Positions 1-64,000 of a DNA stretch of 64,000 nucleotides are shown one piece after another (the first letter of the stretch is position 1; each line of letters opens with the position of its first letter). This DNA is from Candidatus Woesearchaeota archaeon (GTDB taxonomy: Archaea; Nanobdellota; Nanobdellia; Woesearchaeales; SM23-78): assembly GCA_016930415.1 (NCBI GenBank), contig JAFGGS010000022.1, positions 16,930 through 80,929 on the forward strand, in the 5' to 3' direction. Both the position numbers and the translations under genes were made by a program. Under the pieces are notes generated by a model that was not told the DNA's origin, ran no database searches, and worked only from the letters and a program-made list of their open reading frames with translations.

Positions 1-1071
1 ACCATAAACCCTATCGACCTTGTGCTGCTCTGCAAAGACCATTATCTTCTCGCTTATCTTCGCAATCTTATCAGCGATCTCCTTCTCCTTGTCCTTTAGT
101 TCTGAGTACTCATTAGCTAGCCTAACGCCTTCCTCCTTCCGATAAGCTACTGGCTCTAGCTTCTCTGTCTCGTAGAGGTGCCTCCAGCGGGGGCAGACAG
201 GTCTATACTCGCACCATTGGCAGAGCGCAGACTCCTTTAAGGGGTATTCTTTTGCTGACTCAATCTCTTTAATGACGTTGATGGTGTCTTTCTTAAGCTT
301 CTCAAGCTGCTCGTCTGTCCTCTCGCTGCGGAGCTCCTTGTCAAAAGCCAGGTAGTGCCAGACAAGCACGACCTTCCTGCAGTCCTTGTACTTCTCCTTG
401 ACTGCGATGGCGTAGAGCGCGAGCTGCCGATCGACGTCTACTTTGTCCTGCTCTGGCAGGCTGTTCGCTGTCTTGTAGTCATGGACCTCGTACACTCCCT
501 CGCCAGCGTAGGCCAGGCGGTCTATGAATCCCTGCAGGACATGCCTCCCTTCAGGGTCCAGCCTGATCACGATCCTCATCTCAAGGCCGATAGTCTTGGC
601 TTGGTTGAAAGGCTTGTACCTGTTATGATAGTCGACTATGAACCTCTCGCCCATCTTGCGGTAGTTATCAGAAGAATATTCCTTCCTGACTATCAGCACG
701 TTGTCAGTCCAGTGCCTCTCCCACTCTGAGTTGAAGAAATCGAGGAGCTCCTGCAGCGTGTTCTCCTTCTCGAACTTAAGGTCTGTGTATAGCTTCTCAA
801 GCGTGTCGTGCACCCTTGACCCTAGGAATGATTCTATCGAGCCTTCAATCTCAGACTCGAGCTTGTCAACGTATGCGAACTTGAACTTTTGAGGACACTG
901 CTCGAACGTGGAAAGCCTGGAGTGAGAATACACTGCCTGGCCTGGCTTTAGCTCAACTCCTAATATCTCCTCGTCGCCCCTCTTCTTCTGGCCTTCCTGC
1001 GACTCGCCGCTCACACCTGCCGCGCTCGCCTTCCCTGAGAAGCCATCAAGACTACCCTGCATGTCACCCAT
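1..1071 (-). CDS. PD-(D/E)XK (RecB/Cas4-like) nuclease with C-terminal Cys cluster, 3' end truncated by window
   Basis: Minus-strand translation from ATG at 1071 gives MGDMQGSLDGF...; it contains D..E.K-type motif (GFIDRL...VHDYKT) and C-terminal CQWCEYRPVCP cluster typical of Cas4/DUF83-like nucleases; runs off window start so absent from ORF track; the + ORF 355..729 lies antisense to it. Confidence 0.55.
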   Translation of the reverse strand, partial: MGDMQGSLDGFSGKASAAGVSGESQEGQKKRGDEEILGVELKPGQAVYSHSRLSTFEQCPQKFKFAYVDKLESEIEGSIESFLGSRVHDTLEKLYTDLKFEKENTLQELLDFFNSEWERHWTDNVLIVRKEYSSDNYRKMGERFIVDYHNRYKPFNQAKTIGLEMRIVIRLDPEGRHVLQGFIDRLAYAGEGVYEVHDYKTANSLPEQDKVDVDRQLALYAIAVKEKYKDCRKVVLVWHYLAFDKELRSERTDEQLEKLKKDTINVIKEIESAKEYPLKESALCQWCEYRPVCPRWRHLYETEKLEPVAYRKEEGVRLANEYSELKDKEKEIADKIAKISEKIMVFAEQHKVDRVYG

Positions 1072-1208
1072 AAGGAAAAGGAAAGGCCGCTCCCTGTTTT
1101 AAATGTTTTGCGTTGGAGTGTCCAGTGCGTCTTGTGGCGTCCCTGCCGCCAATGCATTCAAAAGCTCTGCTCTTGTTTTGCGTCTCCAAGTATTGGACTT
1201 GAGTTTTT

Positions 1209-1715
1209 TTAGAACACGTGCTTCTCGAGCAGGAACAGTAGCTCTGGGTGGAACTTCTCTCCACGCTTGGCCATCTGCTTCATCTCTTCTATCGGGAAGA
1301 AATCCACTCTCTCTACGACTTCAGGGTCTGGCTTGAAGGGGCCGTTGAAGGTTGTCCTGAAGGTAGTCAGGAACTTTTCGAGCTTTGGTCCATCCTTGTT
1401 TCCTCCTCCCTTGTAGAAGTCTTTCTTGAAGAACTCGATCCTTGTGGTCATGCCCAGCTCTTCCTGGTACTCTCGCATGGCTGCTTCCTCGTACGTCTCG
1501 CCGCTCTGCACGTGTCCTCCGACTGCCGTGCACCAATGATGAGGGCAGAAAGATACTTTCTTGCTGCGGAGCTGGATCGCCATCTCTCCCTTGTCGTTGT
1601 ATATCAATACGTGGACTATCCTGTGGCGAAGATTCTTCTCGTAGATCTCGCTCTTAGACGCCTTTCCGACTACATTGTCATCCACGTCGACTACATCCAT
1701 GTACTCTATCATCAT
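1209..1715 (-). CDS. NUDIX hydrolase (possibly IPP-isomerase-like)
   Basis: Nudix box GGHVQSGETYEEAAMREYQEELG in 168-aa ORF; CPHHWC...GGH resembles type-1 IDI region. Confidence 0.7.
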   Translation of the reverse strand: MMIEYMDVVDVDDNVVGKASKSEIYEKNLRHRIVHVLIYNDKGEMAIQLRSKKVSFCPHHWCTAVGGHVQSGETYEEAAMREYQEELGMTTRIEFFKKDFYKGGGNKDGPKLEKFLTTFRTTFNGPFKPDPEVVERVDFFPIEEMKQMAKRGEKFHPELLFLLEKHVF

Positions 1716-1751
1716 GAAGAATCGGTTTAGGCTCTGGTATTAAATAAGTTG

Positions 1752-2552
1752 TTATTTTCCAGCGAGCATCCCGCAGGCCGCATCCACGTCTCTTCCGCGA
1801 GGCTCCCTCACGTAGCAGATGAAGCCGTGTTTTCTAAGGGCTGCCTTGAATGAGATGATTGTCTCCTGGCTCGGCGGCTGATAATGCTCTTTCTTTGAGT
1901 TCACTGGTATCAGGTTGATGAGCGACTTCTTTGGCACTAGCGCCGCCAGCCTCTCTGCGTCAATAGCAGCGTCGTTGAATCCTTTTATCATCACGTACTC
2001 TATCTGGAGGCGCCTCCTGCTGGGAAGCGAGTCATTGATCTCCTGCATTGTCTCTTTCAGGATTGAGAGAGAGTACTTCTTGTTGATCGGCATTATCCTG
2101 CTTCTCTGCTCGTCTGTTGTCGCGTTCAGGCTTATCGCGATGTTAACCTTGGTCGGCAGGAGCAGTTTCATCCTGTCGCAGAGGCCGCAAGTCGACACCG
2201 CGATCTTCCTTGAAGGGATACCTTTCTCTTTCTTCACGCGCTCGACCGCCTCCACGATGTGAGGATTGTCCAGCGGTTCTCCCATGCCCATGAATACTAC
2301 AGAGTCGACATCCAAGCCATCATCTATCTGGCCGATAATCTCGTCAGCCGACAGATTCCTGGAAAACCTCTTGCCGCTTTCGCAGAAGGAGCATCTCATC
2401 CTGCAGCCCGCCTGGGTCGAGATGCATAGGTTAGTCTTTGTCTTGTGAGGGATGACTACGCTCTCGACGAGGCTTCCATCATCCAGCTCGTGCACCCTCC
2501 TGATGGTTCCGTCGCTTGAAGAAACTCTTTTTACGACTCGCAAATTGTTCAC
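1752..2552 (-). CDS. radical SAM RNA methyltransferase, RlmN/Cfr-like
   Basis: CRMRCSFC (CX3CX2C) radical-SAM motif and C-terminal DAACGML resembling RlmN catalytic Cys region. Confidence 0.65.
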   Translation of the reverse strand: MNNLRVVKRVSSSDGTIRRVHELDDGSLVESVVIPHKTKTNLCISTQAGCRMRCSFCESGKRFSRNLSADEIIGQIDDGLDVDSVVFMGMGEPLDNPHIVEAVERVKKEKGIPSRKIAVSTCGLCDRMKLLLPTKVNIAISLNATTDEQRSRIMPINKKYSLSILKETMQEINDSLPSRRRLQIEYVMIKGFNDAAIDAERLAALVPKKSLINLIPVNSKKEHYQPPSQETIISFKAALRKHGFICYVREPRGRDVDAACGMLAGK

Positions 2553-3610
2553 TCGCCTTGCATCTTCTCGCAGATGACTGCAACGTTTTCAAAACCCAGG
2601 AGCACTACCTCTCGGTTGCCGCTTAGGCCTTGCTCGTATTCATTCCTGACCTGCCAGTATTCCTTGGGGTCCACCTCGAGCCTGATCACGACGCTCGCAG
2701 CCTTGCACTTGCGAAGCTCTGTCTTGATTAGCAAGGGGTCGTTCCCGCACACGCTTAGCACCCTGAACATGGCCTTGAAGAATGGGCTTGTCATCTTCTC
2801 TTCGCTCGTCATGAACGCGTATTTCTTCTCAGACGCCAGTTCTGTGCCTGTGATTGCGCACAGCTCTGCCAGCAGCCCTGCCTTGTGCACTGCGCCGTCG
2901 ACCTCGTAGACGTACTTCTTAGGCCCTCTTGCCTTTACGAGCCTGGCTTTCCTGTCGTTAGAGATGGTTTTTCCGGATGGAAGGATGACTGCGCTCCTCT
3001 CGGCATTCTTGAGCGGTCCGAAGTAGAGCGTCAGCCTGTTCAGCTTTCCATTGACAGAAGCGTACTCTTGCTCGCAGTCGAAGGGCATCTCTTTTATCTG
3101 GGGCGGGAACTCGACTGCGATTCTGCTCGTTATCTTCCCGTATCTTGCCAGGAACTTGTTGATGTCTGGCTTCATCGCCTCTATCTTTCGCTTTTCTGCG
3201 CTTGCGTCCCTTTCAGGGTCAAGGAAGACTATCTCTGCATCGTCTTCCTTTATTTTCTCGATGATTTCAGGGTCGAGTGCGTTTCCTGCGGTGAATTCGA
3301 TGTTCCTGAAGCGAAGCTTTGAAGCGTTCTTCCTAGCAATCTCTATCTTCTCGGTGTTGACGTCTATTCCCAGGACGTGCCTGCACTTCTTTGCGAAGCT
3401 GAACGCCTGAAGGCCTATGCCGCAGCCGACGTCCGCGATCCTCTCGCACTTGAGCCTCTCTGCCCTCCAGTCAGCCACTGCCTCGTTCGTCGCCCATCTA
3501 AGATCTTCTTTCCTGAACTCGAGCTTATCCTCTTTTGAATGCTTCACAGTTCCCTTCTGCTCTTTGCCCTTCTCTTCTTTGCTCTTGCTTTTTTCTTCTT
3601 TTCCAGCCAT
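2549..3610 (-). CDS. class I SAM-dependent methyltransferase (putative RNA MTase) with Lys-rich N-terminus
   Basis: DVGCGIGLQAFSFA motif I and FLDPERD motif; start overlaps the stop of the RlmN-like gene by 4 nt. Confidence 0.55.
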   Translation of the reverse strand: MAGKEEKSKSKEEKGKEQKGTVKHSKEDKLEFRKEDLRWATNEAVADWRAERLKCERIADVGCGIGLQAFSFAKKCRHVLGIDVNTEKIEIARKNASKLRFRNIEFTAGNALDPEIIEKIKEDDAEIVFLDPERDASAEKRKIEAMKPDINKFLARYGKITSRIAVEFPPQIKEMPFDCEQEYASVNGKLNRLTLYFGPLKNAERSAVILPSGKTISNDRKARLVKARGPKKYVYEVDGAVHKAGLLAELCAITGTELASEKKYAFMTSEEKMTSPFFKAMFRVLSVCGNDPLLIKTELRKCKAASVVIRLEVDPKEYWQVRNEYEQGLSGNREVVLLGFENVAVICEKMQGE

Positions 3611-3697
3611 CTGCGCACTGGTTAAGGAAGAAGCTTTTTAAAGTCTTCTTGTTTTGCTTCAGGAATAAGTGCTTGATAGGTAAAGGGATTGTTTAGG

Positions 3698-4699
3698 ATG
3701 AGATTTGAAGAGTTTTTTTCGCCTGTTGTTATTATCGTATTTATACTCGTCTTTGCGCTCTCCTTGCAAGGATGCGGCCCTGCGGACAGTGACCCTCTGC
3801 AAGGCTCAGGGAGTGAGCCTGGAACCGCTGGAAGGATCAGTGTCGTGGCGACGATATTCCCTCTCTACGAGTTCGTGAAGGCAGTCGGCGGGAGCCGCGT
3901 GGACGCGTATCTCCTGCTTCCTGCTGGCAGCGACGTCCACAGCTTTGACCCCAGGCCTAGCGACGTCGTGAGGATTGAGAATGCCCGCATGGTCTTGTAC
4001 GTTGACGAGTCCCTTGAGCCTTGGCTTACTGACATCCTTGACGGGATAAATCCTGCTGATCTGGCTGTTTTCGAGGTGAGCCAATACGTTGACCTCATCA
4101 ATTCCGGAGAGGTAGAAGGGCAGGAAGGCCATCTGGCTGAAGGGCTCGCAGAGGAAGAGCATGGTCACGAGGGCGCTGACCCTCACTTCTGGCTTGATCT
4201 TGAGAGGGATGGCGCGCTCGTATCCGAGATTGCAAGGACGCTTGCAGCCATGGACCCTGACCACTCCCAGGATTATTATGATAACGCAGTGATATACTTG
4301 GCCGAGCTTGCAGAGCTTGATGGCTCTTACAGGTCAGGGCTCATGAACTGCAGCAAGCGCGAATTCATAACTAACCATGACTCGTTCACTTATCTTGCGA
4401 TGAGGTATGGGCTGACGCAGATACCTCTCTTCGGGGTTTCACGAGACCACGAGCCGAGCCCTAAGAAGGTCAAGGAGATAACTGACCTTGCAAAGGCGCA
4501 TGGCTTGAAGGCGGTCTTTTTCGAGAGCAGCATGAGTCCTGCTGTCGCTGAGGTGATCGCCAGGGAGATCGGGGGCAGGACTCTTGTGCTGAATCCTGGC
4601 GCCAATCTTGATGCTGATCAGCGTTCCAGGGGCGTGAGTTTCCTTGGTCTCATGCGTGAGAACCTTGAGAGCTTGAAGGTCGGGCTTGAGTGCCGGTAG
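3698..4699 (+). CDS. znuA: ZnuA/TroA-family metal ABC transporter substrate-binding lipoprotein
   Basis: Signal peptide plus lipobox (LSLQGCG), His/acidic-rich loop EGQEGHLAEGLAEEEHGHEGADPHFW, cluster-9 SBP-like sequence; ATG at 3698 preferred over the TTG at 3689. Confidence 0.7.
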   Translation: MRFEEFFSPVVIIVFILVFALSLQGCGPADSDPLQGSGSEPGTAGRISVVATIFPLYEFVKAVGGSRVDAYLLLPAGSDVHSFDPRPSDVVRIENARMVLYVDESLEPWLTDILDGINPADLAVFEVSQYVDLINSGEVEGQEGHLAEGLAEEEHGHEGADPHFWLDLERDGALVSEIARTLAAMDPDHSQDYYDNAVIYLAELAELDGSYRSGLMNCSKREFITNHDSFTYLAMRYGLTQIPLFGVSRDHEPSPKKVKEITDLAKAHGLKAVFFESSMSPAVAEVIAREIGGRTLVLNPGANLDADQRSRGVSFLGLMRENLESLKVGLECR

Positions 4700-4788
4700 G
4701 CCGATCCCTTCATATCATTCACACGCTTCATCCTGGCGGGAATAAAGAAAACTCTTTTATACCAAATGCAAGAAAAGAGGGTTTGTCC

Positions 4789-5664
4789 ATGGCTAAGCAT
4801 AAGAGGTCTGCTGCAAAGGAGCAGTCTAAACTCCAAGAGGACGCCGAATCTGGCCTGCGTGTTGATGATGGAGGTACGGGCGGCGTAGGAGAAGCATCAG
4901 GAGGTAGCATAGTCTCTGTGGAGAACTTATCATTCTCTTATGGCTCCGGCCTCGTACTTGACGACGTCACTTTTTCGATATCAAGAGATGACTTCGTAGG
5001 TCTTATAGGTCCTAATGGCTCTGGCAAGAGCACTCTTGTAAAGCTATTGATGGGTCTTAACAAGCCTGATTCTGGAAGGATATCCTTGTTCGGGAAAGAT
5101 ATTGGCTCGTTCAATGACTGGGGAAAAATCGCATACGTCCCTCAGAAGGCGTCGCAGGTCGATCCCTTGTTTCCCATCACTGTCAGGGAAGTCGTCGAGA
5201 TGGGTCTTCTTTCCAAGAAGAGGTTTCCAAAGATCCTGATATCTGAAGACAAGTTTAAGGTCGACAAGGCTTTGAAGATTGTCGGTATGGAAGGCTTTTC
5301 AGGCAGGAGGATCGGGGAGCTCTCTGGCGGCCAGCAGCAGCGCGTATTCATCGCAAGGGCTGTGGTCTCAAGCCCGCAGCTCTTGGTGCTTGACGAGCCC
5401 ACTGTCGGAGTTGACCAGGCTACTCAGGTCAAGTTCTACGAGCTCTTGGGGAACCTGAACCGGGCGGGGATAGCGATAATCCTGATATCGCACGATATTG
5501 GGATGATCACCAGGTTCGTGACAAAGGTCGCCGTGCTCAGCGGTAAACTCGTGTTTTACGGGACTCACAAGCAGTTCTGTTCATCAGACCAGGTCTTGGG
5601 AGTATTGGCTAAGCATCATCACTTGCTTGACTTGGGGTGCAATTATGAGAAGCATAAGCGTTGA
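4789..5664 (+). CDS. znuC: ABC transporter ATP-binding protein (ZnuC-like)
   Basis: Walker A GPNGSGKST, signature LSGGQQQR, Walker B LLVLDEP; ATG 4789 (MAKHK...) is the likely start. Confidence 0.8.
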   Translation: MAKHKRSAAKEQSKLQEDAESGLRVDDGGTGGVGEASGGSIVSVENLSFSYGSGLVLDDVTFSISRDDFVGLIGPNGSGKSTLVKLLMGLNKPDSGRISLFGKDIGSFNDWGKIAYVPQKASQVDPLFPITVREVVEMGLLSKKRFPKILISEDKFKVDKALKIVGMEGFSGRRIGELSGGQQQRVFIARAVVSSPQLLVLDEPTVGVDQATQVKFYELLGNLNRAGIAIILISHDIGMITRFVTKVAVLSGKLVFYGTHKQFCSSDQVLGVLAKHHHLLDLGCNYEKHKR

Positions 5665-5692
5665 TTAGCATATTAGAGATTAGAGGTTTGAC

Positions 5693-6499
5693 ATGTTAGA
5701 GATTTTAGGATATTCGTTCATGCAAAAAGCCTTGCTGACTGGCGTAGTCATCGCGATAGCCTGTTCTCTTCTAGGAGTCTTCCTGGTGCTTAGGAGGTAT
5801 TCGCTCATTGGAGACGGCCTTGCGCATATATCCTTTGGAGGGATTGCTCTTGGCTTATTGTTCGGAGTCGCGCCCGTCCTCTTCGCGCTCGCCTTCGCGG
5901 CGTTAAGCGCAATAGCCATCCTTAAGATCAAGGAGAAGGCGAGGATTCAGGGTGACACCGCGATCGGCATAGTGAGCCATGCCGCGTTGGGTCTTGGCAT
6001 CTTCATAATAAGTATCGCTCGCGGCTTTAACGTAGACATGCTAAGCTACTTGTTCGGGAGCATCCTGGCGATAAGCACGCTCGAGGTCATTACATCAGTC
6101 CTTCTTGCAGGCGCGGTAGTGGCTTTGATAATGATATTCTATCATGACCTGACCTTTGTCGCGTTTGATGAGGATTCTGCTAAGGCTTCAGGCATAGACG
6201 CGGGTTTCCTGAATACGCTCCTGATAGTCCTTACTGCGGTCACGATAGTCTCTGCCATGAAGGTTACAGGCCTTCTCTTGGCCTCGTCCTTGATAGTGCT
6301 TCCGGCAGCGTCTTCCCTGCAAGTCGCGAAGAGTTTTAGGAAGGCGTTGTTCTTCTCAGCTTTGATAGCGATTGTCTCTGTTGTGGCAGGCTTGGCTTTA
6401 GCCTATCACTTCGACTTTGCAGCTTCAGGCACCATTGTCCTGCTTAATTTTGTCTTCTTCTGCATCTTGTTCGCTGTGAGGAGTTTCTTGCGAAGATGA
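5693..6499 (+). CDS. znuB: ABC transporter permease (ZnuB/TroCD family)
   Basis: 268-aa polytopic membrane protein typical of ABC-3 family permeases, directly downstream of the ATPase. Confidence 0.8.
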   Translation: MLEILGYSFMQKALLTGVVIAIACSLLGVFLVLRRYSLIGDGLAHISFGGIALGLLFGVAPVLFALAFAALSAIAILKIKEKARIQGDTAIGIVSHAALGLGIFIISIARGFNVDMLSYLFGSILAISTLEVITSVLLAGAVVALIMIFYHDLTFVAFDEDSAKASGIDAGFLNTLLIVLTAVTIVSAMKVTGLLLASSLIVLPAASSLQVAKSFRKALFFSALIAIVSVVAGLALAYHFDFAASGTIVLLNFVFFCILFAVRSFLRR

Positions 6500-6500
6500 G

Positions 6501-7622
6501 GTGGCTGTTGTCTTGATGAGGAAGAAGAAAATACTGTTCTTGATATCCGATACTGGCGGAGGCCATCGGGCCTCTGCGAACGCAGTGATCTCCGCGCTTG
6601 AAAGAATGGCTCCTGGAAGGTATGATCTTAAGATGGTGGATTTCTTCAACGTGGGGAATTCCGCAGTGGATGGTGTTATCAAGGGATTCTATTCAAGGGT
6701 TATACAAAGGCATCGCTGGGTGTGGGGACTCACGTTCAGCCTGACGAACAACAGGGTCTTCTGGCGAGCAGTACAGCCGCTCTACAGGATAATCCATGAC
6801 AATATAAGGATGATGATTGATAAGGAGAAGCCTGACTTGGTGGTCTCGATCCATCCGATGGTCAACACAATCACCAAGAAGGTGTTGGATGAACTTGGGC
6901 AAGGGATACCTTTCTTGATAATAACAACAGACCCGGTCACGCTCCACGTGGGTTGGCTTGAGCGAGGAGCTGACTTCACGATCGTGGCCACTGAGGATGC
7001 GAAGAAGTGTTTGATAAGCCTTGGCGTGCAAGAGGCGCGCGTGAAGGTCTTGGGCCTCCCGATCGCTCCTGATTTCTACATCCCTGTACGTGATAAGGGA
7101 GTGGTCAAGGCCAGGTTCGGGCTTAGGAAGGATGTGTTCACTGTGCTTTTCAGCGGTGGCGGGGATGGCGGCGGAAAGATATATCCTGTCGTGAAGAGGC
7201 TTATCAAGGATGCTGCCGGTGAGAGGCTGGACTTGCAGGTCATCGTAGTTTGCGGCAGGAACGAGAAGCTCAGGTCCAAGCTGGCTTCTCTTGGTGTGAT
7301 AGCGATACCTTTCACTGATATGATGCCTGAGCTGATGGGTGTCGTGGACCTGATGGTGATCAAGGCAGGCCCAGGAACGATCGAGGAGAGCATGGCTAGG
7401 GGGTTGCCTATTATTATTACGAGCTACCTCCCAGGCCAGGAGAAGGCGAACATCGATTATGCCCGCAAGAAGTGGAGGGCTTTCTACGAGCCGACTGTCA
7501 AGGGGGCAACTGATAGGATCAAGTCTGAGTTCAGGAGCCCTGCTAAGAGGCATGCACCAGTCAAGGCAGGCGACGCTCCAGTCTATAGGATTGCGAAGTT
7601 CATCAGTTCTATGCTGAAATAG
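6501..7622 (+). CDS. GT28 glycosyltransferase, MGDG-synthase/UgtP-like (diacylglycerol glycosyltransferase)
   Basis: N-terminal ILFLISDTGGGHRASANAV motif characteristic of the MGDG synthase/GT28 family; 373 aa. Confidence 0.6.
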   Translation: MAVVLMRKKKILFLISDTGGGHRASANAVISALERMAPGRYDLKMVDFFNVGNSAVDGVIKGFYSRVIQRHRWVWGLTFSLTNNRVFWRAVQPLYRIIHDNIRMMIDKEKPDLVVSIHPMVNTITKKVLDELGQGIPFLIITTDPVTLHVGWLERGADFTIVATEDAKKCLISLGVQEARVKVLGLPIAPDFYIPVRDKGVVKARFGLRKDVFTVLFSGGGDGGGKIYPVVKRLIKDAAGERLDLQVIVVCGRNEKLRSKLASLGVIAIPFTDMMPELMGVVDLMVIKAGPGTIEESMARGLPIIITSYLPGQEKANIDYARKKWRAFYEPTVKGATDRIKSEFRSPAKRHAPVKAGDAPVYRIAKFISSMLK

Positions 7623-7668
7623 CATCTGTTGTTTCAGCAACATTTTTATATTCATGTTCTGAGTGTTT

Positions 7669-8565
7669 ATGAGGACTGCGCGCAGAAGATGTTGTTTTCC
7701 TTCCTGCACCAGATGTTCGAGAGGTTTCATTTTGAAAGATGCGATAATCACCTGTTCAGATGAGAGGTTTGGGGATTTCCTGATAGAGCATTGGCTCGCA
7801 TCCCTCGAGGCCAACGTGGACTTGAAGAATATAGACGTGATAGTCCTAGACTACGGTCTTTCCAAGCCCCAGGTGGAGAGGCTCAAGAAGGCTCTTAAGG
7901 GCATAATCATCTTCAAGGGGAAACGCGACGGTCACGTCAACGTCATACGCTTCAGGGACATTGACACGATCCTTTCAAGGAAAAATTATGGCCAGGTCCT
8001 ATCGGTTGATGGCGGAGACATAATCTTCCAGACAGACCTTAGCCCTTTGCTTAGGAGAGACTCGGGGTCTTTCAGGGCTGCTTGCGAGAGACGCTACGCC
8101 AGGTTCAAGAGGTCGTACATGAGCGGTTTCTTCCCGAAGGAGGTCTCTGAGAGGATTGATGCAGTGCTCAAGGGCAAGAGGGAGATTAATGCAGGGGTAC
8201 TTCTGGCTCCTGCCTCGAAGTTCAGGAAGCTCTGCCAGGAAGTGTATGCTCTTATTGATGAAAAGCAGAAGTTCGGCCCTGACCAGCACACAGTCAATTA
8301 CATCCTGCATAGGGATGGATTTGTGGAGCTGGATGAGAAGTATAATTTCGTGGTCACGGTCTCCAAGAGAAGGTTCATCATCAAGGAAGGGGTCTTTCGC
8401 TTCTCAAACGGAGAGGTGATTCCTATCGTTCATAACGCAGGGCACTACAGGTTTTTCAGGCCGATCGAGAGATTCGGGTTCGGTAGGGACAGGAATCGCT
8501 TGAGATGGTTCTTCTTCTCTTTTGTCGGGTTCTTTGTGAGGCTGGTCGATAGGCTGCTCGGATGA
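7669..8565 (+). CDS. hypothetical protein (possible nucleotide-sugar transferase-like)
   Basis: Long ORF sandwiched between two glycosyltransferases; no clear motif. Confidence 0.35.
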   Translation: MRTARRRCCFPSCTRCSRGFILKDAIITCSDERFGDFLIEHWLASLEANVDLKNIDVIVLDYGLSKPQVERLKKALKGIIIFKGKRDGHVNVIRFRDIDTILSRKNYGQVLSVDGGDIIFQTDLSPLLRRDSGSFRAACERRYARFKRSYMSGFFPKEVSERIDAVLKGKREINAGVLLAPASKFRKLCQEVYALIDEKQKFGPDQHTVNYILHRDGFVELDEKYNFVVTVSKRRFIIKEGVFRFSNGEVIPIVHNAGHYRFFRPIERFGFGRDRNRLRWFFFSFVGFFVRLVDRLLG

Positions 8566-8569
8566 GTTT

Positions 8570-9763
8570 TCAAGCTTTCTTATGACTGTATCTTTTCTTA
8601 TCTTCCTTCTTTCTCCTCTTGTTGCGGCGCGCTTCCTTGTATATCTTCTCAAGCGTCTCGATTGTCTTGTCTATGGAGTACTTGGAGACCTCAAGCGCTC
8701 CTCTCCTCCCCATCTGTTGCCTAAGCTTTCGGCTACGCATGAGCTTCAGCAAGTAGCTTGCCATCTCCTTCTCGTCATGCGCCTTGGCTATGAATCCGGT
8801 CTTCTCATGCTTCACGATGTTTGGTATTGCTAGCTTGTCAACGCCTACGACTGGAAGGCCGCACGCCATGGCCTCGAGTATCACGAGCCCTTCTGTCTCT
8901 ATGGTCGAGGCTGTCACAAAGACGTCTGCTCTAGAGTATATCTTTGATAGCTTGTTGTGGTTTATCGGTCCGCTGAACTCTATCTTCTTGTGAAGGAGCC
9001 TCCCAGCGACTTTCTTGAGGCGCTTTAGGTCTGGCCCCCCTCCTACGATCCTAAGCTTCCAGTCAGGTTCTTCTTTCATGGCGATCTTGTATGCCTTTAT
9101 GACTGTCTCTATGTCCTTCTCATAGCTTATTCTTCCTACATGTATTATCTTCCTTACGCCTGATATCTTCTCATTCCTGTTGGCGGGTTTGAATCTCTTG
9201 AGGTCCACGCCGTTTGACATCGCGCGTATGGGCTTCTTGATGCCTTCCTTGACCAGCACGTCCTTCATGGCCTTTGAAGGCGTTATGACTTGGTCGCAGA
9301 GGTTGTAGTATCCGCGGGTGTATCCCCACACTATCCTCTTGGCAGCTTCGCTCTCACTCATGTACCTTGGCAATCTTGTGTGCCCCATGAAGTCCGGGAG
9401 GAGCGTGTGATAAGTCCCTATCAGGGGCGTGTGGAACATCTTTGAGCAGATGACCGCTTCCCATCCCAGGAAAGAGGGCATGTGGCTGTGTATCACGTCT
9501 GGCTTGAACTTGGACATCTCGTTTATTATCCTGACACTCGGAACTGCCAGCTTGAAGTCAGGATATTTTATGAGGTTGGTCGTCTTGTAGTACTTTATCG
9601 TTATGCCATGGCCTAGGTTTATCTTCTCGCTTCCAGTCCCTGACGATGTGAATATTATTATCTGGTGTCTTTTGGCTGCGAGTCCTCTTGTAGAATTCAC
9701 AATGGCAGTCACGACCCCGTTTATGCTTGGCAGGAACGTGTCTGTGAATACGGCGATTCTCAT
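8570..9763 (-). CDS. GT4 family glycosyltransferase with Lys-rich C-terminal tail
   Basis: MRIAVFTDTFLPSINGV... N-terminus and EGLVILEAMACGLPVV motif typical of GT4/GT-B enzymes. Confidence 0.75.
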   Translation of the reverse strand: MRIAVFTDTFLPSINGVVTAIVNSTRGLAAKRHQIIIFTSSGTGSEKINLGHGITIKYYKTTNLIKYPDFKLAVPSVRIINEMSKFKPDVIHSHMPSFLGWEAVICSKMFHTPLIGTYHTLLPDFMGHTRLPRYMSESEAAKRIVWGYTRGYYNLCDQVITPSKAMKDVLVKEGIKKPIRAMSNGVDLKRFKPANRNEKISGVRKIIHVGRISYEKDIETVIKAYKIAMKEEPDWKLRIVGGGPDLKRLKKVAGRLLHKKIEFSGPINHNKLSKIYSRADVFVTASTIETEGLVILEAMACGLPVVGVDKLAIPNIVKHEKTGFIAKAHDEKEMASYLLKLMRSRKLRQQMGRRGALEVSKYSIDKTIETLEKIYKEARRNKRRKKEDKKRYSHKKA

Positions 9764-9830
9764 AAGGTCAGTTCACGTGATTCCTTTATAAAAATCTTTT
9801 GACCTGCCTATAAATGCCTTTCTCCGAAAA

Positions 9831-9842
9831 GATTTAAAAAAG
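9831..9842 (+). promoter_or_regulatory. archaeal TATA-box-like element about 26 nt upstream of cca ATG (leaderless mRNA)
   Basis: gatttaaaaaag centred about 26 nt upstream of ATG 9864. Confidence 0.35.
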
Positions 9843-9863
9843 CAGGCTCCCATTCAGCATCTC

Positions 9864-11126
9864 ATGGTGGTTGCAGGAGCGTCTGAGGAGTCTGTGAGGC
9901 GTTTGTTTGGGTCGGTGGCGAAGGGTGTCCGGCCTAGGAATGCTTCTCTTCCTGAGGCTGACAGGATGATCCGGTCTGTTAATTCTCTTCTTAAGAAGGC
10001 GAGGCTTAAGGCAGTGTGCGTGGCTGGCGGGAGCTATGCTAAGGGCACCGCTCTCAAAGATAATTTTGACGTTGACTTGTTTGTCAGGTTTGATTATTCT
10101 TACAAGAACGAGGATATCTCTGCCCTGCTTGCTCGAGCAATCTCTTCCCTTAAGCCTGAGATTGTCCATGGCAGTAGGGATTACTTCCAGATCAAGAAGG
10201 GAAAGCTCCTCTTCGAGGTCATACCTGTGCTTAGGATCGATGATTATAGGTCTGCCTTGAACGTGACTGACATGAGCCCTCTTCACGTGGTCTATATTGA
10301 GAAGCGCATGAAAAACAAGCCTGCTCTTCGGGACGAGGTGAGGCTTGCTAAGCAGTTCTGCAAGGGAATAAGGGTTTATGGTGCTGAAAGCTATATCCGG
10401 GGTTTTTCTGGCCACGTCCTTGAACTCTTGATAGTCTATTATGGTTCTTTTGAGCAGCTCTTGAAGCAGGCGGCTCTTTGGGGTGAGCGCGTCGTGATCG
10501 ATATCGAGCATCACTGGAAGGATCCCTTGCGGGAGCTCAACTATGCAAAGACCATATCTCCCTTGGTGATTGTTGACCCGATCCAGCCTGACAGGAACGC
10601 TGCTGCTGCCGTCTCTAAGGAGACGTTTGACTGCTTGAGGGTTCAGGCCAGGCGTTTCTTGGAGTCGCCGTCTGGTTCTTTCTTCAAGGTGAGAAAGCTT
10701 AGCATCCCGCTTGTGAAGAAGAGGGCTGGCAAGGATTGGCTGGTCTTGGTCAAGGCGGTTCCCTTGAAGGGCAAGGATGATATCATGGGCAGCAAGGTGC
10801 TCAAGGTCCACGAGCACTTCCAGATGGCTTTGAGGAAGCACGAGTTCAAGCTGCTCGAGGCTGGCTGGGAGTATGCTCCTGTCTGCACGCTTTATTACAT
10901 CATCAAGAAGGAGAGGTTCTCTGACAAGTTGCTCATCACCGGTCCTCCTGTTAAGGTCAGGCCTAATGCTGATCAGTTCAGGGAGAAGCATAAGAGCGCT
11001 TTTGAGAATAGGGGACGATTGTTCGCTGAGGAGAAGAGGCTCTTCAAGGTTCCGGGGCAGCTTCTCAAGGCGTTGTTCAAAGAGGGTCACATTAAGGATA
11101 AGGTCAAGAGGATTTCCTTGCTTTAG
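9864..11126 (+). CDS. cca: archaeal class I CCA-adding tRNA nucleotidyltransferase
   Basis: GGSYAKGTALKDNFDVDLFV NTase motif and RGFSGHVLELLIVYYG typical of archaeal CCA enzymes; 420 aa. Confidence 0.85.
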   Translation: MVVAGASEESVRRLFGSVAKGVRPRNASLPEADRMIRSVNSLLKKARLKAVCVAGGSYAKGTALKDNFDVDLFVRFDYSYKNEDISALLARAISSLKPEIVHGSRDYFQIKKGKLLFEVIPVLRIDDYRSALNVTDMSPLHVVYIEKRMKNKPALRDEVRLAKQFCKGIRVYGAESYIRGFSGHVLELLIVYYGSFEQLLKQAALWGERVVIDIEHHWKDPLRELNYAKTISPLVIVDPIQPDRNAAAAVSKETFDCLRVQARRFLESPSGSFFKVRKLSIPLVKKRAGKDWLVLVKAVPLKGKDDIMGSKVLKVHEHFQMALRKHEFKLLEAGWEYAPVCTLYYIIKKERFSDKLLITGPPVKVRPNADQFREKHKSAFENRGRLFAEEKRLFKVPGQLLKALFKEGHIKDKVKRISLL

Positions 11127-11845
11127 AGTCTCTTCTTTGCTTTTTGTTTCTTAGAACTAGAACTGTTGTTGATTGCTTTCGTCGTCGCTTTGGCGGCTTT
11201 CTTTTGCTCTTGGAGGTCTTTGTAGTACTTGTATGCCTCTATCGCGACTGGTAGTAGTGAGATGCTTATTATTATCAGGATGAATATTGAGAAGTTGTTC
11301 TTTATGATAGGGATGTTGCCGAAGAAGTATCCTCCGAACAGGAACAGGCCGACCCATGCGAGGCCCCCGATTATGTTGTATGCTAGGAACCGTGGGTATT
11401 TCATCGCTCCCACTCCTGCTAGGAATGGGGCGAAGGTCCTTATTATGGGCACGAATCTTGCGATGATTATGGTCTTGCCGCCGTACTTGTCGAAGAATTC
11501 TTTGGTCCTGTCTAGGGCTCGCCTGTCGAGCCACTTGTAGTTTGTTCTGAAGACCTTTGGGCCGATGTAGTGGCCGACTGCGTAATTGAGGCTGTCTCCT
11601 AGGATTGCTGCGAGCGCTAGGAGCGTGAATATCAGCCAGAGGTTGAAGGTCCCTATCGCTGAGAACGTGCCGACGGCGAAGAGCAGCGAGTCTCCTGGCA
11701 GGTAGGGTGCTATCACGACTCCAGTCTCTAAGAACAGGATCGTGAATAGGATTGCGTAGCTCCAGCCTCCAAACATCTGGATCATCGTGGATAGGTGCTC
11801 ATCCAGATGGAGTATGATGTCGAAAAAAAGGGTTATGATGTTCAT
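11123..11845 (-). CDS. DedA/SNARE-associated family membrane protein with Lys-rich tail
   Basis: ILFLETGVVIAPYLPGDSLLFAVG motif of DedA family. Confidence 0.75.
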   Translation of the reverse strand: MNIITLFFDIILHLDEHLSTMIQMFGGWSYAILFTILFLETGVVIAPYLPGDSLLFAVGTFSAIGTFNLWLIFTLLALAAILGDSLNYAVGHYIGPKVFRTNYKWLDRRALDRTKEFFDKYGGKTIIIARFVPIIRTFAPFLAGVGAMKYPRFLAYNIIGGLAWVGLFLFGGYFFGNIPIIKNNFSIFILIIISISLLPVAIEAYKYYKDLQEQKKAAKATTKAINNSSSSKKQKAKKRL

Positions 11846-11891
11846 CTTGATTTTTTCTCTCTGTCTTTCTCCTTCTTGAGTGAGGCCTGTT

Positions 11892-12431
11892 TTATAATGT
11901 TTGCTCTTTTGGTATTCTTGGCAGTATCCATCCTTGGAAGTCTATTAGGTATATTCTGTCTTCTTCACGGTTCCAGATTGAGTTGTGTAGGCCAAGGTCT
12001 AGCGGCGCAACAAAGAGGTCTCTTACTTTCTCTATTTCTCGATTGTACATCTTCCTTGCGTGCTTTCGTTCCTGCCAAGGCGTGTTTGTTCCTGCGTTTA
12101 TGCTGAATACCAGGTCGTCCAGGACGACTCCTTCTATGTAGTCCATCACGAAGGCAGGGTATGCTCTGCTGCTAAAGCCTCTTGGCCAGGTAACTCCTTG
12201 TGTGTCTGATGATAATGTTATTAGTTCTATTCCGTGAGGTCTTGGGACTGATATGCCGTTTTCGTACAGGAATCTTCCCATCCTATACTCTCTTTTTGTC
12301 TTCTTTCCTGTGCTGGATGGTATTTCTCTTGCTATTGTTTTCTCGAACTTTGCCACTTTGTCTTTTCCTAGGCGGTATATGAATCCGTCGGAGCCTTCCG
12401 CGATGAATGTGATTTGCCTTTCTGATATCAT
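11892..12431 (-). CDS. hypothetical protein, small atypical kinase-like fold (Bud32/RIO-like?)
   Basis: Gly-rich GSDGFIYRLGKDKVAKFEK, VMDYIEG hinge-like, IDFQGW DFG-like motif; canonical catalytic Asp not obvious. Confidence 0.3.
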   Translation of the reverse strand: MISERQITFIAEGSDGFIYRLGKDKVAKFEKTIAREIPSSTGKKTKREYRMGRFLYENGISVPRPHGIELITLSSDTQGVTWPRGFSSRAYPAFVMDYIEGVVLDDLVFSINAGTNTPWQERKHARKMYNREIEKVRDLFVAPLDLGLHNSIWNREEDRIYLIDFQGWILPRIPKEQTL

Positions 12432-12846
12432 CTTGTTCTTTTTGGCGTCTTGCCTGTCATTTAAATATTGTGTTTAGTAACTACTCTCTAAGAGTATCAA
12501 AACCGAAAGCTTTAAATATAAGTACCACCATACGATAGTTACAAAATGGTTTTGGGGGTTTGCTTCATGTAAGCCCTCCTTTGGGGGACCAGCGCAGGAG
12601 AGGTCGGTTAATTTCTCTACAAACTCACCTCACCCACCCTTTTAACCCATAACGCCCTCCTGCGCCCCACCAACCATTTTTGTATCATTCTTAGCAAGGA
12701 AAAACAAGAAAAATCCGTGCTAGGAAGAGAACTGCCGATCCAAGGCGTTTTCAAAAGCATTTTCAACTGTTCAAGAAAAACTTTTTAAGAGGCTGCCAAT
12801 GGCTGCCAATTAATGACCCGGACTTAAATGATGAGAGCAAGCTAAG

Positions 12847-13650
12847 ATGGCAAGAAAAAACCAGGCACGAGGAGACAAGAGAACAAGAGCGCACCCACCG
12901 CTAGACCAGCATGTCGAGAGGCTAGCTGGATTCAGCACCGGCTGCCTCTACCACGCCCACTCAACCCTTAATGCCTCATTCCATAAGGCAGAAGGGCTCT
13001 TTAAGAAGGTTGGAGCAGACCTGATCGAGCTTCACTTCGCGACCCTCGGAGAAGTCAGGGCTTTTCAAGAATCAGACTCAGTCAGGATAGAGTACGGTCA
13101 CTTCAGCAAGGTCTATCTGCATGCCCCTTCAAAAGAGGTCTTCCACAGCAATCTCGTCGGATGGGAGACTTTGGGAAGGATGCAGGCCTTGGCACTCCAG
13201 CGCTCTATATCTGGAGTGATAGTCCACCCTGACCCATATCTCGACTATTCCATGCTAAGGAACAGCCACCTCCCCTTCCTCTTCGAGAATACAGACCTGA
13301 ACAGGCAAGGAGGGACCTCTCTTAAGGATATCAAGAGAATAAAAAAAGAGATATCCCAGTCTCCGCACCTGGGTTTTGCCTTCAACGCCCAACACGCATA
13401 CGCCCACGACCGGTCTGGAAAGCTAGGGCTTGAGATGATAGCTGCAATGGGCGACCGGCTTAAGGTCATGCACGTGAGCGGCCAGCCAGAGCCAGGCTCA
13501 GGCAGGAGCCATGGCTTAGCATATGATGCCAACAATAAGGCCATCATAAGAGGATTCATGGATTATAGGCCAGACCTTCCAAGGATAGGGATCGGCTATG
13601 CGAAGAACCTAAGAGATATCCAGGCCGAGCTGGACTTTCTGAGGCGCTAA
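12847..13650 (+). CDS. hypothetical protein (possible TIM-barrel sugar-phosphate isomerase/epimerase-like)
   Basis: 267-aa ORF with normal coding composition; weak resemblance only. Confidence 0.35.
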   Translation: MARKNQARGDKRTRAHPPLDQHVERLAGFSTGCLYHAHSTLNASFHKAEGLFKKVGADLIELHFATLGEVRAFQESDSVRIEYGHFSKVYLHAPSKEVFHSNLVGWETLGRMQALALQRSISGVIVHPDPYLDYSMLRNSHLPFLFENTDLNRQGGTSLKDIKRIKKEISQSPHLGFAFNAQHAYAHDRSGKLGLEMIAAMGDRLKVMHVSGQPEPGSGRSHGLAYDANNKAIIRGFMDYRPDLPRIGIGYAKNLRDIQAELDFLRR

Positions 13651-13698
13651 AGGCCTTCGACGCCAAGTTTTATAAAGGAAAACAGACAACTTCTACCT

Positions 13699-14277
13699 AT
13701 GCAAATGGATATTCATGAGGCAAAAGAGCTATTGAAAGCCTGGGCAGTGACGGCCCTTGCCTTCGGCATCCTGATATGGACTAGGGAGAACACCTTGCTC
13801 TTCAGCGTAGTCATGGCGGCCTTCACAGTGGGTCTCGGCTTCATCCTGCACGAGCTAGCCCATAAAGGCGTTGCAAACGCGTTTGGCAAGCGCTCAGAGT
13901 TCCGCGCCAACAACAGGATGCTCATACTGATGATCCTGATGAGCTTCCTAGGGTTCATATTCGCGGCTCCAGGCGCCGTCTGGACTCATGGCATGGTCTC
14001 AAAGAGGCAAAACGGCATGATAGCAGCAGCAGGTCCCCTAGCAAACATCCTCCTCGCAGCCCTCTTCATCCCCCTAGTCTTCATAATGCCTAAGATAGCT
14101 TATTATGGCGTGATGATAAACGCCCTCCTTGGCTTATTCAACCTCATCCCCATACCTGGCTTTGACGGCGTGAGCGTGGTCGAGTGGAGCAAGACAGCCT
14201 ACATCTCCTTGGCAGCCCTTGCGGTCTTCATGATGATGATGAGCATCGCCCTGCCCAACTTCGTGGCCATAGGCTAG
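13699..14277 (+). CDS. membrane zinc metalloprotease, M50 (site-2 protease)-like
   Basis: HELAH (HExxH) in a TM segment plus NLIPIPGFDG resembling the S2P LDG motif. Confidence 0.6.
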   Translation: MQMDIHEAKELLKAWAVTALAFGILIWTRENTLLFSVVMAAFTVGLGFILHELAHKGVANAFGKRSEFRANNRMLILMILMSFLGFIFAAPGAVWTHGMVSKRQNGMIAAAGPLANILLAALFIPLVFIMPKIAYYGVMINALLGLFNLIPIPGFDGVSVVEWSKTAYISLAALAVFMMMMSIALPNFVAIG

Positions 14278-14332
14278 CGATAGCAGGCTATAAGCTGCTC
14301 TTTGATCGATTTATACTCGGTGGTGACTTGAT

Positions 14333-14479
14333 ATGAAATGTGACTTGTGCGGAAGCAGGATCGAGACAACCTTTTTAAATAAACCAGTAGGCACCTACGT
14401 CAAGAACGAGAAAGGCAAGAAGAAACTCGTCTGCAGCCACTGCCAGCGAAGCGGCAGGATAAAAGAAGTCAAGCAGTGA
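14333..14479 (+). CDS. small zinc-ribbon protein (48 aa)
   Basis: MKCDLCGS...CSHCQRSG: two CxxC pairs; below ORF-track size cutoff. Confidence 0.4.
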   Translation: MKCDLCGSRIETTFLNKPVGTYVKNEKGKKKLVCSHCQRSGRIKEVKQ

Positions 14480-14512
14480 ACAAGGAAAGCCTTTCAAAAA
14501 ATTTATTTTTGC

Positions 14513-14628
14513 GCCTCTGTAGCATAGTGGTGGTGCGGCTGACTCGTAAGCAAAACATTGTTTTTGAATCTCGAAAACTTTGTTTTCAAGAAATCAGCAG
14601 GTCGGGAGTTCAAATCTCCCCAGAGGCT
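14513..14628 (+). tRNA. tRNA-Thr(CGU) with 44-nt intron at canonical 37/38 position (intron 14549..14592)
   Basis: Acceptor GCCTCTG/CAGAGGC, D-arm GCAT-AGTGGTG-GTGC, anticodon stem GCTGA/TCAGC with loop CT-CGT-A|A, T-arm GGGAG-TTCAAAT-CTCCC, discriminator T; CCA not encoded. Confidence 0.8.
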
Positions 14629-14721
14629 TCATATTCAGAGGGACAAATCCTCAATTAGAGCAAATAGCTTTTTTTAAAACTAATAGTAAACAATATAAAC
14701 CGATTAAACTATCTTTATCTA

Positions 14722-15453
14722 ATGAAACTTAAGAATAAGGTTGCACTAATTACAGGGGCTAGCAGAGGCATCGGGAGAGCGACTGCCTTGCTGTTTGCTA
14801 AAGAAGGTGCAAATATTATTGTTAATTATTTTAAAGCAGAAAACGAAGCCAATTCTGTTGTTCAAGATATTAAAAAGATGGGTGCTGACGCAATCACAAT
14901 TAAGTGTGATGTTTCCAAAGAGAATGAAGTCAAACAAATGGTAGATAAGGCAATTAAAAAATTTGGTAAAATAGATATTCTCGTTAATAATGCAGGTATA
15001 GTTTTTGACGTGCCATTTAAAGACAGGACTGTTGAACATTGGAAAAGAACTTTAGATGTTAATCTTATAGGTGCGTTTATTTGTGCTAAACATGTTACTT
15101 CGCACATGAAAAAAGGGCATATTGTTAATATTGCCTCAACTAATGGAATTAATGCTTGCAGTCCTGAATCTATGGATTATGATGCTTCAAAGGCAGGATT
15201 AATTAGCTTGACTAAAACCCTCGCACAGGCATTAGCACCAAATGTTATGGTAAATTGTGTAGCGCCTGGCTGGGTGGATACGGATATAAATAAAGATTTA
15301 CCAAAAGATTATGTGAAGTCAGAAACACAAAATATTTTATTGAAAAGATTTGGCAAACCTGAAGAAATTGCAAAGACAGTCTTGTTCTTAGTATCAGATG
15401 ATGCAAGTTTTATAACTGGAACAACAGTTGTGGTTGCTGGCGGATATCAATAA
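14722..15453 (+). CDS. fabG: SDR family oxidoreductase, FabG (3-oxoacyl-ACP reductase)-like; low-GC, probably horizontally acquired
   Basis: TGASRGIGRA cofactor motif, NNAG, catalytic Y-x3-K (YDASKAG); gene is about 36% GC versus about 52% for surroundings. Confidence 0.8.
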   Translation: MKLKNKVALITGASRGIGRATALLFAKEGANIIVNYFKAENEANSVVQDIKKMGADAITIKCDVSKENEVKQMVDKAIKKFGKIDILVNNAGIVFDVPFKDRTVEHWKRTLDVNLIGAFICAKHVTSHMKKGHIVNIASTNGINACSPESMDYDASKAGLISLTKTLAQALAPNVMVNCVAPGWVDTDINKDLPKDYVKSETQNILLKRFGKPEEIAKTVLFLVSDDASFITGTTVVVAGGYQ

Positions 15454-15667
15454 CACTACGTTATTTTCTGGATTTATCCTCAATAGAAACCGTAGTTTTT
15501 ATAAGTGCCAGCCGCCTATTAAGGGCTAAAGCCTTAAAATCGGAGGGTCAGAAGTTTAGGGGCTTTTTACGCTGCCGGGGTTAAGCCGTTAGGAGGCTGT
15601 TAATTTTATCTTCTTCTGACGTCATCCTAGAATTCTAGCAGGGGGTGCTCTCTTTATCTATTTTTAT

Positions 15668-16246
15668 CTATTCGTTGAGTCTCCTGAATAAGTCTGTTGG
15701 GAGATAAAGCCTTACATTTCCTGGTTTCCATCGGAACCATCCCTTGACAGTGTCCTTCCTGTAGGGCGCGACTAGTGTGCCGTTGTAGGATTCCATCTGG
15801 AGAAACACTCTGCATGGCGGGATCGCTCTGCTCTTGTATCCGATCTCTTCTCTCAGTTCAAAGAAGATCTTTTCATAATCAGTGCTTCCTATGCATGATT
15901 CCAGGTGCCCTGTGCGTGTGGTTATGGATCCTATTGCTCGTTCCTCTGTGCTGTCTAGCAGGGAGAAGAGCCCTCTGAAGTTTCTTTCGCATAATATCTG
16001 GTATGTTGTTGTCTTGTTTGGATTGACGCTCACGTCTTCAATCACGCTTGATGGTTCCTTGGTCTCTTCTATGGGCAAGAAAGTTATGATTTCTTCTGTT
16101 CTCTCCGACAACTCTCTTTCCAGCTTCCCAAGGTTAATCCATTTCAGGCCGTTGTTTTCCATCGGGTCAAGAAATCCCTTTCGCTTTATATGCTTTGCTT
16201 TTCCAGAGTGGTGAATCGCGCTCGCGTCTTTGCGTTGAAACAACAA
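15668..16246 (-). CDS. hypothetical protein
   Basis: 192-aa ORF, no recognisable motif. Confidence 0.35.
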   Translation of the reverse strand: MLFQRKDASAIHHSGKAKHIKRKGFLDPMENNGLKWINLGKLERELSERTEEIITFLPIEETKEPSSVIEDVSVNPNKTTTYQILCERNFRGLFSLLDSTEERAIGSITTRTGHLESCIGSTDYEKIFFELREEIGYKSRAIPPCRVFLQMESYNGTLVAPYRKDTVKGWFRWKPGNVRLYLPTDLFRRLNE

Positions 16247-16280
16247 AAAATAGTTTTGTGCTTTCTAGATGTCGGCAGCC

Positions 16281-16568
16281 TTATTGCTGTCCTTCTGTGC
16301 TTGTATTTTCCTGCGTCAGGTATTCGCTCACTGCGCTCTTGACTTTCTCAGTCAGCCGATCGCCCGCGTTCTTTCGCAGGAGGAAGGTTGCTCCTAGGCT
16401 TGTCAGGTAGACTACTCCTGCTGCTACTGCCATCTTCTTGCTGTGCTCAGGGTTTGCCCTGTAGCTTCTCATGATGTTCTCAAGGCTCCAGCCAGTCATT
16501 ATGCCTGCTGCTGCTGGCCCTGTCATCCTCTTGTATCCTATGCTTTGCTCTTCGCTCATGTTCTTCAT
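16281..16568 (-). CDS. small Gly/Ala-rich hypothetical protein (paralog of next gene)
   Basis: IGYK...GPAAAGIMTG...NP... pattern shared with 16588..16908 product. Confidence 0.35.
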   Translation of the reverse strand: MKNMSEEQSIGYKRMTGPAAAGIMTGWSLENIMRSYRANPEHSKKMAVAAGVVYLTSLGATFLLRKNAGDRLTEKVKSAVSEYLTQENTSTEGQQ

Positions 16569-16587
16569 CCCCCTTCTTCATCCTTTC

Positions 16588-16908
16588 CTATTGCTTCTTT
16601 GTCTTCTGTTCCTGGTCTCCCCTGCAGTAGTTGCTTATCAGCTTCATCGCAAGGTATCCTAGCGTTGCGCCTATCCCTGTGCTAAAGAGCCTCTCTCCTA
16701 TTGTGTAGGGTTTTCCTGCTTGCTTGCTCACGTATTTCCCTGCTTGGTGGCCTGCGACTCCTCCGACCGCGGCTCCAGTGTATTTCATGGTCTCCTCAGT
16801 CCTGTCCTCAAGGCTTAGGTTTGGGTTCCTGGCCGCGTTCTTCTCTGCTCTGCTCTTTGCGATCCCGCCTATTAGGGCTGCCGCTAATGCGCTTGATTTA
16901 TATCCCAT
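16588..16908 (-). CDS. small glycine-zipper-like hypothetical protein
   Basis: MGYKSSALAAALIGGIAK...GAAVGGVAGHQAGK...GIGATLGYLAMKL glycine-zipper-like segments. Confidence 0.35.
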   Translation of the reverse strand: MGYKSSALAAALIGGIAKSRAEKNAARNPNLSLEDRTEETMKYTGAAVGGVAGHQAGKYVSKQAGKPYTIGERLFSTGIGATLGYLAMKLISNYCRGDQEQKTKKQ

Positions 16909-16926
16909 CTTCTTCTACCTCCGTCT

Positions 16927-17223
16927 TTATTTCCTAGGGTCTGGCATTCCTATTGTTCTCCTGAGAATGGTGTATGCGACTATCTCGGTGGCTTCGATTC
17001 CTAGCTCTTCGACCGCGTTTCTTGGGTTTCCAATGAGTCTCTTGCTTCCTCGTTTGATCGCTTGGTAGATAGGGTCTTGTGGGTCTCCTATGTATTCTTT
17101 CTTGGCTTCCCTTAGCAGTTCTCCGCTGACGTATCCTATCAGGCTTTTCACTGAGAAGCTTCTGCTCGCGTTCTCTTCCACCAGTTCGCTGATGTCTTGT
17201 CCTGGCATCTGTCGGTCCCCCAT
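16927..17223 (-). CDS. small hypothetical protein
   Basis: 98-aa ORF co-directional with two preceding small genes. Confidence 0.3.
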   Translation of the reverse strand: MGDRQMPGQDISELVEENASRSFSVKSLIGYVSGELLREAKKEYIGDPQDPIYQAIKRGSKRLIGNPRNAVEELGIEATEIVAYTILRRTIGMPDPRK

Positions 17224-17380
17224 TCTTTTTTTTCTAGAATGGGTTTGGTTCGGGTGTTTAAAATATCCACCGACGACAAAACCGGAGAAAAAACAAAGAT
17301 GTTGAAAGAAAGAATAGGTTGTTTGCAGGAACAGGACCTGATTCCGGATTTATTTCCAGAATTACAGCGTTAGAATAGTG

Positions 17381-18100
17381 CTATCTCTTGCTTGAAAGCG
17401 CCAATACATCCGTTATGTTGCACATTGAGACTCGCATCTCTGCAGCGTCATCAAAACCGATCCGAGGACAAGCCGTGTTGACCCACGCCTCTACGAAGTT
17501 GAAGTCTTCGAGATTGCGTGGATCTAATGTCTCTGTAGCGAAGAAGTAGAACTCCTTGTCAGGATAAGCGTCCTTGAGTTTCTTGGCGACCTTGAACTGT
17601 TCCTGGCCGGGCTTGACAGATATCACGACACCGATGCACTTGGAAGCCAGTACCTTGGTGAGGTTGCCCTTGTATTTCTTGAGGATGGGCTCGCACTCCT
17701 CAAGACCCATGATCGACACCTTGTCGGCTACTGGGTCGTACCTGATTATCTCTTTGAAGCTCTCCTCGTCCTTCTGCGCCAGTACCAACGCCCTAGGGTG
17801 GAAGTTGCCGTCTCCGATGTATAAGAACGCGTCCGGATCCTCTTCCAGCCTGAGGGCTGCCTTGTAGCTCACGCATCCAAGCATCTGATACTTCTCATTC
17901 GCCCGGCAAGGCTTAGAACTGATTACATCAACTCCGATACTCTCCAGCTGCTTGAGGATTGGTTCTAGTAGGTGGGTGAACTGGACGCTGGCGTAGAGTG
18001 CGATCTTCTTGTGACCTTTGCTTTTCACGTAATCCAACATGTCGGGGCTCAAGGAAATGCTCTTCCCAGTAAACTTCGCCTTTATAAGCATAGTGTCCAT
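17381..18100 (-). CDS. dph2: Dph2 (2-(3-amino-3-carboxypropyl)histidine synthase) C-terminal part, domains 2 and 3
   Basis: Starts MDTMLIKAKF... (ATG 18098-18100) 1 nt after the stop of upstream ORF; contains the domain-2 (SKPCRANE..LGCVSY) and domain-3 (VNTACPRIGFDD) Cys regions of archaeal Dph2. Confidence 0.6.
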   Translation of the reverse strand: MDTMLIKAKFTGKSISLSPDMLDYVKSKGHKKIALYASVQFTHLLEPILKQLESIGVDVISSKPCRANEKYQMLGCVSYKAALRLEEDPDAFLYIGDGNFHPRALVLAQKDEESFKEIIRYDPVADKVSIMGLEECEPILKKYKGNLTKVLASKCIGVVISVKPGQEQFKVAKKLKDAYPDKEFYFFATETLDPRNLEDFNFVEAWVNTACPRIGFDDAAEMRVSMCNITDVLALSSKR

Positions 18101-18101
18101 A

Positions 18102-18380
18102 TTATTCCTCTCCGTTCCAACCGTTCTCTTTAAGGTACTGGTTATGGCCCCACTGCACCAGGAAGTCCACACCTAGCTGTTTCAATCCTTGAGGAACGTC
18201 GCATCCGCCATAACAGCTGCCCATCCAGATCAGCACTTCGGCAGAAGTCTCCTTCCTGATAGAATCGACTATCTCCTTTGCCTTTGGCTTCAAGCCGTCA
18301 GGCAGTTGGATCAAGACAGTCTTATGCCTCTTCTCCTTAATCCTCGCGATCACGCGGGAGAGCTCTAAGTCGTACATCAT
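18102..18380 (-). CDS. dph2: Dph2 N-terminal part, domain 1 (split gene or frameshift)
   Basis: KTVLIQLPDGLKPKAKEIV...WMGSCYGGCDV matches Dph2 domain 1 including the first cluster Cys; ends with TAA at 18102-18104. Confidence 0.6.
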   Translation of the reverse strand: MMYDLELSRVIARIKEKRHKTVLIQLPDGLKPKAKEIVDSIRKETSAEVLIWMGSCYGGCDVPQGLKQLGVDFLVQWGHNQYLKENGWNGEE

Positions 18381-18436
18381 GCCTTGACGTAAAAGAACTC
18401 TCTTTTTAATGTTTTTTGGCCTTATGGCTGTTTGAC

Positions 18437-19210
18437 CTAATGTGATGATGACTTCTCCTTGAAGTAAACGTAGCTAACTATGCATCTATGGCTCGTGTTC
18501 ACGAGTATCTCTTCGCCTGTCAGGCCTTCCACGAACCCTATGCCTCGCGCTGATGGGATGAGGAGCTTCTCTTGCTCTTCTGCACTCATCTCTGCTATGT
18601 TTTTCGGGAACTCCTTCATCTCTGGCTTGTTCTTCGGGTTGAATCCTGGCCCTGCGTCTGTCGCTCTTCCGATGATGTAAGGCTTGGTTATGAGTTGTTC
18701 CATCACTACCTCATCTAGTCTTCTTTCCAGGCTTTCCTCGCGCTGAGCTCTGGAAGCTTCTTCTTCCATCCCTCTTTTCTTGTAGTCGTCTGTGCTGCCT
18801 GCGTGGCTTCCGAATATGACTGCATTGTTGAATATCTCTGATGAGCATATCTCGATGTCTTTCTGGGCGTCGCAGTCATATCCTCTGCGGCCTGCCCTGT
18901 AGGAGAATATGCGGCTCAACGTTTCGTGCAGGTTCCTGTCTGCTTGTGATTTTATCAGCGGGTATGTTCCGCTTGTGGGGGCGTGCACTAGTTGCCTTAG
19001 CCTATCATATCTCTCTAGTTCAGCCCGAAACCACCCTCTAACGAGCGGCTCTGCGTTATCGAGCTTGGCCTCGAAGCCCATTCCGAGGTGTGGGTTCAGG
19101 CGAGAGAAGTCGTATATCTTGACTTCTCCTGAGCTTGCGACTACGCATTGGCTTAGTTCTGTTGGTCTTACGATTCTGCTTCTAGGTCTGGTTTCTGCAG
19201 ACAGATTCAT
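18437..19210 (-). CDS. hypothetical protein
   Basis: 257-aa ORF; no confident family assignment. Confidence 0.35.
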   Translation of the reverse strand: MNLSAETRPRSRIVRPTELSQCVVASSGEVKIYDFSRLNPHLGMGFEAKLDNAEPLVRGWFRAELERYDRLRQLVHAPTSGTYPLIKSQADRNLHETLSRIFSYRAGRRGYDCDAQKDIEICSSEIFNNAVIFGSHAGSTDDYKKRGMEEEASRAQREESLERRLDEVVMEQLITKPYIIGRATDAGPGFNPKNKPEMKEFPKNIAEMSAEEQEKLLIPSARGIGFVEGLTGEEILVNTSHRCIVSYVYFKEKSSSH

Positions 19211-19296
19211 GACTCTATAGTAGGCAAACCAAATATATAAATCTTCTTACGTCATCATACTTTTTTCCGAAATTGTTTCAGATGCTTTTTTCAACA

Positions 19297-19308
19297 AACT
19301 ATTTAAAG
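19297..19308 (+). promoter_or_regulatory. archaeal TATA-box-like element about 27 nt upstream of ATG 19331 (leaderless)
   Basis: aactatttaaag followed by ATG at 19331. Confidence 0.4.
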
Positions 19309-19330
19309 CTAGTAGCCCCTTGTCAAGACC

Positions 19331-20968
19331 ATGTGGAAGATACCCAGGCGCTTTGCCGGGATAAAGAGGTTTGAGCAGATAGTAGGTGTTCTGTCCAGCC
19401 ACGGCTGGGACTTCTTCCTGGAAAAAAGCGGCCTTAAGAAGAAGTCCTTGTGGACCAAGAAGTACGAGAGCAGACCTGTGGAACTTAGGATGCTCTTTGA
19501 GGAGCTTGGAGGCTCGTTCATCAAGTTCGGCCAATTCCTAAGCCTTAGGCCTGACCTCATCCCTAAAGAGTTCTGCAATGAGCTCTCAAAGCTCCAGGAT
19601 TCTGTCGAGGGTTTCTCTTACGAGGAGGTCGAGCACATCGTCAAGCACGAGCTCAAGAAGCCAATAAAGGCTCTCTTCAAGAGCTTTGAGAAGAAGCCCA
19701 TCGCAGCGGCTAGCATAGGCCAGGTGCACGCAGCGACCCTAAAGAGCGGCAAGAAGGTCGCGGTCAAGGTGATGAGACCAGGCATCCGCGCGCTCTTTGA
19801 GACTGACCTTGAGATCCTCGACTACCTCTCAAGGCTTGTCAAGCACCACTTCGACCCTGAAGTGTTTGATCCTGAGGAGATATTCGACGAGTTCAAGCGC
19901 TACACAGAGAACGAGCTAGACTATCTTAAGGAGGCTCGGAACATAAAGCTCTTCAGGGACATGTTCAAGTCTGACAAGAAACTCATAATCCCCAAAGTAT
20001 ACGATGATCTGTCCACCAAGCGAATCCTGGTCATGGAGTACGTCCCCGGCATCAAGCTCTCTGACATAATCCACGAACCAGGCAGATTCAAGAAGGTCAA
20101 CAAGACCAAGCTTTGCAAGGACTTGGCAGAGTCGTTCATGAAGCAGATATTCCTTGTAGGTGACTTCCACGCAGACCCGCACCCAGGGAACATCATCGTA
20201 AGCAAGACCAAGATAGCCCTTCTGGACTTCGGGATCATAGGCCGGCTTGATGACGAGATGAAGGAAAAGCTAGGGGGTCTCCTCCTCGCCGTAGTCAACA
20301 GGAATCCTGACGAGATCGTGACTGCGATGATGAATCTCAACTTGGTAGACACTGCGGTCGATCGCTTCCGCTTAAGAGAAGAGATCATAGACCAGCTAGG
20401 CGAGTTCTACGATGTGCCATTGGAGAAGATGGACATAGCCGAGCTCTTCTTCAGGTGCATCGACATCGCGAGGCGCCACAAGATAAAGATCTCGAGAGAG
20501 TTTGTCCTCCTTGGAAAGAGCTTGGTGACGCTCAAAGGAGTGTGCTTGGAGCTGAACCCGAAGTTCAACATAGTCCAGGAGAGCAAGAGCTTCATGAAGA
20601 CCTTGATGGCTGACAAGAGGAACCCGAAACACATAATAAAGCGCATCGCTGCCGAGTCTGAGAGGTTCGCCCGCTTTGTCCATGACATCCCAGACCAGAC
20701 CAGGAAGATATTCGGCCTAGTCTCCAAGGCAGACACTGCCCTCGACACAATCAACCACGATATTTTCATCCTGACAAGGGAGGTCAGGAAGGAGAGTATA
20801 CGCGTCGTCTTAGGAGTGATCGTTGCCGCGCTCATAATATCTTCAAGCGTGACTATCGGGATAGACCCGACCCTCAGCAAGGCCTTCGCCTTGTTCGCAG
20901 GGATCATGCTGGCCTTCATGATGCTCTCCATTTTCTTTGATGGATTCAGGAGAAATTCTATGCTTTGA
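19331..20968 (+). CDS. ubiB: UbiB/ABC1 (aarF-domain) atypical protein kinase with C-terminal TM segments
   Basis: AAASIGQVHAATL...KVAVKVMRPG, DFHADPHPGNIIV motifs of ABC1/UbiB family. Confidence 0.8.
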   Translation: MWKIPRRFAGIKRFEQIVGVLSSHGWDFFLEKSGLKKKSLWTKKYESRPVELRMLFEELGGSFIKFGQFLSLRPDLIPKEFCNELSKLQDSVEGFSYEEVEHIVKHELKKPIKALFKSFEKKPIAAASIGQVHAATLKSGKKVAVKVMRPGIRALFETDLEILDYLSRLVKHHFDPEVFDPEEIFDEFKRYTENELDYLKEARNIKLFRDMFKSDKKLIIPKVYDDLSTKRILVMEYVPGIKLSDIIHEPGRFKKVNKTKLCKDLAESFMKQIFLVGDFHADPHPGNIIVSKTKIALLDFGIIGRLDDEMKEKLGGLLLAVVNRNPDEIVTAMMNLNLVDTAVDRFRLREEIIDQLGEFYDVPLEKMDIAELFFRCIDIARRHKIKISREFVLLGKSLVTLKGVCLELNPKFNIVQESKSFMKTLMADKRNPKHIIKRIAAESERFARFVHDIPDQTRKIFGLVSKADTALDTINHDIFILTREVRKESIRVVLGVIVAALIISSSVTIGIDPTLSKAFALFAGIMLAFMMLSIFFDGFRRNSML

Positions 20969-21092
20969 GTTCTCACAAACGCCTACGCGCTCCGTGCAAA
21001 CATCTATAAGATTAAGTTACCTATTCTTCATTTATCGCCTAGTCATTCCCTGACTCCGCTAGGCGTAGGCGGCGTTTGTGAGGGCCTTTTCC

Positions 21093-21266
21093 TTAATAAT
21101 GTCCTGAGTGGAAGTGCGGAGTCCTTATGTTGATCTTGTAGCCGCACTCGCAGATCGAGTGGAGGTAATGCACTTCCCTCCAGAACTTAGGCTTCCAGTC
21201 CTTCCCATGCGCCTTCCTGCAGGAAGGGCAGATTGCCTCTAAGTGTGCTGACTTGAACATGTTCAT
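21093..21266 (-). CDS. small Cys4 zinc-ribbon protein (57 aa)
   Basis: MNMFKSAHLEAICPSCRKAHG...ICECGYKIN; below ORF-track cutoff; manually translated without internal stops. Confidence 0.35.
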   Translation of the reverse strand: MNMFKSAHLEAICPSCRKAHGKDWKPKFWREVHYLHSICECGYKINIRTPHFHSGHY

Positions 21267-21395
21267 GTATTACCAATCGCTCCTCTTTTGTGTTGTCTCT
21301 TGGAATCTCTGCGAGGATGCTTTCAAGGCACCCCATGTCTGTCTCTTACATTCACTGCGTTTCTGTCTTAAATCCTAGAATGCATACTCAAGTTT

Positions 21396-22550
21396 TTAAT
21401 GCTTATTTATAAAGCTAACTGTTTTAAAGATGGTTATCGGAGCCTGCTGCTGGCTGGCATACGCCTTTAAGGCCTCTATGGCAAAGCCTGTCGTGAGCTC
21501 TTCTGAACCGTATGAAAATGAATCGAACGGCCCGGCTATGAACAAGGCGCCTCTTGGCCACGAACCGTCTTCTCCTTGAGTCTTGAGGAGCCTAATCACC
21601 CCGCCCCTGACTTCTTCACCTGAATATCCCAGGTTAATGAGCGTATCCACTGCGAGCGCTGTTTCGAGCTCGTTTCCAAAAGACCCGTCGTGCATCCTGG
21701 AAGACAGGGTCTGGCCTATTATTATCTCCTTGCTGCTGTCAAGACAGCTCACATTGCTCCTTATGGCCCTTGATAGCATGTAGTTCCTGGCCAGCCTATT
21801 CGGATAGAATTGGGAGCAGTTCTCATTGTTCTTGACTGCTCGGTTGATGAAATCGCATACCTCAGGATACTGGTCTCCTAGGTATAAGAGCACGTTCACG
21901 TTCACGATGCAGTCTACTATGCCGTATTCTCCTTCACGATCGTCTTCTTTTATCCACGTGTAGAACAATCCTTCCGGATTCCTGTTATCAAGGAATGCTC
22001 TAGTATTGTCCTTGAGTTTCATCCCGTTCATCTTCAAAGCGAGTGAGGCAGCAGCGGTGTCGTCAAGGTCAGGCACTATATCCTGGGTGTTCCTGCTGGA
22101 GTAATACCTCCATATCCCTCCCGGCATCTTCTCGCCTGATAAGAACTCAAGTCCTTTCCTTGTAATGTCCGCGACTTGAGCATTATCATTGAGGTTCCTT
22201 ACTGAGTATAGTATGAGCGCTGTCGCGAATGGCGAGCTGTCAAAAGCGCATTCACTCATCTCCTCATATTGTTCGCTTCTGCACCTGTAAGTCCTGAACT
22301 CCCCGTAGTCCAGTTGCGACTCGTATAGGAACGCAATCGCCTTTTCCAGGGAGCGGTTTATCATGATGCTCTCTTCAGAGAGGTGTTTCTGGCTGTAGAT
22401 TAAGCTGCTCCCCTGACGATTCAGTCTGCTTATCAAGAAGATGCTGGCTGAGATGAGAAGCGTCAAGATGAGAATGGAGAAAAGGATTATCCTTGTGTTC
22501 CAGGATTGTATGCTGTTCCTGTTATCTTGACTTTTCCGTCTTCTTCGCAT
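21396..22550 (-). CDS. membrane-anchored prenyltransferase/class II terpene-cyclase-like alpha/alpha-toroid repeat protein with DxDDTA motif
   Basis: N-terminal TM, VPDLDDTAAASLALK (DxDDTA as in squalene-hopene cyclase), repeated GxWxxx motifs (GGIWRYY, DGSWPRG, DGSFGNE). Confidence 0.45.
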   Translation of the reverse strand: MRRRRKSQDNRNSIQSWNTRIILFSILILTLLISASIFLISRLNRQGSSLIYSQKHLSEESIMINRSLEKAIAFLYESQLDYGEFRTYRCRSEQYEEMSECAFDSSPFATALILYSVRNLNDNAQVADITRKGLEFLSGEKMPGGIWRYYSSRNTQDIVPDLDDTAAASLALKMNGMKLKDNTRAFLDNRNPEGLFYTWIKEDDREGEYGIVDCIVNVNVLLYLGDQYPEVCDFINRAVKNNENCSQFYPNRLARNYMLSRAIRSNVSCLDSSKEIIIGQTLSSRMHDGSFGNELETALAVDTLINLGYSGEEVRGGVIRLLKTQGEDGSWPRGALFIAGPFDSFSYGSEELTTGFAIEALKAYASQQQAPITIFKTVSFINKH

Positions 22551-25122
22551 CGAGAGAACTCTCCGAGTTCTTTGTGTCAGAGGCTTTGCCTCTGAGCACG
22601 TCGAGCTCCTTCTTGAATCTCAGGATCGTCTTTAGCACGTGCTCAGGCTGGGTCTGGAGGATGTCTGCGAGCTTGACGAGCACGTCTGTTCCCTTATACT
22701 CCTCATCTGAGACCAGCTTGAGCTCCTTCAGCTGTTCTGGAGTCGCGCCACCTTTTCCAAGCTTTCTTGCCTTCTTCCACTTTAAGAAAAGCTCCTCGAC
22801 CCTTGAAGGCAGCCTTCTTTCATCGACGCCTAGCGCTGTGCTTGCCTCCTTCAGGATGTCCTTCTCTTTAGATAACGTTTTCTCTGCTGCTTCTCCTGCA
22901 GTGAACTCGATCCTCACGATGCCGTCCTGGATTTTGGTGGACTTGAGCAGCTTTATGATCTTGGTCTCTCCTGTCAGGTTGAGGTGAGTGCCTCCGCAGG
23001 CCTCGACGTCAAGCCCCTCGATCGACACGACCCGTATCTCTTTGCCCGGCACAGCTCCCCCTTGGTAGAGCACGAAGCCGTACTTAGCCTCTGCGATGCT
23101 CCTTGGCATGAAGCTCTTGTAGATCGGAAGGTTCATCTCGATCACCTTGTTCGCCAAGTCTTCTATCTTCCTCATCTCAGCGTCAGATAACGCGTCGTAG
23201 TGCGTGATGTCCAGCCTTGCCTTCTCAAGGCTCTTAGAGGCTCCTGCCTGCCAGATGTGATTGCCGAGCACCTGCCTTGCGACGCCGTTTATGATATGGG
23301 CTGCGGTGTGGTGCTGTGTGAGCTGGAGCCTTATGCTCGAGTCAACCCTGCCTTGCACCTTGTCGCCTGCCTTGAACTTGGGCTTGTCCTTCATGACATG
23401 GATGATGACTGCGCCTTGCTTGAATATCTCGACTACCTCGTCCCCAGATATCTTTCCCTTGTCATGGAGCTGCCCTCCGCTCGTGGGATAGAAGACTGTC
23501 CTGTCAAGCACGACTAGCTTGTCATCTATGATCTTGAGTACTTGGGCTTCGAAGTCCAGGTAGTCGTAGGCGTCGAAGTAGAGCGCCTTAGTGGCTGGGA
23601 TCCCTTTCAGGTCGAGCTCTTTCTCCTTCCTGGTCTGGGTCTTCTGCTCTCCCTTCTCATGCCTCTCTGCGACTAGCGCGAAGAAGTTGTCAGGTATCTC
23701 GACGCGCATTCCTAGCTTCTTGGCCTCTTCCTTTACAGTCTCAGGGCTCACTCCCTGGCTGTCGTATAGCTCTATCAGCTTCTTGGTAGTGACTTCCTTG
23801 CCGCTCTTGAGCAATTGGTCCACGACCTGGGCTCCCTTCTTCTTGGTCTGGTAATATTTCTGCTTCTCGTTCTCAAGGACCTTCTTAACGTCCGAGAGGT
23901 TGTTCTTCAGGTCCGGGTAGATCGGTTCTAGGTAATCTGCGTGCCACTCGCACACATCCACCAAGTCTATCTTCCATCCGTACGACTCTATGAAGTCCAT
24001 AGCCCTCCTGAATATGACCCTCAAGTTGTAATATCCGCCGACGTTCGAAGGAAGGCCTCCGTCGCTTATCGAGAAAAGGAGCGCTCTTGCGTGCTCTGCG
24101 ACTGAGTAGAGCGCTGTCATGGGCTGTATCTTGGCCTTGAGCTCCTCCACAGGGACTTTGACCTCTGACGCGATCTCACTCCACACCGCATCGACGTCTT
24201 CCACTTCGTCGAAGTTGAGCTTTGTCGCGAGGGGCGCGAACTTCTTGTAGAGCGCGTGGTCGAACTCGACGCCGAGCTTATCCTTGAGCTTGTCGATCAC
24301 AGTCGGGAAGGCGGCGTCGTAGACTGTCGGTGCTCCCTGGCTGAACCATGCGACCCGCTCCATCCCAAGACCCATGTCGAGCACCTTGATCCTGAGTTCC
24401 TTATCTCCATGGTCTGAGTGCTCGAACATCATGTAGACCTGGTTGAACAGCTCGACTCCCCTGCTGAAGAACTCCATGCAAGGCCCGAAGTTCCCTCCGC
24501 CAGCCCAGGAGTCCTCGTGAAGCGTGAGCTCCTCCTTCGGGACGCCCACTTCCTTTGTTATGTACTCATAAATATCCTTGAACGCCTGCTCCTGGCTCCA
24601 CTCCTTCGGCTCGACGAACATGTGCTGTCCTATCATCACGAATCCAGTGCAGTGGCTTCCAGTCACTCCAACGTTGTCTATATCCCCAAATCTTAAGCAG
24701 AACTGGGGAATCACGAGCTTCCTTGCCGGCGGATCGCACTCTCCGCTTATGACATAGGGCTGGAACGCTGCGATGCTCGCGTTGGTGAAGTAAGTCGTCG
24801 GGTTCCAGCGGGCGATAACAGGATACCTGGTAACTGCGTGGTAGCCTCTCTTCTCAAAGAAGCCTTTGAACCCAAGCCAGACCCCGACAAAGTCGATTTT
24901 CCTCTTTACAGGAGGCTTGTCGAATATGTCGACTCTGCCTCTGCAAGCCGCGTCTCCGCACGCATCCTGGCCTTTGTGGACAGTCCAGTAGTAAAGGCCG
25001 CACTTGGGGCACTTCTTTCTCACAAACCCCTCTGCCTTGAGTACGCTCGTCGCGTAGTACTTGTCAGGCTCAAGCGCGGCCATCGCCTTGAACTTCTTCT
25101 TGAGCTCCTTGTCTGAAAGCAT
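22522..25122 (-). CDS. alaS: alanine--tRNA ligase (archaeal type)
   Basis: 866 aa; HTAAHI and CGGTH editing-domain motifs, archaeal AlaRS N-terminal zinc-binding region. Confidence 0.9.
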   Translation of the reverse strand: MLSDKELKKKFKAMAALEPDKYYATSVLKAEGFVRKKCPKCGLYYWTVHKGQDACGDAACRGRVDIFDKPPVKRKIDFVGVWLGFKGFFEKRGYHAVTRYPVIARWNPTTYFTNASIAAFQPYVISGECDPPARKLVIPQFCLRFGDIDNVGVTGSHCTGFVMIGQHMFVEPKEWSQEQAFKDIYEYITKEVGVPKEELTLHEDSWAGGGNFGPCMEFFSRGVELFNQVYMMFEHSDHGDKELRIKVLDMGLGMERVAWFSQGAPTVYDAAFPTVIDKLKDKLGVEFDHALYKKFAPLATKLNFDEVEDVDAVWSEIASEVKVPVEELKAKIQPMTALYSVAEHARALLFSISDGGLPSNVGGYYNLRVIFRRAMDFIESYGWKIDLVDVCEWHADYLEPIYPDLKNNLSDVKKVLENEKQKYYQTKKKGAQVVDQLLKSGKEVTTKKLIELYDSQGVSPETVKEEAKKLGMRVEIPDNFFALVAERHEKGEQKTQTRKEKELDLKGIPATKALYFDAYDYLDFEAQVLKIIDDKLVVLDRTVFYPTSGGQLHDKGKISGDEVVEIFKQGAVIIHVMKDKPKFKAGDKVQGRVDSSIRLQLTQHHTAAHIINGVARQVLGNHIWQAGASKSLEKARLDITHYDALSDAEMRKIEDLANKVIEMNLPIYKSFMPRSIAEAKYGFVLYQGGAVPGKEIRVVSIEGLDVEACGGTHLNLTGETKIIKLLKSTKIQDGIVRIEFTAGEAAEKTLSKEKDILKEASTALGVDERRLPSRVEELFLKWKKARKLGKGGATPEQLKELKLVSDEEYKGTDVLVKLADILQTQPEHVLKTILRFKKELDVLRGKASDTKNSESSLDAKKTEKSR

Positions 25123-25210
25123 GCAGATAAGTGACTATTCTGGGCTTTATTAAGCTTTTCCTGCTTCGCAGCAGTAACTTTTTTAAATAACACTGTTAAC
25201 CTTCCAGCTT

Positions 25211-25816
25211 ATGAGGAGGCGGGAGAAGGAGAAGAAGAGCGAGAAGACGAAGCAGATAGTCATGAGTTCGTTTCTCGCGCTCGTGATGATACTCTCGGTC
25301 TTCGGGATAATCATTGGTTCCCAGTCCAGCGAGCTGAAATATGGCAAGTACAAGTTCGAGAGGAAGGACAATTACTACACGACCAAGATAGACGGCAAGG
25401 AGCTGTACTTCTACACGCTCCCCTTTGATACTAGCTACATCAACCTCTCGGATGAGACTGTTGACAAGATCAGGTCCTCGGCTTACCTTATCACCAGCTT
25501 CAACGCAGGAGCTGCGAACGAGAGCCTACCCGCGATTGAGCTCGTCAGGTATGACCTTGCGAATCTCTTGCCTGAGAAGTTCATCTTTGACGGCGTCGAA
25601 GAGCCTCACCCCCTCTACGAGGCCCTCTCTGTGCTTGGATGCGCCAACGCGACCCTAGGCGCTCCTGCCCTGATATTCAACATCTCAGACTCCATGAGTA
25701 TAGTCGATGCTGGCGATTGCATCTACTTCAACGGAAGGGGAGCTGACTTCCTTCGCTTGAGGGATCGCTTGCTCTATTCTTATTACGGGGTGTATGATGA
25801 CGCAGAGCAGCAGTGA
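25211..25816 (+). CDS. hypothetical membrane-anchored secreted protein (paralog A)
   Basis: N-terminal TM; shares YxxPFxxxxI and C-terminal RLRDRLLYSYYGV-like motif with the next ORF. Confidence 0.4.
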   Translation: MRRREKEKKSEKTKQIVMSSFLALVMILSVFGIIIGSQSSELKYGKYKFERKDNYYTTKIDGKELYFYTLPFDTSYINLSDETVDKIRSSAYLITSFNAGAANESLPAIELVRYDLANLLPEKFIFDGVEEPHPLYEALSVLGCANATLGAPALIFNISDSMSIVDAGDCIYFNGRGADFLRLRDRLLYSYYGVYDDAEQQ

Positions 25817-26552
25817 GGATCCTAGGAAGGAGCATCACCACGCGCATCCTGCGAACGTGAAGAAGGTCGTGAGGAGTTGCCCTAATGACCCTCGGGAAGA
25901 GCTGAGCCCTGAAGAAGAGGCCCGTATTTCTAAGAATAGCACGTTTTATCTCATACTGATCTCTTCTGTTCTCATCCTGACCTTGCTTGGCCTTATCTTC
26001 GTGCCTCAATACTTCCGAGAAGCGAAGCTTGAGAGCGATAAGTACAACCACTTCGAATTCGTCCAGCAGGCAGATGGATTCTGGTACACTGTAGTGAACA
26101 AGGGAGACCAGCCTTACTCGATTCCATTCTATTATCACCCGAGGGACTTGGAGGATGTAATCGTGGCTGAGAACGTGCGTCAGAAGTTCTTTGACGTGCG
26201 GGATAAGGGCGGGATGATATATATAACCCTTGACCCTGACTCTGAGAGCAACAAGATAATAATCGCGGGCGTGGAGATCGCGAGGATAACTGGTGACCGC
26301 TATGGCTTACTCAACGTGGCGACCAAGTCAGCCTTCACGCATCCGCCTTCGAACGCGAGCGTGAACACAGCGACGCCTATAAAGACGTGTAACGACGCTG
26401 ACAACAGGACCTTGGTGGTCTGGCTTACTGTCTCGAACAAGAACCTTGTGAGTGCCGTCGGCAACTGCATCGTGGTCGAGGCTAAGGACTACAACGAGAC
26501 TGTCCGCGTGGCAGACAGGCTGATGTACAGCCTGATGGGCGTGATGAGCTAG
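25794..26552 (+). CDS. hypothetical membrane-anchored secreted protein (paralog B)
   Basis: N-terminal TM; C-terminal RVADRLMYSLMGV similar to paralog A; 23-nt overlap with upstream gene. Confidence 0.4.
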   Translation: MMTQSSSEDPRKEHHHAHPANVKKVVRSCPNDPREELSPEEEARISKNSTFYLILISSVLILTLLGLIFVPQYFREAKLESDKYNHFEFVQQADGFWYTVVNKGDQPYSIPFYYHPRDLEDVIVAENVRQKFFDVRDKGGMIYITLDPDSESNKIIIAGVEIARITGDRYGLLNVATKSAFTHPPSNASVNTATPIKTCNDADNRTLVVWLTVSNKNLVSAVGNCIVVEAKDYNETVRVADRLMYSLMGVMS

Positions 26553-26597
26553 GTGTCGCTTATCCTATGTATGCCTGTTTTCTGAATGATTTATACT

Positions 26598-26612
26598 AAC
26601 TATTTATATACC
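26598..26612 (+). promoter_or_regulatory. archaeal TATA-box-like element about 25 nt upstream of ATG 26633
   Basis: aactatttatatacc; leaderless arrangement. Confidence 0.4.
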
Positions 26613-26632
26613 TGTGCGCATTTCCTTTCTTC

Positions 26633-27118
26633 ATGTCAGAGTTAGCTGTTGGGAAGCAGTCATCTAAGCCTGAAGGTTATGAGCGCTTGGATCCAGTGAG
26701 GCGAGGGACTTATTTTGACGTATACGCTCCTAGATCTGGTGTTGACGCTGATCGCGTGCTCGTATTCCATGCTAAAGGGAAGATCACGCTCGGAGAGGGG
26801 GACTCTGAATTAGAGGTGCTGGCCAGGGAATTCTCTGATAGGAAAGTGATTCTGGATATGGGAAACGTGTCTTACGTCGACTCTACAGGGCTTGGTGCCC
26901 TTGTCCTCGGTCATAGCATACTCCGCAAGCACGCGGGCAAGTTTAGGCTCTGCAACCTGTCTGAGAAGCTTCTGGCATTGCTAAATGCAACGAGTCTGCT
27001 GAATACGTTCGAGCTAAGCTGTGATGTTCCAGACGCACTGGGCGGTGTCCTAGCTAAGTATGAACAAGTAACTTCTATGGTATCTGGAACTAGATATGCT
27101 CTAGTCAGGAAAGTATGA
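26633..27118 (+). CDS. STAS-domain (anti-sigma-factor-antagonist-like) protein
   Basis: VILDMGNVSYVDSTGLGALVLGHSILRKHAGKFRLCNLSEKLLALL resembles the SpoIIAA/STAS fold sequence pattern. Confidence 0.5.
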   Translation: MSELAVGKQSSKPEGYERLDPVRRGTYFDVYAPRSGVDADRVLVFHAKGKITLGEGDSELEVLAREFSDRKVILDMGNVSYVDSTGLGALVLGHSILRKHAGKFRLCNLSEKLLALLNATSLLNTFELSCDVPDALGGVLAKYEQVTSMVSGTRYALVRKV

Positions 27119-27156
27119 GAGAATGACTTCTACGGTCTTACAGAACTTTACCTGTT

Positions 27157-27558
27157 TTAGTCAAGAGGTGACTCTTCTGCCGAGAGGTGTAGGTCGTAGC
27201 TGACCTCTTCTATCTTCTCGTCCTCGAAGGAGACGAACCGAAACGACAGTCCCAGGCGCATGAGCGCGGTGATCGTGGCTGTGTGTTCCTTGCCTGTGCC
27301 CGAGTCTATGTTGAGCGCGACTTCCAGGCCCTTGGCCTTGCCTTTGAGCTGGGATGCTATGGAGTCCCTGATCTTCCCGACGCTCGTCTCGCTGTCTATT
27401 ATCACTGCATGGACGTTTTGTTTCTCGAGCTTCAGGTTGTTCTTGGTCCATTCGTTCATGATTAGGAAGACGTTCTCGAACTCCGGCCTTGCGGCTAGCT
27501 TCAATACGTTCGTCCAGGTGCCTTTGCCCACCCCGAGCACTGCTACGAAGTCAGTCAT
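27157..27558 (-). CDS. hypothetical protein
   Basis: 133-aa ORF MTDFVAVLGVGKGTW...; no clear family. Confidence 0.35.
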   Translation of the reverse strand: MTDFVAVLGVGKGTWTNVLKLAARPEFENVFLIMNEWTKNNLKLEKQNVHAVIIDSETSVGKIRDSIASQLKGKAKGLEVALNIDSGTGKEHTATITALMRLGLSFRFVSFEDEKIEEVSYDLHLSAEESPLD

Positions 27559-27729
27559 GGCTTTAGGGATGCTTTTCGCGGTTTTTAAAACTTGCGAGAA
27601 AAGAGGATCGGTCGCCGCGATAGCCAGCCTGACAGCGGATTACGCGGCGCGTTGAACAAGGAGAGATCGGATGAAGAAAGAATAAAATAAAGAAAAATAA
27701 AATAATTTGGCGGAAGAATTTTGCGCGCA

Positions 27730-29997
27730 TCAGTACAAGGGTATATTTCCTGTGCCTTCTCCGACCAGCTCAACGTTCTTGACCTTTGAGAGGTCGCCAA
27801 TCTTGTTGATGCGTAGCAGTCCTTGGCTCTTGGTGTAGAGCAGGTCTTCGATGTAGAGGCTCCTCTCGACTGCTGGTCTGTAGTAGTACTTGCCGCCCAA
27901 TGACGCGGAGTGGTCTACGATGCCTCGCAGCTCGATGTCGTCCTTGGTTATCTTGAAGACCATCGCGCCGTTGTAGCCTTGCACTGCTTCTGGCTTCCTT
28001 GGCATGATCTCGTCTCCTTCCCATCCCCAGTCATCGTAGGTCTGGCTGTAGGCTGGTATCACGAGCAGCTCTTTCTCTTTTGAGAAGAGGAATGCCTTGT
28101 GCTCGTACTCTGCAGTGCTCTGAGCGTATCGCTCGTCCGTCGTGAACTTGGCGATTTCCTTCGGCTTCTCGACGTCTGTCACGTCGAAGAGGCTTATCTT
28201 GAGTCCGCGCGTCCTTCCAGTCTCGCTCGCGTCCCTGCCTATGCCTATTATCGTGTTCGCATCGTACGGGTGCAGGTACCTGCTAAAGCCCGGTATCTTG
28301 AGCTTGCCAAGCATCCTCGGGTTCTTGGCGTCGCTTAGGTCGATTACGAAGAACGGGTCGACCTGCCTGAACGTGACCATGTAAAGCCTCTCGCCTATGA
28401 ACCTGGTGGAGTAGATCTGCTCTCCCTCTGCAAGGCCCTTGAGCGATCCTAGCACCTTGAGGCTCTTGTCCATCGTGAAGACGTTGTTCGTTGACTCTGT
28501 CATCTTCTCATCGCTTGTCGCGGCGAACCTTGACCATCTCTGGCTGATAGTCGTCGCTATCCTGAAGACGTCTCCTTCCTCGTCCATGCTGAACTGGTTC
28601 ATGATATGGCCAGGCACCTTGCCATTGGCCTCGACCTCGATGTCTCCGTTGTTCACGCTTATCCTGTTAACGATTGTGTACTCGAAATGCTCGTACTCGT
28701 CAAGCTTCTTCTTCAGGAGAGCTTCTGCCTCATCCCTTAAGTCCTCCTGCTCTTCCTGGGTCATGAAGTTCATGTAGTCGTACGCGATCTGCATCACCTT
28801 TGACCTCTTCTCTGCTTTTGAGAGCAGGTCCTCATCAGCGGCTTTTATCTTCTTGATGAGATCCTTGTCGCTGTCGGTGAGCCTTGGCGTCATCATCTCC
28901 AGTATGATGTCCTGCTCTATCTCCCACTCGTTGATGTACTCAGTGTACGTGATGTAGATGTTCTTATCGCTCATGTAAAGGTTCTGTCCGTTCTCGACAG
29001 CAATGCTCTTGGAGTTCACGCTTGCCTCCAGGTCTGCCAGGTTTATCGCGTGGATGTTCGCCAGCGTCACTCCGTTGTACGGGATGTTGAAGTAGTGGAT
29101 GTCACGCACAGGCATGGCTTTTATGGTGGCTCCGTCCATCATCACGGGCGTCGGGTAGATCCTTCTGTACTCGGGGTTCAGGTTGGTTATCAGGTAGGCG
29201 TAGCCCTCTGTCATCCTAGCCTCTGAGTAGTATCCTTCGAACTTGTAGTCCTTGACGAGCTTTGGCTCGGCCTTGTCGCTCGTGTCGTAGATTCTGACAA
29301 AGGTCATGCCTTGCCTTGGCCTAAAGTCCATCTCCTTGAAGAAGTCGTTGTCATAGAAGTTGCCGATGACCGCTAGCTTGTCTCCTTTGACAAAGAGGCC
29401 TGTCGGTCGGCTCTTGAACTTGACTTGTGAGATTACCTCTGCGTCCTCTCCAGGATAAGCCTTGATTATGAACAAGGAGTTTCCTGATATGGTGTATACG
29501 TAGTCCCCGTCCGTCTTGATGATGTCTGCCTCGTCGACCGTAGACACTTGGTTGTTCGTCTCTGAGTAGTCGATGTCAGCTCCGTTCTGCGCTGACTCTC
29601 CAGCAGTCACCTTGACGGCAGTAGGCGCTGCCATCGGGGCGGATCCTGCAGAGTCCAAGGCCAGGCTTTCGACCATGACTCCTCTCGCCATGTCTGCGCC
29701 GCCGAAGTATCCTCCACCGCTGACGCTGTTGGACTTGACGAACGCCAAGTACTCCGAGTCAGACTCGAAGTTGCTGGTCTCTATCTTCTCCACAGGGTCA
29801 AATGACGCCTGGGAATGGGTCGCCGCGCTCCCATCCACGTGCTCGATTATAGGCGGGATGACTCCTCCTTCGCACGCTGATAGCAGCATCCCTGCAGCCA
29901 CTAGGAACATAAGCAATATTATTGTAGTTATTATCCCTTCCTTCTTCATTCCCTTCTTCATATGGATCACCTTGCCTGTCTTATTGATCATACGCAA
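27730..29997 (-). CDS. large secreted lipoprotein (755 aa), hypothetical
   Basis: Signal peptide with lipobox-like LLSAC, coiled-coil segment, long extracellular region. Confidence 0.5.
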   Translation of the reverse strand: MRMINKTGKVIHMKKGMKKEGIITTIILLMFLVAAGMLLSACEGGVIPPIIEHVDGSAATHSQASFDPVEKIETSNFESDSEYLAFVKSNSVSGGGYFGGADMARGVMVESLALDSAGSAPMAAPTAVKVTAGESAQNGADIDYSETNNQVSTVDEADIIKTDGDYVYTISGNSLFIIKAYPGEDAEVISQVKFKSRPTGLFVKGDKLAVIGNFYDNDFFKEMDFRPRQGMTFVRIYDTSDKAEPKLVKDYKFEGYYSEARMTEGYAYLITNLNPEYRRIYPTPVMMDGATIKAMPVRDIHYFNIPYNGVTLANIHAINLADLEASVNSKSIAVENGQNLYMSDKNIYITYTEYINEWEIEQDIILEMMTPRLTDSDKDLIKKIKAADEDLLSKAEKRSKVMQIAYDYMNFMTQEEQEDLRDEAEALLKKKLDEYEHFEYTIVNRISVNNGDIEVEANGKVPGHIMNQFSMDEEGDVFRIATTISQRWSRFAATSDEKMTESTNNVFTMDKSLKVLGSLKGLAEGEQIYSTRFIGERLYMVTFRQVDPFFVIDLSDAKNPRMLGKLKIPGFSRYLHPYDANTIIGIGRDASETGRTRGLKISLFDVTDVEKPKEIAKFTTDERYAQSTAEYEHKAFLFSKEKELLVIPAYSQTYDDWGWEGDEIMPRKPEAVQGYNGAMVFKITKDDIELRGIVDHSASLGGKYYYRPAVERSLYIEDLLYTKSQGLLRINKIGDLSKVKNVELVGEGTGNIPLY

Positions 29998-30128
29998 CCC
30001 TTTTTTTTCTGGTTGCTACAGATCATGTGGACTAGGATTTATAAATAGTTTGTTTAGAATTCAAACAGGATTGAAGCTATCGGTTGAAAAACGCTTGTTA
30101 GATGAAGATAAGAATGTAAAAGAGTTTT

Positions 30129-30350
30129 TCAGTTCCTTTCCATGTAGCCGCACTTGCCGCAAGTCCTTCTGTCCTTGTGGTTTGCGAGGGTCGTGCCTGC
30201 TCCGCACTTAGGGCAGCTCTTGTTCTTCCTCTTGATGCTGTTGCCTGATATCTCGTACCTGCTGCTCGCTGGTTTTCCTTTCTTCTTCGCTGGCCCGCCT
30301 CCTCCTGCTGGTTTCTTTGCGGGCGTCTTTCCTTTGTTTGGTGCTGCCAT
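30129..30350 (-). CDS. rps27ae: ribosomal protein eS31 (S27a) zinc finger
   Basis: CPKCG...CGKCG zinc ribbon, Lys-rich N-terminus. Confidence 0.8.
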
Positions 30351-30376
30351 TTTAGATCATCAACTCCTTTGTCTGC

Positions 30377-30688
30377 TTATTCTTTTGGCGCGGCTGCTTC
30401 CTTCTTATCTTCTACCAGGCCATGCCTCTTCATAGTGAACTCGTGCTCGACTGCCTTCATCGCGGTCTCATCATTATACACCCTGATCTCGATGTTCGCG
30501 CTGGGCGAGCCGATCTTCGGGACGACCTTGGTTACCAGGACTTGCTTCTCGTCAGTCTTGAGCTGCTTTGCCGCTTCCTTCCTGATGTCTGCCCTGCTTG
30601 GCGTCACTTTCTCGTATGCTATCCTTGCCTTCACGTCCCTCCTGTGCAGCAGGGGCTTGTTCTCTTCTGTCAGAATGTTGAAATCCAT
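30377..30688 (-). CDS. rps24e: ribosomal protein eS24
   Basis: 103-aa sequence typical of S24e (NPLLHRRDV...IRKEAAKQL). Confidence 0.8.
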   Translation of the reverse strand: MDFNILTEENKPLLHRRDVKARIAYEKVTPSRADIRKEAAKQLKTDEKQVLVTKVVPKIGSPSANIEIRVYNDETAMKAVEHEFTMKRHGLVEDKKEAAAPKE

Positions 30689-30723
30689 GTTGTATCACCA
30701 AATAATCATTTAAGGGGGGCTTC

Positions 30724-30912
30724 TTATCTTATCTTGATTGCGTACTCCCCGTCCGTCTCTACTCCCATCTTCTGGGCTATCTGTGATTCCTTTGAGTTTA
30801 TGAAATGTATCCTTCCCTGCCAGCTAGTCGTGAAGCTGTTCTTCTTGCATCCTGGGCAGCTGCCTCCTTCCTCGAAGAACATCTTGCAGCTCTTGCATAC
30901 AACCTTTTTCAT
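30724..30912 (-). CDS. spt4: transcription elongation factor Spt4 / RNAP subunit E''
   Basis: CKSCK...CPGCK zinc ribbon, 62 aa, located between rpoE and S24e as in conserved archaeal operon. Confidence 0.7.
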   Translation of the reverse strand: MKKVVCKSCKMFFEEGGSCPGCKKNSFTTSWQGRIHFINSKESQIAQKMGVETDGEYAIKIR

Positions 30913-30931
30913 CGTGAAACACCTCTCGTGA

Positions 30932-31525
30932 TTATTCCTTCTTTCCTTTCTCTTCCTTCTTGGGCTTGTCGCCAGCGGCTACCTTGCCGCCGTCCTTCAA
31001 GTCAGCTTCGATCCAATCTTCTTTTCCAAGGCCTGCCTGCCTCATGGTGAGTCCGATCTTAGGCGTCGCTTCCTTGTATGAGACTGCGATTATCCTCGCC
31101 CTGCACTGGTCACCTATCTTGAGGCTCCTATGGCCGTCTCTTCCCTGAAGGACCTTGTCCTTGCTGAATGACACGAAATCGTTCATGGTCTGGCTGATGT
31201 GGATCATGCCATCGAGCGGGCCTATGGAGTAGAACACTCCGAAGTCTGCGACTTCCTTTATCTTACCCCTCAATACTTCTTGCATCTCAGGCTCGAAGGT
31301 TATGAGTTTGAAGCTGGTCTCGTAGTACGCTGCGCCGTCGCCTGGGATTATCACTCCTTCTCCTATCTCATCAACCTCTGAGACGTCTATGACAACTCCC
31401 AATTCTTTTGAGATGAAGCCTGAGAACTTGCTCTTGACTTCTGCGACTATCGCTTGTCTTAGCTCCAGTCCGAACTTGTCTGGAGACACTCTTATGTGGT
31501 CCTTGATCTTTACCTTGTAAAACAT
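30932..31525 (-). CDS. rpoE: DNA-directed RNA polymerase subunit E' (Rpb7 homolog, S1 domain)
   Basis: MFYKVKIKDHIRVSPDKFG... conserved N-terminus; Lys-rich C-terminal tail. Confidence 0.8.
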   Translation of the reverse strand: MFYKVKIKDHIRVSPDKFGLELRQAIVAEVKSKFSGFISKELGVVIDVSEVDEIGEGVIIPGDGAAYYETSFKLITFEPEMQEVLRGKIKEVADFGVFYSIGPLDGMIHISQTMNDFVSFSKDKVLQGRDGHRSLKIGDQCRARIIAVSYKEATPKIGLTMRQAGLGKEDWIEADLKDGGKVAAGDKPKKEEKGKKE

Positions 31526-31921
31526 TTAGCCCATCACCGCCAAATACTTCTTCTGGCGCAAGCCTATGACTTTCGCCCCTTTTTCCCGAACACGCCTCCT
31601 TAGGATTGCGTCTTGGGTCGCTACGTAAGTATTCTCGTCTGAAGCGCTGACTATGTCGTCATCAGCGCTCTCTCTTCCCCTGGAAACCCCGACCCTTTTT
31701 AAGCTTTTCTGTCCTGCAAGGACGATTGCGAGCTTTGCTGCGAACTTGTCCCTCTCGCCTGCTGAAATGACTATTCTTTGGAGTTCGTCCATTGTCTTCT
31801 CGACGACGCACATCTCAAAAGGCTCGTCCATTATCCTTGCTATCTCAGAGAAGATGTCCACCTTGAACTGCCCTGGTATGAGGAGGAAATTGGTGTCAAT
31901 TATGACCTTTTTCTTGTCCAT
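31526..31921 (-). CDS. PIN-domain protein (conserved archaeal gene upstream of rpoE)
   Basis: MDKKKVIIDTNFLLIPGQF... PIN signature; stop abuts the rpoE start. Confidence 0.6.
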   Translation of the reverse strand: MDKKKVIIDTNFLLIPGQFKVDIFSEIARIMDEPFEMCVVEKTMDELQRIVISAGERDKFAAKLAIVLAGQKSLKRVGVSRGRESADDDIVSASDENTYVATQDAILRRRVREKGAKVIGLRQKKYLAVMG

Positions 31922-32052
31922 TGTTTTTCAGGGTGTTTCTGCATTTTAAAAGCTATCGGGGTGTTGGGTTGGTCACTCTGATAATCAAAACAACAGTGTA
32001 TGTTACTACTTTTAAGTAATATTTAAATAGTGGTTGTTGTTCTGCTCTGCAC

Positions 32053-32490
32053 ATGCCTCCCATAAGACGAATAGACCTAACAAGAGCACTCTCAAAGAGG
32101 GACTTTGAAAGGCCTGTGCAGCGGCTGGTACTAAGACGCTTGGAAAGAGACGATCTGTTAGGCTCAGGATTCCTCTACAGAGGATTTGACGGGGAAAAGC
32201 TAGTCTTCATGAAGTCATTTGGGACCGACCGCGTAGAAATGACTCCAAACGGCAAGTTGAAAGTATCTGAGGATATCACCTGCGCAAGAGACAGCGCCCT
32301 CCAGAACCCAGACGTCCACGCATGGGACAACCCCCTGCGCTACGCCCTAGGAAACGAGAGAAAAGCCTTAGTCGTCTACAACGCATACCATCTGGACATG
32401 CTAGACGAGGTCAACTACAAGTTCAAGGACCCGAAGAAGAAGCTGGAAGCCATGCTTGCAGTCTACCTGCTTGAGGAGAGCCTTTCTTGA
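32053..32490 (+). CDS. hypothetical protein
   Basis: 145-aa ORF. Confidence 0.35.
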   Translation: MPPIRRIDLTRALSKRDFERPVQRLVLRRLERDDLLGSGFLYRGFDGEKLVFMKSFGTDRVEMTPNGKLKVSEDITCARDSALQNPDVHAWDNPLRYALGNERKALVVYNAYHLDMLDEVNYKFKDPKKKLEAMLAVYLLEESLS

Positions 32491-32556
32491 GACAAGAATC
32501 CTGAACTCATCAAAACCAAAAACTAATTAAAAACATCCCGCTATTCCCTGTCTATC

Positions 32557-33240
32557 ATGGCCAAGAAGTCTAAGGGTAACATTCTAGTCATATGCGCTCA
32601 TTCCGACGACCAGGTGATAGGGGCTGGCGGAGCCTTGGCGAAGTACGCAAAGGAGGGCTACGACATCCACACCCTGATCATGTCCTTCGGGGAGAGCGTC
32701 AAGCCCCATTTCAAGCGCGAGGTCATCTCTAAGATCAGGGTGAAAGAGTCTCAGAGGGCCAACAAGATCTTGGGCGGAAAAGGTTTGACATTCCTAGGAT
32801 TGAAGGAGCTCAAGTTCGAGGAGGACTTTGCCAGGAGGAACATAAGCGAGAACTTCAAGTCTCTGATTCTCAAGATGAACCCTGTCAAGATATTCACCCA
32901 CTCCAACGACGACGCCCACCCAGACCACCGCGCCACCCTCAGGATTGTCCTCAAGGCCTACAAGCGCCTCAGGCTCACGTGCGAGCTCTACACCTTCGAA
33001 GTATGGCACCTCTTCAATATAAAAAAGAGGAACAAGCCAAAGCTAGTCGTGGACACCACAGAGACTTTCAGCAAGAAGATCGCCGCCCTGAAGGCGTTCA
33101 AGAGCCAGATAAAGCTCTCAAGCTTCTACAACTACTTCGTCCTCAACAACTTCTTCTACTTCCTGATATACATCAAGGACTTCATGAACGGCCTGAAATA
33201 CAAGTCTAGGTTCGCAGAAGTTTTTTATAAGATAAGGTGA
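32557..33240 (+). CDS. PIG-L/LmbE-family N-acetylglucosaminyl deacetylase
   Basis: ILVICAHSDDQVIGAGG and HSNDDAHPDHRAT motifs of the LmbE/PIG-L family. Confidence 0.75.
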   Translation: MAKKSKGNILVICAHSDDQVIGAGGALAKYAKEGYDIHTLIMSFGESVKPHFKREVISKIRVKESQRANKILGGKGLTFLGLKELKFEEDFARRNISENFKSLILKMNPVKIFTHSNDDAHPDHRATLRIVLKAYKRLRLTCELYTFEVWHLFNIKKRNKPKLVVDTTETFSKKIAALKAFKSQIKLSSFYNYFVLNNFFYFLIYIKDFMNGLKYKSRFAEVFYKIR

Positions 33241-34472
33241 TCTTAGGATATAAGGATTATGCAGTTATCGGTGGTCTCATGGCTGAGGATCAGAAGGTAG
33301 GAAAGGAAGCTGGAAAAGAAGCCGGCAAGAGGAAGATATTGATAGCGACAGACAACTTCCTGCCAAGGTGGGACGGGATATCCCGCTTCCTCGCAGAGAT
33401 GATCCCGAGGCTCAAGGACAGGTATGACTTGACTATAATCGCGCCTGACTTCGGCTACACTGCCGCCGAGAAAGCTCAGAGCTTCAGGTTCCTGAAGATG
33501 CCGACCTCACGTATCAAGATAGGCGACTTCCCTCTCCCAAGGCCAAATAAGAAAATCATCCGTCAAGAAGTCGCAAAGGCTGACCTTGTCTTCTCGCAGA
33601 CGATCGGCCCAGTAGGGCTAGCAGCGATAAACGCGGCGAAGAAGGAGAAAAAGAAAGTGATCTCCTACATCCACTCAGTAGAGTGGGAGCTGATCACCCA
33701 GTCATTAGGGATTGAGTTCTTCAAGAACCAGGCTTACTCTATATCAAGAAGCCTCGTTCGGAACGTCTACAAGAAAGTCGACGTCCTCCTGATGCCTGCC
33801 CAAAGCGTCTCAGAAGTCTTCTCATGGCACCAGATAGACGCACCTAAGAGGATAGTCCACTTAGGGGTTGATACCAAGAAGTTCACCCCGCCAGCGAGGA
33901 AGGACGATGCGAAGGCCTTGGTGGGGATTGCAAAGGACATCTTCGTCATAGGATTCCACGGGCGCATAGGGAGAGAGAAAGATCTCTTGACCCTTCTTAG
34001 GGCTTACATCCAGGTGAAGAAGCACCATCCCAAGTCAATACTGCTCATAGTAGGCGACGGCGTCGAGAGCGTGAAGAAGAAGCTTAAGAGCGTTCGTGGC
34101 GTAGTAGTGACTGGGAGCAAACACAACGTGGTGCCCTACATCCAAGCCATGGACGTGTTCTGCCTGACCAGCCTGACAGAGACCACGAGCCTGTCGGTCC
34201 TGGAAGCAATGGCCTGCGGCGTGCCGGTCATAACGAACAAGGTAGGGTTCGTGAAGGACTACGTAAAAGACGGCAAGAACGGGCTCTTCTTCAACGCGAA
34301 AAACAGCTACGACCTCTCAAAGCATATCCAACGAGTGATGAAGGACGAGGACCTCAGGAAGAGGCTTAGCCTGACCGGCCGTAAGTTCGTGGAGAAATAC
34401 TTCGACTGGGACCTCACAGCCAAAGAGATCATCAAGGCCATAGATGACACGATCGAGGGCAAGGAAGAATAG
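33237..34472 (+). CDS. GT4 glycosyltransferase (PIG-A/BshA-like), start overlaps the LmbE gene by 4 nt
   Basis: KILIATDNFLPRWDGIS N-terminus, EGLVILEAMACGVPVI, 411 aa. Confidence 0.75.
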   Translation: MILGYKDYAVIGGLMAEDQKVGKEAGKEAGKRKILIATDNFLPRWDGISRFLAEMIPRLKDRYDLTIIAPDFGYTAAEKAQSFRFLKMPTSRIKIGDFPLPRPNKKIIRQEVAKADLVFSQTIGPVGLAAINAAKKEKKKVISYIHSVEWELITQSLGIEFFKNQAYSISRSLVRNVYKKVDVLLMPAQSVSEVFSWHQIDAPKRIVHLGVDTKKFTPPARKDDAKALVGIAKDIFVIGFHGRIGREKDLLTLLRAYIQVKKHHPKSILLIVGDGVESVKKKLKSVRGVVVTGSKHNVVPYIQAMDVFCLTSLTETTSLSVLEAMACGVPVITNKVGFVKDYVKDGKNGLFFNAKNSYDLSKHIQRVMKDEDLRKRLSLTGRKFVEKYFDWDLTAKEIIKAIDDTIEGKEE

Positions 34473-34516
34473 TGAGGATCCTGCTCTGATCAGCCCCCTG
34501 ACTTCTAAGAAAATCT

Positions 34517-37117
34517 CTAGCCAAGCGTGATGATTACGTCGTTGGTTGTAGCCTGTATCCTTGCGGCCCAGGCCCCGTTGGAGTTCCTCACATACTGGGT
34601 CATGGTGGATGAGTTGTCTGCCCCGCTGCGAGAGACCCTGATGACCCCTATCCTCTTGTCGTTGATCGGGCTCGCCACGTTATAAAAGTTTATGTCACCC
34701 ACTGCGCCATCAGATGTCATGTTGCCGCCGATGCCAAGATAAGCCGTGCTCGACTCTGTTGAACTGACTATATCCAGAGTTGGCGTTCCTGTGAAATAAG
34801 TGCCTGGCGAAGTCGTCCCGATACCGATGCTAGTCCCATTCTGGTAGATTGCTGAGTTGTTGAGCACGCCTGTGGCTTGCCAGAGCGGCAGGTATCCTGC
34901 GGTGCTTTCTCCGCTCGTGAAGTTTACGTTTCCTTTTGTGTTCCAGGTGGCTGCGTTTGCTATCTGGCTGTCGGAAAGCTGGCCAGTGATGTTAGCCGCT
35001 GCGTGCTGATGGGTGTTTGTCAGGTTGCCGAGGTCTGTGAGGTTGAGTGTGCTGTGTTGGTGTGTGTTTGCAAAGTTGTTTGGGTCTGTGATGTTGGCTG
35101 CTGCGTGGAGGTGTGTGTTTGTTTCGTCTGCGTTTCCGCACAGGCCGTTGTCTGCCGTGCATACCCTGCTGCCGTTGGCCTCGTAGATGAGACCGCTAGC
35201 GTTTATTCCTCCATGAAGTCGCATGTTGAGCGGGACTGCAACGGCGCCGATTGTTATTTGATTTTCTGAGGTTGAGACTGCGCTTCTTCCTATAACCACT
35301 GAATCCGAAGAAGTGGCATTTGCATTGGTGCCTATTGCTATTGCGTAATTGGCTGCAGTGCGCGCATAGTATCCCACTGCTGTCGCGTAGTTGCCGCTTG
35401 CAGTGGAATTGGCATAATATCCTAATGCTATACCATATCCGCTTGCTGAATTGGCAGTTTGCCCTAGAGCCAGGGATGCACTAGCTGTTGCCGCTGAGTT
35501 GAACCCCATAGCGATTCCTGAATTGCTGGATATTGAGTTGCTTCCTATGGCGATTCCGTTGTTGGTGCTGACTTGTGATGCTGTTCCTATTGCTATTGCA
35601 TTCTGGGCGCTGGTTGTTGTGGACGATCTTCCTACTGCTATGCTGTCTGCATTGCTGACATTTGCCAGATAACCTATTGCTGTTGCGTATGTTGATGCGG
35701 CAATCGAAGACCTTCCAATGGCGATGCCGTAATCTCCGCTCGCATTGGTGTATAATCCTATGGCTATGGCGTTATCTCCTTCTGCTGTTGAAGCATATCC
35801 GCTTATAACGGTAGCTCCCACACCAGATGCTTTTGAGTTCATCCCTATGGCTGTGCTATACCTGTTGCTCTCTGCGTCATACCCTATGGCGACGCTCTCT
35901 GCGTATGAGTATGAACTATCTCCTATGGCGATCCCCCTGTCTACTCCTCCCTTGTCTACCTTCGCGTTGAGTCCTATCGCTATGCTATACGTGGCATTGC
36001 TAGAACTACCTACTCCTATGGCGATTACGCTTGTCGTCTCAGCTTTTGAGCCTTGTCCTATCGCGATGCCGTAATTTCCCGTGGCGTTTGCGCTCCTGCC
36101 AATCGCTACAGAGTCGCTTCCTGAAGCGACAGTGCTTCTCGTTAAAGCTATGCTGTCCTGCCCCAACGCTTTCGCCTGGTAGCCTATTGCTGTCGCATAT
36201 GCGCCTGTTGCGCTGGCACTATTACCGATGAAGAATCCTGTTGGCATGCTTATGTTTCCTGCTACTGTGATTGTGCTTCCGCTTTGGCTCATTATGCTGT
36301 TTTCTAGCAGGCTGTTGCTTGTGAATACTGGGATGTAGTTAGCTGTTCCTGTGCTTGACACGTTTCCGTTTCCGCCTGCTGCTGCGCACAGGCCGTTCTC
36401 TGAGGTGCATACCCTGCTGCCGTTGGCTTCGTAGATTAGGCCGCTTGCGTTTATTCCTCCATGAAGTCGCATGTTGAGCGGATCCGTCGTGCCCCCTATG
36501 ACTATGTTCGTCCCTTCTTGTATTATCGCGCTGTCTCCGAGTGTGTCTCCTGCGGTCCATAGCGCTACGTAGTTGGTGCTTCCTGCGCCTGAGATGTTGG
36601 CTCCTCCAAGGGCTGTCGGGCATCCTGTCCCGTTTGCTAGGCAGATGTTTTGTCCTCCGACCGTGGCTGCTGGTCCTGTCACGTAGAGGTCTCCGTATAT
36701 ATACGCGTTCCTGCTCACGTTCAGGTCTACGCTGCTCGTGCCTACGTATACCATGCTTCCTGCGCCTTGCAGTAGGTATAGTCCTGTCGGCGAGTTAAGG
36801 TAGAGGTTGTTGTTCTCTGCGTAGATCTGGCTTTGCGAGCCTGATGGCTGGGTCCCGTTGCCTAGTATGTCTAAGTAGCTTGAGTAGAAGAGGTTGCTTA
36901 TCTTGATCTGGTTGGTTACGTTGATGCTGCCGTTCAGCTCGCTGCTCCCTTGCTGTTCGATGTAGAGCGTGTCGTGGCCTGGGTCGTTCGCTGCAAGTGC
37001 GCTCGTCGCGACAATCGATAGCGCGCTGGCTATAGCTAGAAGGAGGATCGCTCCTTTCAGGGCTGCCTTCAGGGCGGTTTCATCATGTCTGGTCTTATGT
37101 TCTCCTTTCATCTTCAC
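34517..37117 (-). CDS. secreted surface protein with Hep_Hag/YadA-head-like repeats (adhesin-like), 866 aa
   Basis: Signal peptide; dozens of degenerate 14-mer repeats (..SIAIG.., ..ATAIGY.., ..AIAIGT..); internally duplicated PLNMRLHGGINASGLIYEANGSRVCT segment; NTHQH repeats. Confidence 0.55.
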   Translation of the reverse strand: MKMKGEHKTRHDETALKAALKGAILLLAIASALSIVATSALAANDPGHDTLYIEQQGSSELNGSINVTNQIKISNLFYSSYLDILGNGTQPSGSQSQIYAENNNLYLNSPTGLYLLQGAGSMVYVGTSSVDLNVSRNAYIYGDLYVTGPAATVGGQNICLANGTGCPTALGGANISGAGSTNYVALWTAGDTLGDSAIIQEGTNIVIGGTTDPLNMRLHGGINASGLIYEANGSRVCTSENGLCAAAGGNGNVSSTGTANYIPVFTSNSLLENSIMSQSGSTITVAGNISMPTGFFIGNSASATGAYATAIGYQAKALGQDSIALTRSTVASGSDSVAIGRSANATGNYGIAIGQGSKAETTSVIAIGVGSSSNATYSIAIGLNAKVDKGGVDRGIAIGDSSYSYAESVAIGYDAESNRYSTAIGMNSKASGVGATVISGYASTAEGDNAIAIGLYTNASGDYGIAIGRSSIAASTYATAIGYLANVSNADSIAVGRSSTTTSAQNAIAIGTASQVSTNNGIAIGSNSISSNSGIAMGFNSAATASASLALGQTANSASGYGIALGYYANSTASGNYATAVGYYARTAANYAIAIGTNANATSSDSVVIGRSAVSTSENQITIGAVAVPLNMRLHGGINASGLIYEANGSRVCTADNGLCGNADETNTHLHAAANITDPNNFANTHQHSTLNLTDLGNLTNTHQHAAANITGQLSDSQIANAATWNTKGNVNFTSGESTAGYLPLWQATGVLNNSAIYQNGTSIGIGTTSPGTYFTGTPTLDIVSSTESSTAYLGIGGNMTSDGAVGDINFYNVASPINDKRIGVIRVSRSGADNSSTMTQYVRNSNGAWAARIQATTNDVIITLG

Positions 37118-38868
37118 TTGTTTATGTCCTTCCTGTAGGGGATAACGTTCCCTCTTATGTGGAGGTCTCCGCGGCCTTGGTCTGCCCAGGCTAGCACTAT
37201 CCCTTTCTTGTTCTTGAGCGTGAAGCTTCCTGGACTAGGGTCTATGTTGGCGTTCTCCTCGTAGAGCTTGCCTGTCATGTGTAGGTCTCCAGTCTCGCTG
37301 TCGAACCAGATGGTCGTCTTGACGTTGCCGTACTCATCTTCGTGGTTGATCGCGTAGTCGCCTCCGCGCGGGCTAAACGCGCTTCCCTCGATAACTTCTC
37401 CTCTTATCAATAGGTTCCCGATCGGGGTTATCCTCGCGGTCTGTTCCCGGTCGCTCGTCGTGATGAATATGGCTTGGTCTTGGAAGTATTCCTTGTTGTC
37501 CAGGCATTCGAGGGGTCTCTCGTTTGGGTTTGGCGCGCTGCATGGGTCTGTTAGCGCTTGCGTGTAGTTGCTCTGGGCTGGGGTTGGCTCTGTGTTTTGT
37601 GGCAAAGTCTGGTTTCCTTCTTCGGGAGCTTCCTCGCTTATGATTATCTGAAACTCGTTGCTCGTGATCATCGTGTCGCCGTCTGTCGCGTATACTCTTG
37701 CAGTCTCCTCTGTCTCCTCGGCTGAGTATATCTTCAGCTTGCTTCCGAGCGTAGATGAGGCTATGGTTTCAAGTCCGCTCACATCGTAGTGCAGCTGGCT
37801 GTCATCTGGGTCTGTGAAGTATCTGCTCATGTCGACTTCTTTCTCTTCACCTGGCCTCGCGTAGACGTCGCTTATCTCGAGCGCTTGCCTTGGCGGCTGG
37901 TTCTCCTTTGGTCTGGTCGCTTTGATCTCTGTGATCGTCACTTGCGTGCCGTCGCTCGGCTCTATCACGAGCACTGGCCTGTTTGTCTCGTTCATCTCGC
38001 AGGTCTCTGTGCATAGGTCTGTGAAGGATAATCCTGTGCTGTTGATGATGTGCCTGGCTGTCTCCTGCGGTTCTTCTTGGATTAGGTTGATTGTCTTCTC
38101 GGTCTCGTTCGTGGCGTTGATCACTTCGAACCTTACTTCCAGCCTGATTATGTCTTCTCCTGTAGCTATTATGCCTACGACTATGTATTCTCCTGCGCTG
38201 GTCGGGGCGTAGCTGCCCGTCTCGATCAGCGTGGCTTCTTCTCCTTGGTGGACGTAGACTGTCATGTTATCGTCTTCTTCTGGCGTCGTGGTTATCTGCA
38301 CTTCTTCTCCAAGGCTGTATGTCTTCTTGTCTGTTGTGAGGGTGTATTCTCGGGCTTGTTGTCCTGAACCAGTCACTTCTCCGACTAATAGTTCTCCTTC
38401 TGCAGTCTTGAGTGTGAACCTTGCTCCTTCTCCTGTGATCGAGCCGCTTATCTTAAGTCCCGTCACCTTATCCAGTTCGATAACTCTCTCTGTGAGCGCA
38501 GTGATGGTCTCTTGCGTGGCTAGTGTCTCTTCTGCTTGCTTGACTGCGAAGCCTGTTATGTCTGCGTCGTTCCCGAAGAGGCCTGCCGTGCCTGCGATTA
38601 TTATCATTGCAGCGAGCATTATTGCCGCTATGTTCATGGCGTGGATCCCATTCTCGCGCTTCGCTGACTTGCGTTGCTCTGCCATCTGGCGGTCTATGTG
38701 GCTTAGCAGTTCTTCCTTTGTCTTGCCGCACAGCTTCTCCTCTATGATTATCTTGTGTTCGAGCGTTTGTATCTCTCCTGTGGCCAGTCTTTCCTGCATC
38801 TCATTCGTGAACCTGACTACTTCGTCCCTGGTCTCTTGCAGTCTTTGGATCTGTTCGTCAGGTTTCAT
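37114..38868 (-). CDS. single-pass membrane protein: cytoplasmic N-terminal domain, one TM, Thr/Glu-rich extracytoplasmic domain (anti-sigma-like architecture)
   Basis: About 75-aa N-terminal soluble region, TM IAAIMLAAMIIIAGTAGLFG, about 480-aa extracellular part; 4-nt overlaps with genes on both sides. Confidence 0.45.
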   Translation of the reverse strand: MKPDEQIQRLQETRDEVVRFTNEMQERLATGEIQTLEHKIIIEEKLCGKTKEELLSHIDRQMAEQRKSAKRENGIHAMNIAAIMLAAMIIIAGTAGLFGNDADITGFAVKQAEETLATQETITALTERVIELDKVTGLKISGSITGEGARFTLKTAEGELLVGEVTGSGQQAREYTLTTDKKTYSLGEEVQITTTPEEDDNMTVYVHQGEEATLIETGSYAPTSAGEYIVVGIIATGEDIIRLEVRFEVINATNETEKTINLIQEEPQETARHIINSTGLSFTDLCTETCEMNETNRPVLVIEPSDGTQVTITEIKATRPKENQPPRQALEISDVYARPGEEKEVDMSRYFTDPDDSQLHYDVSGLETIASSTLGSKLKIYSAEETEETARVYATDGDTMITSNEFQIIISEEAPEEGNQTLPQNTEPTPAQSNYTQALTDPCSAPNPNERPLECLDNKEYFQDQAIFITTSDREQTARITPIGNLLIRGEVIEGSAFSPRGGDYAINHEDEYGNVKTTIWFDSETGDLHMTGKLYEENANIDPSPGSFTLKNKKGIVLAWADQGRGDLHIRGNVIPYRKDINK

Positions 38869-39047
38869 CTTATCCGTAGCCTCCTGGCTGTCTCTATTGT
38901 GTCTTCTGCTTCCTTGATCTTTCGTATAGCATTTTTTTCGAAGTGAGAAACAGCTGCCTGGCTTATCTTGAGTCTCTTGCTTACTTCGATCTGGGTGAGG
39001 CTTTGCTTTCTTAGTTCCAGTACCTTGATTTCTTTCTCAGTAAGCAT
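38865..39047 (-). CDS. small HTH DNA-binding protein, sigma-70 region-4/LuxR-GerE-like
   Basis: 60 aa; LTQIEVSKRLKISQAAVSHFEKNAIRKIK is a classical r4-type helix-turn-helix. Confidence 0.5.
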   Translation of the reverse strand: MLTEKEIKVLELRKQSLTQIEVSKRLKISQAAVSHFEKNAIRKIKEAEDTIETARRLRIR

Positions 39048-39251
39048 TGTATAATCTTTCTAAGTTATAAAACTTATCTTGATTTTATTTAAATATTTCG
39101 CTTTATCTTCAAACAATGAAATAATAACATAATTCTAATAAGTTATAAAATTTGATGTGATTATATATAAATGTTGTGGAAAAGAAAAATGAGAAAACAA
39201 GAACCTGCGAAAGCATGGCCAAGAAACATAATAAAGAAAGAAGCGTTAACT

Positions 39252-42200
39252 CTAGATTTTCAAACTGGTGACCTTGCTTATCTGGTTCTCATCCATTGAG
39301 ACGCCGTAGAGGCTGTCGGCCTCGCTGATCATGGAGTCGTTGTGGCTGATAACGACGTATTGGGCGCCCCTGCAATAGTTGCGAACAGCCCGTGCGAGCT
39401 TCTCAGAGTTGTTCTTGTCAAGGGCCGCGTCGACCTCGTCCATCACGTAGAAGCTGGCAGGCGCATACTCCTGGACAGCGAACAGGAACGCGAGCGCCGT
39501 GAGCGTCTTCTCGCCGCCAGATAACGACCTGATGTCCAAGAACTTGCTACCGACAAGCCTCACCTTCAAGGTCATGCCGCCCATGAACGGGTCCTCCTCG
39601 TTCTCAAGCTCAAAAGACGCATCGCCCTTAGTCGTCAGGCTTCCGAATATCTTCTTGAAGTTCTCGTTCAAGACGTTGTAAGTCCTGATGAAGAGGTCTT
39701 TCTTCTTGCCCTCTATCTCGTTGATCATTACAAGGACGTCTTCGCGCTCTTCTGCGAGCTTGTCCTTCTTCTTGATGAGACCGTTGTACTCAGCCTCTGC
39801 CCGTTCGTAGATCTCAAGAGCCTTCATGTTGACTGCTCCGATGTCACTCATCATCTTCTCGAACTGCTTGATCTCACGCTCGATGTCCTCCTCGCTCTTC
39901 TCATCGAACAACGGCACGCCCTCGTACTGCCTGAACTCCTCGTGCAGGCCTGCAAGCTCTGCCTTGACGCTCGCGTTCTCAAGCGCGACCACGTTGTTCT
40001 TCTGCTCGAGTTCCCTGATCTGGTTGTCCTTGACCATGCTTGAGCCCTCGAGCTTGGATATGTCATCCCCTAACTTGGTCCTCTTCTGGAAGAGCGACTT
40101 GAACTGGGCGTAGAAAGCGGCCTGCTTCTTCTCGCGATCCTTCAGGTCAGCTTCCTGGCTCTCGATTAAGCCCTCAATCTCCTTCCTCTCGTTAGCGAAG
40201 TCCTGCTTCTCCTTCTCGTTCTGTTTCAGTATCTTCTGGATCTTCTCACCCTCAGGGCCTAGTATCTTGCTCCTCTCATTCTCAATGCCCTTGAGATCAG
40301 CCTGGATGTGAATCAAGTCCTCCTTGAGCTCGCCCTTCTTCTGCTCGAATGAGTTGAGCTCAGCAAGAAGAGACGGGCTCCTAAGCCTCGTCAATTCATC
40401 CCTGATCTTCTGCTTGTCCATCTTCAGGCTTGCGAGGTCCTTGTTCTTGTCCACGAGATCTTTCCTAATGATCTCCAGCTGCTTCTCGACCTCTCTTAGC
40501 TCTCCGAAGATCGAGTCCTTCTCCTTCTTGTTAGCATCGATGTCTGCAGAGTCTATATGCAGGCTCTTCTCAAGCTTGATAACTTCAGCTTCTCCTTCAG
40601 CCCTCTCCTTGCGCAGCTCCTCTATCCTCATCTCGTTGTTGCGCTTCTTGACCTCGAGATTCGCGATAGTGCTCGCTATGTCATTTAGCTCAGACTCCAT
40701 CTTCTTGATCTTGTCATGGATCTCCTTGTCCTGGAAGCCGATGCCCTTCTTCCTCTGCCTGAAGCCTCCTTGCATGGCGCCGCTAGTCTCTACAAGGTCG
40801 CCTGTCAAGGTGACCATCCTCGTGGTCCCGATGCCGAGCTTCCTCGCAGTCTCGATGTCCTTGACTACGAGAGTGTTGCCGAAGACGTACTCGAACACCT
40901 TCCTGTACTTCTCTGAAAATGATATCAGGTCAAGCGCGAGGCCGTGGACCCCTTGCTTTTCCATCTTGCGAAGCCTTGAATCAATCTCCTTAGGCTTTAG
41001 CTTGTTTAAGGGCAGGAACGTAGCTGTTCCCAGCTTGTTGGTCTTGAGGTAGTTGATGCACTTCGCCGCTGATTCGTCGCTCTCAACTACGATGCTAGAA
41101 AGCCTGGGCCCAGCCGCGACTTCCAAAGCCAGCGCGAACTCTCCCTTCACGTCTCCAAGCTCAGACACGCTCCCGATTATTCCCTTGATAGTGCCCTTGT
41201 TCTTCATCTCAAGGATTCTGTTGAACGCCATGCCGCCTGCCAAGGACTCCTGGATCGAGGCTGACTTCGCCCTGAGAGTGCCTTCCTCCTCCTTCTTCGC
41301 GCTCATCCTGTCGCGGGCAGTGCCTAGCTGCTGCGAGAGGCTAGAATCATAGTCGAGAGCTCCCTCGAGCTCCTTGGACTTCTTGTCAACCTCTTTCTTC
41401 ATGCTCTTGAGCTTCTCAAGCGCGGCCTTGTTCTCCTTCTCGACAGACAAGACCTTCATGATCTTCTCATCGACTGACTGGCTCTTCAGTTCCAGGCGGT
41501 CCTTCTCCCTGAAGTAGTTCTGCTGCTGCTCCCTAAGCTTCTGGGTCTCTTCCTGCAGCGTCTCCGCCTTCTTGTCAATCTCAGAGACCTTCTCCTCCAT
41601 GCCTTGGGTCTCCTCAAGCTTGTTCTTCTTCCTGAACTCAAGGATCCTCTTGTCGAGCATCTCAAGATCCTTCTGCCTGCCCTTCAGCTGGCCCTCCAGC
41701 TCCTTCTTGTTCCGCTCGATAGTCTCGATCTTGTCAGTGAGCTCAGAATAGTTCTTGTCGAGTTCGCCCTTCCTATCATTGATCTTGGAGACCTCTTGGC
41801 CTATGGTTTCGATCCTCTGCTTGTTGAGAGCGATGTCGACTTTGAGCTTCTCGATCGCCTTGTGGAGGCTGACCTGTTCCTTCTCTCCTCGCTCCTCGAC
41901 TTCCTTGTTGATGTGCTCGATCTCCTTCTTCTTGGAATTGATGTCATCCCTGATCTTATCGATCTCCTTCCTGAAAGCGTCAATCCTGGATTGGTTCTCA
42001 GAGATCCTCTTCTCGTGTTCTTTTCGCTTGTCATCCCTCAACTTTATCTTGCGATGGATGCTCGTCGCCTTGTTCTGCTTTATCTTATCGCTGAGCTCCT
42101 TGAACTTCAGGGCCTGGTTCTTCTCCTTCTTGAGTTCCTTGAGGTAAGTTTCTCTCTCCGTGAGAATGATGCCTGCCTCGTTGAGCTTCTCCTCTACCCT

Positions 42201-42752
42201 AGTAATCTCCCGGATCGCCTTCTGTTTCTTATCCTCGTAGATGTTTATGCCTGCGATCTCCTCGATCATCCCTCTGCGCTCGAGAGGGCTCATCTCGATC
42301 AGCCTTGTTATGTCTCCCTGCAGTATTATGTTGTAGCCGTCGGGGTTTATCCTCGCCCTGCTCAGGAGGTCTAGTATCTGCTGCCTGGTCCTGGTCTTCT
42401 GGTTTATCTTGTAGACTGACTGGCCGCTAGGTTTGATTATCCTGGTGACCTCTAGTTCCTCGCCGTGATCCTCTCCGAACACCTTTGACTTGTTGTCGAA
42501 GAAGATGCTCACAAGCCCCTCCTTTGCAGGAGAGTTCTTCTTGCCCCCGTTATATATCAGGTTGGCGCTCTTCTCAGCCCTCATCTCCTTTACAGAACTC
42601 TTTCCCAGGACGAAGCAGAGCGCGTCCAGGACGTTGCTTTTTCCAGAGCCATTAGGGCCTAGGATGCAGTTGAAATTGTCTCCGAACAATAGCTCTGTCT
42701 TGTTAGCAAAAGACTTGAAACCCTTCAAGATAAGCTTTGTTATTCGCGTCAT
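39252..42752 (-). CDS. smc: chromosome segregation protein SMC
   Basis: 1166 aa, N-terminal Walker A GPNGSGKSN, long coiled coils, C-terminal LSGGEKTLTALAFLFA signature and Walker B. Confidence 0.9.
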   Translation of the reverse strand: MTRITKLILKGFKSFANKTELLFGDNFNCILGPNGSGKSNVLDALCFVLGKSSVKEMRAEKSANLIYNGGKKNSPAKEGLVSIFFDNKSKVFGEDHGEELEVTRIIKPSGQSVYKINQKTRTRQQILDLLSRARINPDGYNIILQGDITRLIEMSPLERRGMIEEIAGINIYEDKKQKAIREITRVEEKLNEAGIILTERETYLKELKKEKNQALKFKELSDKIKQNKATSIHRKIKLRDDKRKEHEKRISENQSRIDAFRKEIDKIRDDINSKKKEIEHINKEVEERGEKEQVSLHKAIEKLKVDIALNKQRIETIGQEVSKINDRKGELDKNYSELTDKIETIERNKKELEGQLKGRQKDLEMLDKRILEFRKKNKLEETQGMEEKVSEIDKKAETLQEETQKLREQQQNYFREKDRLELKSQSVDEKIMKVLSVEKENKAALEKLKSMKKEVDKKSKELEGALDYDSSLSQQLGTARDRMSAKKEEEGTLRAKSASIQESLAGGMAFNRILEMKNKGTIKGIIGSVSELGDVKGEFALALEVAAGPRLSSIVVESDESAAKCINYLKTNKLGTATFLPLNKLKPKEIDSRLRKMEKQGVHGLALDLISFSEKYRKVFEYVFGNTLVVKDIETARKLGIGTTRMVTLTGDLVETSGAMQGGFRQRKKGIGFQDKEIHDKIKKMESELNDIASTIANLEVKKRNNEMRIEELRKERAEGEAEVIKLEKSLHIDSADIDANKKEKDSIFGELREVEKQLEIIRKDLVDKNKDLASLKMDKQKIRDELTRLRSPSLLAELNSFEQKKGELKEDLIHIQADLKGIENERSKILGPEGEKIQKILKQNEKEKQDFANERKEIEGLIESQEADLKDREKKQAAFYAQFKSLFQKRTKLGDDISKLEGSSMVKDNQIRELEQKNNVVALENASVKAELAGLHEEFRQYEGVPLFDEKSEEDIEREIKQFEKMMSDIGAVNMKALEIYERAEAEYNGLIKKKDKLAEEREDVLVMINEIEGKKKDLFIRTYNVLNENFKKIFGSLTTKGDASFELENEEDPFMGGMTLKVRLVGSKFLDIRSLSGGEKTLTALAFLFAVQEYAPASFYVMDEVDAALDKNNSEKLARAVRNYCRGAQYVVISHNDSMISEADSLYGVSMDENQISKVTSLKI

Positions 42753-43216
42753 CTATAACTCACTTCACCAAAACAGCAAAAATCTTTTTTCTTTTTTTCG
42801 CGCATGAAAAACGCGTTCGAGGCGCATAATGCGTATATTAATATACGTAGAGCACTCGCTCTATGCAGTGACCTAATAAGACGAGAATATAAAAAGGTTT
42901 TGGTTTTGAAAAAAGCGTTTTCTCATCATAACATTTATATAATCTGGTTGCGTATCTTACCCTATGAAGGCTAATGATGATTTTGCAAGGCCGGGAATGG
43001 TTTCTGGAATGCTGAGCAGCACGGCTTCTATAATAATCGGGATTATCATCATAATTATCATGGCGTAATTTCGCCCTGATCGGTCTTCTATAAGTTCTAA
43101 AAAAAAAAGGGCGAAAAAGGTGATCTAGATTGGGTTATGAAACAAAGGGAACAGGAAATGAGACAAGAAGCGGCAAAGACGAGGGCAGTCATGCAGGAGA
43201 GACCGCTCTTGCGCGC

Positions 43217-44476
43217 ATGAAGTTGGTAAGTCCGCAGTCGATCATACTGGCTCATCATAAGATCCAAGGCGTCGCCTTGAGGACTCCCTTGAAGCGAAAC
43301 GAGGTCTTATCAGAGCGCTACGGCGCAAACATTTACTTGAAGCATGAGAACGAGCAGCCCATCCGCTCCTACAAGCTGAGAGGCGCTTTCAACCTCATAT
43401 CAGGACTCTCAGAAGAGGAGAAAAAGAGAGGGATAGTCGCGGCGAGCGCTGGCAACCACTCCCAGGCAGTCGCTTACACCTGCAACCATTTGAGGATCAA
43501 GGGCACCATCTTCATGCCTAAGACCACGCCGCTCCAGAAAGTGGCAAATACTGAGCGCTTCGGCAACGGAAACGTCAAAGTGATCTTAGAGGGAGACAAC
43601 TTCGACGCTGCCTACGCGGCTTCCAAGAGGTTTCTTGAGGAGAACGCAGGAGTGTACGTCCACCCCTTTAACGACCCTAGAGTGATCAGCGGCCAGGGAA
43701 GCGTCGCAAAAGAGATACTGGAAGACTTCACAACTGGCCCTGGAGCGAATGAGATAGATTACTTGCTCGTGCCGATAGGAGGGGGTGGCCTGATATCAGG
43801 AGTAGGCACTTATTTCAACAGCATGAGCCCGAAGACCAAGGTATTAGGAGTCGAGCCAAAGGAAGCCCCTGCAATGCACGACTCGCTTGCAGCAGACAGC
43901 CTTATCTCGCTTGATAAGTTCTCTAGCTTCGTGGATGGCGCAGCAGTGAAGCAGGTCGGAGTATTGACTTTCAGCATCGCAAGAGAGCTAGGCTACAAAG
44001 TCTTATTAGTGCCTGAGGGAAGGGTGTGCTCTGCAGTTATAGACCTCTACCGTCAAGGCATAGTAGCTGAGCCTGCTGGCGCCTTGTCAGTCGCAGCCCT
44101 TGAAGACTTGAAGGATGAGATCAATGGCAAGAACGTGGTCTGCATCCTAAGCGGCGGCAACAACGACTTTGACCGCTTGCCTGAGATGAGGGAGCGTTCG
44201 ATGATGCACGATGGGGTCAAGCATTACTTCATAGTCGAATTCCCGCAAAGGCCTGGCGCACTCCGGGAGTTCCTGGATAGCGCCCTCGGGCCGACTGATG
44301 ATATCTCGCGCTTCGAATACACCAAGAAGACGTCTGCAGAGACTGGGCCAGCACTGGTAGGCATAACCTTCCGCAAGCAGGAGGATTTCGAGCCTTTTGT
44401 GAAGCGCATGAAAGACGTCGGCTTCACCCACGTGCACCTGAACAACAATGAATTGTTCCTCAAATACTTCCTGTAA
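43217..44476 (+). CDS. ilvA: threonine ammonia-lyase (threonine dehydratase) with C-terminal ACT-like domain
   Basis: PLP-fold motifs YLKHENEQPIRSYKLRGA, ASAGNHSQAVAY; ATG 43217 aligns with the IlvA N-terminus; the ORF could begin at TTG 43130. Confidence 0.75.
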   Translation: MKLVSPQSIILAHHKIQGVALRTPLKRNEVLSERYGANIYLKHENEQPIRSYKLRGAFNLISGLSEEEKKRGIVAASAGNHSQAVAYTCNHLRIKGTIFMPKTTPLQKVANTERFGNGNVKVILEGDNFDAAYAASKRFLEENAGVYVHPFNDPRVISGQGSVAKEILEDFTTGPGANEIDYLLVPIGGGGLISGVGTYFNSMSPKTKVLGVEPKEAPAMHDSLAADSLISLDKFSSFVDGAAVKQVGVLTFSIARELGYKVLLVPEGRVCSAVIDLYRQGIVAEPAGALSVAALEDLKDEINGKNVVCILSGGNNDFDRLPEMRERSMMHDGVKHYFIVEFPQRPGALREFLDSALGPTDDISRFEYTKKTSAETGPALVGITFRKQEDFEPFVKRMKDVGFTHVHLNNNELFLKYFL

Positions 44477-44500
44477 TCATCATTTGGGAAAAATTAATAA

Positions 44501-45181
44501 ATGACAACCTCCAGAAACGTGCTTATGAGAAGATTACAACTCCTAGCATTCACCTTGGTAGTGCTCTCATTCGTAGTCGCGTTAGCATTCTATCCTACCA
44601 TGCCTGACTACCTGGCGAGCCATTGGAACGCGCAAGGGACTGTCAACGGCTACATGCCAAAGGCCTGTGGCCTCCTCCTATTGCCTGTGATGTCTCTAGT
44701 GATATTCCTACTTTTCCTCTTCTTCGCCAGGGCAGATCCGCTGAACAAGAACATCTCAAAGTTCATACACCACTACGATCTCATGCTCGCAGTGACTTCT
44801 GCGTTCATGCTCTACATGCTAGGTTTGATGATTGCCTGGAACCTAGGCTACAGGTTCGACTTCATAGTCATGTTCACCCCTGCTCTCAGCGTATTGTTCT
44901 ACTTCGCAGGAGTCGTGATCGAGAAGACCAAGAGGAACTATACAATCGGCATAAGGACTCCTTGGACACTGCAAAGCGACCACGTCTGGGACCAGACCCA
45001 CTCAGTCGGCGGCAGGCTCTTCAAGGTCGCGGCCGTGATAAGCCTGTTCGGAGTCTTCCTCCCAAAGATCGCCATCTGGCTGATCCTGATACCGATACTC
45101 TTCGTCGTCGTGTTCGTCGTCTTCTACTCCTACCACATCTACAAGAAGCTAGAGAAGAAGCACGTGCTGCACAAGAAGTAG
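44501..45181 (+). CDS. SdpI/YhfL-family membrane protein (DUF1648 plus SdpI)
   Basis: Multi-TM protein with HWNAQGTVNGYMPK DUF1648-like region. Confidence 0.55.
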   Translation: MTTSRNVLMRRLQLLAFTLVVLSFVVALAFYPTMPDYLASHWNAQGTVNGYMPKACGLLLLPVMSLVIFLLFLFFARADPLNKNISKFIHHYDLMLAVTSAFMLYMLGLMIAWNLGYRFDFIVMFTPALSVLFYFAGVVIEKTKRNYTIGIRTPWTLQSDHVWDQTHSVGGRLFKVAAVISLFGVFLPKIAIWLILIPILFVVVFVVFYSYHIYKKLEKKHVLHKK

Positions 45182-45193
45182 ATTATTAGATCT

Positions 45194-46348
45194 TTAAACC
45201 TGTTTTCTCACAAGCTCCACGACGCCTTCGTAGTGTTGTGTCTGGGGGAAGAGGTCGAACATAGCCACGCTTCTTGTCTCGTAGCCCTGGAAGAGGGGGA
45301 GTTCTTTTGAGAGCTGCCTGATGTTGCAAGAGATGTAGATTATCACTCTTGGCTTTCTATTGTTGAGGTCCCTAATCGTGTCTGGGTGCATGCCGCTCCT
45401 AGGAGGGTCTGTTACCACGTAGAGTTCCTCTTCATCTGGCAGGCTAAGCTCCTTTATCTTCTGGGCGTCAAGCAGGATCGTTTCCACGTTCGAAGACTTG
45501 TTCTTCTCGATGTTTTTCTTTGCAGAGTCGATGCACTCCTTGAAACTCTCGACAATCGTGACCCTTGAGAACAGGTCAAAGTTGATTATCCCGAAAGTGC
45601 CGACGCCGCCGTAGAGGTCGAGCAAGTGAGTGTTCCCTTGCCCCTTGCCTGCTTCAAGGCTCTTCTTCAAGAGGCTTTGCACGTACTTTTGCATCTCCCG
45701 CGCCATCTCGTGGTTGTTCTGGAAGAAACCTTGGACAGAATACTCGAAGGTCTTGCCCAGGTACTCTTCTTCAAGGCAGTCCTTGCCTTTCACGACCGAG
45801 TACTCGCTTGAGACGCTCATGTCAGTCTCAGGAGGCACGTAGGTCACTATGATGTCCTCGGCGCTCGTCTCCTTGCAGAACCTCTTAACCTCTTCGATGG
45901 CTGAATGCGTGACGTTGCTCTTGGAATTGATGACTAGGCTTACGGCGGAATCCTTGCTTGATGTCCTGATGACTGCGTAACGGAACGTGCCTGTCTTCTT
46001 GACTAAGTCGAAGACGTCCGCCTCCTTGAAGAAACTCCTGACCTCGCCAAGCAACTGATTAGTCTTTTCATCAGCAATCGGGCAGTACTTCACAGGCACG
46101 GCTCTTTTCCAGTTATCCTTCTCCCGAAGCCCAAGGCCTCCTTTGCAGAAGATGAAGTCCATCCTGCTCCGATAGCCGTACTCCTTGCCTGAGAATACTA
46201 GGACGTTCTCTTCCTTCACCCGCGCGCTCACAGCGAGCCGCCTCTTCTTTGCCAAGAGCTGATCCTTGTAAGGGATGCCTTGGCTCGTGCACCCGCCGCA
46301 CCTGCCAAACAGAGGACAAGCTGCTCCTTCAGGTTTCTCATCAGCCAT
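45194..46348 (-). CDS. RumA/TrmA-family (uracil-5)-RNA methyltransferase with Fe-S cluster
   Basis: CPLFGRCGGC cluster motif, DLYGGVGTFG SAM motif, VVTDPPRSG catalytic motif. Confidence 0.8.
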   Translation of the reverse strand: MADEKPEGAACPLFGRCGGCTSQGIPYKDQLLAKKRRLAVSARVKEENVLVFSGKEYGYRSRMDFIFCKGGLGLREKDNWKRAVPVKYCPIADEKTNQLLGEVRSFFKEADVFDLVKKTGTFRYAVIRTSSKDSAVSLVINSKSNVTHSAIEEVKRFCKETSAEDIIVTYVPPETDMSVSSEYSVVKGKDCLEEEYLGKTFEYSVQGFFQNNHEMAREMQKYVQSLLKKSLEAGKGQGNTHLLDLYGGVGTFGIINFDLFSRVTIVESFKECIDSAKKNIEKNKSSNVETILLDAQKIKELSLPDEEELYVVTDPPRSGMHPDTIRDLNNRKPRVIIYISCNIRQLSKELPLFQGYETRSVAMFDLFPQTQHYEGVVELVRKQV

Positions 46349-46786
46349 GATGTCTTGAAGAGAAGGACAATAGTATAAAAATACTTTCCTAAAAACATCT
46401 GTTGTCCTTGCCTGATCTCTACGGCTAAGACTACTTCTGCTTCGAGGACTTGTGTGCTACTATGAGCGCCACTATCCCGATGACGACGAACGCCCAGACG
46501 ATCCCTAGCAGTATCTCGAGCTGGTCCCTTGCGAATATGAGGAACAGCACTGTTATCGCGAGGAATATCCCCATGAGCGAGGCTGGGATAGCGATGAACG
46601 GGCTCTTGTCCCCTGGGCTACAATAGGCTTATAGGCTTCCATGTTCTCCTTGACTTTCTTTGGCATAAGCATTCACCTCCTGAATGATGAACTCAATCCT
46701 GGAAAGACCTGTTAATAAACTTTTTGGAAAGATCGGAAGAAAAATAATATCAAATAATTTCTAGGAAAAGCAGCTCTTTGCCATGC

Positions 46787-49411
46787 TTACTCCTTGTCCC
46801 TTAACACTGCCTGCGCCGCTGCTAATCTCGCTATAGGTATCCTGTAGGGCGAGCAGCTCACATAGTTGAGGCCTATCCTGTGGCAGAACTCGACGCTTGA
46901 TGGTTCTCCACCGTGCTCTCCGCATATGCCGCACTTGAGCTTTTCCTTGACATGCCTTCCTTTCTTGATGGCTATCTTCATGAGTTCTCCGACGCCGCTC
47001 TGGTCTAGCGCCTGGAATGGGTCTCTCTCGTAGATTCCCAGGTCGACGTAAGCCGGCAGGAACTTGCCGGAGTCGTCTCTAGACAAACCTAGTCCCATCT
47101 GCGTCAAGTCATTCGTCCCGAAGCTGAAGAACTCTGCTTCGCTCGCAATCTCGTCAGCTGTCAAAGCTGCCCGCGGCACCTCGATCATGGTCCCGACCGT
47201 GTACTTGATCTTCTTGCCGCTCTCCTTCATGACATCGTCCGCGACCTTGACGATGATATCTTTCTGGAGCCTTAGCTCTTTCACATGGCCGACTAGCGGA
47301 ACCATGACTTCCGGCTCTACCTCTATTCCTTTCTTCTCGCAAGCGACCGCGGCTTCGAAGATCGCCCTTGCCTGCATCTCTGTTATCTCAGGGAAGATTA
47401 TCCCTAAGCGGCATCCCCTGTGTCCTAGCATAGGGTTGAATTCGTGGAGCTCTTCGCACTTGGCATTCACCCTCTCGAGCGTGACCTTGAGCTCCTTTGC
47501 AAGCTCCTTCTTGTCCTCTTCCTCGTGGGGCAGGAACTCGTGGAGCGGCGGGTCTAGCAGCCTGATGGTGACTGGCAAGCCTTTCATCTCTGTGAAGAGT
47601 CCTGTGAAATCTTCTCGCTGCATCGGCAAGAGCTTTGCCAAGGCCTTCTTCCTGACCTCTAAGCTGTCTGAGAGTATCATCTCCCTGACCGCCTTGATCC
47701 TGTCTCCCTCGAAGAACATGTGCTCTGTCCTGCAAAGGCCGATTCCCTCTGCTCCGAATCCGCGCGCCACCTTGGCGTCTGTCGGAGTGTCTCCGTTAGT
47801 CCTGACCTTTAGTTTCCTGTGCTTGTCAGCCCACTCCATGAGAGTGCCGAAGTCACCGCTAAGGGAGGGATTCATGAGACCTACCTGTCCGTGGAAGACC
47901 TCACCTGTGCTTCCGTCAAGTGTTATGTAGTCATTCTCTTTCAATATGAGGCTTCCGACTGTGAGCTTCTTTGCATCCTCTTCGACCTTTATCTCGCTGC
48001 AGCCAGCGACGCAAGCCTTGCCCATGCCCCTCGCGACGACTGCTGCATGGCTCGTCATGCCGCCCCTCGCTGTCAATATCCCGACTGCAGAGTGCATTCC
48101 CTTGATATCCTCTGGGCTGGTCTCTGTCCTGACGAGCACGACCTTCTCTCCTTTCTCTGCCATCTCGACTGCGTGCTCTGCATGGAAGACTATCTTTCCG
48201 ACAGCCGCGCCTGGGCTTGCAGGCAGTCCCTTGGCGATAGCCTTCACCTTCTTCTTGGCTGCAGGATCGATCGTCTTGTGGAGGAGCTGATCCAGCTGCT
48301 CTGGAGCGACTCTCAAGATCGCTGTCTTCTCGTCTATCAGCTCTTCCTTGACCATCTCGACTGCTATCCTGACTGCTGCGTGGGCGGTCCTCTTGCCGTT
48401 CCTGGTCTGGAGCATGTAGAGCTTCTCCTCCTGGATCGTGAACTCCATGTCCTGCATGTCCTTGTAATGCTTCTCGAGCTTGTCCTTGATCGCGACCAGC
48501 TCTGCGTATTGCTTGTGCATGGTCTTCTTGAGCTCTGAGATCGGGAGGGGTGTCCTTATGCCTGCTACCACGTCTTCTCCTTGAGCGTTCATCAAGAACT
48601 CTCCGTAAAAGTGGTTCTCTCCTGTCGATGGATTCCTTGAGAAGCACACCCCTGTGCCTGAGGTCGGTCCCATGTTGCCGAACACCATAGTCTGGATGTT
48701 GACCGCAGTCCCTAGAAGCCCTGTTATGTTGTTGAGCTTCCTGTAAGTTATCGCCCTCTCGTTGTTCCAGGAGTTGAAGATGGCATTGATGCTAAGCCTC
48801 AGCTGCTCTCTTGGGTCTTGCGGGAAGTCCTTGCCTGTCGCCTTCTTCACGACCTGCTTGTACTCAGTCACGACCTTCTTCAGGTCGCTTGCGTCAAGCT
48901 CAGTATCATACTTGACTCCCTTATTCTCCTTTGCCTTGTCAAGCACTTCCTCGAAGAGCTTGTGCTCGACTCCCATGTCCACGTCCCCGAACATCTGGAT
49001 GAACCGCCTGTAAGAGTCCCAAGCGAACCTTTCATTGCCGCTCTTCCTGATGATGGCCTGGACTGTCTCGTCGTTTATACCTAAGTTTAGGACTGTGTCC
49101 ATCATGCCTGGCATAGAGGCTGCGGCTCCGCTCCTTACCGATACTAAGAGTGGTTTGATCTTGTCGCCGAACCTCGCGTCCATGGCCTTCTCGAGCATCT
49201 CTATGTTCTTCTCAAGCTCCTTGTCTAGCCCTTCTGGCCACTTCTTGGTCTTGTGGAACTCTGCGCAGGTCTCTGTCGTGATGGTGAATCCAGGCGGGAC
49301 AGGCACTCCAAGCCTGGTCATCTCTGCAAGGTTTGCTCCCTTGCCGCCTAGCAAGTCTTTCATGGACTTATCTCCTTCTGAGAAAAAATATACGTACTTC
49401 TTGTTTGTCAT
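46787..49411 (-). CDS. ppdK: pyruvate, phosphate dikinase
   Basis: 874 aa; [22 protein letters not shown]-terminus and [21 protein letters not shown] phosphohistidine region. Confidence 0.85.
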
Positions 49412-49548
49412 GGTATAACACCCTCCTATGAGCTGTTTTCTAGATCAAGGAAAAAACCTTTTGGTTCTAACCCTTATCCTTCCAAAAGAAAAATGGATTG
49501 TTTATAAATTTTATCTTGGGTTCACAAGAATTTTTGTTTTTCCTGCCT

Positions 49549-50208
49549 TCAGAATCCGCTCAGCGTCTTCTGCTTGCTTTCTGCTTTCTTCGCCGCCGTC
49601 TTCCAAGTCCCCCAGCTTTTCCTGAAGAAGTCGTACTTGTCGTACTTGTCTTTCACGAACTGGGCCGTGACTGGGTCTGCGGGGTAACCTGATCCGAAGT
49701 TGACGTTGTGCTTCTTCTTGAGTTCCTCGATCGCGTGGTCTCGTGTGACCTTTGCAAGGATGCTCGCAGCGCCGACTATGAGATACTTGTAGTCTGCTTT
49801 GTGCTCTACGACTAGCTTCGGCTTGTAGGAAAGCTTCTGCCTAAGATAGTCAGTATATGCCTTTGGATTCGCGCTTGGGCAGTCGACGAACACTTTCTCG
49901 ACGCCATTCTTCTGCTGGTTGTTGATTAGCTTGGCCCCTACGTCTGCCTCAAGCCAGTTGAGGTTCGTCGTCTCGCTCTCGACCGCAGAGTCTATGTCTG
50001 CGGGCCCAACCGCTATTATTTCGTACTTGCAGATCCTCTTGATCTGGCCTATCATGCGCTCCCTGTTAGCGGGGGTTATGAGCTTTGAGTCCTTTACCCC
50101 TATCTTCTCAAGCTCCGGCAGGTCTTTCTCGTCTATCACTGCTATAGCCATGACTATTGGGCCTATCACCGGCCCCCGGCCTGCCTCGTCTATGCCTGCT
50201 ATTATCAT
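49549..50208 (-). CDS. rnhB: ribonuclease HII
   Basis: MIIAGIDEAGRGPVIGPIVMA N-terminal catalytic motif. Confidence 0.85.
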   Translation of the reverse strand: MIIAGIDEAGRGPVIGPIVMAIAVIDEKDLPELEKIGVKDSKLITPANRERMIGQIKRICKYEIIAVGPADIDSAVESETTNLNWLEADVGAKLINNQQKNGVEKVFVDCPSANPKAYTDYLRQKLSYKPKLVVEHKADYKYLIVGAASILAKVTRDHAIEELKKKHNVNFGSGYPADPVTAQFVKDKYDKYDFFRKSWGTWKTAAKKAESKQKTLSGF

Positions 50209-50331
50209 GATACAAGAATAAGGCGCGTTGTTATTTAAATCTTGCTTCTGAATACGTTCTTTGGTTTATTTGTTACTTTCAAGTGGTCTTTGACAGAAAT
50301 TCTTATAAATTAAACACGATTCTCTGAGATT

Positions 50332-51090
50332 ATGGGGAATCCGTTTGAGGAGACTAAAAAAAGACTGCGTTTAGCAGAAGAGGAAGCTAATCGTTATAGA
50401 GATTTATCTCTCTGTGTTATCCTTGCTGGATCAGTCGCTTACTCTCCTAATCACGCAGTTACTGAATCCTCAGATTTAGATTTGATTGTTGTATCTGCTG
50501 ATGTAAAAGGTATGCTGTCACTTCTTATTGAGGACTCTCAAGAATTATCTGCTCTTAAAAACAGGTTCTTTGAGGGTTACTGTCTAAAACGTGAGAGCCA
50601 AGGGATCCCTGTGAGCATACATCTCCTTAGTGAAGATGCCTTTGATATTATTAGTAAATGTTTTGTATCTAATATGCGCGTCTACAGGCCAAAACCAAAA
50701 CCTGAGGCCTATTCCTTACATGGATTTGATGGCGCAGTGTATCCTTATTTCATAAAAAATGTGTCCTTGCCGGATTTAAGGGGTGTGCGCACTATAGTTC
50801 CCATATCCTTCATATATGATGATAGATATCATCTAGGAATCCATAGAGACAAGCTTCTTAGCAATCCGAAGATTTTATGCGAATCCGAACAACATGCCTC
50901 TGCTCGTATTGACAAATTATGGGCTGTTGTTGTGGAAAACTTATATGATGAAGCACATAGGCTATATGGTCATCTGGATTTGGGCAGGATGAACGTACTT
51001 AATGCGTTATCGAGGTCTCATAAGATGACGCCAGCTGTCATTGCAGAAATTACTGGCAAGACCTCGTTCTACTTATCTCGTCTCAGATAA
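50332..51090 (+). CDS. Pol-beta-superfamily nucleotidyltransferase of unknown specificity (low GC)
   Basis: GSVAYSPNHAVTESSDLDLIVV = GS..(x)..DxD minimal NTase motif; about 40% GC. Confidence 0.55.
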   Translation: MGNPFEETKKRLRLAEEEANRYRDLSLCVILAGSVAYSPNHAVTESSDLDLIVVSADVKGMLSLLIEDSQELSALKNRFFEGYCLKRESQGIPVSIHLLSEDAFDIISKCFVSNMRVYRPKPKPEAYSLHGFDGAVYPYFIKNVSLPDLRGVRTIVPISFIYDDRYHLGIHRDKLLSNPKILCESEQHASARIDKLWAVVVENLYDEAHRLYGHLDLGRMNVLNALSRSHKMTPAVIAEITGKTSFYLSRLR

Positions 51091-51967
51091 TCTCTCTTCT
51101 GGATGATGAGGGATCGTACATGTCAAACATTATCACGGCAAGATTCTTGCTTTCCGGATTGTTGCCAGGGGAAAAACAGGTCGTGAATCCTATCTTCTCT
51201 TTGTATTTTCCGGATTTTTTCACAGTTTCGTGTATGTGGCCATGCAGGCTTATCTCTGGTATTTTTGTCTCTATTATTTGTCTTACGCCTTTGCTTCCGA
51301 CATGTTCCCTTGTGCTATTCAGGTCTAGGTTGCTGTTGTAGGGTGGTGCGTGTGTCATTAGGATTGTTTTCTTCATTCTCTTTTTTCTGAAGAGTCTCTC
51401 TAAGTCTTTCTCGATTGTATCTTTCCTGTTTTTGGTCTGTATTACCTTCTTTACTAGTTCTCCGTCTTTGCTACAGAATCCTTCTGTTATGAAGTAAGGC
51501 CTATATTCTTTCTCATCAATATATCGGCTGTCTAGTTTCTCCCAATCCTTGTAGATGAAGGGTGATAGCGGCACGAATGAGTATCCTATCAAGTCATAAT
51601 CCTTCGTGAGGGACGCGATCTTGTTGTGTACTTCTTTAAATCCGGCACTCTCGTTTCTTATGAGGAAACTCCTGTTATCCTTGAAATCATCGTTCCCCAT
51701 GATAAGGAATATCTTGACATCCTTCCTTGTTTTTTTGAAGGACTCCTTGGTTCTTTTTATTAAGGGTATTAGCTCGTTCTTGAGGAATGCTTTCTGAAGC
51801 TTTGGTGTCCTTCTTTCTTTATCTTTTGGAGTTATATCGCCTCCTATGATCACCGCGTCTGCTTGTTCTGAGAGTGCCTTCGCGAAAAGCTTCACATATT
51901 GACTTATGTTGCCATGAAGATCTGCAGTGTATATTATTTTGTAGCTCCTTTTTCCCTTGGATTCCAT
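51083..51967 (-). CDS. calcineurin-like metallophosphoesterase (low GC)
   Basis: DLHGN, GGDI, GNDD, HAPP, GHIHE motif series; converges on and overlaps the NTase gene by 8 nt. Confidence 0.7.
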   Translation of the reverse strand: MESKGKRSYKIIYTADLHGNISQYVKLFAKALSEQADAVIIGGDITPKDKERRTPKLQKAFLKNELIPLIKRTKESFKKTRKDVKIFLIMGNDDFKDNRSFLIRNESAGFKEVHNKIASLTKDYDLIGYSFVPLSPFIYKDWEKLDSRYIDEKEYRPYFITEGFCSKDGELVKKVIQTKNRKDTIEKDLERLFRKKRMKKTILMTHAPPYNSNLDLNSTREHVGSKGVRQIIETKIPEISLHGHIHETVKKSGKYKEKIGFTTCFSPGNNPESKNLAVIMFDMYDPSSSRREII

Positions 51968-52005
51968 TAAGAACTAGAAAGAATTTGGGATTATTTAAAT
52001 TTTAT

Positions 52006-52452
52006 CTACATCTTGGCCTTGACGTAGAGCGTCGATGCGATCTTCGTCAGGAGCATCGCTCCGAGCACGACCGCTATCGAGAGGTCGAAAGGCAGGCTTG
52101 CAAGTCCGCCTGTCGCCATGAGCGCCTTGTTCTGATATGATTGCCATAGCGCCATACCTATAAGGGCTGCTATCGCCGCGAACGAGCAGTTCCTCTCTAT
52201 TATCAGTTGGTGCATGTTCTCCCGCTCGTCACTCACTCTCGGCAGCTGCATCATGATGTGGAGTATGTCTGCTATGAATACCGTGAAGACTACTCCCAGC
52301 ACTATGGGCTTCACTGCCTCGTTGAAGCCCGCCGCTGTCACGAATCCAAGGATCGCCGCGGCCGCTGCCACGTAGACCCATCCTTGCCATGTCCTTGGGG
52401 CGACTCCCCATCCGAATATCCTGTATTTGAACCATTCCGGTTTTCCAATCAT
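52006..52452 (-). CDS. hypothetical membrane protein
   Basis: 148 aa, 3-4 predicted TM segments. Confidence 0.4.
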   Translation of the reverse strand: MIGKPEWFKYRIFGWGVAPRTWQGWVYVAAAAAILGFVTAAGFNEAVKPIVLGVVFTVFIADILHIMMQLPRVSDERENMHQLIIERNCSFAAIAALIGMALWQSYQNKALMATGGLASLPFDLSIAVVLGAMLLTKIASTLYVKAKM

Positions 52453-52462
52453 GTTCTCACCT

Positions 52463-52508
52463 TTTGTACTTGTTGTAAGTTTTTCTTTGTACTTGTTGTA
52501 AGTTTTTC
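52463..52508. repeat. perfect 2 x 23-nt tandem direct repeat (tttgtacttgttgtaagtttttc)
   Basis: Seen directly in intergenic region between membrane-protein genes. Confidence 0.9.
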
Positions 52509-52519
52509 TTCTTGCTGTT

Positions 52520-52942
52520 CTAATTGTATCTTAGTAGTATCCTGTACGATGCAGTGTACACTATCATCATGTAGCATATTAGGTAGCTCATGAACATGTG
52601 ATGAGGCACTGCTATCGCGCTTATCCCGTCTATTATGATCACTATGAATGCTAGCAGCACGACTGCGAGGAACGTCACCCTGTTCGCCTTGGCCGCGACG
52701 TGGAGCATCCTCTCGTCCACGACCCTCTTCTTGCTGGTTATTGATTGGAGCGTGACTATCGCCAGGCTCACCAGGCCTACGTAGACCAGCCAGTTGCCGA
52801 CCGTCCCGAATCCAAGGAAGTCTCCTGCGCCTGCTCCGCTGGTGTTGAAGATTGCTCCCAGCGCTATCATGGCTATCCCGAAGCCGTATTTCCATGCTTT
52901 TCTCTTCTTCACGTTCCTTTCTTGGTTCTCTTCTTTCATCAT
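52520..52942 (-). CDS. hypothetical membrane protein (often paired with XRE HTH)
   Basis: 140 aa, multi-TM; immediately downstream of small XRE regulator. Confidence 0.4.
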   Translation of the reverse strand: MMKEENQERNVKKRKAWKYGFGIAMIALGAIFNTSGAGAGDFLGFGTVGNWLVYVGLVSLAIVTLQSITSKKRVVDERMLHVAAKANRVTFLAVVLLAFIVIIIDGISAIAVPHHMFMSYLICYMMIVYTASYRILLRYN

Positions 52943-52964
52943 GATCGCCTCTTCATCCTTTGCC

Positions 52965-53165
52965 TTACAGTCCGAACAGGTCTTCTACCTTGCACTTGAA
53001 GAGCTTGGCGAGCTTCAGGGCCAGCTCGAGCGAAGGCACGTATTTGCCTCCTTCGATGGAGATGATGGTCTGGCGGGTCACGCCGACAGCCTCTGAGAGC
53101 TTCTCCTGACTCATACTCTTCTTCTCGCGGTATTCTTTTAGCCTATTCTTGGTTATTGCCATGTC
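52965..53165 (-). CDS. XRE-family (Cro/C1-type) HTH transcriptional regulator
   Basis: KSMSQEKLSEAVGVTRQTIISIEGGKYVPSLELALKLAKLF is a classical HTH_XRE; start ambiguous (ORF extends to 53195). Confidence 0.6.
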   Translation of the reverse strand, partial: DMAITKNRLKEYREKKSMSQEKLSEAVGVTRQTIISIEGGKYVPSLELALKLAKLFKCKVEDLFGL

Positions 53166-53274
53166 CAACACCTGTCGCGCGATGGTTGCCGCCACGCGCT
53201 TATGTAAAGCTAACTATACGTAAAGTATGCTTTACTATTTATATTTTTTGGTTTCAGAATAAGAAAAAGGCACT

Positions 53275-54396
53275 CTAGATGCCTTTGATGCTCTCCTTGA
53301 GCCCTTCGCCGTCCGGCAGGTGCTTTGGCTCTTTCAATCCTTCGAGTTTCTCGAGGACGCCGACGTGCTCGAGCCCTACTTTGCCGTAGAAGAGCTTCCT
53401 CAAGGCGTCCTTCCCGTTCTTTTCAAGGTATTCTTTCACGTCGTAGTATCCTTTCAGGTAGACTAGGTCTTTTGTATATCCGCCGGGCAGGAAGGTATCT
53501 CTTAGTCCTCGCTTCGCGCGCAGCGTCAGGTTCCAGGCCTCTTCATCGCTGAAGAACTTTTTCAGTATCTCAAAGACCTCCCGAAAGCTCTTATATGAGT
53601 TTCCGACGGCAACAACCCTGCCTGCAAAAACTTTCATCCTCTCTTCGCACAAGCATCCATGCATCTCCTCGACGTTCGCTGCCACTCCTTCCTCTGTCAA
53701 GAGGTAGCCTGGGAATCCTGTGATGAACAGCTTGTAATCCTGCGCTTCGCCGTTCGCCGCCCGGAAGACGTGGGTTCCGATCTCATGGACCACTAGGCCT
53801 TTCAGGACGCCAGGAGAGACTGCAGCCCTCTTCCTCACATAGACCTTCTTCGTGGCGGAGTACACTGCTGCAAGGGCTGTTATGTCAGACTCCTCCACCT
53901 TCCAATATGGAAGGCCGCTCTTTGCAAGGGCTTCTTGCATGGCCTTCATTATATCAGGCGATCCGAGTGTCTTGACGTCGCATGTTTTCTCTCCCTTGAC
54001 ACTATTCTCGTGCAGAATCTTGAGTGCCTTCTCCATCAGCCCCTTATCAGGCTTCCCATAAAGCCTCTCTGAGAAGAACGTGAACTCGTCCTTGCCTATG
54101 CTGTCAAGCAATAACGCAGTCGCGGACAATTGCTCCCTCTTCTCGACGAGCAGGGCAGAGTATATGTCTCCCTCCGGCAGCTTTATCTGCTTCAAGGACT
54201 CGAGCTTATCATTGACAAGCACCCACGCGTTCGCAGGCTCGTAAGAAAAAACAGGGTTCTTTGCTTCTCCTGAGAAAAAACGCTTCTTCTCCTCTGAAAC
54301 GTTCAGGGGCGAGAGCTTCGTGAAGAGTTCTGACAGTGAAGACTCGACCTCAAGAAGAACCTTATCATACCTCTTTGCTTCCTCAGATAAGCTCAT
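53275..54396 (-). CDS. putative zinc metallopeptidase (HExxH, DUF1704-like)
   Basis: VVHEIGTHVFRAANGE HExxH motif in 373-aa soluble protein. Confidence 0.4.
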   Translation of the reverse strand: MSLSEEAKRYDKVLLEVESSLSELFTKLSPLNVSEEKKRFFSGEAKNPVFSYEPANAWVLVNDKLESLKQIKLPEGDIYSALLVEKREQLSATALLLDSIGKDEFTFFSERLYGKPDKGLMEKALKILHENSVKGEKTCDVKTLGSPDIMKAMQEALAKSGLPYWKVEESDITALAAVYSATKKVYVRKRAAVSPGVLKGLVVHEIGTHVFRAANGEAQDYKLFITGFPGYLLTEEGVAANVEEMHGCLCEERMKVFAGRVVAVGNSYKSFREVFEILKKFFSDEEAWNLTLRAKRGLRDTFLPGGYTKDLVYLKGYYDVKEYLEKNGKDALRKLFYGKVGLEHVGVLEKLEGLKEPKHLPDGEGLKESIKGI

Positions 54397-54414
54397 TTTC
54401 TAATTCTCAAGGCT

Positions 54415-55272
54415 TTACGCCTTCTCAAGCCTTGCGATCCTCTTCTCGATCGGGGGGTGTGTGCTAAACATCTCGAACAAGAAGCTCCTCTTGAAAGGAT
54501 TGACAATGAAAAGAGAGCTCGTGGCTGCGTGGCTGCTATCAGCCTGCATCGGGTGGCTCTTGTTAGCGCTATCAAGCTTCCTAAGCGCGCTAGCAAGGGG
54601 CTTACCCGTATGGATCATCTTGGCAGCGCTCGCATCGGCCAGGTACTCCCTAGTCCTAGAGATTGCGAGCTGAAGTATGAGCGCAATCAAAGGCGCGAGT
54701 ATCCCGATGACTAAGAGGCTTATCAGGTTGCCTGCGCCGCCGTTATCATCACGGCCTCCAAAGCCGCCGAAGAGCGCAGTCCACCTCGCCATGCTCGCAG
54801 CGTAGCTGATCACTCCTGCAAGGACGCCCGCGACTGTCTGTATGAGGGTGTCCCTGTTCTTGATGTGGCTGACTTCGTGAGCAATCACTCCTTTAAGCTC
54901 CTCCTCGCTAAGCAAGCTCATGATTCCGCTAGTCACAGCCACAGCAGAGTGGCTTGGGCTCCTGCCAGTCGCAAACGCGTTCGGCGTTGCGCTCTCCACC
55001 AAGTAGACCTTAGGCATGGGAATCCCTGCCTTGTGAGCGACCTCCCGGACGACGGGGATGACTTCGTGGCCCTTAGGAGCCTCCTTTGCCTTGTACATCC
55101 AAAGCACTATCTTGTCACTCCACCAATACATCGCGCCGTTGAAGACGAGGACGAACACGAGCGCGATGGCTAGTCCAGTGTATCCTCCGAAGAACTGACC
55201 TATCCAAAGCACGAGCGCAGTGAGCAGCGCCAGCAAAACAGCTGTCTTTGCAGTATTAGTGAAATAACCCAT
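54415..55272 (-). CDS. htpX: membrane protease HtpX (M48)
   Basis: N-terminal TMs and HEVSHIKNRD zinc-binding motif. Confidence 0.85.
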   Translation of the reverse strand: MGYFTNTAKTAVLLALLTALVLWIGQFFGGYTGLAIALVFVLVFNGAMYWWSDKIVLWMYKAKEAPKGHEVIPVVREVAHKAGIPMPKVYLVESATPNAFATGRSPSHSAVAVTSGIMSLLSEEELKGVIAHEVSHIKNRDTLIQTVAGVLAGVISYAASMARWTALFGGFGGRDDNGGAGNLISLLVIGILAPLIALILQLAISRTREYLADASAAKMIHTGKPLASALRKLDSANKSHPMQADSSHAATSSLFIVNPFKRSFLFEMFSTHPPIEKRIARLEKA

Positions 55273-55337
55273 TAGGCCACCCCTTTATCTAGGCTTGTCG
55301 GAACAGAACTCTGTTTTTAAAGATTGTGGATTAGAAG

Positions 55338-56270
55338 TCATGTCCCAAGAATCCTTCTTATCTCATCCTCGTCCTTCGCCTTTCCAAGGCTGTGCCTAAG
55401 AGCCGCTCCTCCCTTCATGCCTGTCGTGAAGAGCTGGCAGTGGAGCTTTGTCCGAACAAAACCTACTTCGTGCTTCTTCGCTAGGAACAGGTAAGTCTTG
55501 ATCATCTTGAGCTTTGCCTCGTCATCCGCTTGCTTGAAACTCTTCTTCCTGAGATAATCATTCACCTGCCTAAAGATAAGAGGATTCTTCATCGCCGCCC
55601 TGCCTATCATCACGTAGTCGCACCCAGTCTCTTCCATCAACCTAAGAGCGTCGGGCGGAGAGAAGACATCTCCGTTTCCTATCACAGGAATGTTTACAGT
55701 CTCCTTGACTTGCTTGATTATGCTCCAGTCAGCCTTGCCGGAATAGCCTTGGCTCATAGTCCTGGGGTGCACGGCAATCGCCGCAGCCCCTGCCTCTTCG
55801 CAGGCCTTTGCGATGTCTATTGCCACGATCTTCTTGCCTTCGAACGCGCTCCTGATCTTCACAGTGAACGGCGTACTCAGGGAAGAGCTGCAAGCCTTCA
55901 CGATCTCGACCACTCGGTTCTTCCTGATGAGAAGTGATGAGCCAGCTCCCTGCCTGATGATCTGCCTTGCAGGGCATCCCAGGTTGAAGTCAATTACGTC
56001 AGGCTTGTAATGCTCCTCCAAGTACTGCGCGGCCTTCACTATCTCCTCGGTCTTCTGGCCGAATAGCTGGAGGCCGAACGGGTGCTCTTCAGGTACGACA
56101 TCGATCAGCTTAATGGTCGCCTTATTCTTGCGCGCAAGGGCTGGCGCGCTTATCATCTCAGAATAAGTCATGCCGCAGCCAAGATCCTTGCAAAGCAGCC
56201 TGAAGGCCAAGTCGTTTATGCCGGCCATCGGCGCAAGGATAGTCTTTGACTCTAGCTTCGGGAACTTCAT
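55338..56270 (-). CDS. dus: tRNA-dihydrouridine synthase
   Basis: LAPMAGINDLAFRLLC N-terminus and TIM-barrel FMN pattern. Confidence 0.8.
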   Translation of the reverse strand: MKFPKLESKTILAPMAGINDLAFRLLCKDLGCGMTYSEMISAPALARKNKATIKLIDVVPEEHPFGLQLFGQKTEEIVKAAQYLEEHYKPDVIDFNLGCPARQIIRQGAGSSLLIRKNRVVEIVKACSSSLSTPFTVKIRSAFEGKKIVAIDIAKACEEAGAAAIAVHPRTMSQGYSGKADWSIIKQVKETVNIPVIGNGDVFSPPDALRLMEETGCDYVMIGRAAMKNPLIFRQVNDYLRKKSFKQADDEAKLKMIKTYLFLAKKHEVGFVRTKLHCQLFTTGMKGGAALRHSLGKAKDEDEIRRILGT

Positions 56271-56271
56271 C

Positions 56272-57192
56272 TTACAAGTGAGCCTCTTCCCGCTCGCACA
56301 CCTTAGATGCGTTCTGGGCGCCTAGCTCTCCGCACCTCTGCACAGGCATCCTGTTGATGAAGCCTGTCAGGAATCCTGCCGCGTATGCGTCGCCTGCGCC
56401 GTTAGTATTCACAAGCTTTGCAGGAGGGACAACAGGAATATCATAGTTGACTCCGTCATGCCGCACGACCGATCCCTTAGCCCCTTTTTTTAGGACGACG
56501 ACGGGGCAGGCCTTGCCAAGCTCCTCAAGAGCCTCGTAAGGTCTTTTCTTAACATAAGCCTCAGCCTCTTCCTCGGTCACGAAGAGCACATCGAGCTCCT
56601 TGATGACCTCTGCCAACTGCTCCCTGACAGGCTCGATTATGCCAGGATCCGCCATGTCAAGGCTCAGCTTCAAGCCCTTCTCCTTTGCGTTCCTCAATAC
56701 GTTCATGACATTCCTAGGATTGGCGATTATCTCATAGCCTGACGTGAACAGCATCTTTGCGCCGTCCAGGTTGGAAAGATCATAATCATGCGTGACAGAC
56801 ACTCCCAGGTTGGACACGACCGCCCGCTCCTTGTCAGGGGTTATCATGACGTAGCACACGCCGCTAGGACCCTTTGCAGTCTCAACAAAGGACTTGATGC
56901 CAGCCTTCTCAAGATAATCAATGTAAGCCTTGCCGTACTCATCAGGTCCGAGAGTCGCAAAGAGCCCTGCCTTGAGCCCTAGCTTCCTCGCGCCGAAGAC
57001 GACGTTAGTCGGCGCCCCTCCTTGCGAGACCAGCTTCTTTTTTGAGCCAGCCACCTTGTGAAGTTCAGCAGAGTCCACTTCAGGCTCAGACCTGTGAAAG
57101 CCTTTCACTGCTTTTATCCTCTCAACTTCCTCGTCAGTTACGTCGAACGTGAGGTCTGTGAGCGCGTTTGCCAAACCAATCAAGTCAACCAT
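56272..57192 (-). CDS. PfkB-family carbohydrate/nucleoside kinase
   Basis: C-terminal NTNGAGDAYAAGF PfkB signature. Confidence 0.75.
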   Translation of the reverse strand: MVDLIGLANALTDLTFDVTDEEVERIKAVKGFHRSEPEVDSAELHKVAGSKKKLVSQGGAPTNVVFGARKLGLKAGLFATLGPDEYGKAYIDYLEKAGIKSFVETAKGPSGVCYVMITPDKERAVVSNLGVSVTHDYDLSNLDGAKMLFTSGYEIIANPRNVMNVLRNAKEKGLKLSLDMADPGIIEPVREQLAEVIKELDVLFVTEEEAEAYVKKRPYEALEELGKACPVVVLKKGAKGSVVRHDGVNYDIPVVPPAKLVNTNGAGDAYAAGFLTGFINRMPVQRCGELGAQNASKVCEREEAHL

Positions 57193-57230
57193 GGTCTTAA
57201 GAGAGAAAACAAGGGCTTATAAGGTTTTTG

Positions 57231-57841
57231 TTATTGAATGAATTGCATTGCTTTCATTTCGTGCTTTTTATTGCTGAGTCCAACCTCTTTAATCCACTTT
57301 CTAAGTTCTTTCTTTCTGTTCATTTGAACCCTGACTTTTCCTTTTCCGATTTGATAGATGCCGAAATTGAATCCCATCTCTTCAAGAATCCTTATGAACT
57401 GTTTTTGCATTGGTGAAGGACCTATTTTCATCTTCAGTCTTGGATACTTTGTGCCATTGTTATTGGTGATAACTAAACAATCATCTGTGTCAAAATATCC
57501 TCTTAAAACCTGCGCTTGATATTTGTTTTCAAAAATCCAGTCTGGGACTTTCGCACGATTCCATTTCGGCGATGGTTTTAGCCCGACTTCATGAGTTATC
57601 TCTCTGATTTTCTCTCTGTTGAAGATATATAGATTGGCAGTATTCTCTTTTCTCCTAGATTCTTTCTTTACTTTTACGCAGAACATTCTTTTCAACGCTT
57701 CTTCTGTTTGGAGAAGTATTATTTGTCATCTTTTGAGTTAAAAGATATCTTGATCCTGGGATTATTTGGATAACTAATGTATCCATCTCCCAACATGATG
57801 CCTATAAATTCTGCGAGTTCCGGAGTTAATTTTGTTTTCAT
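57231..57841 (-). pseudogene. LAGLIDADG homing endonuclease, frameshifted (two motifs in different frames)
   Basis: Frame 1 from ATG 57841: MKTKLTPELAEFIGIMLGDGYISYPNN...KDDK-stop (motif 1); a different frame continues QIILLQTEEALKRMFC...VLRGYFDTDDCLV (motif 2) to 57231; AT-rich. Confidence 0.6.
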
Positions 57842-57953
57842 CTCGTTCTCCCTGATGAAACAAAACTGGAGACTGAACTGAATTTATAACTTCTGTTGGG
57901 ATTCTATCGTAAGAATTCAAAATCTAATAAATTTTCCGAAAAAAATGAAAGAA

Positions 57954-58086
57954 TAGCGGGGGGTAGATTTGAACTACCGACCTCCGGGTCTCTCAAAGGA
58001 GTCTCGTTCTCATATTTATGAGCCTTCCGCACCAGAAACATTTACTTTTCTGATTCGACGGGCACTCCTAGCTGCCCTACCCCGCT
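57954..58086 (-). tRNA. class II (long variable arm) tRNA with about 48-nt intron; anticodon region non-canonical (Leu-CAG if loop is ATCAGAA, with G27-G43 mismatch)
   Basis: Acceptor AGCGGGG/CCCCGCT, D-arm GGGC...GCCC, anticodon-stem halves TCGAA...TTTGA separated by insert, variable arm GACC-CGGA-GGTC, T-arm GGTAG-TTCAAAT-CTACC. Confidence 0.55.
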
Positions 58087-58196
58087 ATATTGTTGCGTTA
58101 TCTGAAGTTATTTAAAAAGCTTCTCCTATTCTGGGGTAAAATAAATCAGATGATGGAGAAAAAAGAAAAAATTTGATACTCTCATCCTCAAGAATC

Positions 58197-59126
58197 CTAA
58201 GCTGCCTTCATCTCGTCTGCGACTTCCTTCTTTATCGAGTCGTAGCAGAGTATGAGTTCGCCCGCGAGGTATTCGACCCGCTGCCTCGAGGCGTCGCCCG
58301 TCCTTGGGCTCTGACAGAGCCTGGTCATCCTGCATGACAGGTCATATGCGCTGGTCTCTGTTCGAAGAGTGCTCCTGAACTGATCTGCTATCCTCTTGCT
58401 CAGGCCCTTGTCCACGTACATGTCTAGGTAGACGTCTAGCTCGTCGCGGTCAAAAGTCTTCTCCTTGCTCTCCTCGATCTTCCGGTCGATGCCTTCGCTC
58501 ATGGACACTATGCCCTCAAGCCTCTGGCGCAGCTTGTTGCCCTCTAGGTGGATAGCCCTTCCGAACGTGTCATCAAGAGCTTCTCCTAGGAACAATGTCC
58601 AGCTCGCGTATTCGCCGTTGTGCCAGCTAAGGCCATACCTTGCGGCGCTGTTTCCAGAGCCGCCGTAGACTCCGAACCTGCCGCTGTCAACCAATAGGTT
58701 CAGGTCGTGGAACACGTTGGTCAATGGGAAGTTGAGGTGTACTTGCTCCGTGTCCCTAAAGTACCTCACTATCGGGCTCGTGCCTGTCACTGACTCGACC
58801 CTCTCTGCAAGGTCTGCCACGTCGATCTCAGCGAACCTGCCTGAGACGACGTTCAAAGGCTTCTTGCCAGCGACCCTAAGGTACATATCGCGTTCAAGGC
58901 TCGCATCGTATATCGCTTGGGCTGCCTTTGCCTTCTCCTGGTCAGTCTTTGGGTCTAGGGACACGCCGCTCTTTCGCAGGAGCTGCCTCGTCAGCTTCGC
59001 AGGCACCCTGAATTTGCTGTATTCGATCCGAAGCTCGTTTCCCCAGTTGTAGATGGTTGGCTTCTCTTGCGGCACAGGTATCATCTGCGCCTCTCTCATT
59101 GGAATCTCATTAATTATCTCGACCAT
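58197..59126 (-). CDS. hypothetical protein flanked by two tRNA genes
   Basis: 309-aa ORF, no recognisable motif. Confidence 0.4.
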   Translation of the reverse strand: MVEIINEIPMREAQMIPVPQEKPTIYNWGNELRIEYSKFRVPAKLTRQLLRKSGVSLDPKTDQEKAKAAQAIYDASLERDMYLRVAGKKPLNVVSGRFAEIDVADLAERVESVTGTSPIVRYFRDTEQVHLNFPLTNVFHDLNLLVDSGRFGVYGGSGNSAARYGLSWHNGEYASWTLFLGEALDDTFGRAIHLEGNKLRQRLEGIVSMSEGIDRKIEESKEKTFDRDELDVYLDMYVDKGLSKRIADQFRSTLRTETSAYDLSCRMTRLCQSPRTGDASRQRVEYLAGELILCYDSIKKEVADEMKAA

Positions 59127-59266
59127 CTAGGTCACCTCTCAATCGTTTGTTTTTTCCTATTCAGAGAGGTGTGGTGCGAGAACTATATCAAACTTTGAGG
59201 TGATAAATATCACCACAATCAGCTTTGAGAAGAAAAACTCTTCTTTAAGTCATGAAAAAAGAAAAA

Positions 59267-59350
59267 CGCCACGGGCCGGATTTGAACCAGCGATGGGCTA
59301 GGCCCACAGGATTAGCAATCCTGCGCAATACCGAGCTATGCGACCGTGGC
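59267..59350 (-). tRNA. tRNA-Ser(GCU), class II, no intron
   Basis: Acceptor GCCACGG/CCGTGGC, anticodon stem CAGGA/TCCTG with loop TT-GCT-AA, variable arm GGGC-CTA-GCCC, T-arm GCTGG-TTCAAAT-CCGGC, discriminator G. Confidence 0.75.
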
Positions 59351-59481
59351 ATTCGTCTAGCCGGATTTCTACAAATCCGTAAGCTCACAACTTTGAGAAT
59401 TCTTTTAAATGTTTCGGATTGTATTGCTTTTTTTCTTCCATTCCAAAAACTATTAAAACCTCCTCTCTAAGCATGCTTGTC

Positions 59482-61497
59482 ATGAAGATGGTGAGCCTGT
59501 TTTTCTGCATGCTTCTTAGCTTGCTCGCTCCTGTGGCTGTCTCGGCTGTCGGCAGCGACTTGTTTGACATGCACTCATTGTCCTTGGACCTAGTCGTCTC
59601 GAACGATTTTGACATCCTTCCTAGGGGGACTTCTTATCACGTGCAGAAGCTCACTGCCAAGATGTTCTGGTATCCGCAGGATGATTACAGGCAGGAAGTG
59701 GACTTCATCAACACTGATCCTTTATCTGACTTCGCTGAGGGTGAGGGCTTCACGTTCTCTTGGGCGAATCCTTCAGCCAACAGCTACGTCATAAGGCAGT
59801 CTTCCAGGCTCACGACTAAGAACGAGTTCTTTCCTGTGAAGAGGAAGGTGTCTTTTCCGCTCAAGGACCTTGACCCTGCTTATTCCATATACCTCCAGCC
59901 TAGGGAGATCATAGACCTCAACGACCGCATCCGCTCGATCGCCTCGCGCCTCGCAGAGGGTGAGACTGACGCTTACGTCGTCGTTTTCAAGCTGGCCAAT
60001 TGGGTCGAGGACAACGTGGAGTACGATCTCAACTCCTTGACTGCTGATGCCAGCCAGAAGGCCAGCTGGGTGCTTGAGAACAAGAGGGGTGTGTGCGATG
60101 AGCTGACAAGCCTTTTCATCTCCATGTGCAGGTCTCTTGGAATACCCGCAAGGTTTGTGAGCGGCATCTCTTACTCTAACGTGAATCGCCAGAACGATGG
60201 CTGGGGCCCTCATGGCTGGGCTGAAGTCTACTTCCCTGATATCGGATGGGCTCCTTTCGACGTGACTTATAAGGAGCTTGGCTATGTCGACGCGACTCAC
60301 ATCAAGCTCAAGACGAGCGTGGATGCTAAGGAGAGCAGCGTCGAGTACTCAATCATAGGCCAGAACGTGGATGTTCGGGCTGGCGGCTTAAGGTTTGACG
60401 TGGACGTGCCTGCCAGGAATTACATGGACAATCCGCCTGTAGAGTTATCTGCCACTGTCGCTGAGGACCTTGTGGGTTTTGGCTCTTACAACCTAGTCAC
60501 TCTCAAGGTCAAGAACTCCCGTTCTTACTACGTGACCGACCGCCTCTACTTGTCTAACATCTCAGAGCTCAAGATCCTTGGCGATAACAGGCTTCCTTTC
60601 GTCCTTGCGCCTTACGAGCAGAAGTCGTTCTACTGGATCGTTAAGGTGAATGACGACCTGAATCCTAGTTACTTGTACACCTTCCCGATATCGATTAATG
60701 GTGAGCTCGGCGAGTCCACCCAAGTTAGTTTCAGGGTGAACCAGAGGAGCAGCATATACTCCGAGGCTTTCATGAGGTCCCGCATCCCATCGTCTTTAGA
60801 GTCTTCCAAGCCTTATTCCGAGAGCCTTGACGTATCCTGTTTCTCAGGGAAGTCAGAGGTCTTGCTAAACGAGAACATAGTGGTCACCTGCTCGCTGAGC
60901 AACAAGGGCTCTAAGTCCTTGAGCAACCTGAAGGCTTGCTTTGAGAAGAACTGCACTTACATCGCGCTTCCGGCTGGCGAGAGCAGGGACTTGTCTTACT
61001 CTACTGAGTTCAAGACTTTGGGAGTCAAGACCTTAGTTTTCAGGGCTGACCACCCGCTCGCCTCAAAGACGTCTTACATCGTCATCCCTGTCCAGGACGA
61101 GCCGCTCGTCAACGTCTTCAACCTGACTTATCCTGAAGAGCTCGGTTTCAGCGAGAGCGCCGAGATTAGGTTCATCTTGAAGAGGGACTCCATAAATCCT
61201 CCTAAGAACCTCGTCGTGAAGCTTGATCACGAGCTCATAAAGGAGGATTGGAAGTTCACGGCACTTGAGAACACTTATGAGATTAGATTCCTCTTCAGAG
61301 GTGAGAACCTCGCGCTTGACGATAATGACTTCAAGCTCTCGCTCTTGTACGAAGATGCGAAGGGCAGGGAGTATTCTTCAGATAAGGAGTTCACAGTGAG
61401 GCTTAAGGACCCGTCTTTCTTCCAGCTGATGGCTTTGTGGATAAACTCAGTGGATGTGAAGCTCACGCGTTGGATTGACGAGAACTTCGAGAACTGA
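59482..61497 (+). CDS. secreted transglutaminase-like cysteine protease-fold protein
   Basis: Signal peptide MKMVSLFFCMLLSLLAPVAVSA; TGase core GVCDELTSLFISMCRSLGIPARFVSG ... GWGPHGWAEVYFPDIGWAPFDVT (Cys-His-Asp). Confidence 0.7.
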   Translation: MKMVSLFFCMLLSLLAPVAVSAVGSDLFDMHSLSLDLVVSNDFDILPRGTSYHVQKLTAKMFWYPQDDYRQEVDFINTDPLSDFAEGEGFTFSWANPSANSYVIRQSSRLTTKNEFFPVKRKVSFPLKDLDPAYSIYLQPREIIDLNDRIRSIASRLAEGETDAYVVVFKLANWVEDNVEYDLNSLTADASQKASWVLENKRGVCDELTSLFISMCRSLGIPARFVSGISYSNVNRQNDGWGPHGWAEVYFPDIGWAPFDVTYKELGYVDATHIKLKTSVDAKESSVEYSIIGQNVDVRAGGLRFDVDVPARNYMDNPPVELSATVAEDLVGFGSYNLVTLKVKNSRSYYVTDRLYLSNISELKILGDNRLPFVLAPYEQKSFYWIVKVNDDLNPSYLYTFPISINGELGESTQVSFRVNQRSSIYSEAFMRSRIPSSLESSKPYSESLDVSCFSGKSEVLLNENIVVTCSLSNKGSKSLSNLKACFEKNCTYIALPAGESRDLSYSTEFKTLGVKTLVFRADHPLASKTSYIVIPVQDEPLVNVFNLTYPEELGFSESAEIRFILKRDSINPPKNLVVKLDHELIKEDWKFTALENTYEIRFLFRGENLALDDNDFKLSLLYEDAKGREYSSDKEFTVRLKDPSFFQLMALWINSVDVKLTRWIDENFEN

Positions 61498-61593
61498 GCC
61501 GAGAGCCAAGGCTTGCCTTGTGCGCAGTCTTCTTGTCTGTTTAATCTAAACATTTAAAAAGCCCCACTCTCTCCTAGGATTTAGAATTCATCT

Positions 61594-62991
61594 ATGTCTC
61601 AAACCGAAGATGGAAAGCCACTCCCTCTGAGCTTGAGAGTTGTTCCGGATACAAGCGTCATTGTAGAGGGCATTTTGTCAAGGAAGATTGATAGCAAGGA
61701 ATTGGTTCCTGAAGAGGTCATAATCCACGAGGCTGTCATGGCTGAGCTTGAGAGCCAGGCTAACAAGAACAGGGAGACTGGCTACGCCGGCTTGGAAGAA
61801 GTCAAGAGGATTAGGGAGCTTGGCGAGAGTCCGGGCCCAGAGCGGGCTGGCTTCAAGGTGTCGTTCAAGGGCAGCCGGCCGACTGACTTCGAGATAAGAT
61901 ACGCCAAAGCAGGCGAGATTGACTCCCTCATAAGGAAGCTCGCGATTGATGAGAACGCGACCTTGATAACCGCTGACAAGGTGCAGAGCCTGGTCGCTGA
62001 GAGCAAAGGCTTGAGCGTAATCCTCTTCGAGTACGAGCAGGAGGAGAACCCTTTTGTCTTGGAGAAATACTTCTGCGAGGGTGTCCTCTCAGTATTCTTA
62101 AGAGAGGGTTTCCCTGTCAAGATCCTCAAGGGTAAGCCTGGAGATTCCAGGAGGGAGGACGTCTCAGAACCTATCGACAGGGAGTCCATGAAGGCCTTGG
62201 CAAAAGGCATTATCGACGAGGCTAATTCGAGGACTGACTCGGTGGTCGAGATTGATAGGAAGGGATTCGCCCTCGCCCAGTTCAAGGATTTCAGGGTTGT
62301 CATCTCCCGTCCGCCTCTCTCTGACGTTTATGAGATCTCTTGTCATCGCGTCTCCAAAGCATTCTCCTTCCAAGAGTATGGCCTTGTCGAAGAGCAGGTC
62401 AAGCACATCTGCGAAGAGGCTAAGGGAGTTTTGATTGCGGGCGTTCCTGGTTGCGGAAAGACCTCGCTTGTTTCCTCCCTGGTGAATCATCTTCATTCCT
62501 CAGGCAGGCTCGTGAAGACTGCAGAGGCTTCAAGAGACGCTCCGATAGACAAGGGAGTCTCCAGGTACTCTGACTCGCAGTCATCCAATACAGACTTGTT
62601 AGAGCTTTTATTGCAGGGAAGGCCTGATGTTGTGTTGCTGGACGATCTCAAGAGCGGAGAGGACTTCAGGCTTTTCTCAGACTTAAGATTCTCAGGAGTC
62701 CGCGTTCTCGGAGTGCTGGATGCAGGAAGCCTGCAGGACGCCTTGTGGAAAACAGTCTCTAGGCTCGGCGCCGAGAACGCGCTCTCTTGCATTGACACGA
62801 TCGTCTTGATGGATCAGGGAGTACCTTCAATCATAGCCGTTTTGAGATGGACTTGCTGCCAAGACAATAAGCTTGGGGGTGACGGGAGTCCTCCTGGCTC
62901 TGCAATCAAGGTCATTGCAGAGAGTATCCCCTGCAGGAAAAAGTTGCTTGAAGCCTCGTTCGCTTCTGAGAACCTGCTTTTCATGAAATGA
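61594..62991 (+). CDS. PIN-domain ATPase (PilT/PhoH-like P-loop; COG1855-like)
   Basis: N-terminal LRVVPDTSVIVEG PIN motif; central GVPGCGKTS Walker A. Confidence 0.6.
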   Translation: MSQTEDGKPLPLSLRVVPDTSVIVEGILSRKIDSKELVPEEVIIHEAVMAELESQANKNRETGYAGLEEVKRIRELGESPGPERAGFKVSFKGSRPTDFEIRYAKAGEIDSLIRKLAIDENATLITADKVQSLVAESKGLSVILFEYEQEENPFVLEKYFCEGVLSVFLREGFPVKILKGKPGDSRREDVSEPIDRESMKALAKGIIDEANSRTDSVVEIDRKGFALAQFKDFRVVISRPPLSDVYEISCHRVSKAFSFQEYGLVEEQVKHICEEAKGVLIAGVPGCGKTSLVSSLVNHLHSSGRLVKTAEASRDAPIDKGVSRYSDSQSSNTDLLELLLQGRPDVVLLDDLKSGEDFRLFSDLRFSGVRVLGVLDAGSLQDALWKTVSRLGAENALSCIDTIVLMDQGVPSIIAVLRWTCCQDNKLGGDGSPPGSAIKVIAESIPCRKKLLEASFASENLLFMK

Positions 62992-63081
62992 TGCCTTGCT
63001 TTTTCTAGAGGGATTCAGAAAGATTTATATACCTTTAATTCTCATTTCTTCTTTAGTTTTTTCGGTGTTAGATATAGGGTG

Positions 63082-64000
63082 GGTGATTTTGAGAAATCAT
63101 GGAGTAGCTGCGAGTGCTAAATCGATATCTTTGACTCTTGCATTCTTGTTTGCGCTCTCGTCAATGTTGATCCTGGTATCTTGCCCGGTCGAGGCTACTG
63201 TCATAGGAGCCAACAAGGGAGTCCTAAACTATGAGAATGTTCTGAAGAACGGCTATTCGCAAGAACTAGTCACCTTGAACACGGATACTGACTTCAACCT
63301 TAGCGTGGACTACCGCCTGGAGGGCGACATCGCTGACTGGGTGAGGATTGAGCCAGTTACCAGGCCTTTCTATATCAGCAGGAATGAGCCGATGACCCTG
63401 ACAGTCATAATCGAGCCTCCTGGTGACGCCCGGATCGACAAGTATGCAGGCTCTATTCGCTTCATAACAGGCGCCCTAGGCGGCCCAGACGCGGCTTTCG
63501 GCACGTCAGTCCGGACTGCGATAAACCTGAAGCTTGGAGTCCAGGTCACTGGTCAAGAAATCGTGTCCTGTAGGCTGCCTGAGGTCTACATGGATGACGT
63601 CGAGGAAGGATATCCGCTTGAGTTCTATGCTGTCTTCTCGAACAGGGGCAACGTGAGGCTCACTCCAGAGTTCATCCTGGAATTCTGGAACCAAGACCAA
63701 ACCAAGATAGTTGAGACCCTGACCTTCACGGCAGACGAGTCAGTCCTGCCGACAGTCCAGAGGCGACTGTTCAAGTCCCTTCCTAATAATCTTTCGATCG
63801 GCCAATACTGGGTACGAATAACCACTCCTGTCTGCGGAGATTCAGGATCAGCCTTCATCACTATGAGCGTGATCGAGCGTGGAGGAGTCAGTGACAAGGG
63901 AGTCTTAGTGGACATCGAGAACCCAACAGATGCTGAAGTCGGGGATATCGTGCCGATCGATGCTGTCTTCACTAACCTCGGCACCAGGATTGTCAGCGCC
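63082..64000 (+). CDS. secreted/lipoprotein hypothetical, N-terminal part (runs off window end)
   Basis: Open frame from GTG 63082 (or TTG 63088): ...SISLTLAFLFALSSMLILVSCPVEA signal/lipobox, then continuous ORF to position 64000. Confidence 0.4.

Follow-up and report, generated by a model that had tools for sequence, protein, structure and literature searches.

FabG-like SDRs have already been published for Woesearchaeota and other DPANN metagenome-assembled genomes (PMC10936187, PMC8204110), the latter report concerning bacterial-type fatty-acid genes in Woesearchaeota, and an archaeal FabG homologue active on acyl-CoA has already been characterised (bioRxiv 10.1101/2024.07.05.601840). The SDR gene analysed here lies in a window of 64,000 nucleotides (the whole stretch of DNA that was analysed) from a Candidatus Woesearchaeota archaeon. 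It belongs to the same FabG-like or glucose-1-dehydrogenase-like family and occurs in the same host group as the published genes, and its best database matches are likewise from other DPANN and then from bacteria. With such genes published in DPANN and an acyl-CoA-active homologue characterised, the remark of an earlier note on this DNA that a FabG-type reductase would be unexpected in an archaeon is not supported. Unlike the genes in those reports, the window SDR gene is solitary in every genome examined, without FabZ, FabI, ACP or MEP neighbours, and it is demonstrably a recent arrival, its GC content being 15 points under that of its host.

The locus also resembles the genomic islands and integrative elements that archaea and bacteria carry beside tRNA genes, with which it shares foreign DNA immediately 3' of a tRNA and a variable segment; both the atypical composition beside a tRNA and the variable content among relatives that mark genomic islands are found here. 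It differs from them in lacking an integrase and an att repeat, in having a single foreign gene, and in that the cassette is not linked to a tRNA elsewhere. Integron gene cassettes are known in bacteria and have also been reported in archaeal metagenome-assembled genomes. The SDR unit is likewise a single-gene mobile unit present in many genomic contexts, but unlike an integron cassette it has its own putative upstream promoter and no conserved downstream recombination site, and no intI, recombinase or cassette array was found with it. Our reading, to which we give a probability of about 80%, is that a segment of ~0.8 kb, consisting of the SDR gene and its own archaeal-type promoter, was horizontally acquired from a low-GC DPANN archaeon by this 50%-GC Woesearchaeote.

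A low-GC SDR gene beside tRNA-Thr(CGU)

The locus is laid out as follows.

14513-14628, + strand: intron-containing tRNA-Thr(CGU) gene (Rfam RF00005, 55 bits; cloverleaf fold)
14629-14663, no strand: spacer, origin uncertain, that separates the tRNA from the donor-homologous segment and has no similarity to any fetched locus
14664-14721, + strand: upstream part of the proposed transferred unit (BLASTN homology, upstream comparison of 16 copies)
14722-15453, + strand: classical SDR gene, 243 aa, FabG/glucose-1-dehydrogenase-like group, judged horizontally acquired (composition, codon usage, homologs, motifs)
15454-15667, no strand: intergenic region between the convergent SDR gene and orphan ORF, homology to all donor-type copies stopping at the stop codon
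15668-16246, - strand: orphan ORF, 192 aa counted from its first start codon (164 aa in the annotation), self-match only

The tRNA gene scores 55 bits with the Rfam tRNA model against a gathering score of 29; its anticodon loop carries a 46-nt insert, and the anticodon CGU (Thr) is read from the loop CUCGUAA. Its intron of ~44 nt (14550-14593) has 27% GC and the exons have 57%, and the gene folds as a cloverleaf with an intron hairpin (z = -3.4). Rfam was used because ARAGORN, run on the window, reported a tRNA-Ser only and missed the intron-containing tRNA-Thr. Judged by synteny, the gene is native and orthologous to the tRNA-Thr that relatives carry after an M50 protease and a small Zn-ribbon ORF; Rfam identifies a syntenic tRNA, its acceptor stem identical or almost so, in three related loci (L094, L096 and L098), and the tRNA-Thr of a fourth (L101), where Rfam gave no match, was identified by eye. 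The intron-containing tRNA-Thr directly upstream of the SDR gene, proposed from the letters alone, is thus confirmed by the Rfam match, the fold and the anticodon.

The distance from the tRNA end to the SDR ATG is 93 nt. The SDR gene has 35.1% GC (0.46, 0.35 and 0.25 at the three codon positions, with a GC3 of 0.246) and the whole window 50.1%, so the figures given earlier (36% vs 52% GC, a gap of ~90 nt) were near enough. Measured against the 51 window ORFs (mean GC 0.507, sd 0.037; mean GC3 0.640, sd 0.090), the gene deviates by z = -4.2 for GC and z = -4.4 for GC3. When its codon usage is scored under a host model and under a 28%-GC Woesearchaeota model, the log-likelihood difference (host minus low-GC) comes to -0.75 bits per codon, compared with +1.03 (sd 0.39) for host genes; its codon usage is of the low-GC DPANN type rather than the host type. 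GC, GC3 and the codon model therefore all bear out the low GC and A/T-biased codons that had been noticed. In the GC profile the low-GC stretch spans ~14630 to 15500, and the ORFs after the SDR gene have host-like GC3 values (0.54-0.67), leaving the SDR gene as the sole compositionally foreign gene there. Lowered GC is also seen in a few further ORFs elsewhere in the window.

The SDR protein matches PF13561 (adh_short_C2) as a full-length domain (3.4e-67, residues 12-242) and PF00106 at 1.2e-57. Its translation carries the SDR motifs TGASRGIG (residues 11-18) and NNAG (residues 89-92) and a complete catalytic tetrad of N114, S139, Y153 and K157 (Y153-x3-K157). The best matches among solved structures are FabG (2uvd, 1e-58) and glucose 1-dehydrogenases (1e-49). 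Bacterial FabG proteins (PDB 2uvd, 4rzh, 3osu) align over the full length at 1e-58 to 1e-52 and share the Rossmann-fold SDR motifs and the N-S-Y-K tetrad; the window protein is unlike them in that all FabG equivalog cut-offs failed (TIGR01830, 240 vs 297.75; NF004198, 223 vs 296; NF004197, 210.5 vs 332; NF004199, 197.3 vs 301), that its glucose 1-dehydrogenase subfamily score is equally good, and that neither a fab operon nor ACP surrounds it. The FabG subfamily model NF009466 is passed (232.9 bits, cut-off 222), as is the glucose 1-dehydrogenase subfamily model NF005559 (240.1 bits, cut-off 215), a subfamily model that sets no substrate, while the glucose-1-dehydrogenase model NF006493 failed (210 vs 420). 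NCBI annotates the protein (MBN1793272.1) as 'glucose 1-dehydrogenase'. No type II FAS or ACP genes were found among the scanned window ORFs or beside the gene in L001, L003, L004, L007 and L009. Because the gene is intact with all catalytic and cofactor motifs, its product is probably a working NAD(P)(H)-dependent ketoreductase/dehydrogenase, for which 3-oxoacyl-CoA/ACP, a sugar or another carbonyl are candidate substrates.

Extent of the proposed transferred segment and its insertion site

The DNA between the tRNA and the SDR gene is AT-rich, with 29% GC over 14629-14684, and a T-run lies at 14669-14675 inside the upstream part of the unit. The upstream comparison of 16 copies delimits a conserved promoter-like element of 36 nt (14686-14721), in which GTAAACAATATAAA at 14686-14699 forms a BRE/TATA-like box that ends 22 nt before the SDR ATG. 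From this arrangement we infer a putative promoter function for the element, and the SDR mRNA is predicted to be leaderless or near-leaderless, with its start at ~14719-14722. BLASTN homology starts at 14669 for L003 and at 14684-14686 for L001, L007 and L004. DNA homology to donor-type copies covers the ORF and ~37-55 nt upstream only and ends at the stop codon at 15453; because it is limited to the ORF and this short upstream stretch, we take the unit to be one promoter-plus-gene segment of ~0.8 kb.

The left insertion junction would lie somewhere in or adjoining the spacer 14629-14663, and the right junction would fall within roughly the first 50 nt of 15454-15667, where a T-run (15462-15468) is found just 3' of the SDR stop codon and beyond which the remainder is ~50% GC and host-like. 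These positions are precise to ~40-50 nt, as they come from a comparison without a true empty site or a host relative of >90% ANI; a search for an empty site in JGI metagenome contigs via the M50 neighbour gave no confirmed relative. The downstream flanks of six SDR copies are unalignable, and 15454-15667 has an RNA fold z of +0.47 and, searched up to E = 1, gave no match in Rfam. The same region was considered as an attC or structured RNA and rejected, since its DNA hairpin (z = -1.55) is equalled by 14 of 200 shuffled sequences; weak attC-like sites may escape this kind of test.

The insertion site is a variable stretch starting right after tRNA-Thr(CGU), between two conserved synteny blocks, one comprising the M50 protease, the small Zn-ribbon ORF and tRNA-Thr, and the other UbiB, a small ORF and AlaRS. 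Four related loci (L094, L096/L097, L098 and L101) keep the M50 protease, the small ORF and tRNA-Thr, and the SDR gene is absent after tRNA-Thr in all of them. The content between tRNA and UbiB in relatives is 0, 2 or 4 unrelated genes, that of L101 being an unrelated ORF and a split Dph2. In the window the variable segment is filled by minus-strand lineage-specific ORFs (15668-17223 and 18437-19210) together with a split Dph2. The orphan ORF of 192 aa comes first; it matched itself alone among 5.8 billion proteins and has no counterpart in the relatives, and the downstream ORFs had no Pfam, NCBIfam or PHROG match and so offer no hint of a mobile element.

Homologs and probable donor

The closest relatives of the SDR gene are 92-81% identical at the amino acid level and 88-77% at the nucleotide level, and lie on contigs of 28-36% GC, three of them with archaeal marker genes. 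The nearest copy (L007/L008; 92% aa, 88.5% nt) has 33% GC in flanks of 36-37%. It is followed by the copy in the Woesearchaeota genome GCA_053576775 (L001/L002; 86% aa), with 31% GC in flanks of 28-29%, the L003 copy (86% aa; 34% GC, flanks 33.5%), which adjoins the archaeal S13-S4-S11-RpoD gene order, and the L004-L006 copies (81% aa; 35% GC, flanks 32-34%). These closest copies are compositionally native to their contigs. Across six genomes with an SDR copy, the neighbourhood is different in each. In L007, ISL3 transposase fragments are located 21 nt downstream of this closest homolog, an observation that we record as a lead only. The archaeal assignment of L007/L008 is based on a family-B polymerase neighbour, which matches the NCBIfam model 'DNA polymerase II' (not domain-specific), and on the shared upstream element.

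All homologs with at least 79% identity and judgeable context are archaeal, as seen from RNase P p30, S13-S4-S11-RpoD, RFC and Woesearchaeota labels. Bacterial copies reach at most 70% and are from CPR (Parcubacteria 70%, Patescibacteria 64%, Saccharibacteria 62%), DPANN being mixed with CPR bacteria in the wider clade at 58-70% identity, and the outgroups are Mycoplasmatota (53%) and Acholeplasma/Bacillota (44-46%). In a neighbour-joining tree without support values the window copy is nested in a low-GC clade that includes the L001 and L003 copies with their archaeal markers; this clade lies within a DPANN and CPR clade, and Mycoplasmatota and Bacillota fall outside. A Firmicutes-like or directly bacterial donor, which had been suspected, is not supported by these identities. 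Archaeal best homologs with a GC content similar to the host's had been named as a result that would speak against transfer; the homologs in question do prove archaeal, but in GC they match the gene and not the host, and this outcome therefore supports transfer rather than refuting it.

The identity of the SDR protein to a gene in an unrelated context (92%) contrasts with that of host core proteins (52-70%): the M50 protease has a best match of 63% among 5.8 billion proteins, and UbiB, Dph2 and AlaRS are 52-56%, 61-63% and 70% identical to those of the fetched relatives. Of the 47 substitutions on the window branch, 34 are AT-to-GC and 7 GC-to-AT. This excess would fit an early drift to host GC; the signal is only suggestive, because an AT-to-GC excess, weaker at 14 to 3 among 22 substitutions, is also present on the L007 branch. 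Composition, codon usage, phylogeny and synteny together uphold the view that the SDR gene was horizontally acquired. A scan of IMG/VR for a viral vector gave only SDRs at 30% identity. An exact-pattern metagenome scan for the conserved promoter element gave 0 matches in a collection that evidently does not hold the JGI-derived L007, which matches.

Proposed route of acquisition and its meaning

In the sequence of events that we favour, a ~0.8-kb segment with one SDR gene and its promoter would have come from a DPANN archaeon of low GC (roughly 28-36%), most likely from elsewhere in the Woesearchaeota/Nanoarchaeota radiation, and would have landed in the variable stretch right after tRNA-Thr(CGU) of the 50%-GC recipient. 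The insertion would have been non-site-specific, by illegitimate or microhomology recombination following DNA uptake, and the SDR would then be made from a leaderless transcript. The earlier note also thought of a remnant of an integrated element, and the gene might be the sole surviving cargo of an integrase-mediated element inserted site-specifically in the tRNA-Thr 3' end, in line with a foreign gene that begins 93 nt after the tRNA and with the variable gene content after tRNA-Thr among relatives. In L101, moreover, 12 nt of the 3' end of this tRNA (CCTCCAGAGGCT) recur exactly and in direct orientation 48 nt downstream, with a degenerate T-arm before the repeat; the arrangement resembles an att scar, and tRNA-Thr may therefore be a site of integration in this lineage. 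A second tRNA-like gene of the window (57954-58086, - strand) is also directly followed by a low-GC ORF. However, no integrase, recombinase or transposase domain was found between the tRNA and UbiB, in the ORFs of 14333-19210 searched with Pfam and PHROGs (and NCBIfam for the SDR and the 192-aa ORF), and the foreign DNA nearby amounts to one gene, the ORFs that follow having the host-like GC3 given above. The proposed check for a direct repeat of the tRNA 3' end (attL/attR) was run with a 25-mer and a 16-mer allowing up to 3 mismatches, direct or inverted, and returned only the self-match in the 64 kb; blastn-short with both tRNA halves found nothing above chance in 14.6-20 kb, and a repeat search of 14300-16400 gave chance-level matches only, such as an AT-rich direct repeat (14704-14721 and 15653-15670, 83%) and an inverted 16-mer (15690-15705, 81%). 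The nearest tRNA is >3 kb off in the five other cassette-bearing genomes checked closely, and the cassette itself is therefore not tRNA-targeting. Taken together, these results make a site-specific element doubtful. An IS or composite transposon finds no counterpart in the window, where neither a transposase nor terminal inverted repeats were detected. Also unlikely is that the SDR gene and its 36-nt promoter form a self-sufficient module that circulates in DPANN of 28-50% GC, and distantly in CPR, entering a new site each time with no recognisable recombinase, tRNA 3' flanks being preferred landing sites in this Woesearchaeote. In its favour, a low-GC foreign ORF follows two of the window's three tRNA-like genes within ~90-115 nt, and L101 has the att-like scar at the same tRNA-Thr. 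If true, this would mean that ultra-small archaea can acquire single genes by a tRNA-flank-directed route that has not been described before.

Acquisition directly from a bacterium, be it a member of the CPR/Patescibacteria, a low-GC Firmicute or a Mycoplasmatota, we consider improbable. The mixture of DPANN with Parcubacteria, Patescibacteria and Saccharibacteria in the 58-70% clade and the bacterial outgroups mean that the family found in DPANN may ultimately be of bacterial origin, as PMC10936187 also suggests, and given the CPR copies at 62-70% an unsampled bacterial intermediary could conceivably have been involved. Yet the best named bacterial copy reaches only 70%, the judgeable copies at or above 79% are archaeal, and the 36-nt upstream element that the window copy shares with L007, L001, L003 and L004 contains a TATA-like box but lacks a Shine-Dalgarno sequence. 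The contig comes from a metagenome-assembled genome, and low-GC DPANN genomes with related genes are common in such samples, so reads of a co-occurring low-GC DPANN could in principle have been spliced into the contig by assembly or binning. Such an artefact is very improbable, as the foreign piece is contig-internal, flanked to left and right by host-type sequence in which synteny is conserved, and two precise joins ~0.8 kb apart, with no repeats at the joins, would be needed. A second assembly (Logan SRR13394437, locus L013), made with another assembler but possibly from the MAG's own reads, is identical over 2.5 kb spanning both junctions; the exact window SDR protein was found only on contigs of the Candidatus Woesearchaeota source organism, and the AT-to-GC excess on the window branch also counts against splicing. 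A native gene that owes its low GC to gene-specific selection or to expression-linked codon bias is effectively refuted: nothing specific favours it beyond the few other window ORFs of lower GC, whereas the gene is 88.5% identical in nucleotides to a copy in an unrelated genome when neighbouring core proteins reach at most 63-70%, it is missing from the relatives' syntenic site, and the upstream element, although non-coding, is low in GC as well.

The SDR gene beside tRNA-Thr is a clear but ordinary gene transfer, and knowledge of archaeal lipids and of integration mechanisms is unchanged by it. It does carry a caution: because the gene is solitary, scores below the FabG equivalog thresholds and moves alone, a 'bacterial-type FabG in an archaeon' is not to be taken as evidence of bacterial lipid synthesis. 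The case is one of well-documented recent gene flow inside the DPANN radiation, and because the gene is still 15 GC points off its host, carried its promoter along and has identifiable donor-type genomes, it can serve as a calibration case for the detection of horizontal transfer and for amelioration rates in metagenome-only genomes.

A low-GC reductase gene next to tRNA-Thr

The earlier note had placed a low-GC gene close to a tRNA-Thr gene, and our analysis confirmed this arrangement.

14513-14628 (+), tRNA-Thr(CGU), Rfam tRNA model score 55 bits, anticodon loop carrying an insert of 46 nt
14722-15453 (+), classical short-chain reductase (SDR) gene, protein MBN1793272.1, 243 aa, adh_short_C2 at 3e-67, ATG 93 nt 3' of tRNA-Thr

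The SDR gene has a GC content of 35.1%, compared to 50.1% for the whole window, and a GC3 of 0.246, which makes it the most extreme ORF of the window (z = -4.2 for GC and -4.4 for GC3); the 51 other ORFs have means of 50.7% (sd 3.7) and 0.640 (sd 0.090), respectively. The low-GC stretch spans ~14630 to 15500. When codon models trained on host genes and on a 28%-GC Woesearchaeota contig were compared, the SDR gene scored -0.75 bits per codon versus +1.03 (sd 0.39) for host genes. Neighbouring genes in the window, encoding a CCA-adding enzyme, Dph2, an Rpb7-like RpoE and AlaRS, are archaeal. The foreign piece lies inside the contig, flanked to its left and right by host-type sequence in which synteny is conserved, and a 2.5-kb stretch across both junctions is identical in the Logan assembly SRR13394437, which may derive from the same reads and is not necessarily independent. 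Among the matches found, the exact protein occurs only on contigs of this organism.

All SDR motifs are intact (TGASRGIG, NNAG and the tetrad N114/S139/Y153/K157). Against solved structures the protein aligns over its full length with FabG 2uvd (1e-58) and with Bacillus glucose 1-dehydrogenases (1e-49). It passes the NCBIfam subfamily models for glucose 1-dehydrogenase NF005559 (240 vs 215) and FabG NF009466 (233 vs 222) and fails every FabG equivalog model. In none of the genomes examined does the gene have fab, ACP or MEP genes beside it; it stands alone in each. It can safely be described as encoding an intact predicted NAD(P)(H)-dependent ketoreductase or dehydrogenase, with no particular substrate implied. 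The earlier note had regarded a FabG-type enzyme as odd for an archaeon, which does not apply to DPANN. Homologs of FabG, FabI and FabZ have been reported from Woesearchaeota and other DPANN, with best matches in DPANN and then bacteria (PMC10936187; PMC8204110), and reduction of ketoacyl-CoA, as part of a pathway that does not depend on ACP, has been shown for a FabG homolog from an archaeon (bioRxiv 10.1101/2024.07.05.601840). Since such homologs are already in the literature, a FabG-like gene in an archaeon is not anomalous in itself.

Relatives, probable donor and extent of the transferred unit

A search of 5.8 billion proteins returned closest non-self matches of 92, 86, 86, 84, 81, 80 and 79% identity which, where named, are from Woesearchaeota, one being labelled 'Marsarchaeota'.

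Contig loci carrying close SDR homologs (identity to the window gene; GC of gene and flanks; neighbouring genes)
L007/L008: 92% aa, 88.5% nt; gene 33%, flanks 36-37%; family-B polymerase upstream, ISL3 fragments downstream (L007)
L001/L002 (GCA_053576775): 86% aa, 83% nt; gene 31%, flanks 28-29%; RNase P p30 in locus, TrmB and peptidase S51 adjacent
L003: 86% aa, 83% nt; gene 34%, flanks 33.5%; archaeal S13-S4-S11-RpoD gene order
L004-L006: 81% aa, 77% nt; gene 35%, flanks 32-34%; type IV pilus-like genes
L009-L012: 79% aa, 74% nt; gene 43%, flanks 47-48%; RFC and NUDIX genes

The GC content of the gene is close to that of its surroundings in the four low-GC genomes and lies below it in L009-L012, a genome of 47-48% GC, and in the 50%-GC genome of the window. 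The M50 protease near tRNA-Thr, in contrast to the SDR, has a best non-self match of 63% among the same 5.8 billion proteins, and identities between the host and its nearest fetched relatives are 56-59% for M50, 52-56% for UbiB, 61-63% for Dph2 and 70% for AlaRS. Because the SDR shares 92% protein and 88.5% DNA identity with a gene in an unrelated genome, vertical inheritance is excluded, and by these sequence comparisons the gene is horizontally acquired.

In a neighbour-joining (NJ) tree the window SDR nests inside a tight low-GC subclade formed by L007, L001, L003 and L004, and archaeal marker genes are present at L001 and L003. On the basis of this placement and these markers, we infer that the proximate donor was a low-GC DPANN archaeon. 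The Firmicute affinity raised in the earlier note was not recovered; a bacterial origin is conceivable only for the family as a whole. Among GTDB species representatives, members of the wider clade (58-70% identity) come from Woesearchaeota and Nanoarchaeota and also from CPR bacteria, including Parcubacteria (70%), Patescibacteria (64%) and Saccharibacteria (62%); beyond it identity drops sharply, to 53% for Mycoplasmatota and ≤47% for all others. DPANN (L014, L017, L025) and CPR/Patescibacteria (L015, L018, L020) loci share a common clade at 60-70% identity, a pattern that suggests inter-domain exchange between these two ultra-small radiations. Also inside the clade are contigs that carry the labels Ignavibacteriae and Methanosarcinales and may be misbinned.

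By BLASTN, the other copies are homologous to the window from 14669 (L003) or 14684-14686 (L001, L004, L007) to exactly the stop codon, 15453, after which the flanks are not alignable. From these limits the transferred unit is therefore ~0.8 kb, consisting of a predicted promoter and the ORF. A T-run at 14669-14675, common to the window, L001, L003 and L007, may be its left edge. The 36 nt upstream of the ATG are conserved as strongly as the coding sequence (GTAAACAATATAAA-NN-GATTRAACTAT...) and include a TATA-like box at 14692-14699, ending 22 nt 5' of the ATG, and lack a Shine-Dalgarno sequence; an AT-rich box at equal distance is likewise present in more distant archaeal copies. Archaeal promoters have a TATA box centred ~26-27 nt upstream of the start site, and the arrangement here would correspond to an archaeal promoter giving a leaderless mRNA.

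By three-point distances, the window branch has diverged by ~8% of nucleotides since its split from the L007 lineage. Polarised substitutions on this branch comprise 34 AT-to-GC versus 7 GC-to-AT changes, with 27 versus 4 at third positions, a net GC3 rise of ~0.09 (host mean 0.64). The L007 branch shows the same bias more weakly (14 to 3), so the base composition of the very AT-rich outgroups accounts for part of the signal. Amelioration toward host GC, by which the gene would have covered only about a fifth of the compositional distance to its host, is thus no more than suggestive.

The variable segment and other unusual genes

The order M50, small Zn-ribbon ORF, tRNA-Thr(CGU) is kept in the relatives' loci L094, L096/L097, L098 and L101 (36-41% GC). 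Farther along, UbiB is retained in most of them, as is AlaRS in L096/L097.

Content following tRNA-Thr (up to UbiB except in L101)
Window, 14629-19330: SDR, four or five orphan minus-strand ORFs, split Dph2
L096: no gene, 168 bp
L098: two unrelated genes
L094: four unrelated genes
L101: unrelated 211-aa ORF, then split Dph2

The SDR is absent after tRNA-Thr in all these relatives. Since the content differs per genome, a variable segment begins at the 3' flank of tRNA-Thr, and within this segment only the SDR is compositionally foreign. The minus-strand ORFs at 15668-17223 and 18437-19210 (192, 95, 106, 98 and 257 aa) are without family matches, the 192-aa ORF having no homolog among 5.8 billion proteins; they lack counterparts in the syntenic relatives and are therefore lineage-specific filling. 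The diphthamide synthase gene Dph2 (-) is split between different frames into a 92-aa N-terminal ORF (18102-18380) and a 239-aa C-terminal ORF (17381-18100). As L101 shows the same split (92 + 240 aa; 61-63% identity), the split is conserved and does not reflect an assembly error.

The window tRNA-Thr, not called by ARAGORN, has the anticodon loop CUCGUAA, specifying anticodon CGU (Thr), and a ~44-nt intron of 27% GC (14550-14593); its predicted fold is a cloverleaf plus intron hairpin. The intron differs between orthologs (L094, 7096-7182; L096, 6915-6999; L098, 6870-6955). Aligned to the Rfam model, the window gene has an insert of 46 nt, compared to 14 nt for L096 and L098. The L094 intron appears to lie within the anticodon stem, a non-canonical position, and the L101 gene, without an Rfam match, spans 149 nt with a very long intron (~77 nt).

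Further features of the window stand out.

57954-58086 (-), tRNA-like gene missed by ARAGORN and Rfam, fold z = -3.1
57231-57840 (-), LAGLIDADG homing-endonuclease-like ORF, 36% GC, ~115 nt 3' of the tRNA-like gene
50332-51967, low-GC island, 40% GC
6501-7622 (+), MGDG-synthase-like glycosyltransferase, PF06925, 3e-21
53275-54396 (-), MATCAP domain protein (microtubule-associated tyrosine carboxypeptidase), PF08014, 2e-48

The tRNA-like gene has a 7-bp acceptor stem (AGCGGGG...CCCCGCU) with an A1:U72 pair, as is usual for initiator tRNAs of archaea, and its D and T arms are clear. The loop is CUCAUAA (anticodon CAU) and the central region holds two extra insertions; the gene probably encodes a tRNA-Met/iMet and contains two introns. 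The LAGLIDADG ORF is broken by a stop, with the first motif LAEFIGIMLGDG in a 39-codon ORF (57840-57721) and a weak LAGLIDADG_3 match in the remainder (57231-57695), and its codon usage is of the low-GC DPANN type. In the island, a 252-aa ORF without a Pfam match has donor-like codon usage and a GC3 of 0.34; it is overlapped by a convergent metallophosphoesterase gene with a GC3 of 0.49, and no tRNA was detected near the island. The glycosyltransferase, resembling a bacterial or plastid type of glycolipid enzyme, and the MATCAP protein are both unexpected in a DPANN archaeon.

Mode of insertion

Most likely, non-site-specific recombination would have put the unit into a permissive, variable intergenic zone. 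The neighbourhood of the cassette differs in each of six genomes, and where tested it is not tRNA-linked, the nearest tRNAs being >3 kb off. That the tRNA flank served as a landing site for foreign genes is a minority possibility. It draws on L101 (1040-1247), where an exact 12-nt direct repeat of the tRNA-Thr 3' end (CCTCCAGAGGCT) follows the gene after 48 nt, with a degenerate T-arm in front of it, and looks like the att scar of a past integration or excision, and on the broken LAGLIDADG ORF directly after the window tRNA-like gene as a second such case. However, at the SDR itself no sign of site-specific integration was found. The ORFs of 14333-19210 contain no integrase or transposase domains, leaving the earlier idea of an integrated-element remnant unsupported, and the proposed att-repeat search found no copy of the tRNA-Thr 3' end elsewhere in the 64-kb window. 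Flanking inverted repeats around the gene, an attC-like conserved or significantly stable structure downstream of it and a viral carrier in IMG/VR were likewise not found. At L007, ISL3-family transposase fragments (3362-3943 (-); ORFs of 42, 110 and 30 aa) start 21 nt after the SDR stop codon and may hint at the way in which the cassette is moved in some genomes.

The horizontally acquired cargo gene proposed in the earlier note is borne out by composition, codon usage, the NJ tree, the identity contrast and synteny, and its transfer represents a new, well-characterised instance of a known phenomenon.

Follow-up and report, generated by a model that had tools for sequence, protein, structure and literature searches.

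The dph2 gene described here is very probably a naturally split and functional gene of a Woesearchaeota (DPANN) archaeon, present as two adjacent and co-oriented cistrons which code for an N-terminal fragment of 92 aa (dph2-N) and a C-terminal fragment of 239 aa (dph2-C). Dph2 is the radical-SAM-type 2-(3-amino-3-carboxypropyl)histidine synthase that carries out the first step of diphthamide synthesis on EF-2. Both ORFs are intact, and with 331 aa in total they jointly cover the whole Dph2 fold and the three cluster cysteines. The locus lies in a stretch of 64,000 nucleotides, which is called the window. Its parts are as follows:

18102..18380, minus strand: dph2-N, the 92-aa N-terminal Dph2 fragment, stop included, identified by PF01866, TIGR00322 and homologues
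17381..18100, minus strand: dph2-C, the 239-aa C-terminal Dph2 fragment, stop included, identified by PF01866 and homologues
18098..18104, minus strand: junction TAA-T-ATG, made up of the dph2-N stop, one spacer base and the dph2-C start
18105..18113, minus strand: purine-rich GGAGAGGAA, formed by the three final codons of dph2-N and situated 5-13 nt before the dph2-C ATG
18404..18409, minus strand: TATA-like TTAAAA, which begins 29 nt before the dph2-N ATG and lies in the gap of 56 nt that follows the preceding gene

The dph2-N protein ends in ...NGWNGEE and its TAA stop occupies 18104..18102. It is followed by a single spacer base, T at 18101, and by the ATG of dph2-C at 18100..18098, from which a protein beginning MDTMLIKA... 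is read as far as the stop codon 17383..17381. The two genes lie +1 nt apart, and the reading frame of ORF-C is +1 relative to that of ORF-N. A preliminary description of this DNA had proposed a Dph2 in two ORFs of 92 and 239 aa parted by TAA, one nucleotide and ATG, and the ORF coordinates bear this out. A GTG at 18172 was considered as a longer start of ORF-C and rejected, because all homologues start at the Met equivalent to 18100; this Met1 is nearly invariant among them. Both proteins are on record at NCBI under consecutive accessions, MBN1793278.1 for dph2-N and MBN1793277.1 for dph2-C, each as a "diphthamide synthesis protein" of a Candidatus Woesearchaeota MAG, and both were found again in an independent Logan assembly. 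The genes directly flanking the pair in the window are unrelated.

The identity of the two fragments follows from family profiles. PF01866 matches dph2-N over profile positions 1-58 (E 2.4e-12, 47.3 bits) and dph2-C over positions 84-277 (E 2.4e-35, 122.9 bits), in both cases against a gathering score of 33.2. The NCBIfam picture agrees with that of Pfam for both halves, TIGR00322 giving 72 bits on dph2-N alone, and in these two collections dph2-N matched no family profile other than Dph2 domain 1. When N and C are concatenated, TIGR00322, a Dph1/Dph2 domain model, matches in one stretch over positions 1-314 of 320 with 193 bits (cutoff 35). The archaeal equivalog TIGR03682 gives 188 bits, slightly below its cutoff of 202.8, and strict equivalog status is not reached. 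The concatenate aligns over its full length with the solved Dph2 structures 6q2d, 6bxm and 3lzc (E 1e-36 to 1e-24), as does a profile of 29 concatenated relatives with solved Dph2 structures (E 9e-57). A split intein was also considered for the locus and rejected, since Dph2 homology accounts for all residues of both fragments.

The [4Fe-4S] ligands of P. horikoshii Dph2 (PhDph2), one in each domain, are C59, C163 and C287, in a residue numbering that reportedly goes back to Zhang et al. 2010. These positions agree with the offset of the 3lzc chain, which carries a 36-residue tag and has the three cysteines at chain positions 95, 199 and 323. In the alignment they fall on Cys60 of dph2-N (codon 18203..18201, motif GGCD) and on Cys76 and Cys211 of dph2-C (codons 17875..17873 and 17470..17468). 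It was observed that all three are invariant in the 29 concatenated relatives, and Cys76 and Cys211 are invariant among the homologues of dph2-C. The assignment made earlier, with the cysteine of domain 1 in the first ORF and the other two in the second, is confirmed by this alignment to the PhDph2 cysteines.

An AlphaFold2 model of the concatenate, for which an alignment was supplied (A4, with 60 C rows and 6 close N rows), reached a pLDDT of 88.9 and a pTM of 0.86; the concatenate sequence alone gave a poor model (pLDDT 44.8), which was set aside. The parts of low confidence (pLDDT <50) are the junction residues 80-95 and a short stretch at 57-59. When the model was compared with the PDB by Foldseek, the top 15 matches were all Dph2 (E 1e-20 to 1e-16, TM about 0.6) and the next one had an E of 1e-2. 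The concatenate is thus predicted to have the three-domain Dph2 fold. It should be noted here that the model says nothing about the N-C interface, because it was built from a fused chain and with no inter-fragment co-evolution.

The break sits in the loop after the GH motif. This loop is of variable length among fused orthologues, and no sequence is missing at the break, as had been claimed before. The segment following it is conserved and hydrophobic, reading (V/I)(I/L)(Y/F)(V/I)EA in fused proteins, VPTLFIEA in 6q2d and TMLIKAKF in the window. Domains 1 and 2 of Dph2 form an internal repeat (hhalign P about 0.009) in which VLIQLPDGL is in register with IALYASVQF, GGCD with LGC and FLVQWGHN with FLYIGDGNFHP, and a fourth strand (EIIRY) follows the FHP motif of domain 2 in the AlphaFold2 model. 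Analogy with domain 2 makes the segment that opens dph2-C most likely the counterpart of this strand in domain 1, its last (fourth) one; DSSP, run on the AlphaFold2 model, called no strand at this place. The preliminary description had put the split at the boundary of domains 1 and 2. The break is indeed near that boundary, but the exact position was probably imprecise, as the split probably lies just inside domain 1, before its last strand. The repeat is also a trap when split and fused Dph2 are aligned together. MAFFT wrongly placed C fragments that stand alone against domain 1, or N fragments against domain 2 (alignments A2 and A4), and this misalignment is itself a sign of the repeat.

The Dph2 loci of relatives were sampled at one genome per species, and 80 loci were returned from MAGs of Woese-, Pace- and Nanoarchaeota. 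N stands upstream of C on the same strand in all 80, and with the window included the two halves lie within 3 kb of each other at 81 of 81 loci. None of the 80 relatives has a fused dph2. The split falls at the homologous site in every locus with readable ends, with N ending in ...GHNxFxKKxEGW before its stop and C beginning with M(E/D)xLFLDAPY, and this site is the same in relatives down to about 40% identity. The best 120 database matches to each half are all stand-alone proteins, of 76-135 aa for N and 222-268 aa for C, named Woesearchaeota or Nanoarchaeota and coming from many sources. Fused relatives with an identical junction had been called for as a comparison; they were sought and none was found, the nearest fused Dph2 being that of other phyla (Bathyarchaeota, Thermoprotei, Fervidicoccaceae), with only about 44-46% identity to the N part. 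The closest relative (L001) has the same junction with another spacer base (TAA-G-ATG), and both it and the window carry a four-residue tail beyond the conserved GW (SGEE and NGEE, respectively). Amino-acid identity between the two is 84% for N and 68% for C, with synonymous sites saturated. Both halves are under purifying selection, as dN/dS among the relatives is 0.03-0.10 for the N fragments and 0.05-0.13 for C over all pairs with estimable dS. Many of the loci with a split Dph2 of the Woesearchaeota type (L013, L018, L021, L022, L024, L026, L027, L029 and others) are filed under the title 'uncultured Methanosarcinales archaeon' (binchicken co-assemblies), which seems to be a taxonomic mislabel.

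The spacing between the N stop and the C start was measured at 80 junctions, those of 79 relatives and the window, one locus (L070) having no callable start. The junction is tight (-10 to +4 nt) in 50 of them, another 10 have 13-136 nt and the remaining 20 have 190-2139 nt. Among the tight ones the distances are -10 (one junction), -7 (five), -4 (two), -1 (four), 0 (four), +1 (22, window included), +2 (seven), +3 (three) and +4 (two), so that a stop, one nucleotide and ATG is the modal layout (22/80). These offsets cover all three relative frames. The spacers of 190-2139 nt, found in about 20 relatives, hold whole unrelated genes on the same strand, which belong to at least four families and often abut both halves. 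The inserted genes lie roughly at locus positions 1000-3000, between the N stop and the C start:

UDG-superfamily insert between the halves, same strand, in L009, L028, L038, L057 and L061
YhcG/PDDEXK nuclease insert between the halves, same strand, in L043 and L058
membrane-protein insert between the halves, same strand, in L031, L043 and L055
HExxH-like protein insert between the halves, same strand, in L039 and L052

The presence of whole genes between the dph2 halves in about 20 relatives means that the junction has been used as a gene-insertion site several times. In two loci (L048 at 1798-1843 and L034 at 2957-3003) N keeps the ancestral TAAGATG at its end, and from its ATG runs a mini-ORF of some 12 codons (for example MVLVDNMVDGA and a stop), whose end is 3-4 nt short of the true C start. 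This mini-ORF may be a translational-coupling relay or the remnant of a small insertion.

Signals for expression differ between the two starts. TATA-like hexamers are found in front of N within -42..-22 at 65 of 80 loci, starting at -31..-27 in most relatives, whereas by the same test they are rare before C (5 of 50 tight starts and 6 of 25 spaced starts). The peak 27-31 nt upstream of the dph2-N start suggests leaderless transcripts in the clade, and in the window the TTAAAA at 18404..18409 is probably the archaeal promoter from which a leaderless N-C mRNA starts. A second TATA-like peak was seen at -15 in 20 loci, which may come from mis-called starts. With SD-like 4-mers the picture is reversed. 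They occur within -20..-3 of the C start at 46 of 50 tight and 20 of 30 spaced junctions, and upstream of N starts at only 13 of 80 loci, which is the background level (18%); the enrichment before C is partly due to the conserved EGW codons. In the window, GGAGAGGAA is a candidate Shine-Dalgarno-like element.

Stop-start distances of -8 to +10 nt have been linked to termination-reinitiation coupling by experiments in Haloferax and E. coli, and gene pairs at these distances are enriched for subunits of heteromeric complexes (PMC6728339, PMC10666635). The window pair fits this layout, as it is co-oriented and spaced by +1 nt, and TATA-like boxes are rare at tight C starts. The coupled pairs of Huber et al. 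2019 (PMC6728339) and 2023 (PMC10666635) are likewise co-oriented with distances inside -8 to +10 nt. Their commonest spacing is -4 or -1 nt, in contrast to the mode of +1 nt in split dph2.

Besides a natural split gene of the kind known from small-genome archaea, the preliminary description had allowed for a recent frameshift or nonsense mutation that turned a once-fused dph2 of the source genome into a pseudogene, and for an error of assembly. Pseudogenisation would agree with the stop between the two ORFs and with ORF-C being in a frame other than that of ORF-N, and dph genes have been lost altogether in some archaeal lineages (PMC6143161). It is nevertheless contradicted by the identical split site in 80 of 80 relatives and by purifying selection on both halves and the invariance of the catalytic cysteines, and the fused form was found in the clade neither at the 80 loci nor among the best 120 matches per half. 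This explanation is refuted by the comparison, and we consider it extremely improbable. As the source is a metagenome-assembled contig, a sequencing or assembly error such as an indel could in principle have broken a fused gene by a spurious stop and frameshift. But the same two-gene architecture at the homologous site recurs in dozens of assemblies made independently, in different studies and with different assemblers, the exact two proteins are on record in NCBI and in the Logan assembly, and the junction is a clean stop/start pair with a conserved Met1 of C. The claim of an error does not survive this, and its probability is negligible. The claim of a natural split gene, on the other hand, is strongly supported by the 80 split relatives and by purifying selection on both halves.

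Two more explanations accept both ORFs as real. The cell could make one fused Dph2 polypeptide by programmed recoding, that is by a +1 frameshift, stop read-through or bypass; only 4 nt lie between the last sense codon of N and the start codon of C, and a shift by +1 would bring both into one frame. However, the junctions of relatives between -10 and +4 nt are in all three frames, about 30 loci have spacers of 13-2139 nt, many of which contain whole genes, and the Met start of C is nearly invariant. On inspection the window sequence has no slippery motif, and GAA-TAA-T offers poor +1 re-pairing for tRNA-Glu. The occurrence of all frames together with gene-filled spacers makes N and C independent cistrons and rules out frameshifting, read-through and bypass as the route to a functional product, so that recoding is hardly credible as an account of this locus. 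It could also be that both genes are real but no longer make up one enzyme, for example with C acting alone or with another partner and N in a separate role. The halves are parted by other genes in about 20 relatives and are far apart in the genome of the nanoarchaeon Nst1 (PMC3655853), as such a division would allow. Yet N and C stay on the same strand within 3 kb at every one of the 81 loci, the cluster needs three cysteines of which one, itself invariant, is present only in N, and N matches nothing but Dph2 domain 1. A separation of roles is therefore quite unlikely, though less so than decay or recoding.

For the naturally split, functional dph2 the following course of events can be proposed. 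The TATA box about 29 nt upstream of dph2-N would drive a leaderless bicistronic mRNA. dph2-C would be translated by termination-reinitiation at TAA-T-ATG, possibly aided by the purine-rich end of dph2-N, and this would give the N and C polypeptides in a stoichiometry of 1:1. Assembly of the two chains, probably during translation, could then yield a Dph2-like protomer. In it the N-terminal end of C would probably form the last beta-strand of domain 1 and complete the sheet of the N fragment. The ligands of the [4Fe-4S] cluster would come from both sides of the subunit interface, Cys60 from N and Cys76 and Cys211 from C, and protomers may pair in the manner of fused archaeal Dph2 to form (NC)2.

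A more far-reaching view of the same locus can be put forward, which we hold to be doubtful. The two-subunit Dph2 may have been fixed anciently and kept by selection instead of resulting from mere passive genome decay. Its two chains would be bridged by the Fe-S cluster and by the last strand of domain 1, which would make assembly of the enzyme, and with it diphthamide synthesis, controllable via the small N subunit. The N/C junction could also be a place where unrelated genes, such as one for a UDG-like glycosylase or a PDDEXK nuclease, have landed again and again and now ride on the operon.

Split Dph1/2 has been described before in this part of the archaeal tree. In excerpts of Narrowe et al. 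2018 it is reported for DPANN, the halves being concatenated for phylogeny, with the warning that the Dph gene is unsuitable as a completeness marker (PMC6143161), and in excerpts of Dombrowski et al. 2019 it is listed for Parvarchaeota, Pacearchaeota, Woesearchaeota and Altiarchaeota (PMC6349945). To judge from these excerpts it is the same phenomenon in the same lineage as the window, with nothing essential that differs. The excerpts note the split only; junction architecture, split site, promoter signal and inserted genes do not figure in them. Table 1 of Podar et al. 2013 gives a split Dph2 for the nanoarchaeon Nst1 (Nst 222 and 440), with the halves far apart (PMC3655853). Nst1 resembles the window in having two genes in a small DPANN genome, but its halves are distant whereas those of the window are adjacent and probably translationally coupled. 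Fused Dph2 proteins (P. horikoshii 3LZC/3LZD, Ca. Methanoperedens 6BXM, M. smithii 6Q2D) match the window concatenate in sequence and fold over the full length, are of similar size (about 325-342 aa against 331 aa in the window) and have the same three cluster cysteines. The fused archaeal Dph2 proteins are single chains that form homodimers, whereas the Dph2 chain of the window is interrupted behind the domain 1 GH motif, so that two polypeptides would ligate the cluster.

The split Dph2 in the window is thus an instance of an already published feature and is ordinary for its lineage. What is added here is descriptive: a single conserved split site, the modal layout of stop, one nucleotide and ATG, the promoter and coupling signals, the repeated gene insertions and the assignment of the cluster ligands to two chains. 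For annotation, the locus is not to be flagged as a pseudogene or an assembly error, and Dph2 is not to serve as a single-copy completeness marker in DPANN genomes. A clade-wide break in a non-canonical radical-SAM enzyme would indicate that a [4Fe-4S] site can be built from two chains, and split dph2 offers a ready system for the study of co-translational assembly and translational coupling in DPANN archaea. The current understanding of diphthamide biosynthesis is left unchanged, and the biological interest is modest.

A few other features of the window were observed. Alanyl-tRNA synthetase is encoded at 22522-25122 (minus strand) by a single ORF of 866 aa (PF01411 and tRNA_SAD), in contrast to the split AlaRS of Nanoarchaeum equitans; gene splitting in the source genome is therefore gene-specific. 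The upstream neighbour of dph2-N, at 18437-19210 on the minus strand, codes for 257 aa and has a weak, sub-threshold match to HATPase_c_2 (E 6e-5, 23.4 bits against a cutoff of 27.4). At 14513-14628 on the plus strand an Rfam tRNA match of 55 bits, missed by ARAGORN, spans 116 nt, and it is probably an archaeal tRNA with an intron of about 45 nt inserted behind the anticodon region.

Follow-up and report, generated by a model that had tools for sequence, protein, structure and literature searches.

The question raised by an open reading frame from a Candidatus Woesearchaeota archaeon, a tiny archaeon of the symbiotic type, is whether a motif of class II terpene cyclases behind a hydrophobic N-terminal segment marks a cyclase homologue, and on which side of the membrane it would act. 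The gene lies in a window of 64 kb, the whole stretch of DNA analysed here, and VPDLDDTAAASLALK was found in its translation. The NCBI record of the 384-amino-acid protein, MBN1793282.1, already carries the label "terpene cyclase/mutase family protein". In an alternative public gene call, P0001, the protein begins with Met63, comprises 322 amino acids and is devoid of the anchor. The original prediction, made from the DNA letters, described a membrane-anchored protein similar to squalene-hopene cyclase (SHC), with a DxDDTA motif, several GxW/GSW repeats and an alpha/alpha-toroid fold. The coordinates of all features are given in Table 1.

Table 1. Features of the cyclase-like gene and its upstream neighbour, with positions in the window.
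Feature	Residues	Position	Strand	Remark
Complete ORF	1-384	21396..22550	(-)	384 aa, ATG start, TAA stop
Basic N-terminus MRRRRKSQDNRNSIQSWNTR	1-20	22491..22550	(-)	7 K/R; predicted cytoplasmic by the positive-inside rule
Signal anchor/TM segment IILFSILILTLLISASIFLIS	21-41	22428..22490	(-)	predicted single hydrophobic helix; hydropathy, AF2, clade leaders
Linker	42-63	22362..22427	(-)	includes Met63 codon 22362-22364, start of the 322-aa form P0001
Beta-only class II terpene cyclase-like alpha/alpha-barrel domain	64-367	21450..22361	(-)	AF2, Foldseek, profile
QW-like motif 1 FLYESQLDYGEF	74-85	22296..22331	(-)	relaxed hairpin motif
C90...C101	90-101	22248..22283	(-)	candidate disulfide over predicted beta-hairpin; both Cys in 20/23 leader-bearing vs 4/97 leaderless members
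F108	108	22227..22229	(-)	equivalent of AsDMS cation-pi residue F271; F in 117/120 homologues
QW-like motif 2 FLSGEKMPGGIW	136-147	22110..22145	(-)	relaxed hairpin motif
Y149	149	22104..22106	(-)	equivalent of AsDMS cation-pi residue F308; Y or F in 120/120 homologues
General-acid motif D161-L-D163-D164-T-A	161-166	22053..22070	(-)	D163 aligns with AsDMS D323
Region with four other clade-specific cysteines	214-269	21744..21911	(-)	C214, C232, C245, C269
C214	214	21909-21911	(-)	clade-specific cysteine
C232	232	21855-21857	(-)	clade-specific cysteine
C245	245	21816-21818	(-)	clade-specific cysteine
Y249	249	21804..21806	(-)	equivalent of AsDMS cation-pi residue Y417; Y in 102/120 homologues
C269	269	21744-21746	(-)	clade-specific cysteine
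QW-like motif 3 VIRLLKTQGEDGSW	318-331	21558..21599	(-)	relaxed hairpin motif
alaS (alanine--tRNA ligase)		22522..25122	(-)	upstream, same strand as cyclase gene

The AF2 model of the protein, with a mean pLDDT of 90.5, contains one alpha/alpha-barrel domain with the beta-domain fold of class II terpene cyclases, in agreement with the predicted toroid. In a Foldseek search, matches 1-39 were class II cyclases throughout. The first match was AsDMS, a HAD-fused drimenol synthase from Aquimarina spongiae (also "DMS-1"; PDB 9MHS/9MLO/9M7D), with an E value of 2e-14 and an rmsd of ~3.2 A across ~320 columns at 22% identity, compared to 2e-9 for MstE and 1e-7 for SHC. AsDMS was also the best match by sequence. 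With the family profile searched against the PDB, it was found with an E value of 9e-27 spanning the whole domain (chain residues 251-523), whereas for MstE only a partial match was obtained (2e-5), confined to one QW-like stretch; with phmmer, the query matched AsDMS over residues 102-362 (E 5.6e-12). Homology to the HAD-fused drimenol synthases of the DMS-1 or AsDMS type thus covers the full length of the beta domain. The nearest relative is the AsDMS cyclase domain, followed by the myxobacterial and MstE monodomain cyclases and then by SHC and the oxidosqualene cyclases (OSC). The SHC likeness of the original prediction did not hold for the closest kin, since the beta-only cyclases are nearer and the SHC/OSC models score far below threshold. 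The comparison by structure prediction and Foldseek, which had been proposed as a check, gave class II cyclases as leading matches and a single domain, and the outcome named beforehand as contrary, generic repeat matches with a DxDD that is neither aligned nor conserved in homologues, was not observed. On sequence and predicted structure, the gene product is a homologue of the beta-only (monodomain) class II terpene cyclases, with putative cyclase activity, and its stand-alone beta domain is in the range of ~300-400 amino acids.

The DLDDTA motif is present as predicted. D161 and D163 are invariant in the 120 homologues from which all conservation counts were drawn, and D164 is present in 115/120; D.DDT appears in 0.3% of shuffles of the query protein. 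For AsDMS, D323 has been identified as the general acid and F271/F308/Y417 as cation-pi residues (PMC12232559). The middle Asp of the query motif is placed on this general acid, as in class II cyclases, and F108, Y149 and Y249 represent the carbocation-stabilising aromatics by alignment only. The predicted GxW/GSW repeats were confirmed in part: three relaxed QW-like motifs were identified, and at least three occur in 0.01% of shuffles of the protein, but GxW is found only twice in the 384 amino acids (GIW145 and GSW329) and a canonical QW motif not at all. The Pfam model SQHop_cyclase_C matches the query only at QW-like motif 3.

Like the query domain, the cyclase region of AsDMS is a single beta domain without a gamma domain, and the two proteins share the general-acid Asp and the three aromatics. 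However, AsDMS carries a HAD phosphatase domain, while the query has a TM anchor instead; domain searches gave no match to a HAD-like phosphatase, and the N-terminus is occupied by the TM helix. The motif is the canonical DLDDT in the query and DxDTT in AsDMS, and AsDMS originates from a marine member of the Bacteroidota, whereas the query is archaeal and predicted to be extracytoplasmic. A further difference concerns the diphosphate-binding residues R368/R370/R415/R503 of AsDMS, which are not conserved: in the query, R205, I211, Q247, F248 and F342 are found at the positions of R368, R370, R415, Y416 and R503. Family-wide, these positions are variable or acidic, with D or N in 110/120 homologues at that of R370, and only an aromatic equivalent of Y416 is retained. 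Without conservation of this clamp, substrate binding probably differs from that of FPP by AsDMS, and, with these arginines absent, AsDMS offers no analogy from which to propose a substrate.

For a mono-beta-domain sesquiterpene cyclase from Sorangium cellulosum (WP_129572421), it was shown that FPP is cyclised in vitro without Mg2+ (10.1101/2025.09.20.677545). This enzyme, like the query, is a stand-alone, beta-only homologue of the AsDMS C-domain, its DxD(V)T motif is similarly placed, and it thus provides direct evidence that such an architecture can be an active cyclase. It differs from the query in the motif (DxDVT compared to DLDDT) and in the retention of R188, corresponding to AsDMS R370, where the query has I211 and most family members also lack an Arg. 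A signal peptide or anchor was not reported for the Sorangium enzyme, which was produced recombinantly in E. coli with an N-terminal His tag (10.1101/2025.09.20.677545). Its published landmark residues had no match among the homologues fetched, and no link from the stand-alone AsDMS-domain relatives, ~1,000 clusters, to any characterised enzyme was found.

The merosterolic acid synthase MstE (PDB 6SBB) and the monodomain cyclases 8PAK/8PAJ from myxobacteria are single-domain proteins of ~350 amino acids like the query, to which they are related by structure with E values of 1e-9 to 6e-11 and TM scores of ~0.6-0.69. MstE acts on a prenylated dihydroxybenzoate and is encoded inside a biosynthetic cluster; the query, in contrast, is encoded by an orphan gene and carries an anchor. 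SHC and OSC (PDB 1SQC, 1W6K), which are generally described as monotopic membrane proteins, belong to the same superfamily and share with the query the identical DxDDTA, QW-like hairpins and membrane association. They are, however, beta-gamma didomain proteins of 630-730 amino acids, in line with the remark in the original prediction that the query, with its one domain attached to a TM anchor, is far shorter. It has been discussed that the whole SHC/OSC/diterpene cyclase superfamily may descend from beta-only class II cyclases, and the MstE clade was reported to include archaeal sequences, for example from Methanosarcina (PMC12414744). Together with functional diterpene cyclases reported from Asgard archaea (10.1101/2025.02.07.637177), this makes the view that class II cyclases are atypical for archaea partly outdated; for DPANN, nothing relevant was found in the literature searched. 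Homologues of the query itself exist in Methanosarcina and Methanothrix (L012, L027).

The predicted membrane anchor was borne out by a basic N-terminus followed by one TM helix in the 384-amino-acid form. The Kyte-Doolittle maximum (17-mer) of the 21-residue hydrophobic segment is 2.79, and 7 K/R precede it, compared to 3 K/R among the 15 residues that follow. In the AF2 model, residues 8-51 form a helix, with pLDDT values of 95-96 across residues 21-40. As in exported surface proteins, a signal anchor or lipobox with a positive-inside charge bias was detected; such leaders were called by heuristic hydropathy and regular-expression tests and not by a trained predictor. By these features, the cyclase domain appears to be membrane-tethered and to face the cell exterior.

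Signal-anchor or lipoprotein leaders were identified in 21/30 members of the sub-clade of the query, nine of these 21 having lipoboxes, but in only 2/90 members outside, and 97/120 family members are leaderless. Six cysteines (C90, C101, C214, C232, C245 and C269) are conserved to 87-96% in leader-bearing and to 7-46% in leaderless members, which conserve three different cysteines instead; the query has all six. The leaders and the clade-specific cysteines together suggest that the sub-clade represents an exported, putatively disulfide-bonded enzyme. Since the correlation between the two comes from a single clade, shared ancestry is a confounding factor; by sequence, one sub-clade of AsDMS-domain relatives has acquired predicted export signals together with a distinct cysteine pattern. 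The putatively exported clade is found in DPANN archaea (Woesearchaeota, Pacearchaeota) and in some bacteria (Omnitrophica, Fermentibacteria, Desulfobacterales and metagenomic members with lipoboxes).

The wider family consists of ~1,000 representative clusters at 50% identity (988 at E <= 1e-30), and most of the best 150 of the 988 representative matches are 300-390 amino acids in length; many homologues carry the precomputed Pfam accession PF28380. At related loci, which were searched with an alignment of 25 sequences, the gene context is clearly isoprenoid-related: UbiA prenyltransferase (21 loci), which was counted as a likeness to MstE, P450 (16) and polyprenyl synthase (11) are neighbours, as frequently are glycosyltransferases, and a complete mevalonate operon surrounds CPR homologues from the clade of the query. 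Within the 64-kb window, terpenoid genes, including those for polyprenyl synthase and UbiA, were not found near the cyclase gene. A BLAST comparison of the window ORFs with the polyprenyl synthase, UbiA and mevalonate genes of related loci returned only a NUDIX protein, with 29% identity to an IDI-like gene of a related locus, an SDR and glycosyltransferases. In all four DPANN-type archaeal homologues anchors are present, and their neighbours are housekeeping genes without terpenoid clusters.

The 3' end of alaS and the start of the cyclase gene share 29 nt, so that the two genes are likely co-transcribed. A UbiB/ABC1 kinase gene adjoins the cyclase gene in convergent orientation; since it was found beside the cyclase at none of the other related loci, no functional link is claimed.

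With moderate confidence, we favour as the overall explanation a signal-anchor protein whose outward-facing beta-type class II domain would start isoprenoid cyclisation via D163. The ORF, the conserved motif, the modelled fold, the homology to the AsDMS, MstE and SHC beta domains, the leaders and cysteines of the clade and the terpenoid gene context of the wider family are results of the analysis, while the topology, the disulfides, the activity as an enzyme and the kind of substrate are what we infer. It would be a type-II membrane protein, with the short basic N-terminus in the cytoplasm, one helix across the membrane and a cyclase domain of ~300 residues on the outside of the membrane, where up to three disulfides probably stabilise it. 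D163, at the base of a pocket predicted to be lined by F108, Y149 and Y249, would protonate an isoprenoid chain at its terminal C=C (or at an epoxide), thereby initiating a cationic ring-closure cascade. Such a cyclisation would need neither ATP nor another cofactor, and the closest relatives that have been characterised cyclise without requiring Mg2+; the reaction could therefore proceed outside the cell. The substrate may be a membrane-resident polyprenyl lipid. Counted against this explanation were the window without terpenoid genes near the cyclase gene, the gap in lipid synthesis of DPANN archaea, which are generally thought to lack the full pathway, and the Met63 start, from which a soluble cytoplasmic protein would result.

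The alternative that survives best, although it is unlikely, is that the protein is a surface-displayed binder or scavenger of isoprenoid lipids, in which the fold and its hydrophobic pocket capture or pass on lipids, for example host-derived ones, without catalysis. It would fit the apparently extracytoplasmic, membrane-tethered location in organisms presumed to rely on the lipids of a host, the orphan gene, which lacks terpenoid genes in its neighbourhood, and the loss of the AsDMS diphosphate clamp; moreover, other alpha/alpha toroids, among them transcobalamin and the TED domain of complement, serve as binding modules and are weak matches to the query. However, every exported member has both Asp residues of the general-acid pair and the three cation-pi aromatics are kept, neither of which is obviously needed for pure binding, and the binding-type toroids match ~20 orders of magnitude worse than the cyclases. 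A TED or cobalamin-binding function in particular was rejected by score and residue mapping.

It is improbable that the protein is a soluble cytoplasmic monodomain cyclase starting from Met63, in which case the anchor would be artefactual, produced by extending the ORF into the intergenic region between alaS and the cyclase gene. The 322-amino-acid call, the predominance of leaderless family members and the overlap with alaS which the long form requires are consistent with this start. NCBI, however, calls the 384-amino-acid form, the 62 additional codons are an open frame encoding a textbook positive-inside signal anchor, whose hydrophobic core AF2 models with confidence, and GGAGA precedes the first ATG by ~10 nt. 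The nesting of the query in the leader-rich sub-clade and its full set of leader-type cysteines also argue for the long form, as does the archaeal homologue at L004, which likewise overlaps an upstream aaRS gene and has a leader.

A different chemistry on the toroid is very improbable, such as that of a glycoside hydrolase or lyase which would act on surface polysaccharide with catalytic carboxylates from the acidic motif. Glycoside hydrolases are frequent among exported alpha/alpha6 barrels, the hydrolase MmpH and Pec_lyase are weak matches, and glycosyltransferases are common neighbours in the wider family. Yet MmpH ranks 40th in Foldseek (rmsd 9 A, E 1.5e-5 compared to 2e-14 for AsDMS), the conserved residues map to the general acid and the carbocation-stabilising aromatics of cyclases, and UbiA, polyprenyl synthase and mevalonate genes are linked with the wider family; the glycoside-hydrolase function was rejected by score and residue mapping. 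A genuine squalene-hopene or oxidosqualene-type triterpene cyclase, to which the identical DxDDTA and weak matches to SQHop_cyclase_C (17.9 against a cut-off of 26.1), TIGR01507 (26.7/322.7 bits) and TIGR01787 (19.8/431.1) would point, has a negligible probability and is effectively refuted by the architecture of a single ~300-residue domain instead of a ~630-residue beta-gamma didomain, with NCBIfam scores of 19.8-26.7 bits against cut-offs of 322-431 (for TIGR03463, 14.8 against 851), an SHC sequence match limited to one QW-like stretch, zero canonical QW motifs beside the three relaxed ones, and the residue mapping also against it.

Beta-only class II cyclases have been recognised only recently, with MstE, the AsDMS beta domain and the one Sorangium enzyme. 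In the searchable literature, queried in loose wording, no characterised exported or periplasmic terpene cyclase was found, and the predicted anchor and outward-facing domain appear to set the query apart from any characterised cyclase encountered here. Genome-reduced DPANN archaea retain the exported form as an orphan beside housekeeping genes. Tentatively, the exported monodomain clade might comprise the first terpene cyclases acting on the outside of the cytoplasmic membrane, which would remodel membrane or host-derived isoprenoid lipids by cofactor-free, acid-catalysed cyclisation; the site of this remodelling, equally tentative, might be the cell surface or the interface between symbiont and host. 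If the exported form is active, terpene cyclisation would be located outside the cytoplasm, and a testable handle would be provided on the modification of isoprenoid lipids by lipid-dependent nano-archaea. If it is inactive, a cyclase fold would have been recruited as a lipid-binding module of the cell surface.

The original prediction placed the query ORF exactly (384 aa, ATG start, TAA stop), and its DxDDTA motif is present within VPDLDDTAAASLALK as DLDDTA (residues 161-166); a D.DDT string occurred in 0.3% of shuffles of the protein. The query protein and the flanking AlaRS and UbiB proteins exactly match NCBI entries from a Candidatus Woesearchaeota archaeon MAG; the entry for the query, MBN1793282.1, already carries the name 'terpene cyclase/mutase family protein'. 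The claim of several GxW/GSW repeats was generous: two GxW motifs were identified, together with three relaxed QW-like motifs (residues 74-85, 136-147 and 318-331; at least three in 0.01% of shuffles), and the motif search found no canonical QW motif in the 384 residues. Curated family models barely detect the protein, with Pfam SQHop_cyclase_C giving 17.9 bits on one QW-like stretch (cut-off 26.1) and the NCBIfam models for squalene-hopene and oxidosqualene cyclases (SHC/OSC) 15-27 bits (cut-offs 322-851).

In a PDB sequence search, query residues 102-362 matched the C-terminal beta domain of AsDMS, the HAD-fused drimenol synthase of Aquimarina spongiae (E 5.6e-12). With a profile of 120 homologs, AsDMS was matched over the whole domain (9e-27), followed by fungal AstC (2e-14), SHC (2e-14, single stretch only) and, further down, the myxobacterial monodomain cyclases 8PAK/8PAJ, SsDMS and then the merosterolic acid synthase MstE (2e-5, partial). 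The AF2 model built from the 120-sequence alignment (mean pLDDT 90.5, pTM 0.84) consists of an N-terminal helix (8-51) and an alpha/alpha barrel, in agreement with the alpha/alpha-toroid predicted originally. Foldseek ranked AsDMS first in the PDB (E 2e-14, rmsd ~3.2 A), then 8PAK/8PAJ (6e-11 to 1e-9), MstE (2e-9), SsDMS (~5e-8), and SHC and OSC (~1e-7), while non-cyclase toroids (MmpH, complement TED) ranked 40th or lower, with an rmsd of 9-20 A. By these sequence and model rankings, the query is a homolog of the beta-only (monodomain) class II terpene cyclases, not an SHC, and would work like them. Of the proposed squalene-hopene-cyclase likeness, the class II kinship holds, with the beta-only cyclases and not SHC as the nearest relatives.

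For AsDMS, the general acid is D323 of the DxDT motif, F271, F308 and Y417 are the cation-pi residues, R368, R370, R415, Y416 and also R503 form the phosphate/diphosphate site, and Mg2+ is dispensable for cyclisation (PMC12232559). In the HMMER alignment, query D161-L-D163-D164 corresponds to AsDMS D321-L-D323-T. Across the 120 homologs D161 and D163 are invariant, and D164 and T165 are present in 115 and 97, respectively. The cation-pi positions correspond to query F108 (F in 117/120), Y149 (Y or F in all 120) and Y249 (Y in 102). This conservation suggests that the acid/carbocation machinery of the query is intact. Conservation of the AsDMS diphosphate site was not found among the 120 homologs: at the position of R370, 110 have D or N (the query has I), and the positions of R415 (Q in the query) and R503 vary. 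Head-group recognition must therefore differ from that of AsDMS. Membership of the query among the HAD-fused drimenol synthases was ruled out, since both the HAD domain and the diphosphate clamp are lacking.

When 1.84 billion representative proteins were scanned exhaustively with HMMER, 988 clusters passed E <= 1e-30 and 2,415 passed E <= 1e-10. The best 150 matches listed are mostly 300-390 aa long, with some long fusions. Family members that form part of much longer proteins include P0140 (1619 aa), P0144 (1470 aa), P0156 (1400 aa), P0066 (580 aa) and P0110 (642 aa); by precomputed Pfam, P0066 has TPR families and P0110 a sulfotransferase. In the genome scan, homologs were present in DPANN archaea (Pacearchaeota, unclassified archaea), the methanogens Methanosarcina, Methanothrix and Methanoregula, CPR bacteria, Omnitrophica, Anaerolineae, Acidobacteria, Gemmatimonadota, Cyanobacteria, Myxococcota and others. 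Neighbouring ORFs were clustered over 80 loci and representatives annotated with Pfam; recurrent neighbours were UbiA prenyltransferase (21 loci), GT4 glycosyltransferase (17), P450 (16), sulfotransferase (16), ABC transporter (14), GT2 (13), polyprenyl synthase (11) and radical SAM (11).

In two CPR loci, L003 and L007, a leaderless homolog lies inside an apparent operon with genes for an SDR, polyprenyl synthase, HMG-CoA synthase, HMG-CoA reductase, GHMP-family kinases and a NUDIX/IDI-like protein. L007 additionally contains diphosphomevalonate decarboxylase (MVD), and L003 a UbiA prenyltransferase, confirmed by Pfam, together with a geranylgeranyl reductase. Judged by gene content, each is a putative compact isoprenoid-lipid cassette in a genome-reduced bacterium. 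An intein that carries a LAGLIDADG homing-endonuclease domain splits the L003 polyprenyl synthase (821 aa in total). According to a 2025 preprint, Sorangium cellulosum has a stand-alone mono-beta protein, homologous to the AsDMS domain, that does not need Mg2+ to cyclise FPP (10.1101/2025.09.20.677545). This enzyme and the gene context support a genuine role of the wider family in isoprenoid cyclisation. In methanogens and bacteria, a protein found repeatedly right beside leaderless members is ~360-370 aa long, without a Pfam match in the three copies scanned (L027, L020, L034) and without DxDD in the five checked by regular expression (L020, L023, L025, L026, L027). BLAST linked it into the component of the cyclases, so it could be either a diverged paralog or a partner of unknown kind.

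The first 20 residues of the query contain seven K/R, followed by a 21-residue hydrophobic stretch (Kyte-Doolittle 17-mer maximum 2.79) and 15 residues with three K/R, matching the pattern of an N-in signal anchor. N-terminal hydrophobic leaders were identified in 23 of the 120 homologs, and a lipobox (such as LSGC, ITSC, LISC or VSGC) in nine of these 23. A rough NJ tree places 21 of the 23 in the 30-leaf clade of the query, compared to 2 among the 90 others; P0029, the homolog from L007, also groups in this clade. Anchors are present in each of the four homologs from DPANN-type archaea (window, L002, L004, L006) and absent from those checked in methanogens (Methanosarcina L012, Methanothrix L027). 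Each of six positions (C90, C101, C214, C232, C245, C269) is Cys in 87-96% of leader-bearing proteins and in only 7-46% of leaderless ones, and 22 of the 120 sequences have the complete pattern; conversely, cysteines at 167, 302 and 357 occur in 82-89% of leaderless proteins and are rare in the exported group. C90 and C101, on opposite strands of a predicted hairpin, occur together in 20/23 leader-bearing and 4/97 leaderless proteins (Fisher p 6e-16, uncorrected for phylogeny); since all of this lies within one clade, common descent confounds the correlation. Such an even, clade-specific set with loss of 'cytoplasmic' cysteines is typically seen in disulfide-bonded exported proteins, as which these sequences may be read. 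Elsewhere in the window, the N-terminal hydrophobic leader of a beta-propeller protein (Pfam Beta_propel, E 1e-146) terminates in LLSAC, which resembles a lipobox. This suggests that the source archaeon tethers a further protein to its surface and makes use of lipoboxes.

The anchored cyclase genes are orphans beside housekeeping genes. In the window and in L004 they start inside the 3' ends of aminoacyl-tRNA synthetase genes, which suggests co-transcription. Among these anchored loci, an isoprenoid-related neighbour (a UbiA gene) was identified only in L006, from an uncultured archaeon, and neither polyprenyl synthase nor UbiA is present within the 64-kb window. Its UbiB/ABC1 kinase gene adjoins the cyclase gene, an arrangement not seen in any other of the 80 loci; the other lipid-related genes scattered over the window (DedA, MGDG-synthase-like and NUDIX) likewise have no conserved adjacency to the cyclase elsewhere. 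The 116-nt tRNA match would represent an intron-containing tRNA, consistent with an archaeon. Two bins are markedly low in GC compared to the window average of ~0.50.

Coordinates of the features described (window positions unless a related locus is named)
Feature	Location	Strand	Remark
NUDIX protein	1209-1715	-	29% identical to IDI-like gene of CPR operon
MGDG-synthase-like glycosyltransferase	6501-7622	+	lipid-related
DedA-family protein	11123-11845	-	lipid-related
Low-GC 2-kb bin	14001-16000		0.415
Rfam tRNA match	14513-14628	+	absent from ARAGORN output
UbiB/ABC1 atypical kinase	19331-20968	+	convergent to cyclase
Query cyclase	21396-22550	-
DLDDTA motif	22053-22070
Cyclase start/alaS 3' end	22522-22550		overlap, same strand
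Beta-propeller protein	27730-29997	-	755 aa
Low-GC 2-kb bin	50001-52000		0.408
Apparent operon	L003:19-10182		Patescibacteria
Polyprenyl synthase with intein	L003:3299-5764
Cyclase start/cysS 3' end	L004:7881-7896		overlap, same strand
UbiA-family prenyltransferase	L006:8917-9576	-	convergent, directly downstream, overlaps cyclase end
Apparent operon	L007:7253-16705		Pacebacteria
~360-370 aa neighbour	L020:6706-7818
~360-370 aa neighbour	L025:3125-4207
~360-370 aa neighbour	L026:2693-3787
~360-370 aa neighbour	L027:9020-10114
~360-370 aa neighbour	L034:6068-7180

In the proposed mechanism, the anchored cyclase domain would face the outside of the membrane, and D163 would protonate a terminal isoprenoid double bond (or epoxide) within an aromatic-lined pocket, setting off ring closure without ATP or a cofactor. 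The substrate is probably held by something other than a diphosphate clamp of the AsDMS kind, and could be a polyprenyl lipid of the membrane. We lean slightly towards this explanation as a whole; its observed basis is the fold, the aligned invariant acid motif, the cation-pi residues and the leader/cysteine signature. That the query is instead a non-catalytic, lipid-binding surface module is unlikely. An alternative public gene call starts at Met63 and omits the anchor, which would make the query a soluble cytoplasmic cyclase. This is quite improbable, and the longer gene model is favoured, because NCBI calls the same 384 aa, the anchor encoded by the additional 62 codons is a textbook one (hydrophobic core pLDDT ~95), GGAGA lies ~10 nt upstream of the first ATG, and the query belongs to the leader-bearing clade with all six clade cysteines present. 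Another chemistry carried out by the toroid is very improbable. A true SHC-type triterpene cyclase is extremely improbable, SHC/OSC membership being ruled out by architecture, model scores and QW motifs.

The view that class II cyclases are not typical for archaea is partly overtaken by the literature: one paper briefly notes archaea within the monodomain clade (PMC12414744), and didomain diterpene cyclases of Asgard archaea are characterised (10.1101/2025.02.07.637177), so that finding a class II cyclase in an archaeon has in itself ceased to be surprising. Within incomplete literature coverage, no published description was found of DPANN members or, one search being loose, of a membrane-anchored or exported, cysteine-rich sub-clade. 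The reading of the query clade as extracytoplasmic cyclases is tentative and less likely than not. As a 'terpene cyclase family protein' the query is ordinary; it would become interesting if that extracytoplasmic reading is true.

Follow-up and report, generated by a model that had tools for sequence, protein, structure and literature searches.

We have found that three adjacent genes on a contig from Candidatus Woesearchaeota archaeon (GCA_016930415.1, contig JAFGGS010000022.1) form a real operon that is kept across DPANN archaea. The operon encodes a small regulator, a membrane stalk and a secreted tail-fibre-like protein, and so is most likely a cell-attachment device rather than a sigma/anti-sigma signalling module. 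More specifically, we consider the locus, with a probability of about one half, to be a self-contained DPANN surface-fibre cassette consisting of an anchored fibre, its membrane stalk and an autoregulator; such a cassette appears to be undescribed so far. DPANN archaea are believed to lead lives attached to other cells, but the molecules that mediate this contact are largely unknown; the cassette provides a concrete, conserved and testable candidate.

Layout and conservation of the operon

Within the window, by which we mean the whole 64 kb of DNA analysed (positions 16,930-80,929 of the forward strand of the contig), the three open reading frames lie on the minus strand where the preliminary description had placed them. 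Gene 1 (38865-39047) encodes a stand-alone Tfx/LuxR (sigma-70 region-4-like) HTH DNA-binding protein of 60 aa, a presumed autoregulator; gene 2 (37114-38868) encodes a single-pass membrane protein of 584 aa whose N-terminus is probably cytoplasmic; and gene 3 (34517-37117) encodes an 866-aa secreted fibre without a membrane anchor. The 4-nt stop/start overlap reported between genes 1 and 2 can be read in the sequence as ATGA at 38865-38868. The overlap reported between genes 2 and 3, where the junction reads caaGTGAagATGaaa, depends on the choice of start: counted from the GTG at 37117 there is a 4-nt overlap (37114-37117), whereas the NCBI record for gene 3 (JW826_06455) starts at the ATG at 37111, two codons later, which gives a protein of 864 aa and separates stop from start by 2 nt. 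With either choice the coupling of genes 2 and 3 is close, and the coordinates and junctions together bear out the earlier view of three genes that run in one direction as a translationally coupled unit.

Related archaea have the trio as neighbours too. All three genes are found in the same order at 23 distinct loci in Woesearchaeota/Nanoarchaeota genomes and unclassified metagenome contigs, with no exception in this set where the flanks are present, and a search in the opposite direction, begun with three fibre-family proteins encoded on long contigs, led back to the trio in 3/3. The 4-nt overlap of genes 1 and 2 is present at 24/25 loci, so both proteins would be made together; between genes 2 and 3 an overlap of 4 nt occurs at 12 of 23 loci, the remainder showing gaps of at most 33 nt except for two. 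Conservation within the cassette is strongest in two segments, the distal C-terminal domain of the gene 2 protein and the first ~25 residues of the mature fibre, and the sequences that mark the cassette are found here in both: in alignments the former carries the motifs C-x-PDPN-x-RP-x-EC, TPIGNLLI-x-G, TGDLHLRG and RGN-x-IPYR, and the secreted downstream protein has the mature N-terminus X-NDPGHD-x-LY (gene 3 residues 43-52) that is common to all related loci.

We think it very improbable that the trio is a mobile, virus-derived or toxin-antitoxin-like module. The fibre does resemble a phage tail fibre, phages have fibre-like proteins, and weak PHROG matches of unknown function were obtained. 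The membrane protein has no PHROG match, however, and the neighbours of the trio in the window are housekeeping genes (SMC, AlaRS, PPDK, Rpo7, GT4); phage genes such as those for capsid, terminase or integrase are absent. Synteny around the trio is also partly retained in different genomes, where a TYW1-like radical SAM gene or a rotamase gene lies upstream; this argues for vertical inheritance and against a mobile module.

The secreted fibre and its membrane partner

The gene 3 protein begins with a signal peptide (aa 1-42, with predicted cleavage at ALA/A) and a family-defining N-terminal domain (aa 43-212, beginning ANDPGHDTLYIEQQGSSELNGSINVT), which together occupy 36482-37117; these and all features described below are on the minus strand. 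The mature N-terminus that follows the signal peptide is near-invariant (NDPGHDTLYIEQQG); the motif recurs in the gene downstream at all related loci and in ~45 family members, and in nearly all members it begins one residue past the predicted cleavage site. A connector module follows (aa 213-249, PLNMRLHGGINASGLIYEANGSRVCTSENGLC; 36370-36481) and recurs further along the protein (aa 629-665; 35122-35233), the two copies forming a 112-nt direct repeat that is 88% identical (family D2) and is also a repeat at the protein level, starting at aa 213 and 629. The two copies bracket a YadA-head (Hep_Hag) block (aa 296-630; 35228-36232) of 18 repeats of ~14 residues. Beyond the second connector lie three HxH motifs with an exact 17-residue spacing (aa 669, 686 and 703; 35003-35113), which presumably resemble the metal-binding HxH motifs of phage tail fibres, and a C-terminal, presumably distal, domain (aa 720-866; 34520-34960).

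The YadA-head repeats are genuine and do not represent low-complexity sequence. Pfam matches YadA_head (PF05658) at E=3.8e-34 over 10 matched stretches, the 18 xIAIG-type 14-residue repeats fall between residues 308 and 596, and sequence matches in the PDB include YadA (1p9h), BoaA (3s6l) and BpaC (7o23). Foldseek against the PDB places the BpaC head (7o23) first for this block (E=3.2e-11, 27% identity), followed by CbpF, BoaA, UspA1 and YadA; the AF2 monomer model reaches pLDDT values of 88-98 across most of residues 331-620, with 75-82 near 501-540, and has low confidence for the N- and C-terminal parts of the fibre. The fibre is probably trimeric, by analogy with the YadA-head fold. The preliminary description had called the protein a giant adhesin; at 866 aa it is not giant. 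We also note that the fibre contains 27 N-glycosylation sequons, compared with 17.5±3.3 expected.

Gene 3 has one N-terminal hydrophobic segment, and neither a second hydrophobic segment nor a C-terminal TM was found in any ortholog. No Pfam domain other than YadA_head was detected in gene 3 at E≤0.1; at this threshold both the YadA beta-barrel anchor (PF03895) and Peptidase_S74 (PF13884) are absent, the C-terminus ending in NDVIITLG. Pfam likewise finds no YadA_stalk/HIM (PF05662), and the AF2 model lacks long helices after the signal peptide. The nearest matches outside the family include bacterial trimeric autotransporters and bacterial 'tail fiber domain-containing' proteins (PF13884 together with PF05658); the bacterial matches carry PF03895, whereas gene 3 does not. 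Within the family the C-termini fall into different classes (ending in GHVIIDLS, in NCIVFDTGGKICSGA or in ALIVEGQ), and only some orthologs carry the YadA block, which is one of several interchangeable distal modules. The gene 3 product would thus be a Sec-exported, anchorless, probably trimeric fibre built like a phage tail fibre, with a conserved N-terminal base and mosaic middle and distal modules that here include the YadA-head beta-roll block, and it would most likely bind a partner cell or a surface.

The membrane protein encoded by gene 2 has, as had been proposed, a single TM: a helical N-terminus, forming a three-helix cytoplasmic domain (aa 1-72; 38653-38868), precedes the one hydrophobic segment (aa 73-101; 38566-38652). 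The part outside the membrane had been described as a Thr/Glu-rich extracellular domain. We find instead approximately four beta-sandwich, Ig/cadherin-like domains, at least one of them cadherin/Ig-like (aa 111-410; 37639-38538), a low-complexity linker (aa 411-440; 37549-37638) and a conserved C-terminal domain of 140 aa with a Cys443/Cys455 pair (aa 441-584; 37117-37548), in which mean column identity is 52%. Neither the 584-aa protein nor any of its 13 relatives has a match to a Pfam or NCBIfam family, and six isolated cytoplasmic domains of this type gave no family match at E≤10. The conserved cytoplasmic domain has no role in a model of anchor and fibre.

The gene 2 protein is a probable membrane anchor for the gene 3 fibre. 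Its Ig/cadherin-like stalk would carry the conserved C-terminal domain away from the membrane, and this domain would most likely hold the invariant mature N-terminus of the fibre, so that gene 2 would supply in trans the function that bacterial trimeric autotransporters have in their beta-barrel anchor. Pairwise identities of the gene 2 C-terminal domain and the mature fibre N-terminus are correlated (r=0.70, compared with r=0.35 between the Ig-domain region and the fibre N-domain), and we note that the higher value may simply reflect the fact that the two segments adjoin on the DNA. Comparison of the two with hhalign revealed no homology, a result that neither supports nor excludes docking. 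If the anchor model is right, the cassette suggests how a single-membrane cell can hold trimeric-autotransporter-type heads without a beta-barrel anchor, and it presents a candidate attachment device in which a fibre with an exchangeable tip is served by a dedicated membrane stalk from a large family.

It is conceivable, if unlikely, that gene 2 does not encode an anchor but a factor for assembly or folding of the fibre, comparable to phage tail-fibre assembly proteins, or an independent second adhesin, and that the fibre is released or is held to the S-layer or to glycans in some other way. Co-occurrence and coupling of the genes fit an assembly factor equally well, Ig/cadherin-like domains are typical of adhesins, and one locus (L014) carries an additional paralog of the membrane protein that is not immediately followed by a fibre gene. 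Assembly factors, however, are usually small and have no need of a long stalk, whereas in gene 2 four beta-sandwich domains and a linker separate the conserved domain from the membrane; a fibre without an anchor in gene 2 would also have no other recognisable attachment signal, given that it lacks a C-terminal TM and any further Pfam domain.

The presumed regulator and its promoter

The identification of the 60-aa gene 1 protein as a sigma-70 region-4/LuxR-type HTH holds: it exceeds the Pfam gathering thresholds for both Sigma70_r4 (PF04545; 29.7 bits, cut-off 24.1) and GerE (PF00196; 27.7 bits, cut-off 23.5). Residues 2-57 align to positions 7-62 of the NCBIfam Tfx model TIGR00721 (E=5.7e-12) with 45.7 bits, a score that falls under the family cut-off of 60.25 because the Tfx C-terminal domain is absent. 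The only PDB matches are to EnfR (8hno/8hnp; residues 7-58, E=6e-7) and, by sequence, archaeal Tfx/EnfR regulators are the closest relatives of this HTH. Tfx and EnfR bind promoter regions, and the Tfx family is defined by an acidic C-terminal domain (PMC10570040). Regulators of the region-4-like HTH kind have already been described in archaea (PMC10570040, PMC5413776).

Across the loci the first gene encodes a Tfx/LuxR (GerE) HTH in 10 cases, a Sigma70_r4_2-type HTH in 7, an AbrB/MazE-type protein in 7 and a possible winged helix in 1. The class of regulator does not follow how similar the membrane proteins are, their identity being 0.46 within a class and 0.45 between classes, and at 10/19 loci the nearest membrane-protein neighbour carries a different class of regulator.

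Each of the three recurrent classes has its own repeated promoter motif, largely limited to its own upstream regions. Upstream of the trio in the window, a distal promoter/operator unit (39129-39175) comprises a TATA-like box (TTTATATATAA) and, after it, the motif TTTTATAACTTA...ATTAT, within which a match to the pattern ATAAC-N8-ATTAT marks a candidate distal operator (39129-39146). A proximal unit (39051-39097), recognised from the sequence itself, the repeat and pattern matches, comprises the TATA box TTTAAATA (39086-39093) and the candidate operator ATAACTTAGAAAGATTAT (39051-39068), which ends 3 nt upstream of the gene 1 ATG. The two units form a 47-nt direct repeat with 74% identity (family D6), and a tandem duplication of the promoter unit is also seen at the Tfx-class loci L004, L019, L023, L025 and L028. 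The 12-mer TTTTATAACTTA has exactly two exact copies in the window, both in the trio promoter, and with one mismatch allowed there are 3 matches compared with 0.13 expected. The pattern ATAAC-N7-10-VTTAT occurs 4.6 times per kb upstream of Tfx-class cassettes and 0.06 times per kb elsewhere, with no matches upstream of other regulator classes, and the other two class motifs occur in their own upstream regions at 5.5 per kb (TAGTACTA; 0 elsewhere) and 9.5 per kb (YTYAC-N3-RTVAG; 0.02 elsewhere); the Tfx and r4_2 patterns were derived from the same sequences in which they were counted, and the upstream regions are AT-rich, the controls for both being class specificity and the AbrB test loci only. 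At those loci, which were fetched after the motif had been defined, the AbrB motif reappears (4 sites in L024, 1 site in L026). The class motifs are absent from two divergent Tfx-type loci (L029, L032) and from a second AbrB subclass (L030, L031).

The existence of several classes of gene 1, the recurrent three each with its own promoter motif, therefore suggests that gene 1 most likely encodes a swappable autoregulator. From the DNA we infer the transcription start position and repressor binding at the candidate operators; the gene 1 protein would bind the repeated motifs at and just downstream of its own TATA box, leading to autoregulation of the operon, and regulator and operator may have been swapped as one unit several times. 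The cassette would then be a clean natural example of the replacement of a regulator by an unrelated one, in which four DNA-binding folds fill one slot and the three recurrent ones bring their own operator. It also yields predicted binding sites for archaeal regulators of the Tfx, r4_2 and AbrB types that can be tested in vitro. The features that recall antitoxins belong here too, as a small, interchangeable first DNA-binding gene (of MazE/AbrB or HTH type), a 4-nt overlap and palindromic operators are antitoxin hallmarks and the promoters look autoregulated; genes 2 and 3, however, encode exported structural proteins and not toxins.

The layout of the trio had earlier been likened to an ECF sigma/anti-sigma module, a reading that we find unsupported. 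The only Pfam matches of gene 1 are to region 4, GerE and HTH_3, the sigma models being matched over the last ~45 residues only, and neither Pfam nor NCBIfam detects a sigma region 2 in the 60-aa protein; Pfam detects no anti-sigma domain in gene 2. Every one of the four classes of DNA-binding protein is found together with the same homologous cytoplasmic domain of gene 2 and, at L032, gene 2 has a tail of ~13 residues before the TM and no cytoplasmic domain, so there is no lock-and-key co-variation between the two proteins, although a looser regulatory connection between them may exist. The replacement of gene 1 by other folds, each recurrent class with its own motif, is the behaviour of an autoregulator and not of a sigma factor.

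Nevertheless, a trans-membrane signalling module of a more general kind, whether anti-sigma/RsgI-like or BlaR1/BlaI-like, deserves consideration. Gene 2 might act as a sensor for an external signal, possibly the fibre or the surface of a host, and its cytoplasmic domain might sequester and release the gene 1 protein and thereby switch the operon. The overlap of genes 1 and 2 at nearly all loci, the anti-sigma topology of a cytoplasmic N-domain joined to a large outside domain, the conservation in 13/16 loci of a cytoplasmic domain that still needs a role, and the need of an autorepressor for some route of relief are all consistent with such a module. We consider it quite unlikely, in that the same cytoplasmic domain family accompanies four unrelated DNA-binding folds, L019 combines the same Tfx-type HTH as elsewhere with an unrelated N-domain, and L032 keeps both the HTH gene and the 4-nt overlap despite its short tail; no anti-sigma, protease or kinase domains were found. 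To our knowledge archaea have no sigma factors, and the HTH has no region 2.

A surface-fibre cassette with its own autoregulator thus remains our preferred reading. Gene order and its conservation, the identity of the domains, the absence of an anchor in the fibre and the class-specific promoter motifs are observed; repression by gene 1, trimerisation, docking on gene 2 and adhesion are deduced from them. We are more tentative about a broader interpretation, to which we give rather less than even odds: that the cassette is a previously unrecognised two-part attachment organelle of Woesearchaeota/Nanoarchaeota DPANN, in which a membrane-rooted stalk of Ig-like domains extends through the envelope and docks a trimeric, phage-tail-fibre-like fibre at its invariant mature N-terminus, the distal modules (YadA heads and several tip classes) are shuffled for partner specificity, and plug-and-play repressor/operator cartridges are exchanged between lineages.

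Comparison with known systems

Like ECF sigma/anti-sigma systems such as SigI/RsgI and FecI/FecR, the trio translationally couples the gene for a small region-4-type HTH protein to that for an N-in membrane protein, which crosses the membrane once and exposes a large domain outside, and has a surface-protein gene adjoining. It differs from them in that its HTH lacks region 2, its orthologs use AbrB or other folds in this position, and it has no anti-sigma domain. Among Tfx/EnfR and GerE/LuxR 'solo' HTH proteins, the HTH of gene 1 is nearest to the Tfx N-terminus, although gene 1 has no acidic C-terminal domain and is 60 aa long compared with ~140 for Tfx proteins. Antitoxin-style operons, in which a MazE/AbrB, HTH or RHH gene comes first, likewise have a small interchangeable first DNA-binding gene, a 4-nt overlap and palindromic operators over the promoter, but the downstream genes of the trio encode exported structural proteins, with no toxin.

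The fibre itself resembles bacterial tail fiber domain-containing proteins and phage tail fibres in having YadA-head repeats, in being secreted without an anchor, and in its modular mosaic build, in which the N-terminal attachment end is conserved and the distal end varies. It differs in lacking the Peptidase_S74 chaperone domain, in its NDPGHD N-terminal domain, which is specific to the archaeal family, and in being encoded in a cellular operon with a membrane partner and not in a virus. With the trimeric autotransporter adhesins (YadA, BpaC, BoaA, UspA1) the fibre has in common a head of 14-residue YadA/Hep_Hag repeats, a left-handed beta-roll, and a presumed role in adhesion. Unlike these proteins it has neither the PF03895 barrel nor the PF05662 stalk/neck; its host is a single-membrane archaeon, it carries a plain Sec signal peptide, and its anchoring, if any, would be through a separate membrane protein.

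The three-gene cassette and its surroundings

The three open reading frames claimed in a preliminary description are indeed present on the minus strand of this Candidatus Woesearchaeota archaeon (JW826_06460), at 38865-39047 (gene 1, a 60-aa helix-turn-helix (HTH) protein), 37114-38868 (gene 2, a 584-aa membrane protein) and 34517-37117 (gene 3, an 866-aa fibre), and the 4-nt overlap of genes 1 and 2 can be seen in the sequence as an ATGA stop/start. The similar overlap described for genes 2 and 3, whose junction reads caaGTGAagATGaaa, holds if a GTG start is used but not in the NCBI record, where gene 3 (JW826_06455, 864 aa) starts at an ATG two codons later. A second 866-aa open reading frame, at 22522-25122, encodes alanyl-tRNA synthetase, and the shared length is therefore a coincidence. 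Housekeeping genes surround the trio, with SMC immediately upstream and Rpo7, AlaRS and PPDK at greater distance, and genes for a PIG-L deacetylase and a GT4 glycosyltransferase (32557-34472, plus strand) lie downstream, convergent with the fibre gene. Elsewhere in the window, an Rfam tRNA match of 116 nt (14513-14628, plus strand; 55 bits) goes unreported by ARAGORN, its length suggesting an intron-containing archaeal tRNA; two low-GC islands (14001-16000, 0.415; 50001-52000, 0.408) stand out against ~0.50 in the remaining window; and a full-length Beta_propel domain (PF09826, E=1e-146) marks a 755-aa protein (27730-29997, minus strand) that may be a further exported or surface protein of the same genome.

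The preliminary description proposed a search for the trio in other genomes, and we find that the three genes are kept as neighbours at 23 distinct loci; among loci with intact flanks, none misses a gene. The order of small gene, membrane gene and large secreted protein was seen in the contexts of all nine gene 2 homologs inspected, and a scan in which each species was represented by a single genome added the same trio in four further Woesearchaeota/Nanoarchaeota genomes, together with one locus already found and one cassette fragment binned as Methanosarcinales. A metagenome scan contributed seven more complete trios. When the search was reversed, with three members of the fibre family encoded on long contigs as starting points, a small gene and a ~590-aa membrane gene lay directly upstream in each case (3/3). 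The overlap of genes 1 and 2 is 4 nt at 24 of 25 loci. A word-indexed protein search returned 14 relatives of gene 2, a large undercount as shown by an exhaustive profile search, in which ~85 of the best 150 representatives (clusters at 50% identity) are full-length proteins of 500-700 aa.

Several features of individual loci deserve mention. The Methanosarcinales fragment (L017, contig CAZCTY010000049.1) could reflect a binning error or an occurrence outside DPANN. At two loci (L007, 46-7002; L020, 8886-16801) the cassette is adjoined by giant secreted proteins bearing DUF2341 and Laminin_G_3 domains, which hints at a wider surface-protein neighbourhood. An S_layer_C protein is encoded upstream of the cassette on the opposite strand in L018 (2707-5172, minus strand), an exosortase/archaeosortase-like gene (PF09721) ~5 kb downstream in L019 (15864-17474, minus strand), and the trio of L011 is followed (5367-9048) by genes for a 441-aa secreted protein, a MazE-like small protein and a protein with a class III (pilin-type) signal peptide. 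Locus L014 carries, downstream of its cassette, a paralogous second membrane-protein gene (11429-13006, 525 aa) that has no small regulator gene of its own and no fibre gene immediately after it.

The fibre and its putative membrane stalk

The gene 3 product has a signal peptide (ending ALA|A) as its only hydrophobic segment. The YadA-head-like repeats reported for it are borne out: 18 of them occupy residues 308-596, in a block that AlphaFold2 (AF2) predicts with confidence and that Foldseek matches to the BpaC head (3.2e-11), then to CbpF, BoaA, UspA1 and YadA. A Pfam search of gene 3 found no YadA anchor, stalk motif or Peptidase_S74 domain. A 112-nt direct repeat, its copies 88% identical, flanks the block on both sides, which suggests a module that was inserted or duplicated. 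Downstream of it are three HxH motifs with an exact spacing of 17 residues, and the protein also contains three C-x6-C pairs. It has 27 N-x-S/T sequons for N-glycosylation, against 17.5+-3.3 expected; that the neighbouring deacetylase and glycosyltransferase glycosylate this sequon-enriched fibre is pure conjecture. In all counterparts of gene 3 at the related loci the signal peptide is followed by a mature N-terminus beginning one residue ahead of NDPGHD(T/S)LY(I/V), and after this motif comes an N-domain of ~150-200 aa. Beyond this domain the family is a mosaic of 311-1240 aa with several classes of C-terminus, and YadA-head repeats occur in only some members; the YadA block is therefore an accessory module within a broader archaeal fibre family.

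The gene 2 protein has a single transmembrane (TM) segment (residues 73-101). In its AF2 model (mean pLDDT 78; 85-92 inside domains) the cytoplasmic part consists of three helices; about four beta-sandwich domains follow, and residues 416-439 form a disordered linker to a C-terminal domain rich in beta structure. Alignments show the C-terminal 140 residues to be the best-conserved part; a pair of Cys residues is invariant in this domain, which also carries the motifs TPIGNLLI-x-G, TGDLHLRG and RGN-x-IPYR, and neither a Pfam match nor a sequence relative in the PDB was found for it. No other segments of the cassette are as conserved as this domain and the mature N-terminus of the fibre; the identities of the two co-vary (r=0.70; for the Ig region the value is 0.35), and translational coupling of genes 2 and 3 is frequent. 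From these observations, and from the lack of an anchor in the fibre, we infer that the membrane protein would act as a stalk onto which the fibre docks, with the distal modules of the fibre serving in attachment. The correlation could also be explained by physical linkage of the two DNA segments. Homology between the two domains was considered because both contain GDL(Y/H)xxG, a motif visible in the DNA (family D5), and was rejected (hhalign probability 1.2%).

Rival to a docking stalk are a role for the membrane protein as an assembly factor and a mobile or toxin-antitoxin-like origin of the cassette; no phage or plasmid genes were found among the trio's neighbours in the window. A further rival is signalling by gene 2, and the preliminary description had likened the operon to an ECF sigma/anti-sigma module. 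We find that one homologous family of cytoplasmic domains (13 of 16 loci) is combined with all four classes of regulator encoded by gene 1, and that in L019 a Tfx-type HTH occurs together with an unrelated N-domain. The gene 2 ortholog of L032 (3787-5553) has only ~13 residues ahead of the TM segment and thus no cytoplasmic domain, yet a Tfx-type HTH gene precedes it with a 4-nt overlap. No anti-sigma domain was detectable in gene 2 and its relatives, including the isolated cytoplasmic domains. The sigma/anti-sigma analogy is therefore not supported. A comparison of SHOCT with the cytoplasmic domains gave one paralog at E=0.059, below threshold, and no match for five other domains.

Regulator classes and their upstream motifs

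Gene 1 exceeds the Pfam thresholds for both Sigma70_r4 and GerE. In NCBIfam it is closest to the archaeal Tfx family, whose N-terminal HTH it matches at E=5.7e-12; as it lacks the C-terminal domain of Tfx proteins, it scores under the cut-off. Its sole PDB relatives are structures of the Tfx-family regulator EnfR (8hno/8hnp).

The regulators of the three recurrent classes are each accompanied by class-specific repeated motifs upstream, adjoining a TTTAAATA-type TATA box. Tfx/GerE-type HTH proteins (10 loci) go with ATAAC-N7-10-VTTAT (4.6 per kb upstream, 0.06 elsewhere) and Sigma70_r4_2-type HTH proteins (7 loci) with YTYAC-N3-RTVAG (9.5 and 0.02 per kb), frequencies that are not independent of the derivation of the two patterns, which came from the same data. 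AbrB/MazE-type proteins (7 loci) go with TAGTACTA (5.5 per kb upstream, 0 elsewhere), and this palindrome was recovered in L024 and L026, both retrieved once the motif was already defined. The remaining regulator, at one locus, is weakly IclR/TrmB-like and a possible winged helix, with no motif defined. The sole cross-class upstream match is one TAGTACTA site before the Tfx-class locus L025. For the Tfx class, an initial operator pattern (TTATAACTTA, at most one mismatch) was too narrow, missing newly fetched loci, and the choice of the inverted-repeat pattern that replaced it was post hoc.

In the r4_2 class the motif, TACTTAC-N3-GTAAGTA, is arrayed in 1-6 copies. In the Tfx class the TATA box precedes the motif by ~12 nt and the promoter-plus-motif unit is present in tandem duplicate; a repeat search places the units of the window at 39051-39097 and 39129-39175. 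The whole 64 kb contains just two exact copies of the 12-mer TTTTATAACTTA, both in the cassette promoter; allowing one mismatch brings the window count to 3, against 0.13 expected. The motifs lie at the TATA box or closely follow it, in the region where archaeal transcription normally starts, and from this position we infer negative autoregulation by gene 1. A wider regulon in the window was considered and rejected: two Tfx-class pattern matches inside gene 2 (37142-37158 and 37391-37407, plus strand) arise from the codons for a repeated stretch of the protein, IRG(N/E)VI, and a regulatory role for them is improbable, and nothing supports the matches at 33250 and 50218.

Similarity among the membrane proteins does not track regulator class: pairs from one class share 0.46 identity and pairs from different classes 0.45, and the nearest neighbour belongs to a different class at 10 of 19 loci. 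We conclude that regulator and operator have repeatedly been swapped as a pair.

Comparison with known systems

In kind, the cassette is a surface adhesin operon. No description of it was found in the searchable literature, including that on Woesearchaeota adhesins and surface proteins, nor anything relevant on YadA/Hep_Hag in archaea or DPANN, journal coverage being incomplete in both cases. Tfx proteins are archaeal regulators that bind promoters and have a sigma-70 region-4-like HTH (PMC10570040) and archaeal LuxR-type solos have already been surveyed (PMC5413776), so that the HTH type of gene 1 is not new there. Gene 1 itself encodes a Tfx-like or GerE-like HTH and not a full Tfx protein. 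The fibre falls outside the trimeric autotransporter family, whose defining anchor and stalk are both absent from it, and can be likened to trimeric autotransporters and phage tail fibres together, as an autotransporter-type head on a tail-fibre-like frame.
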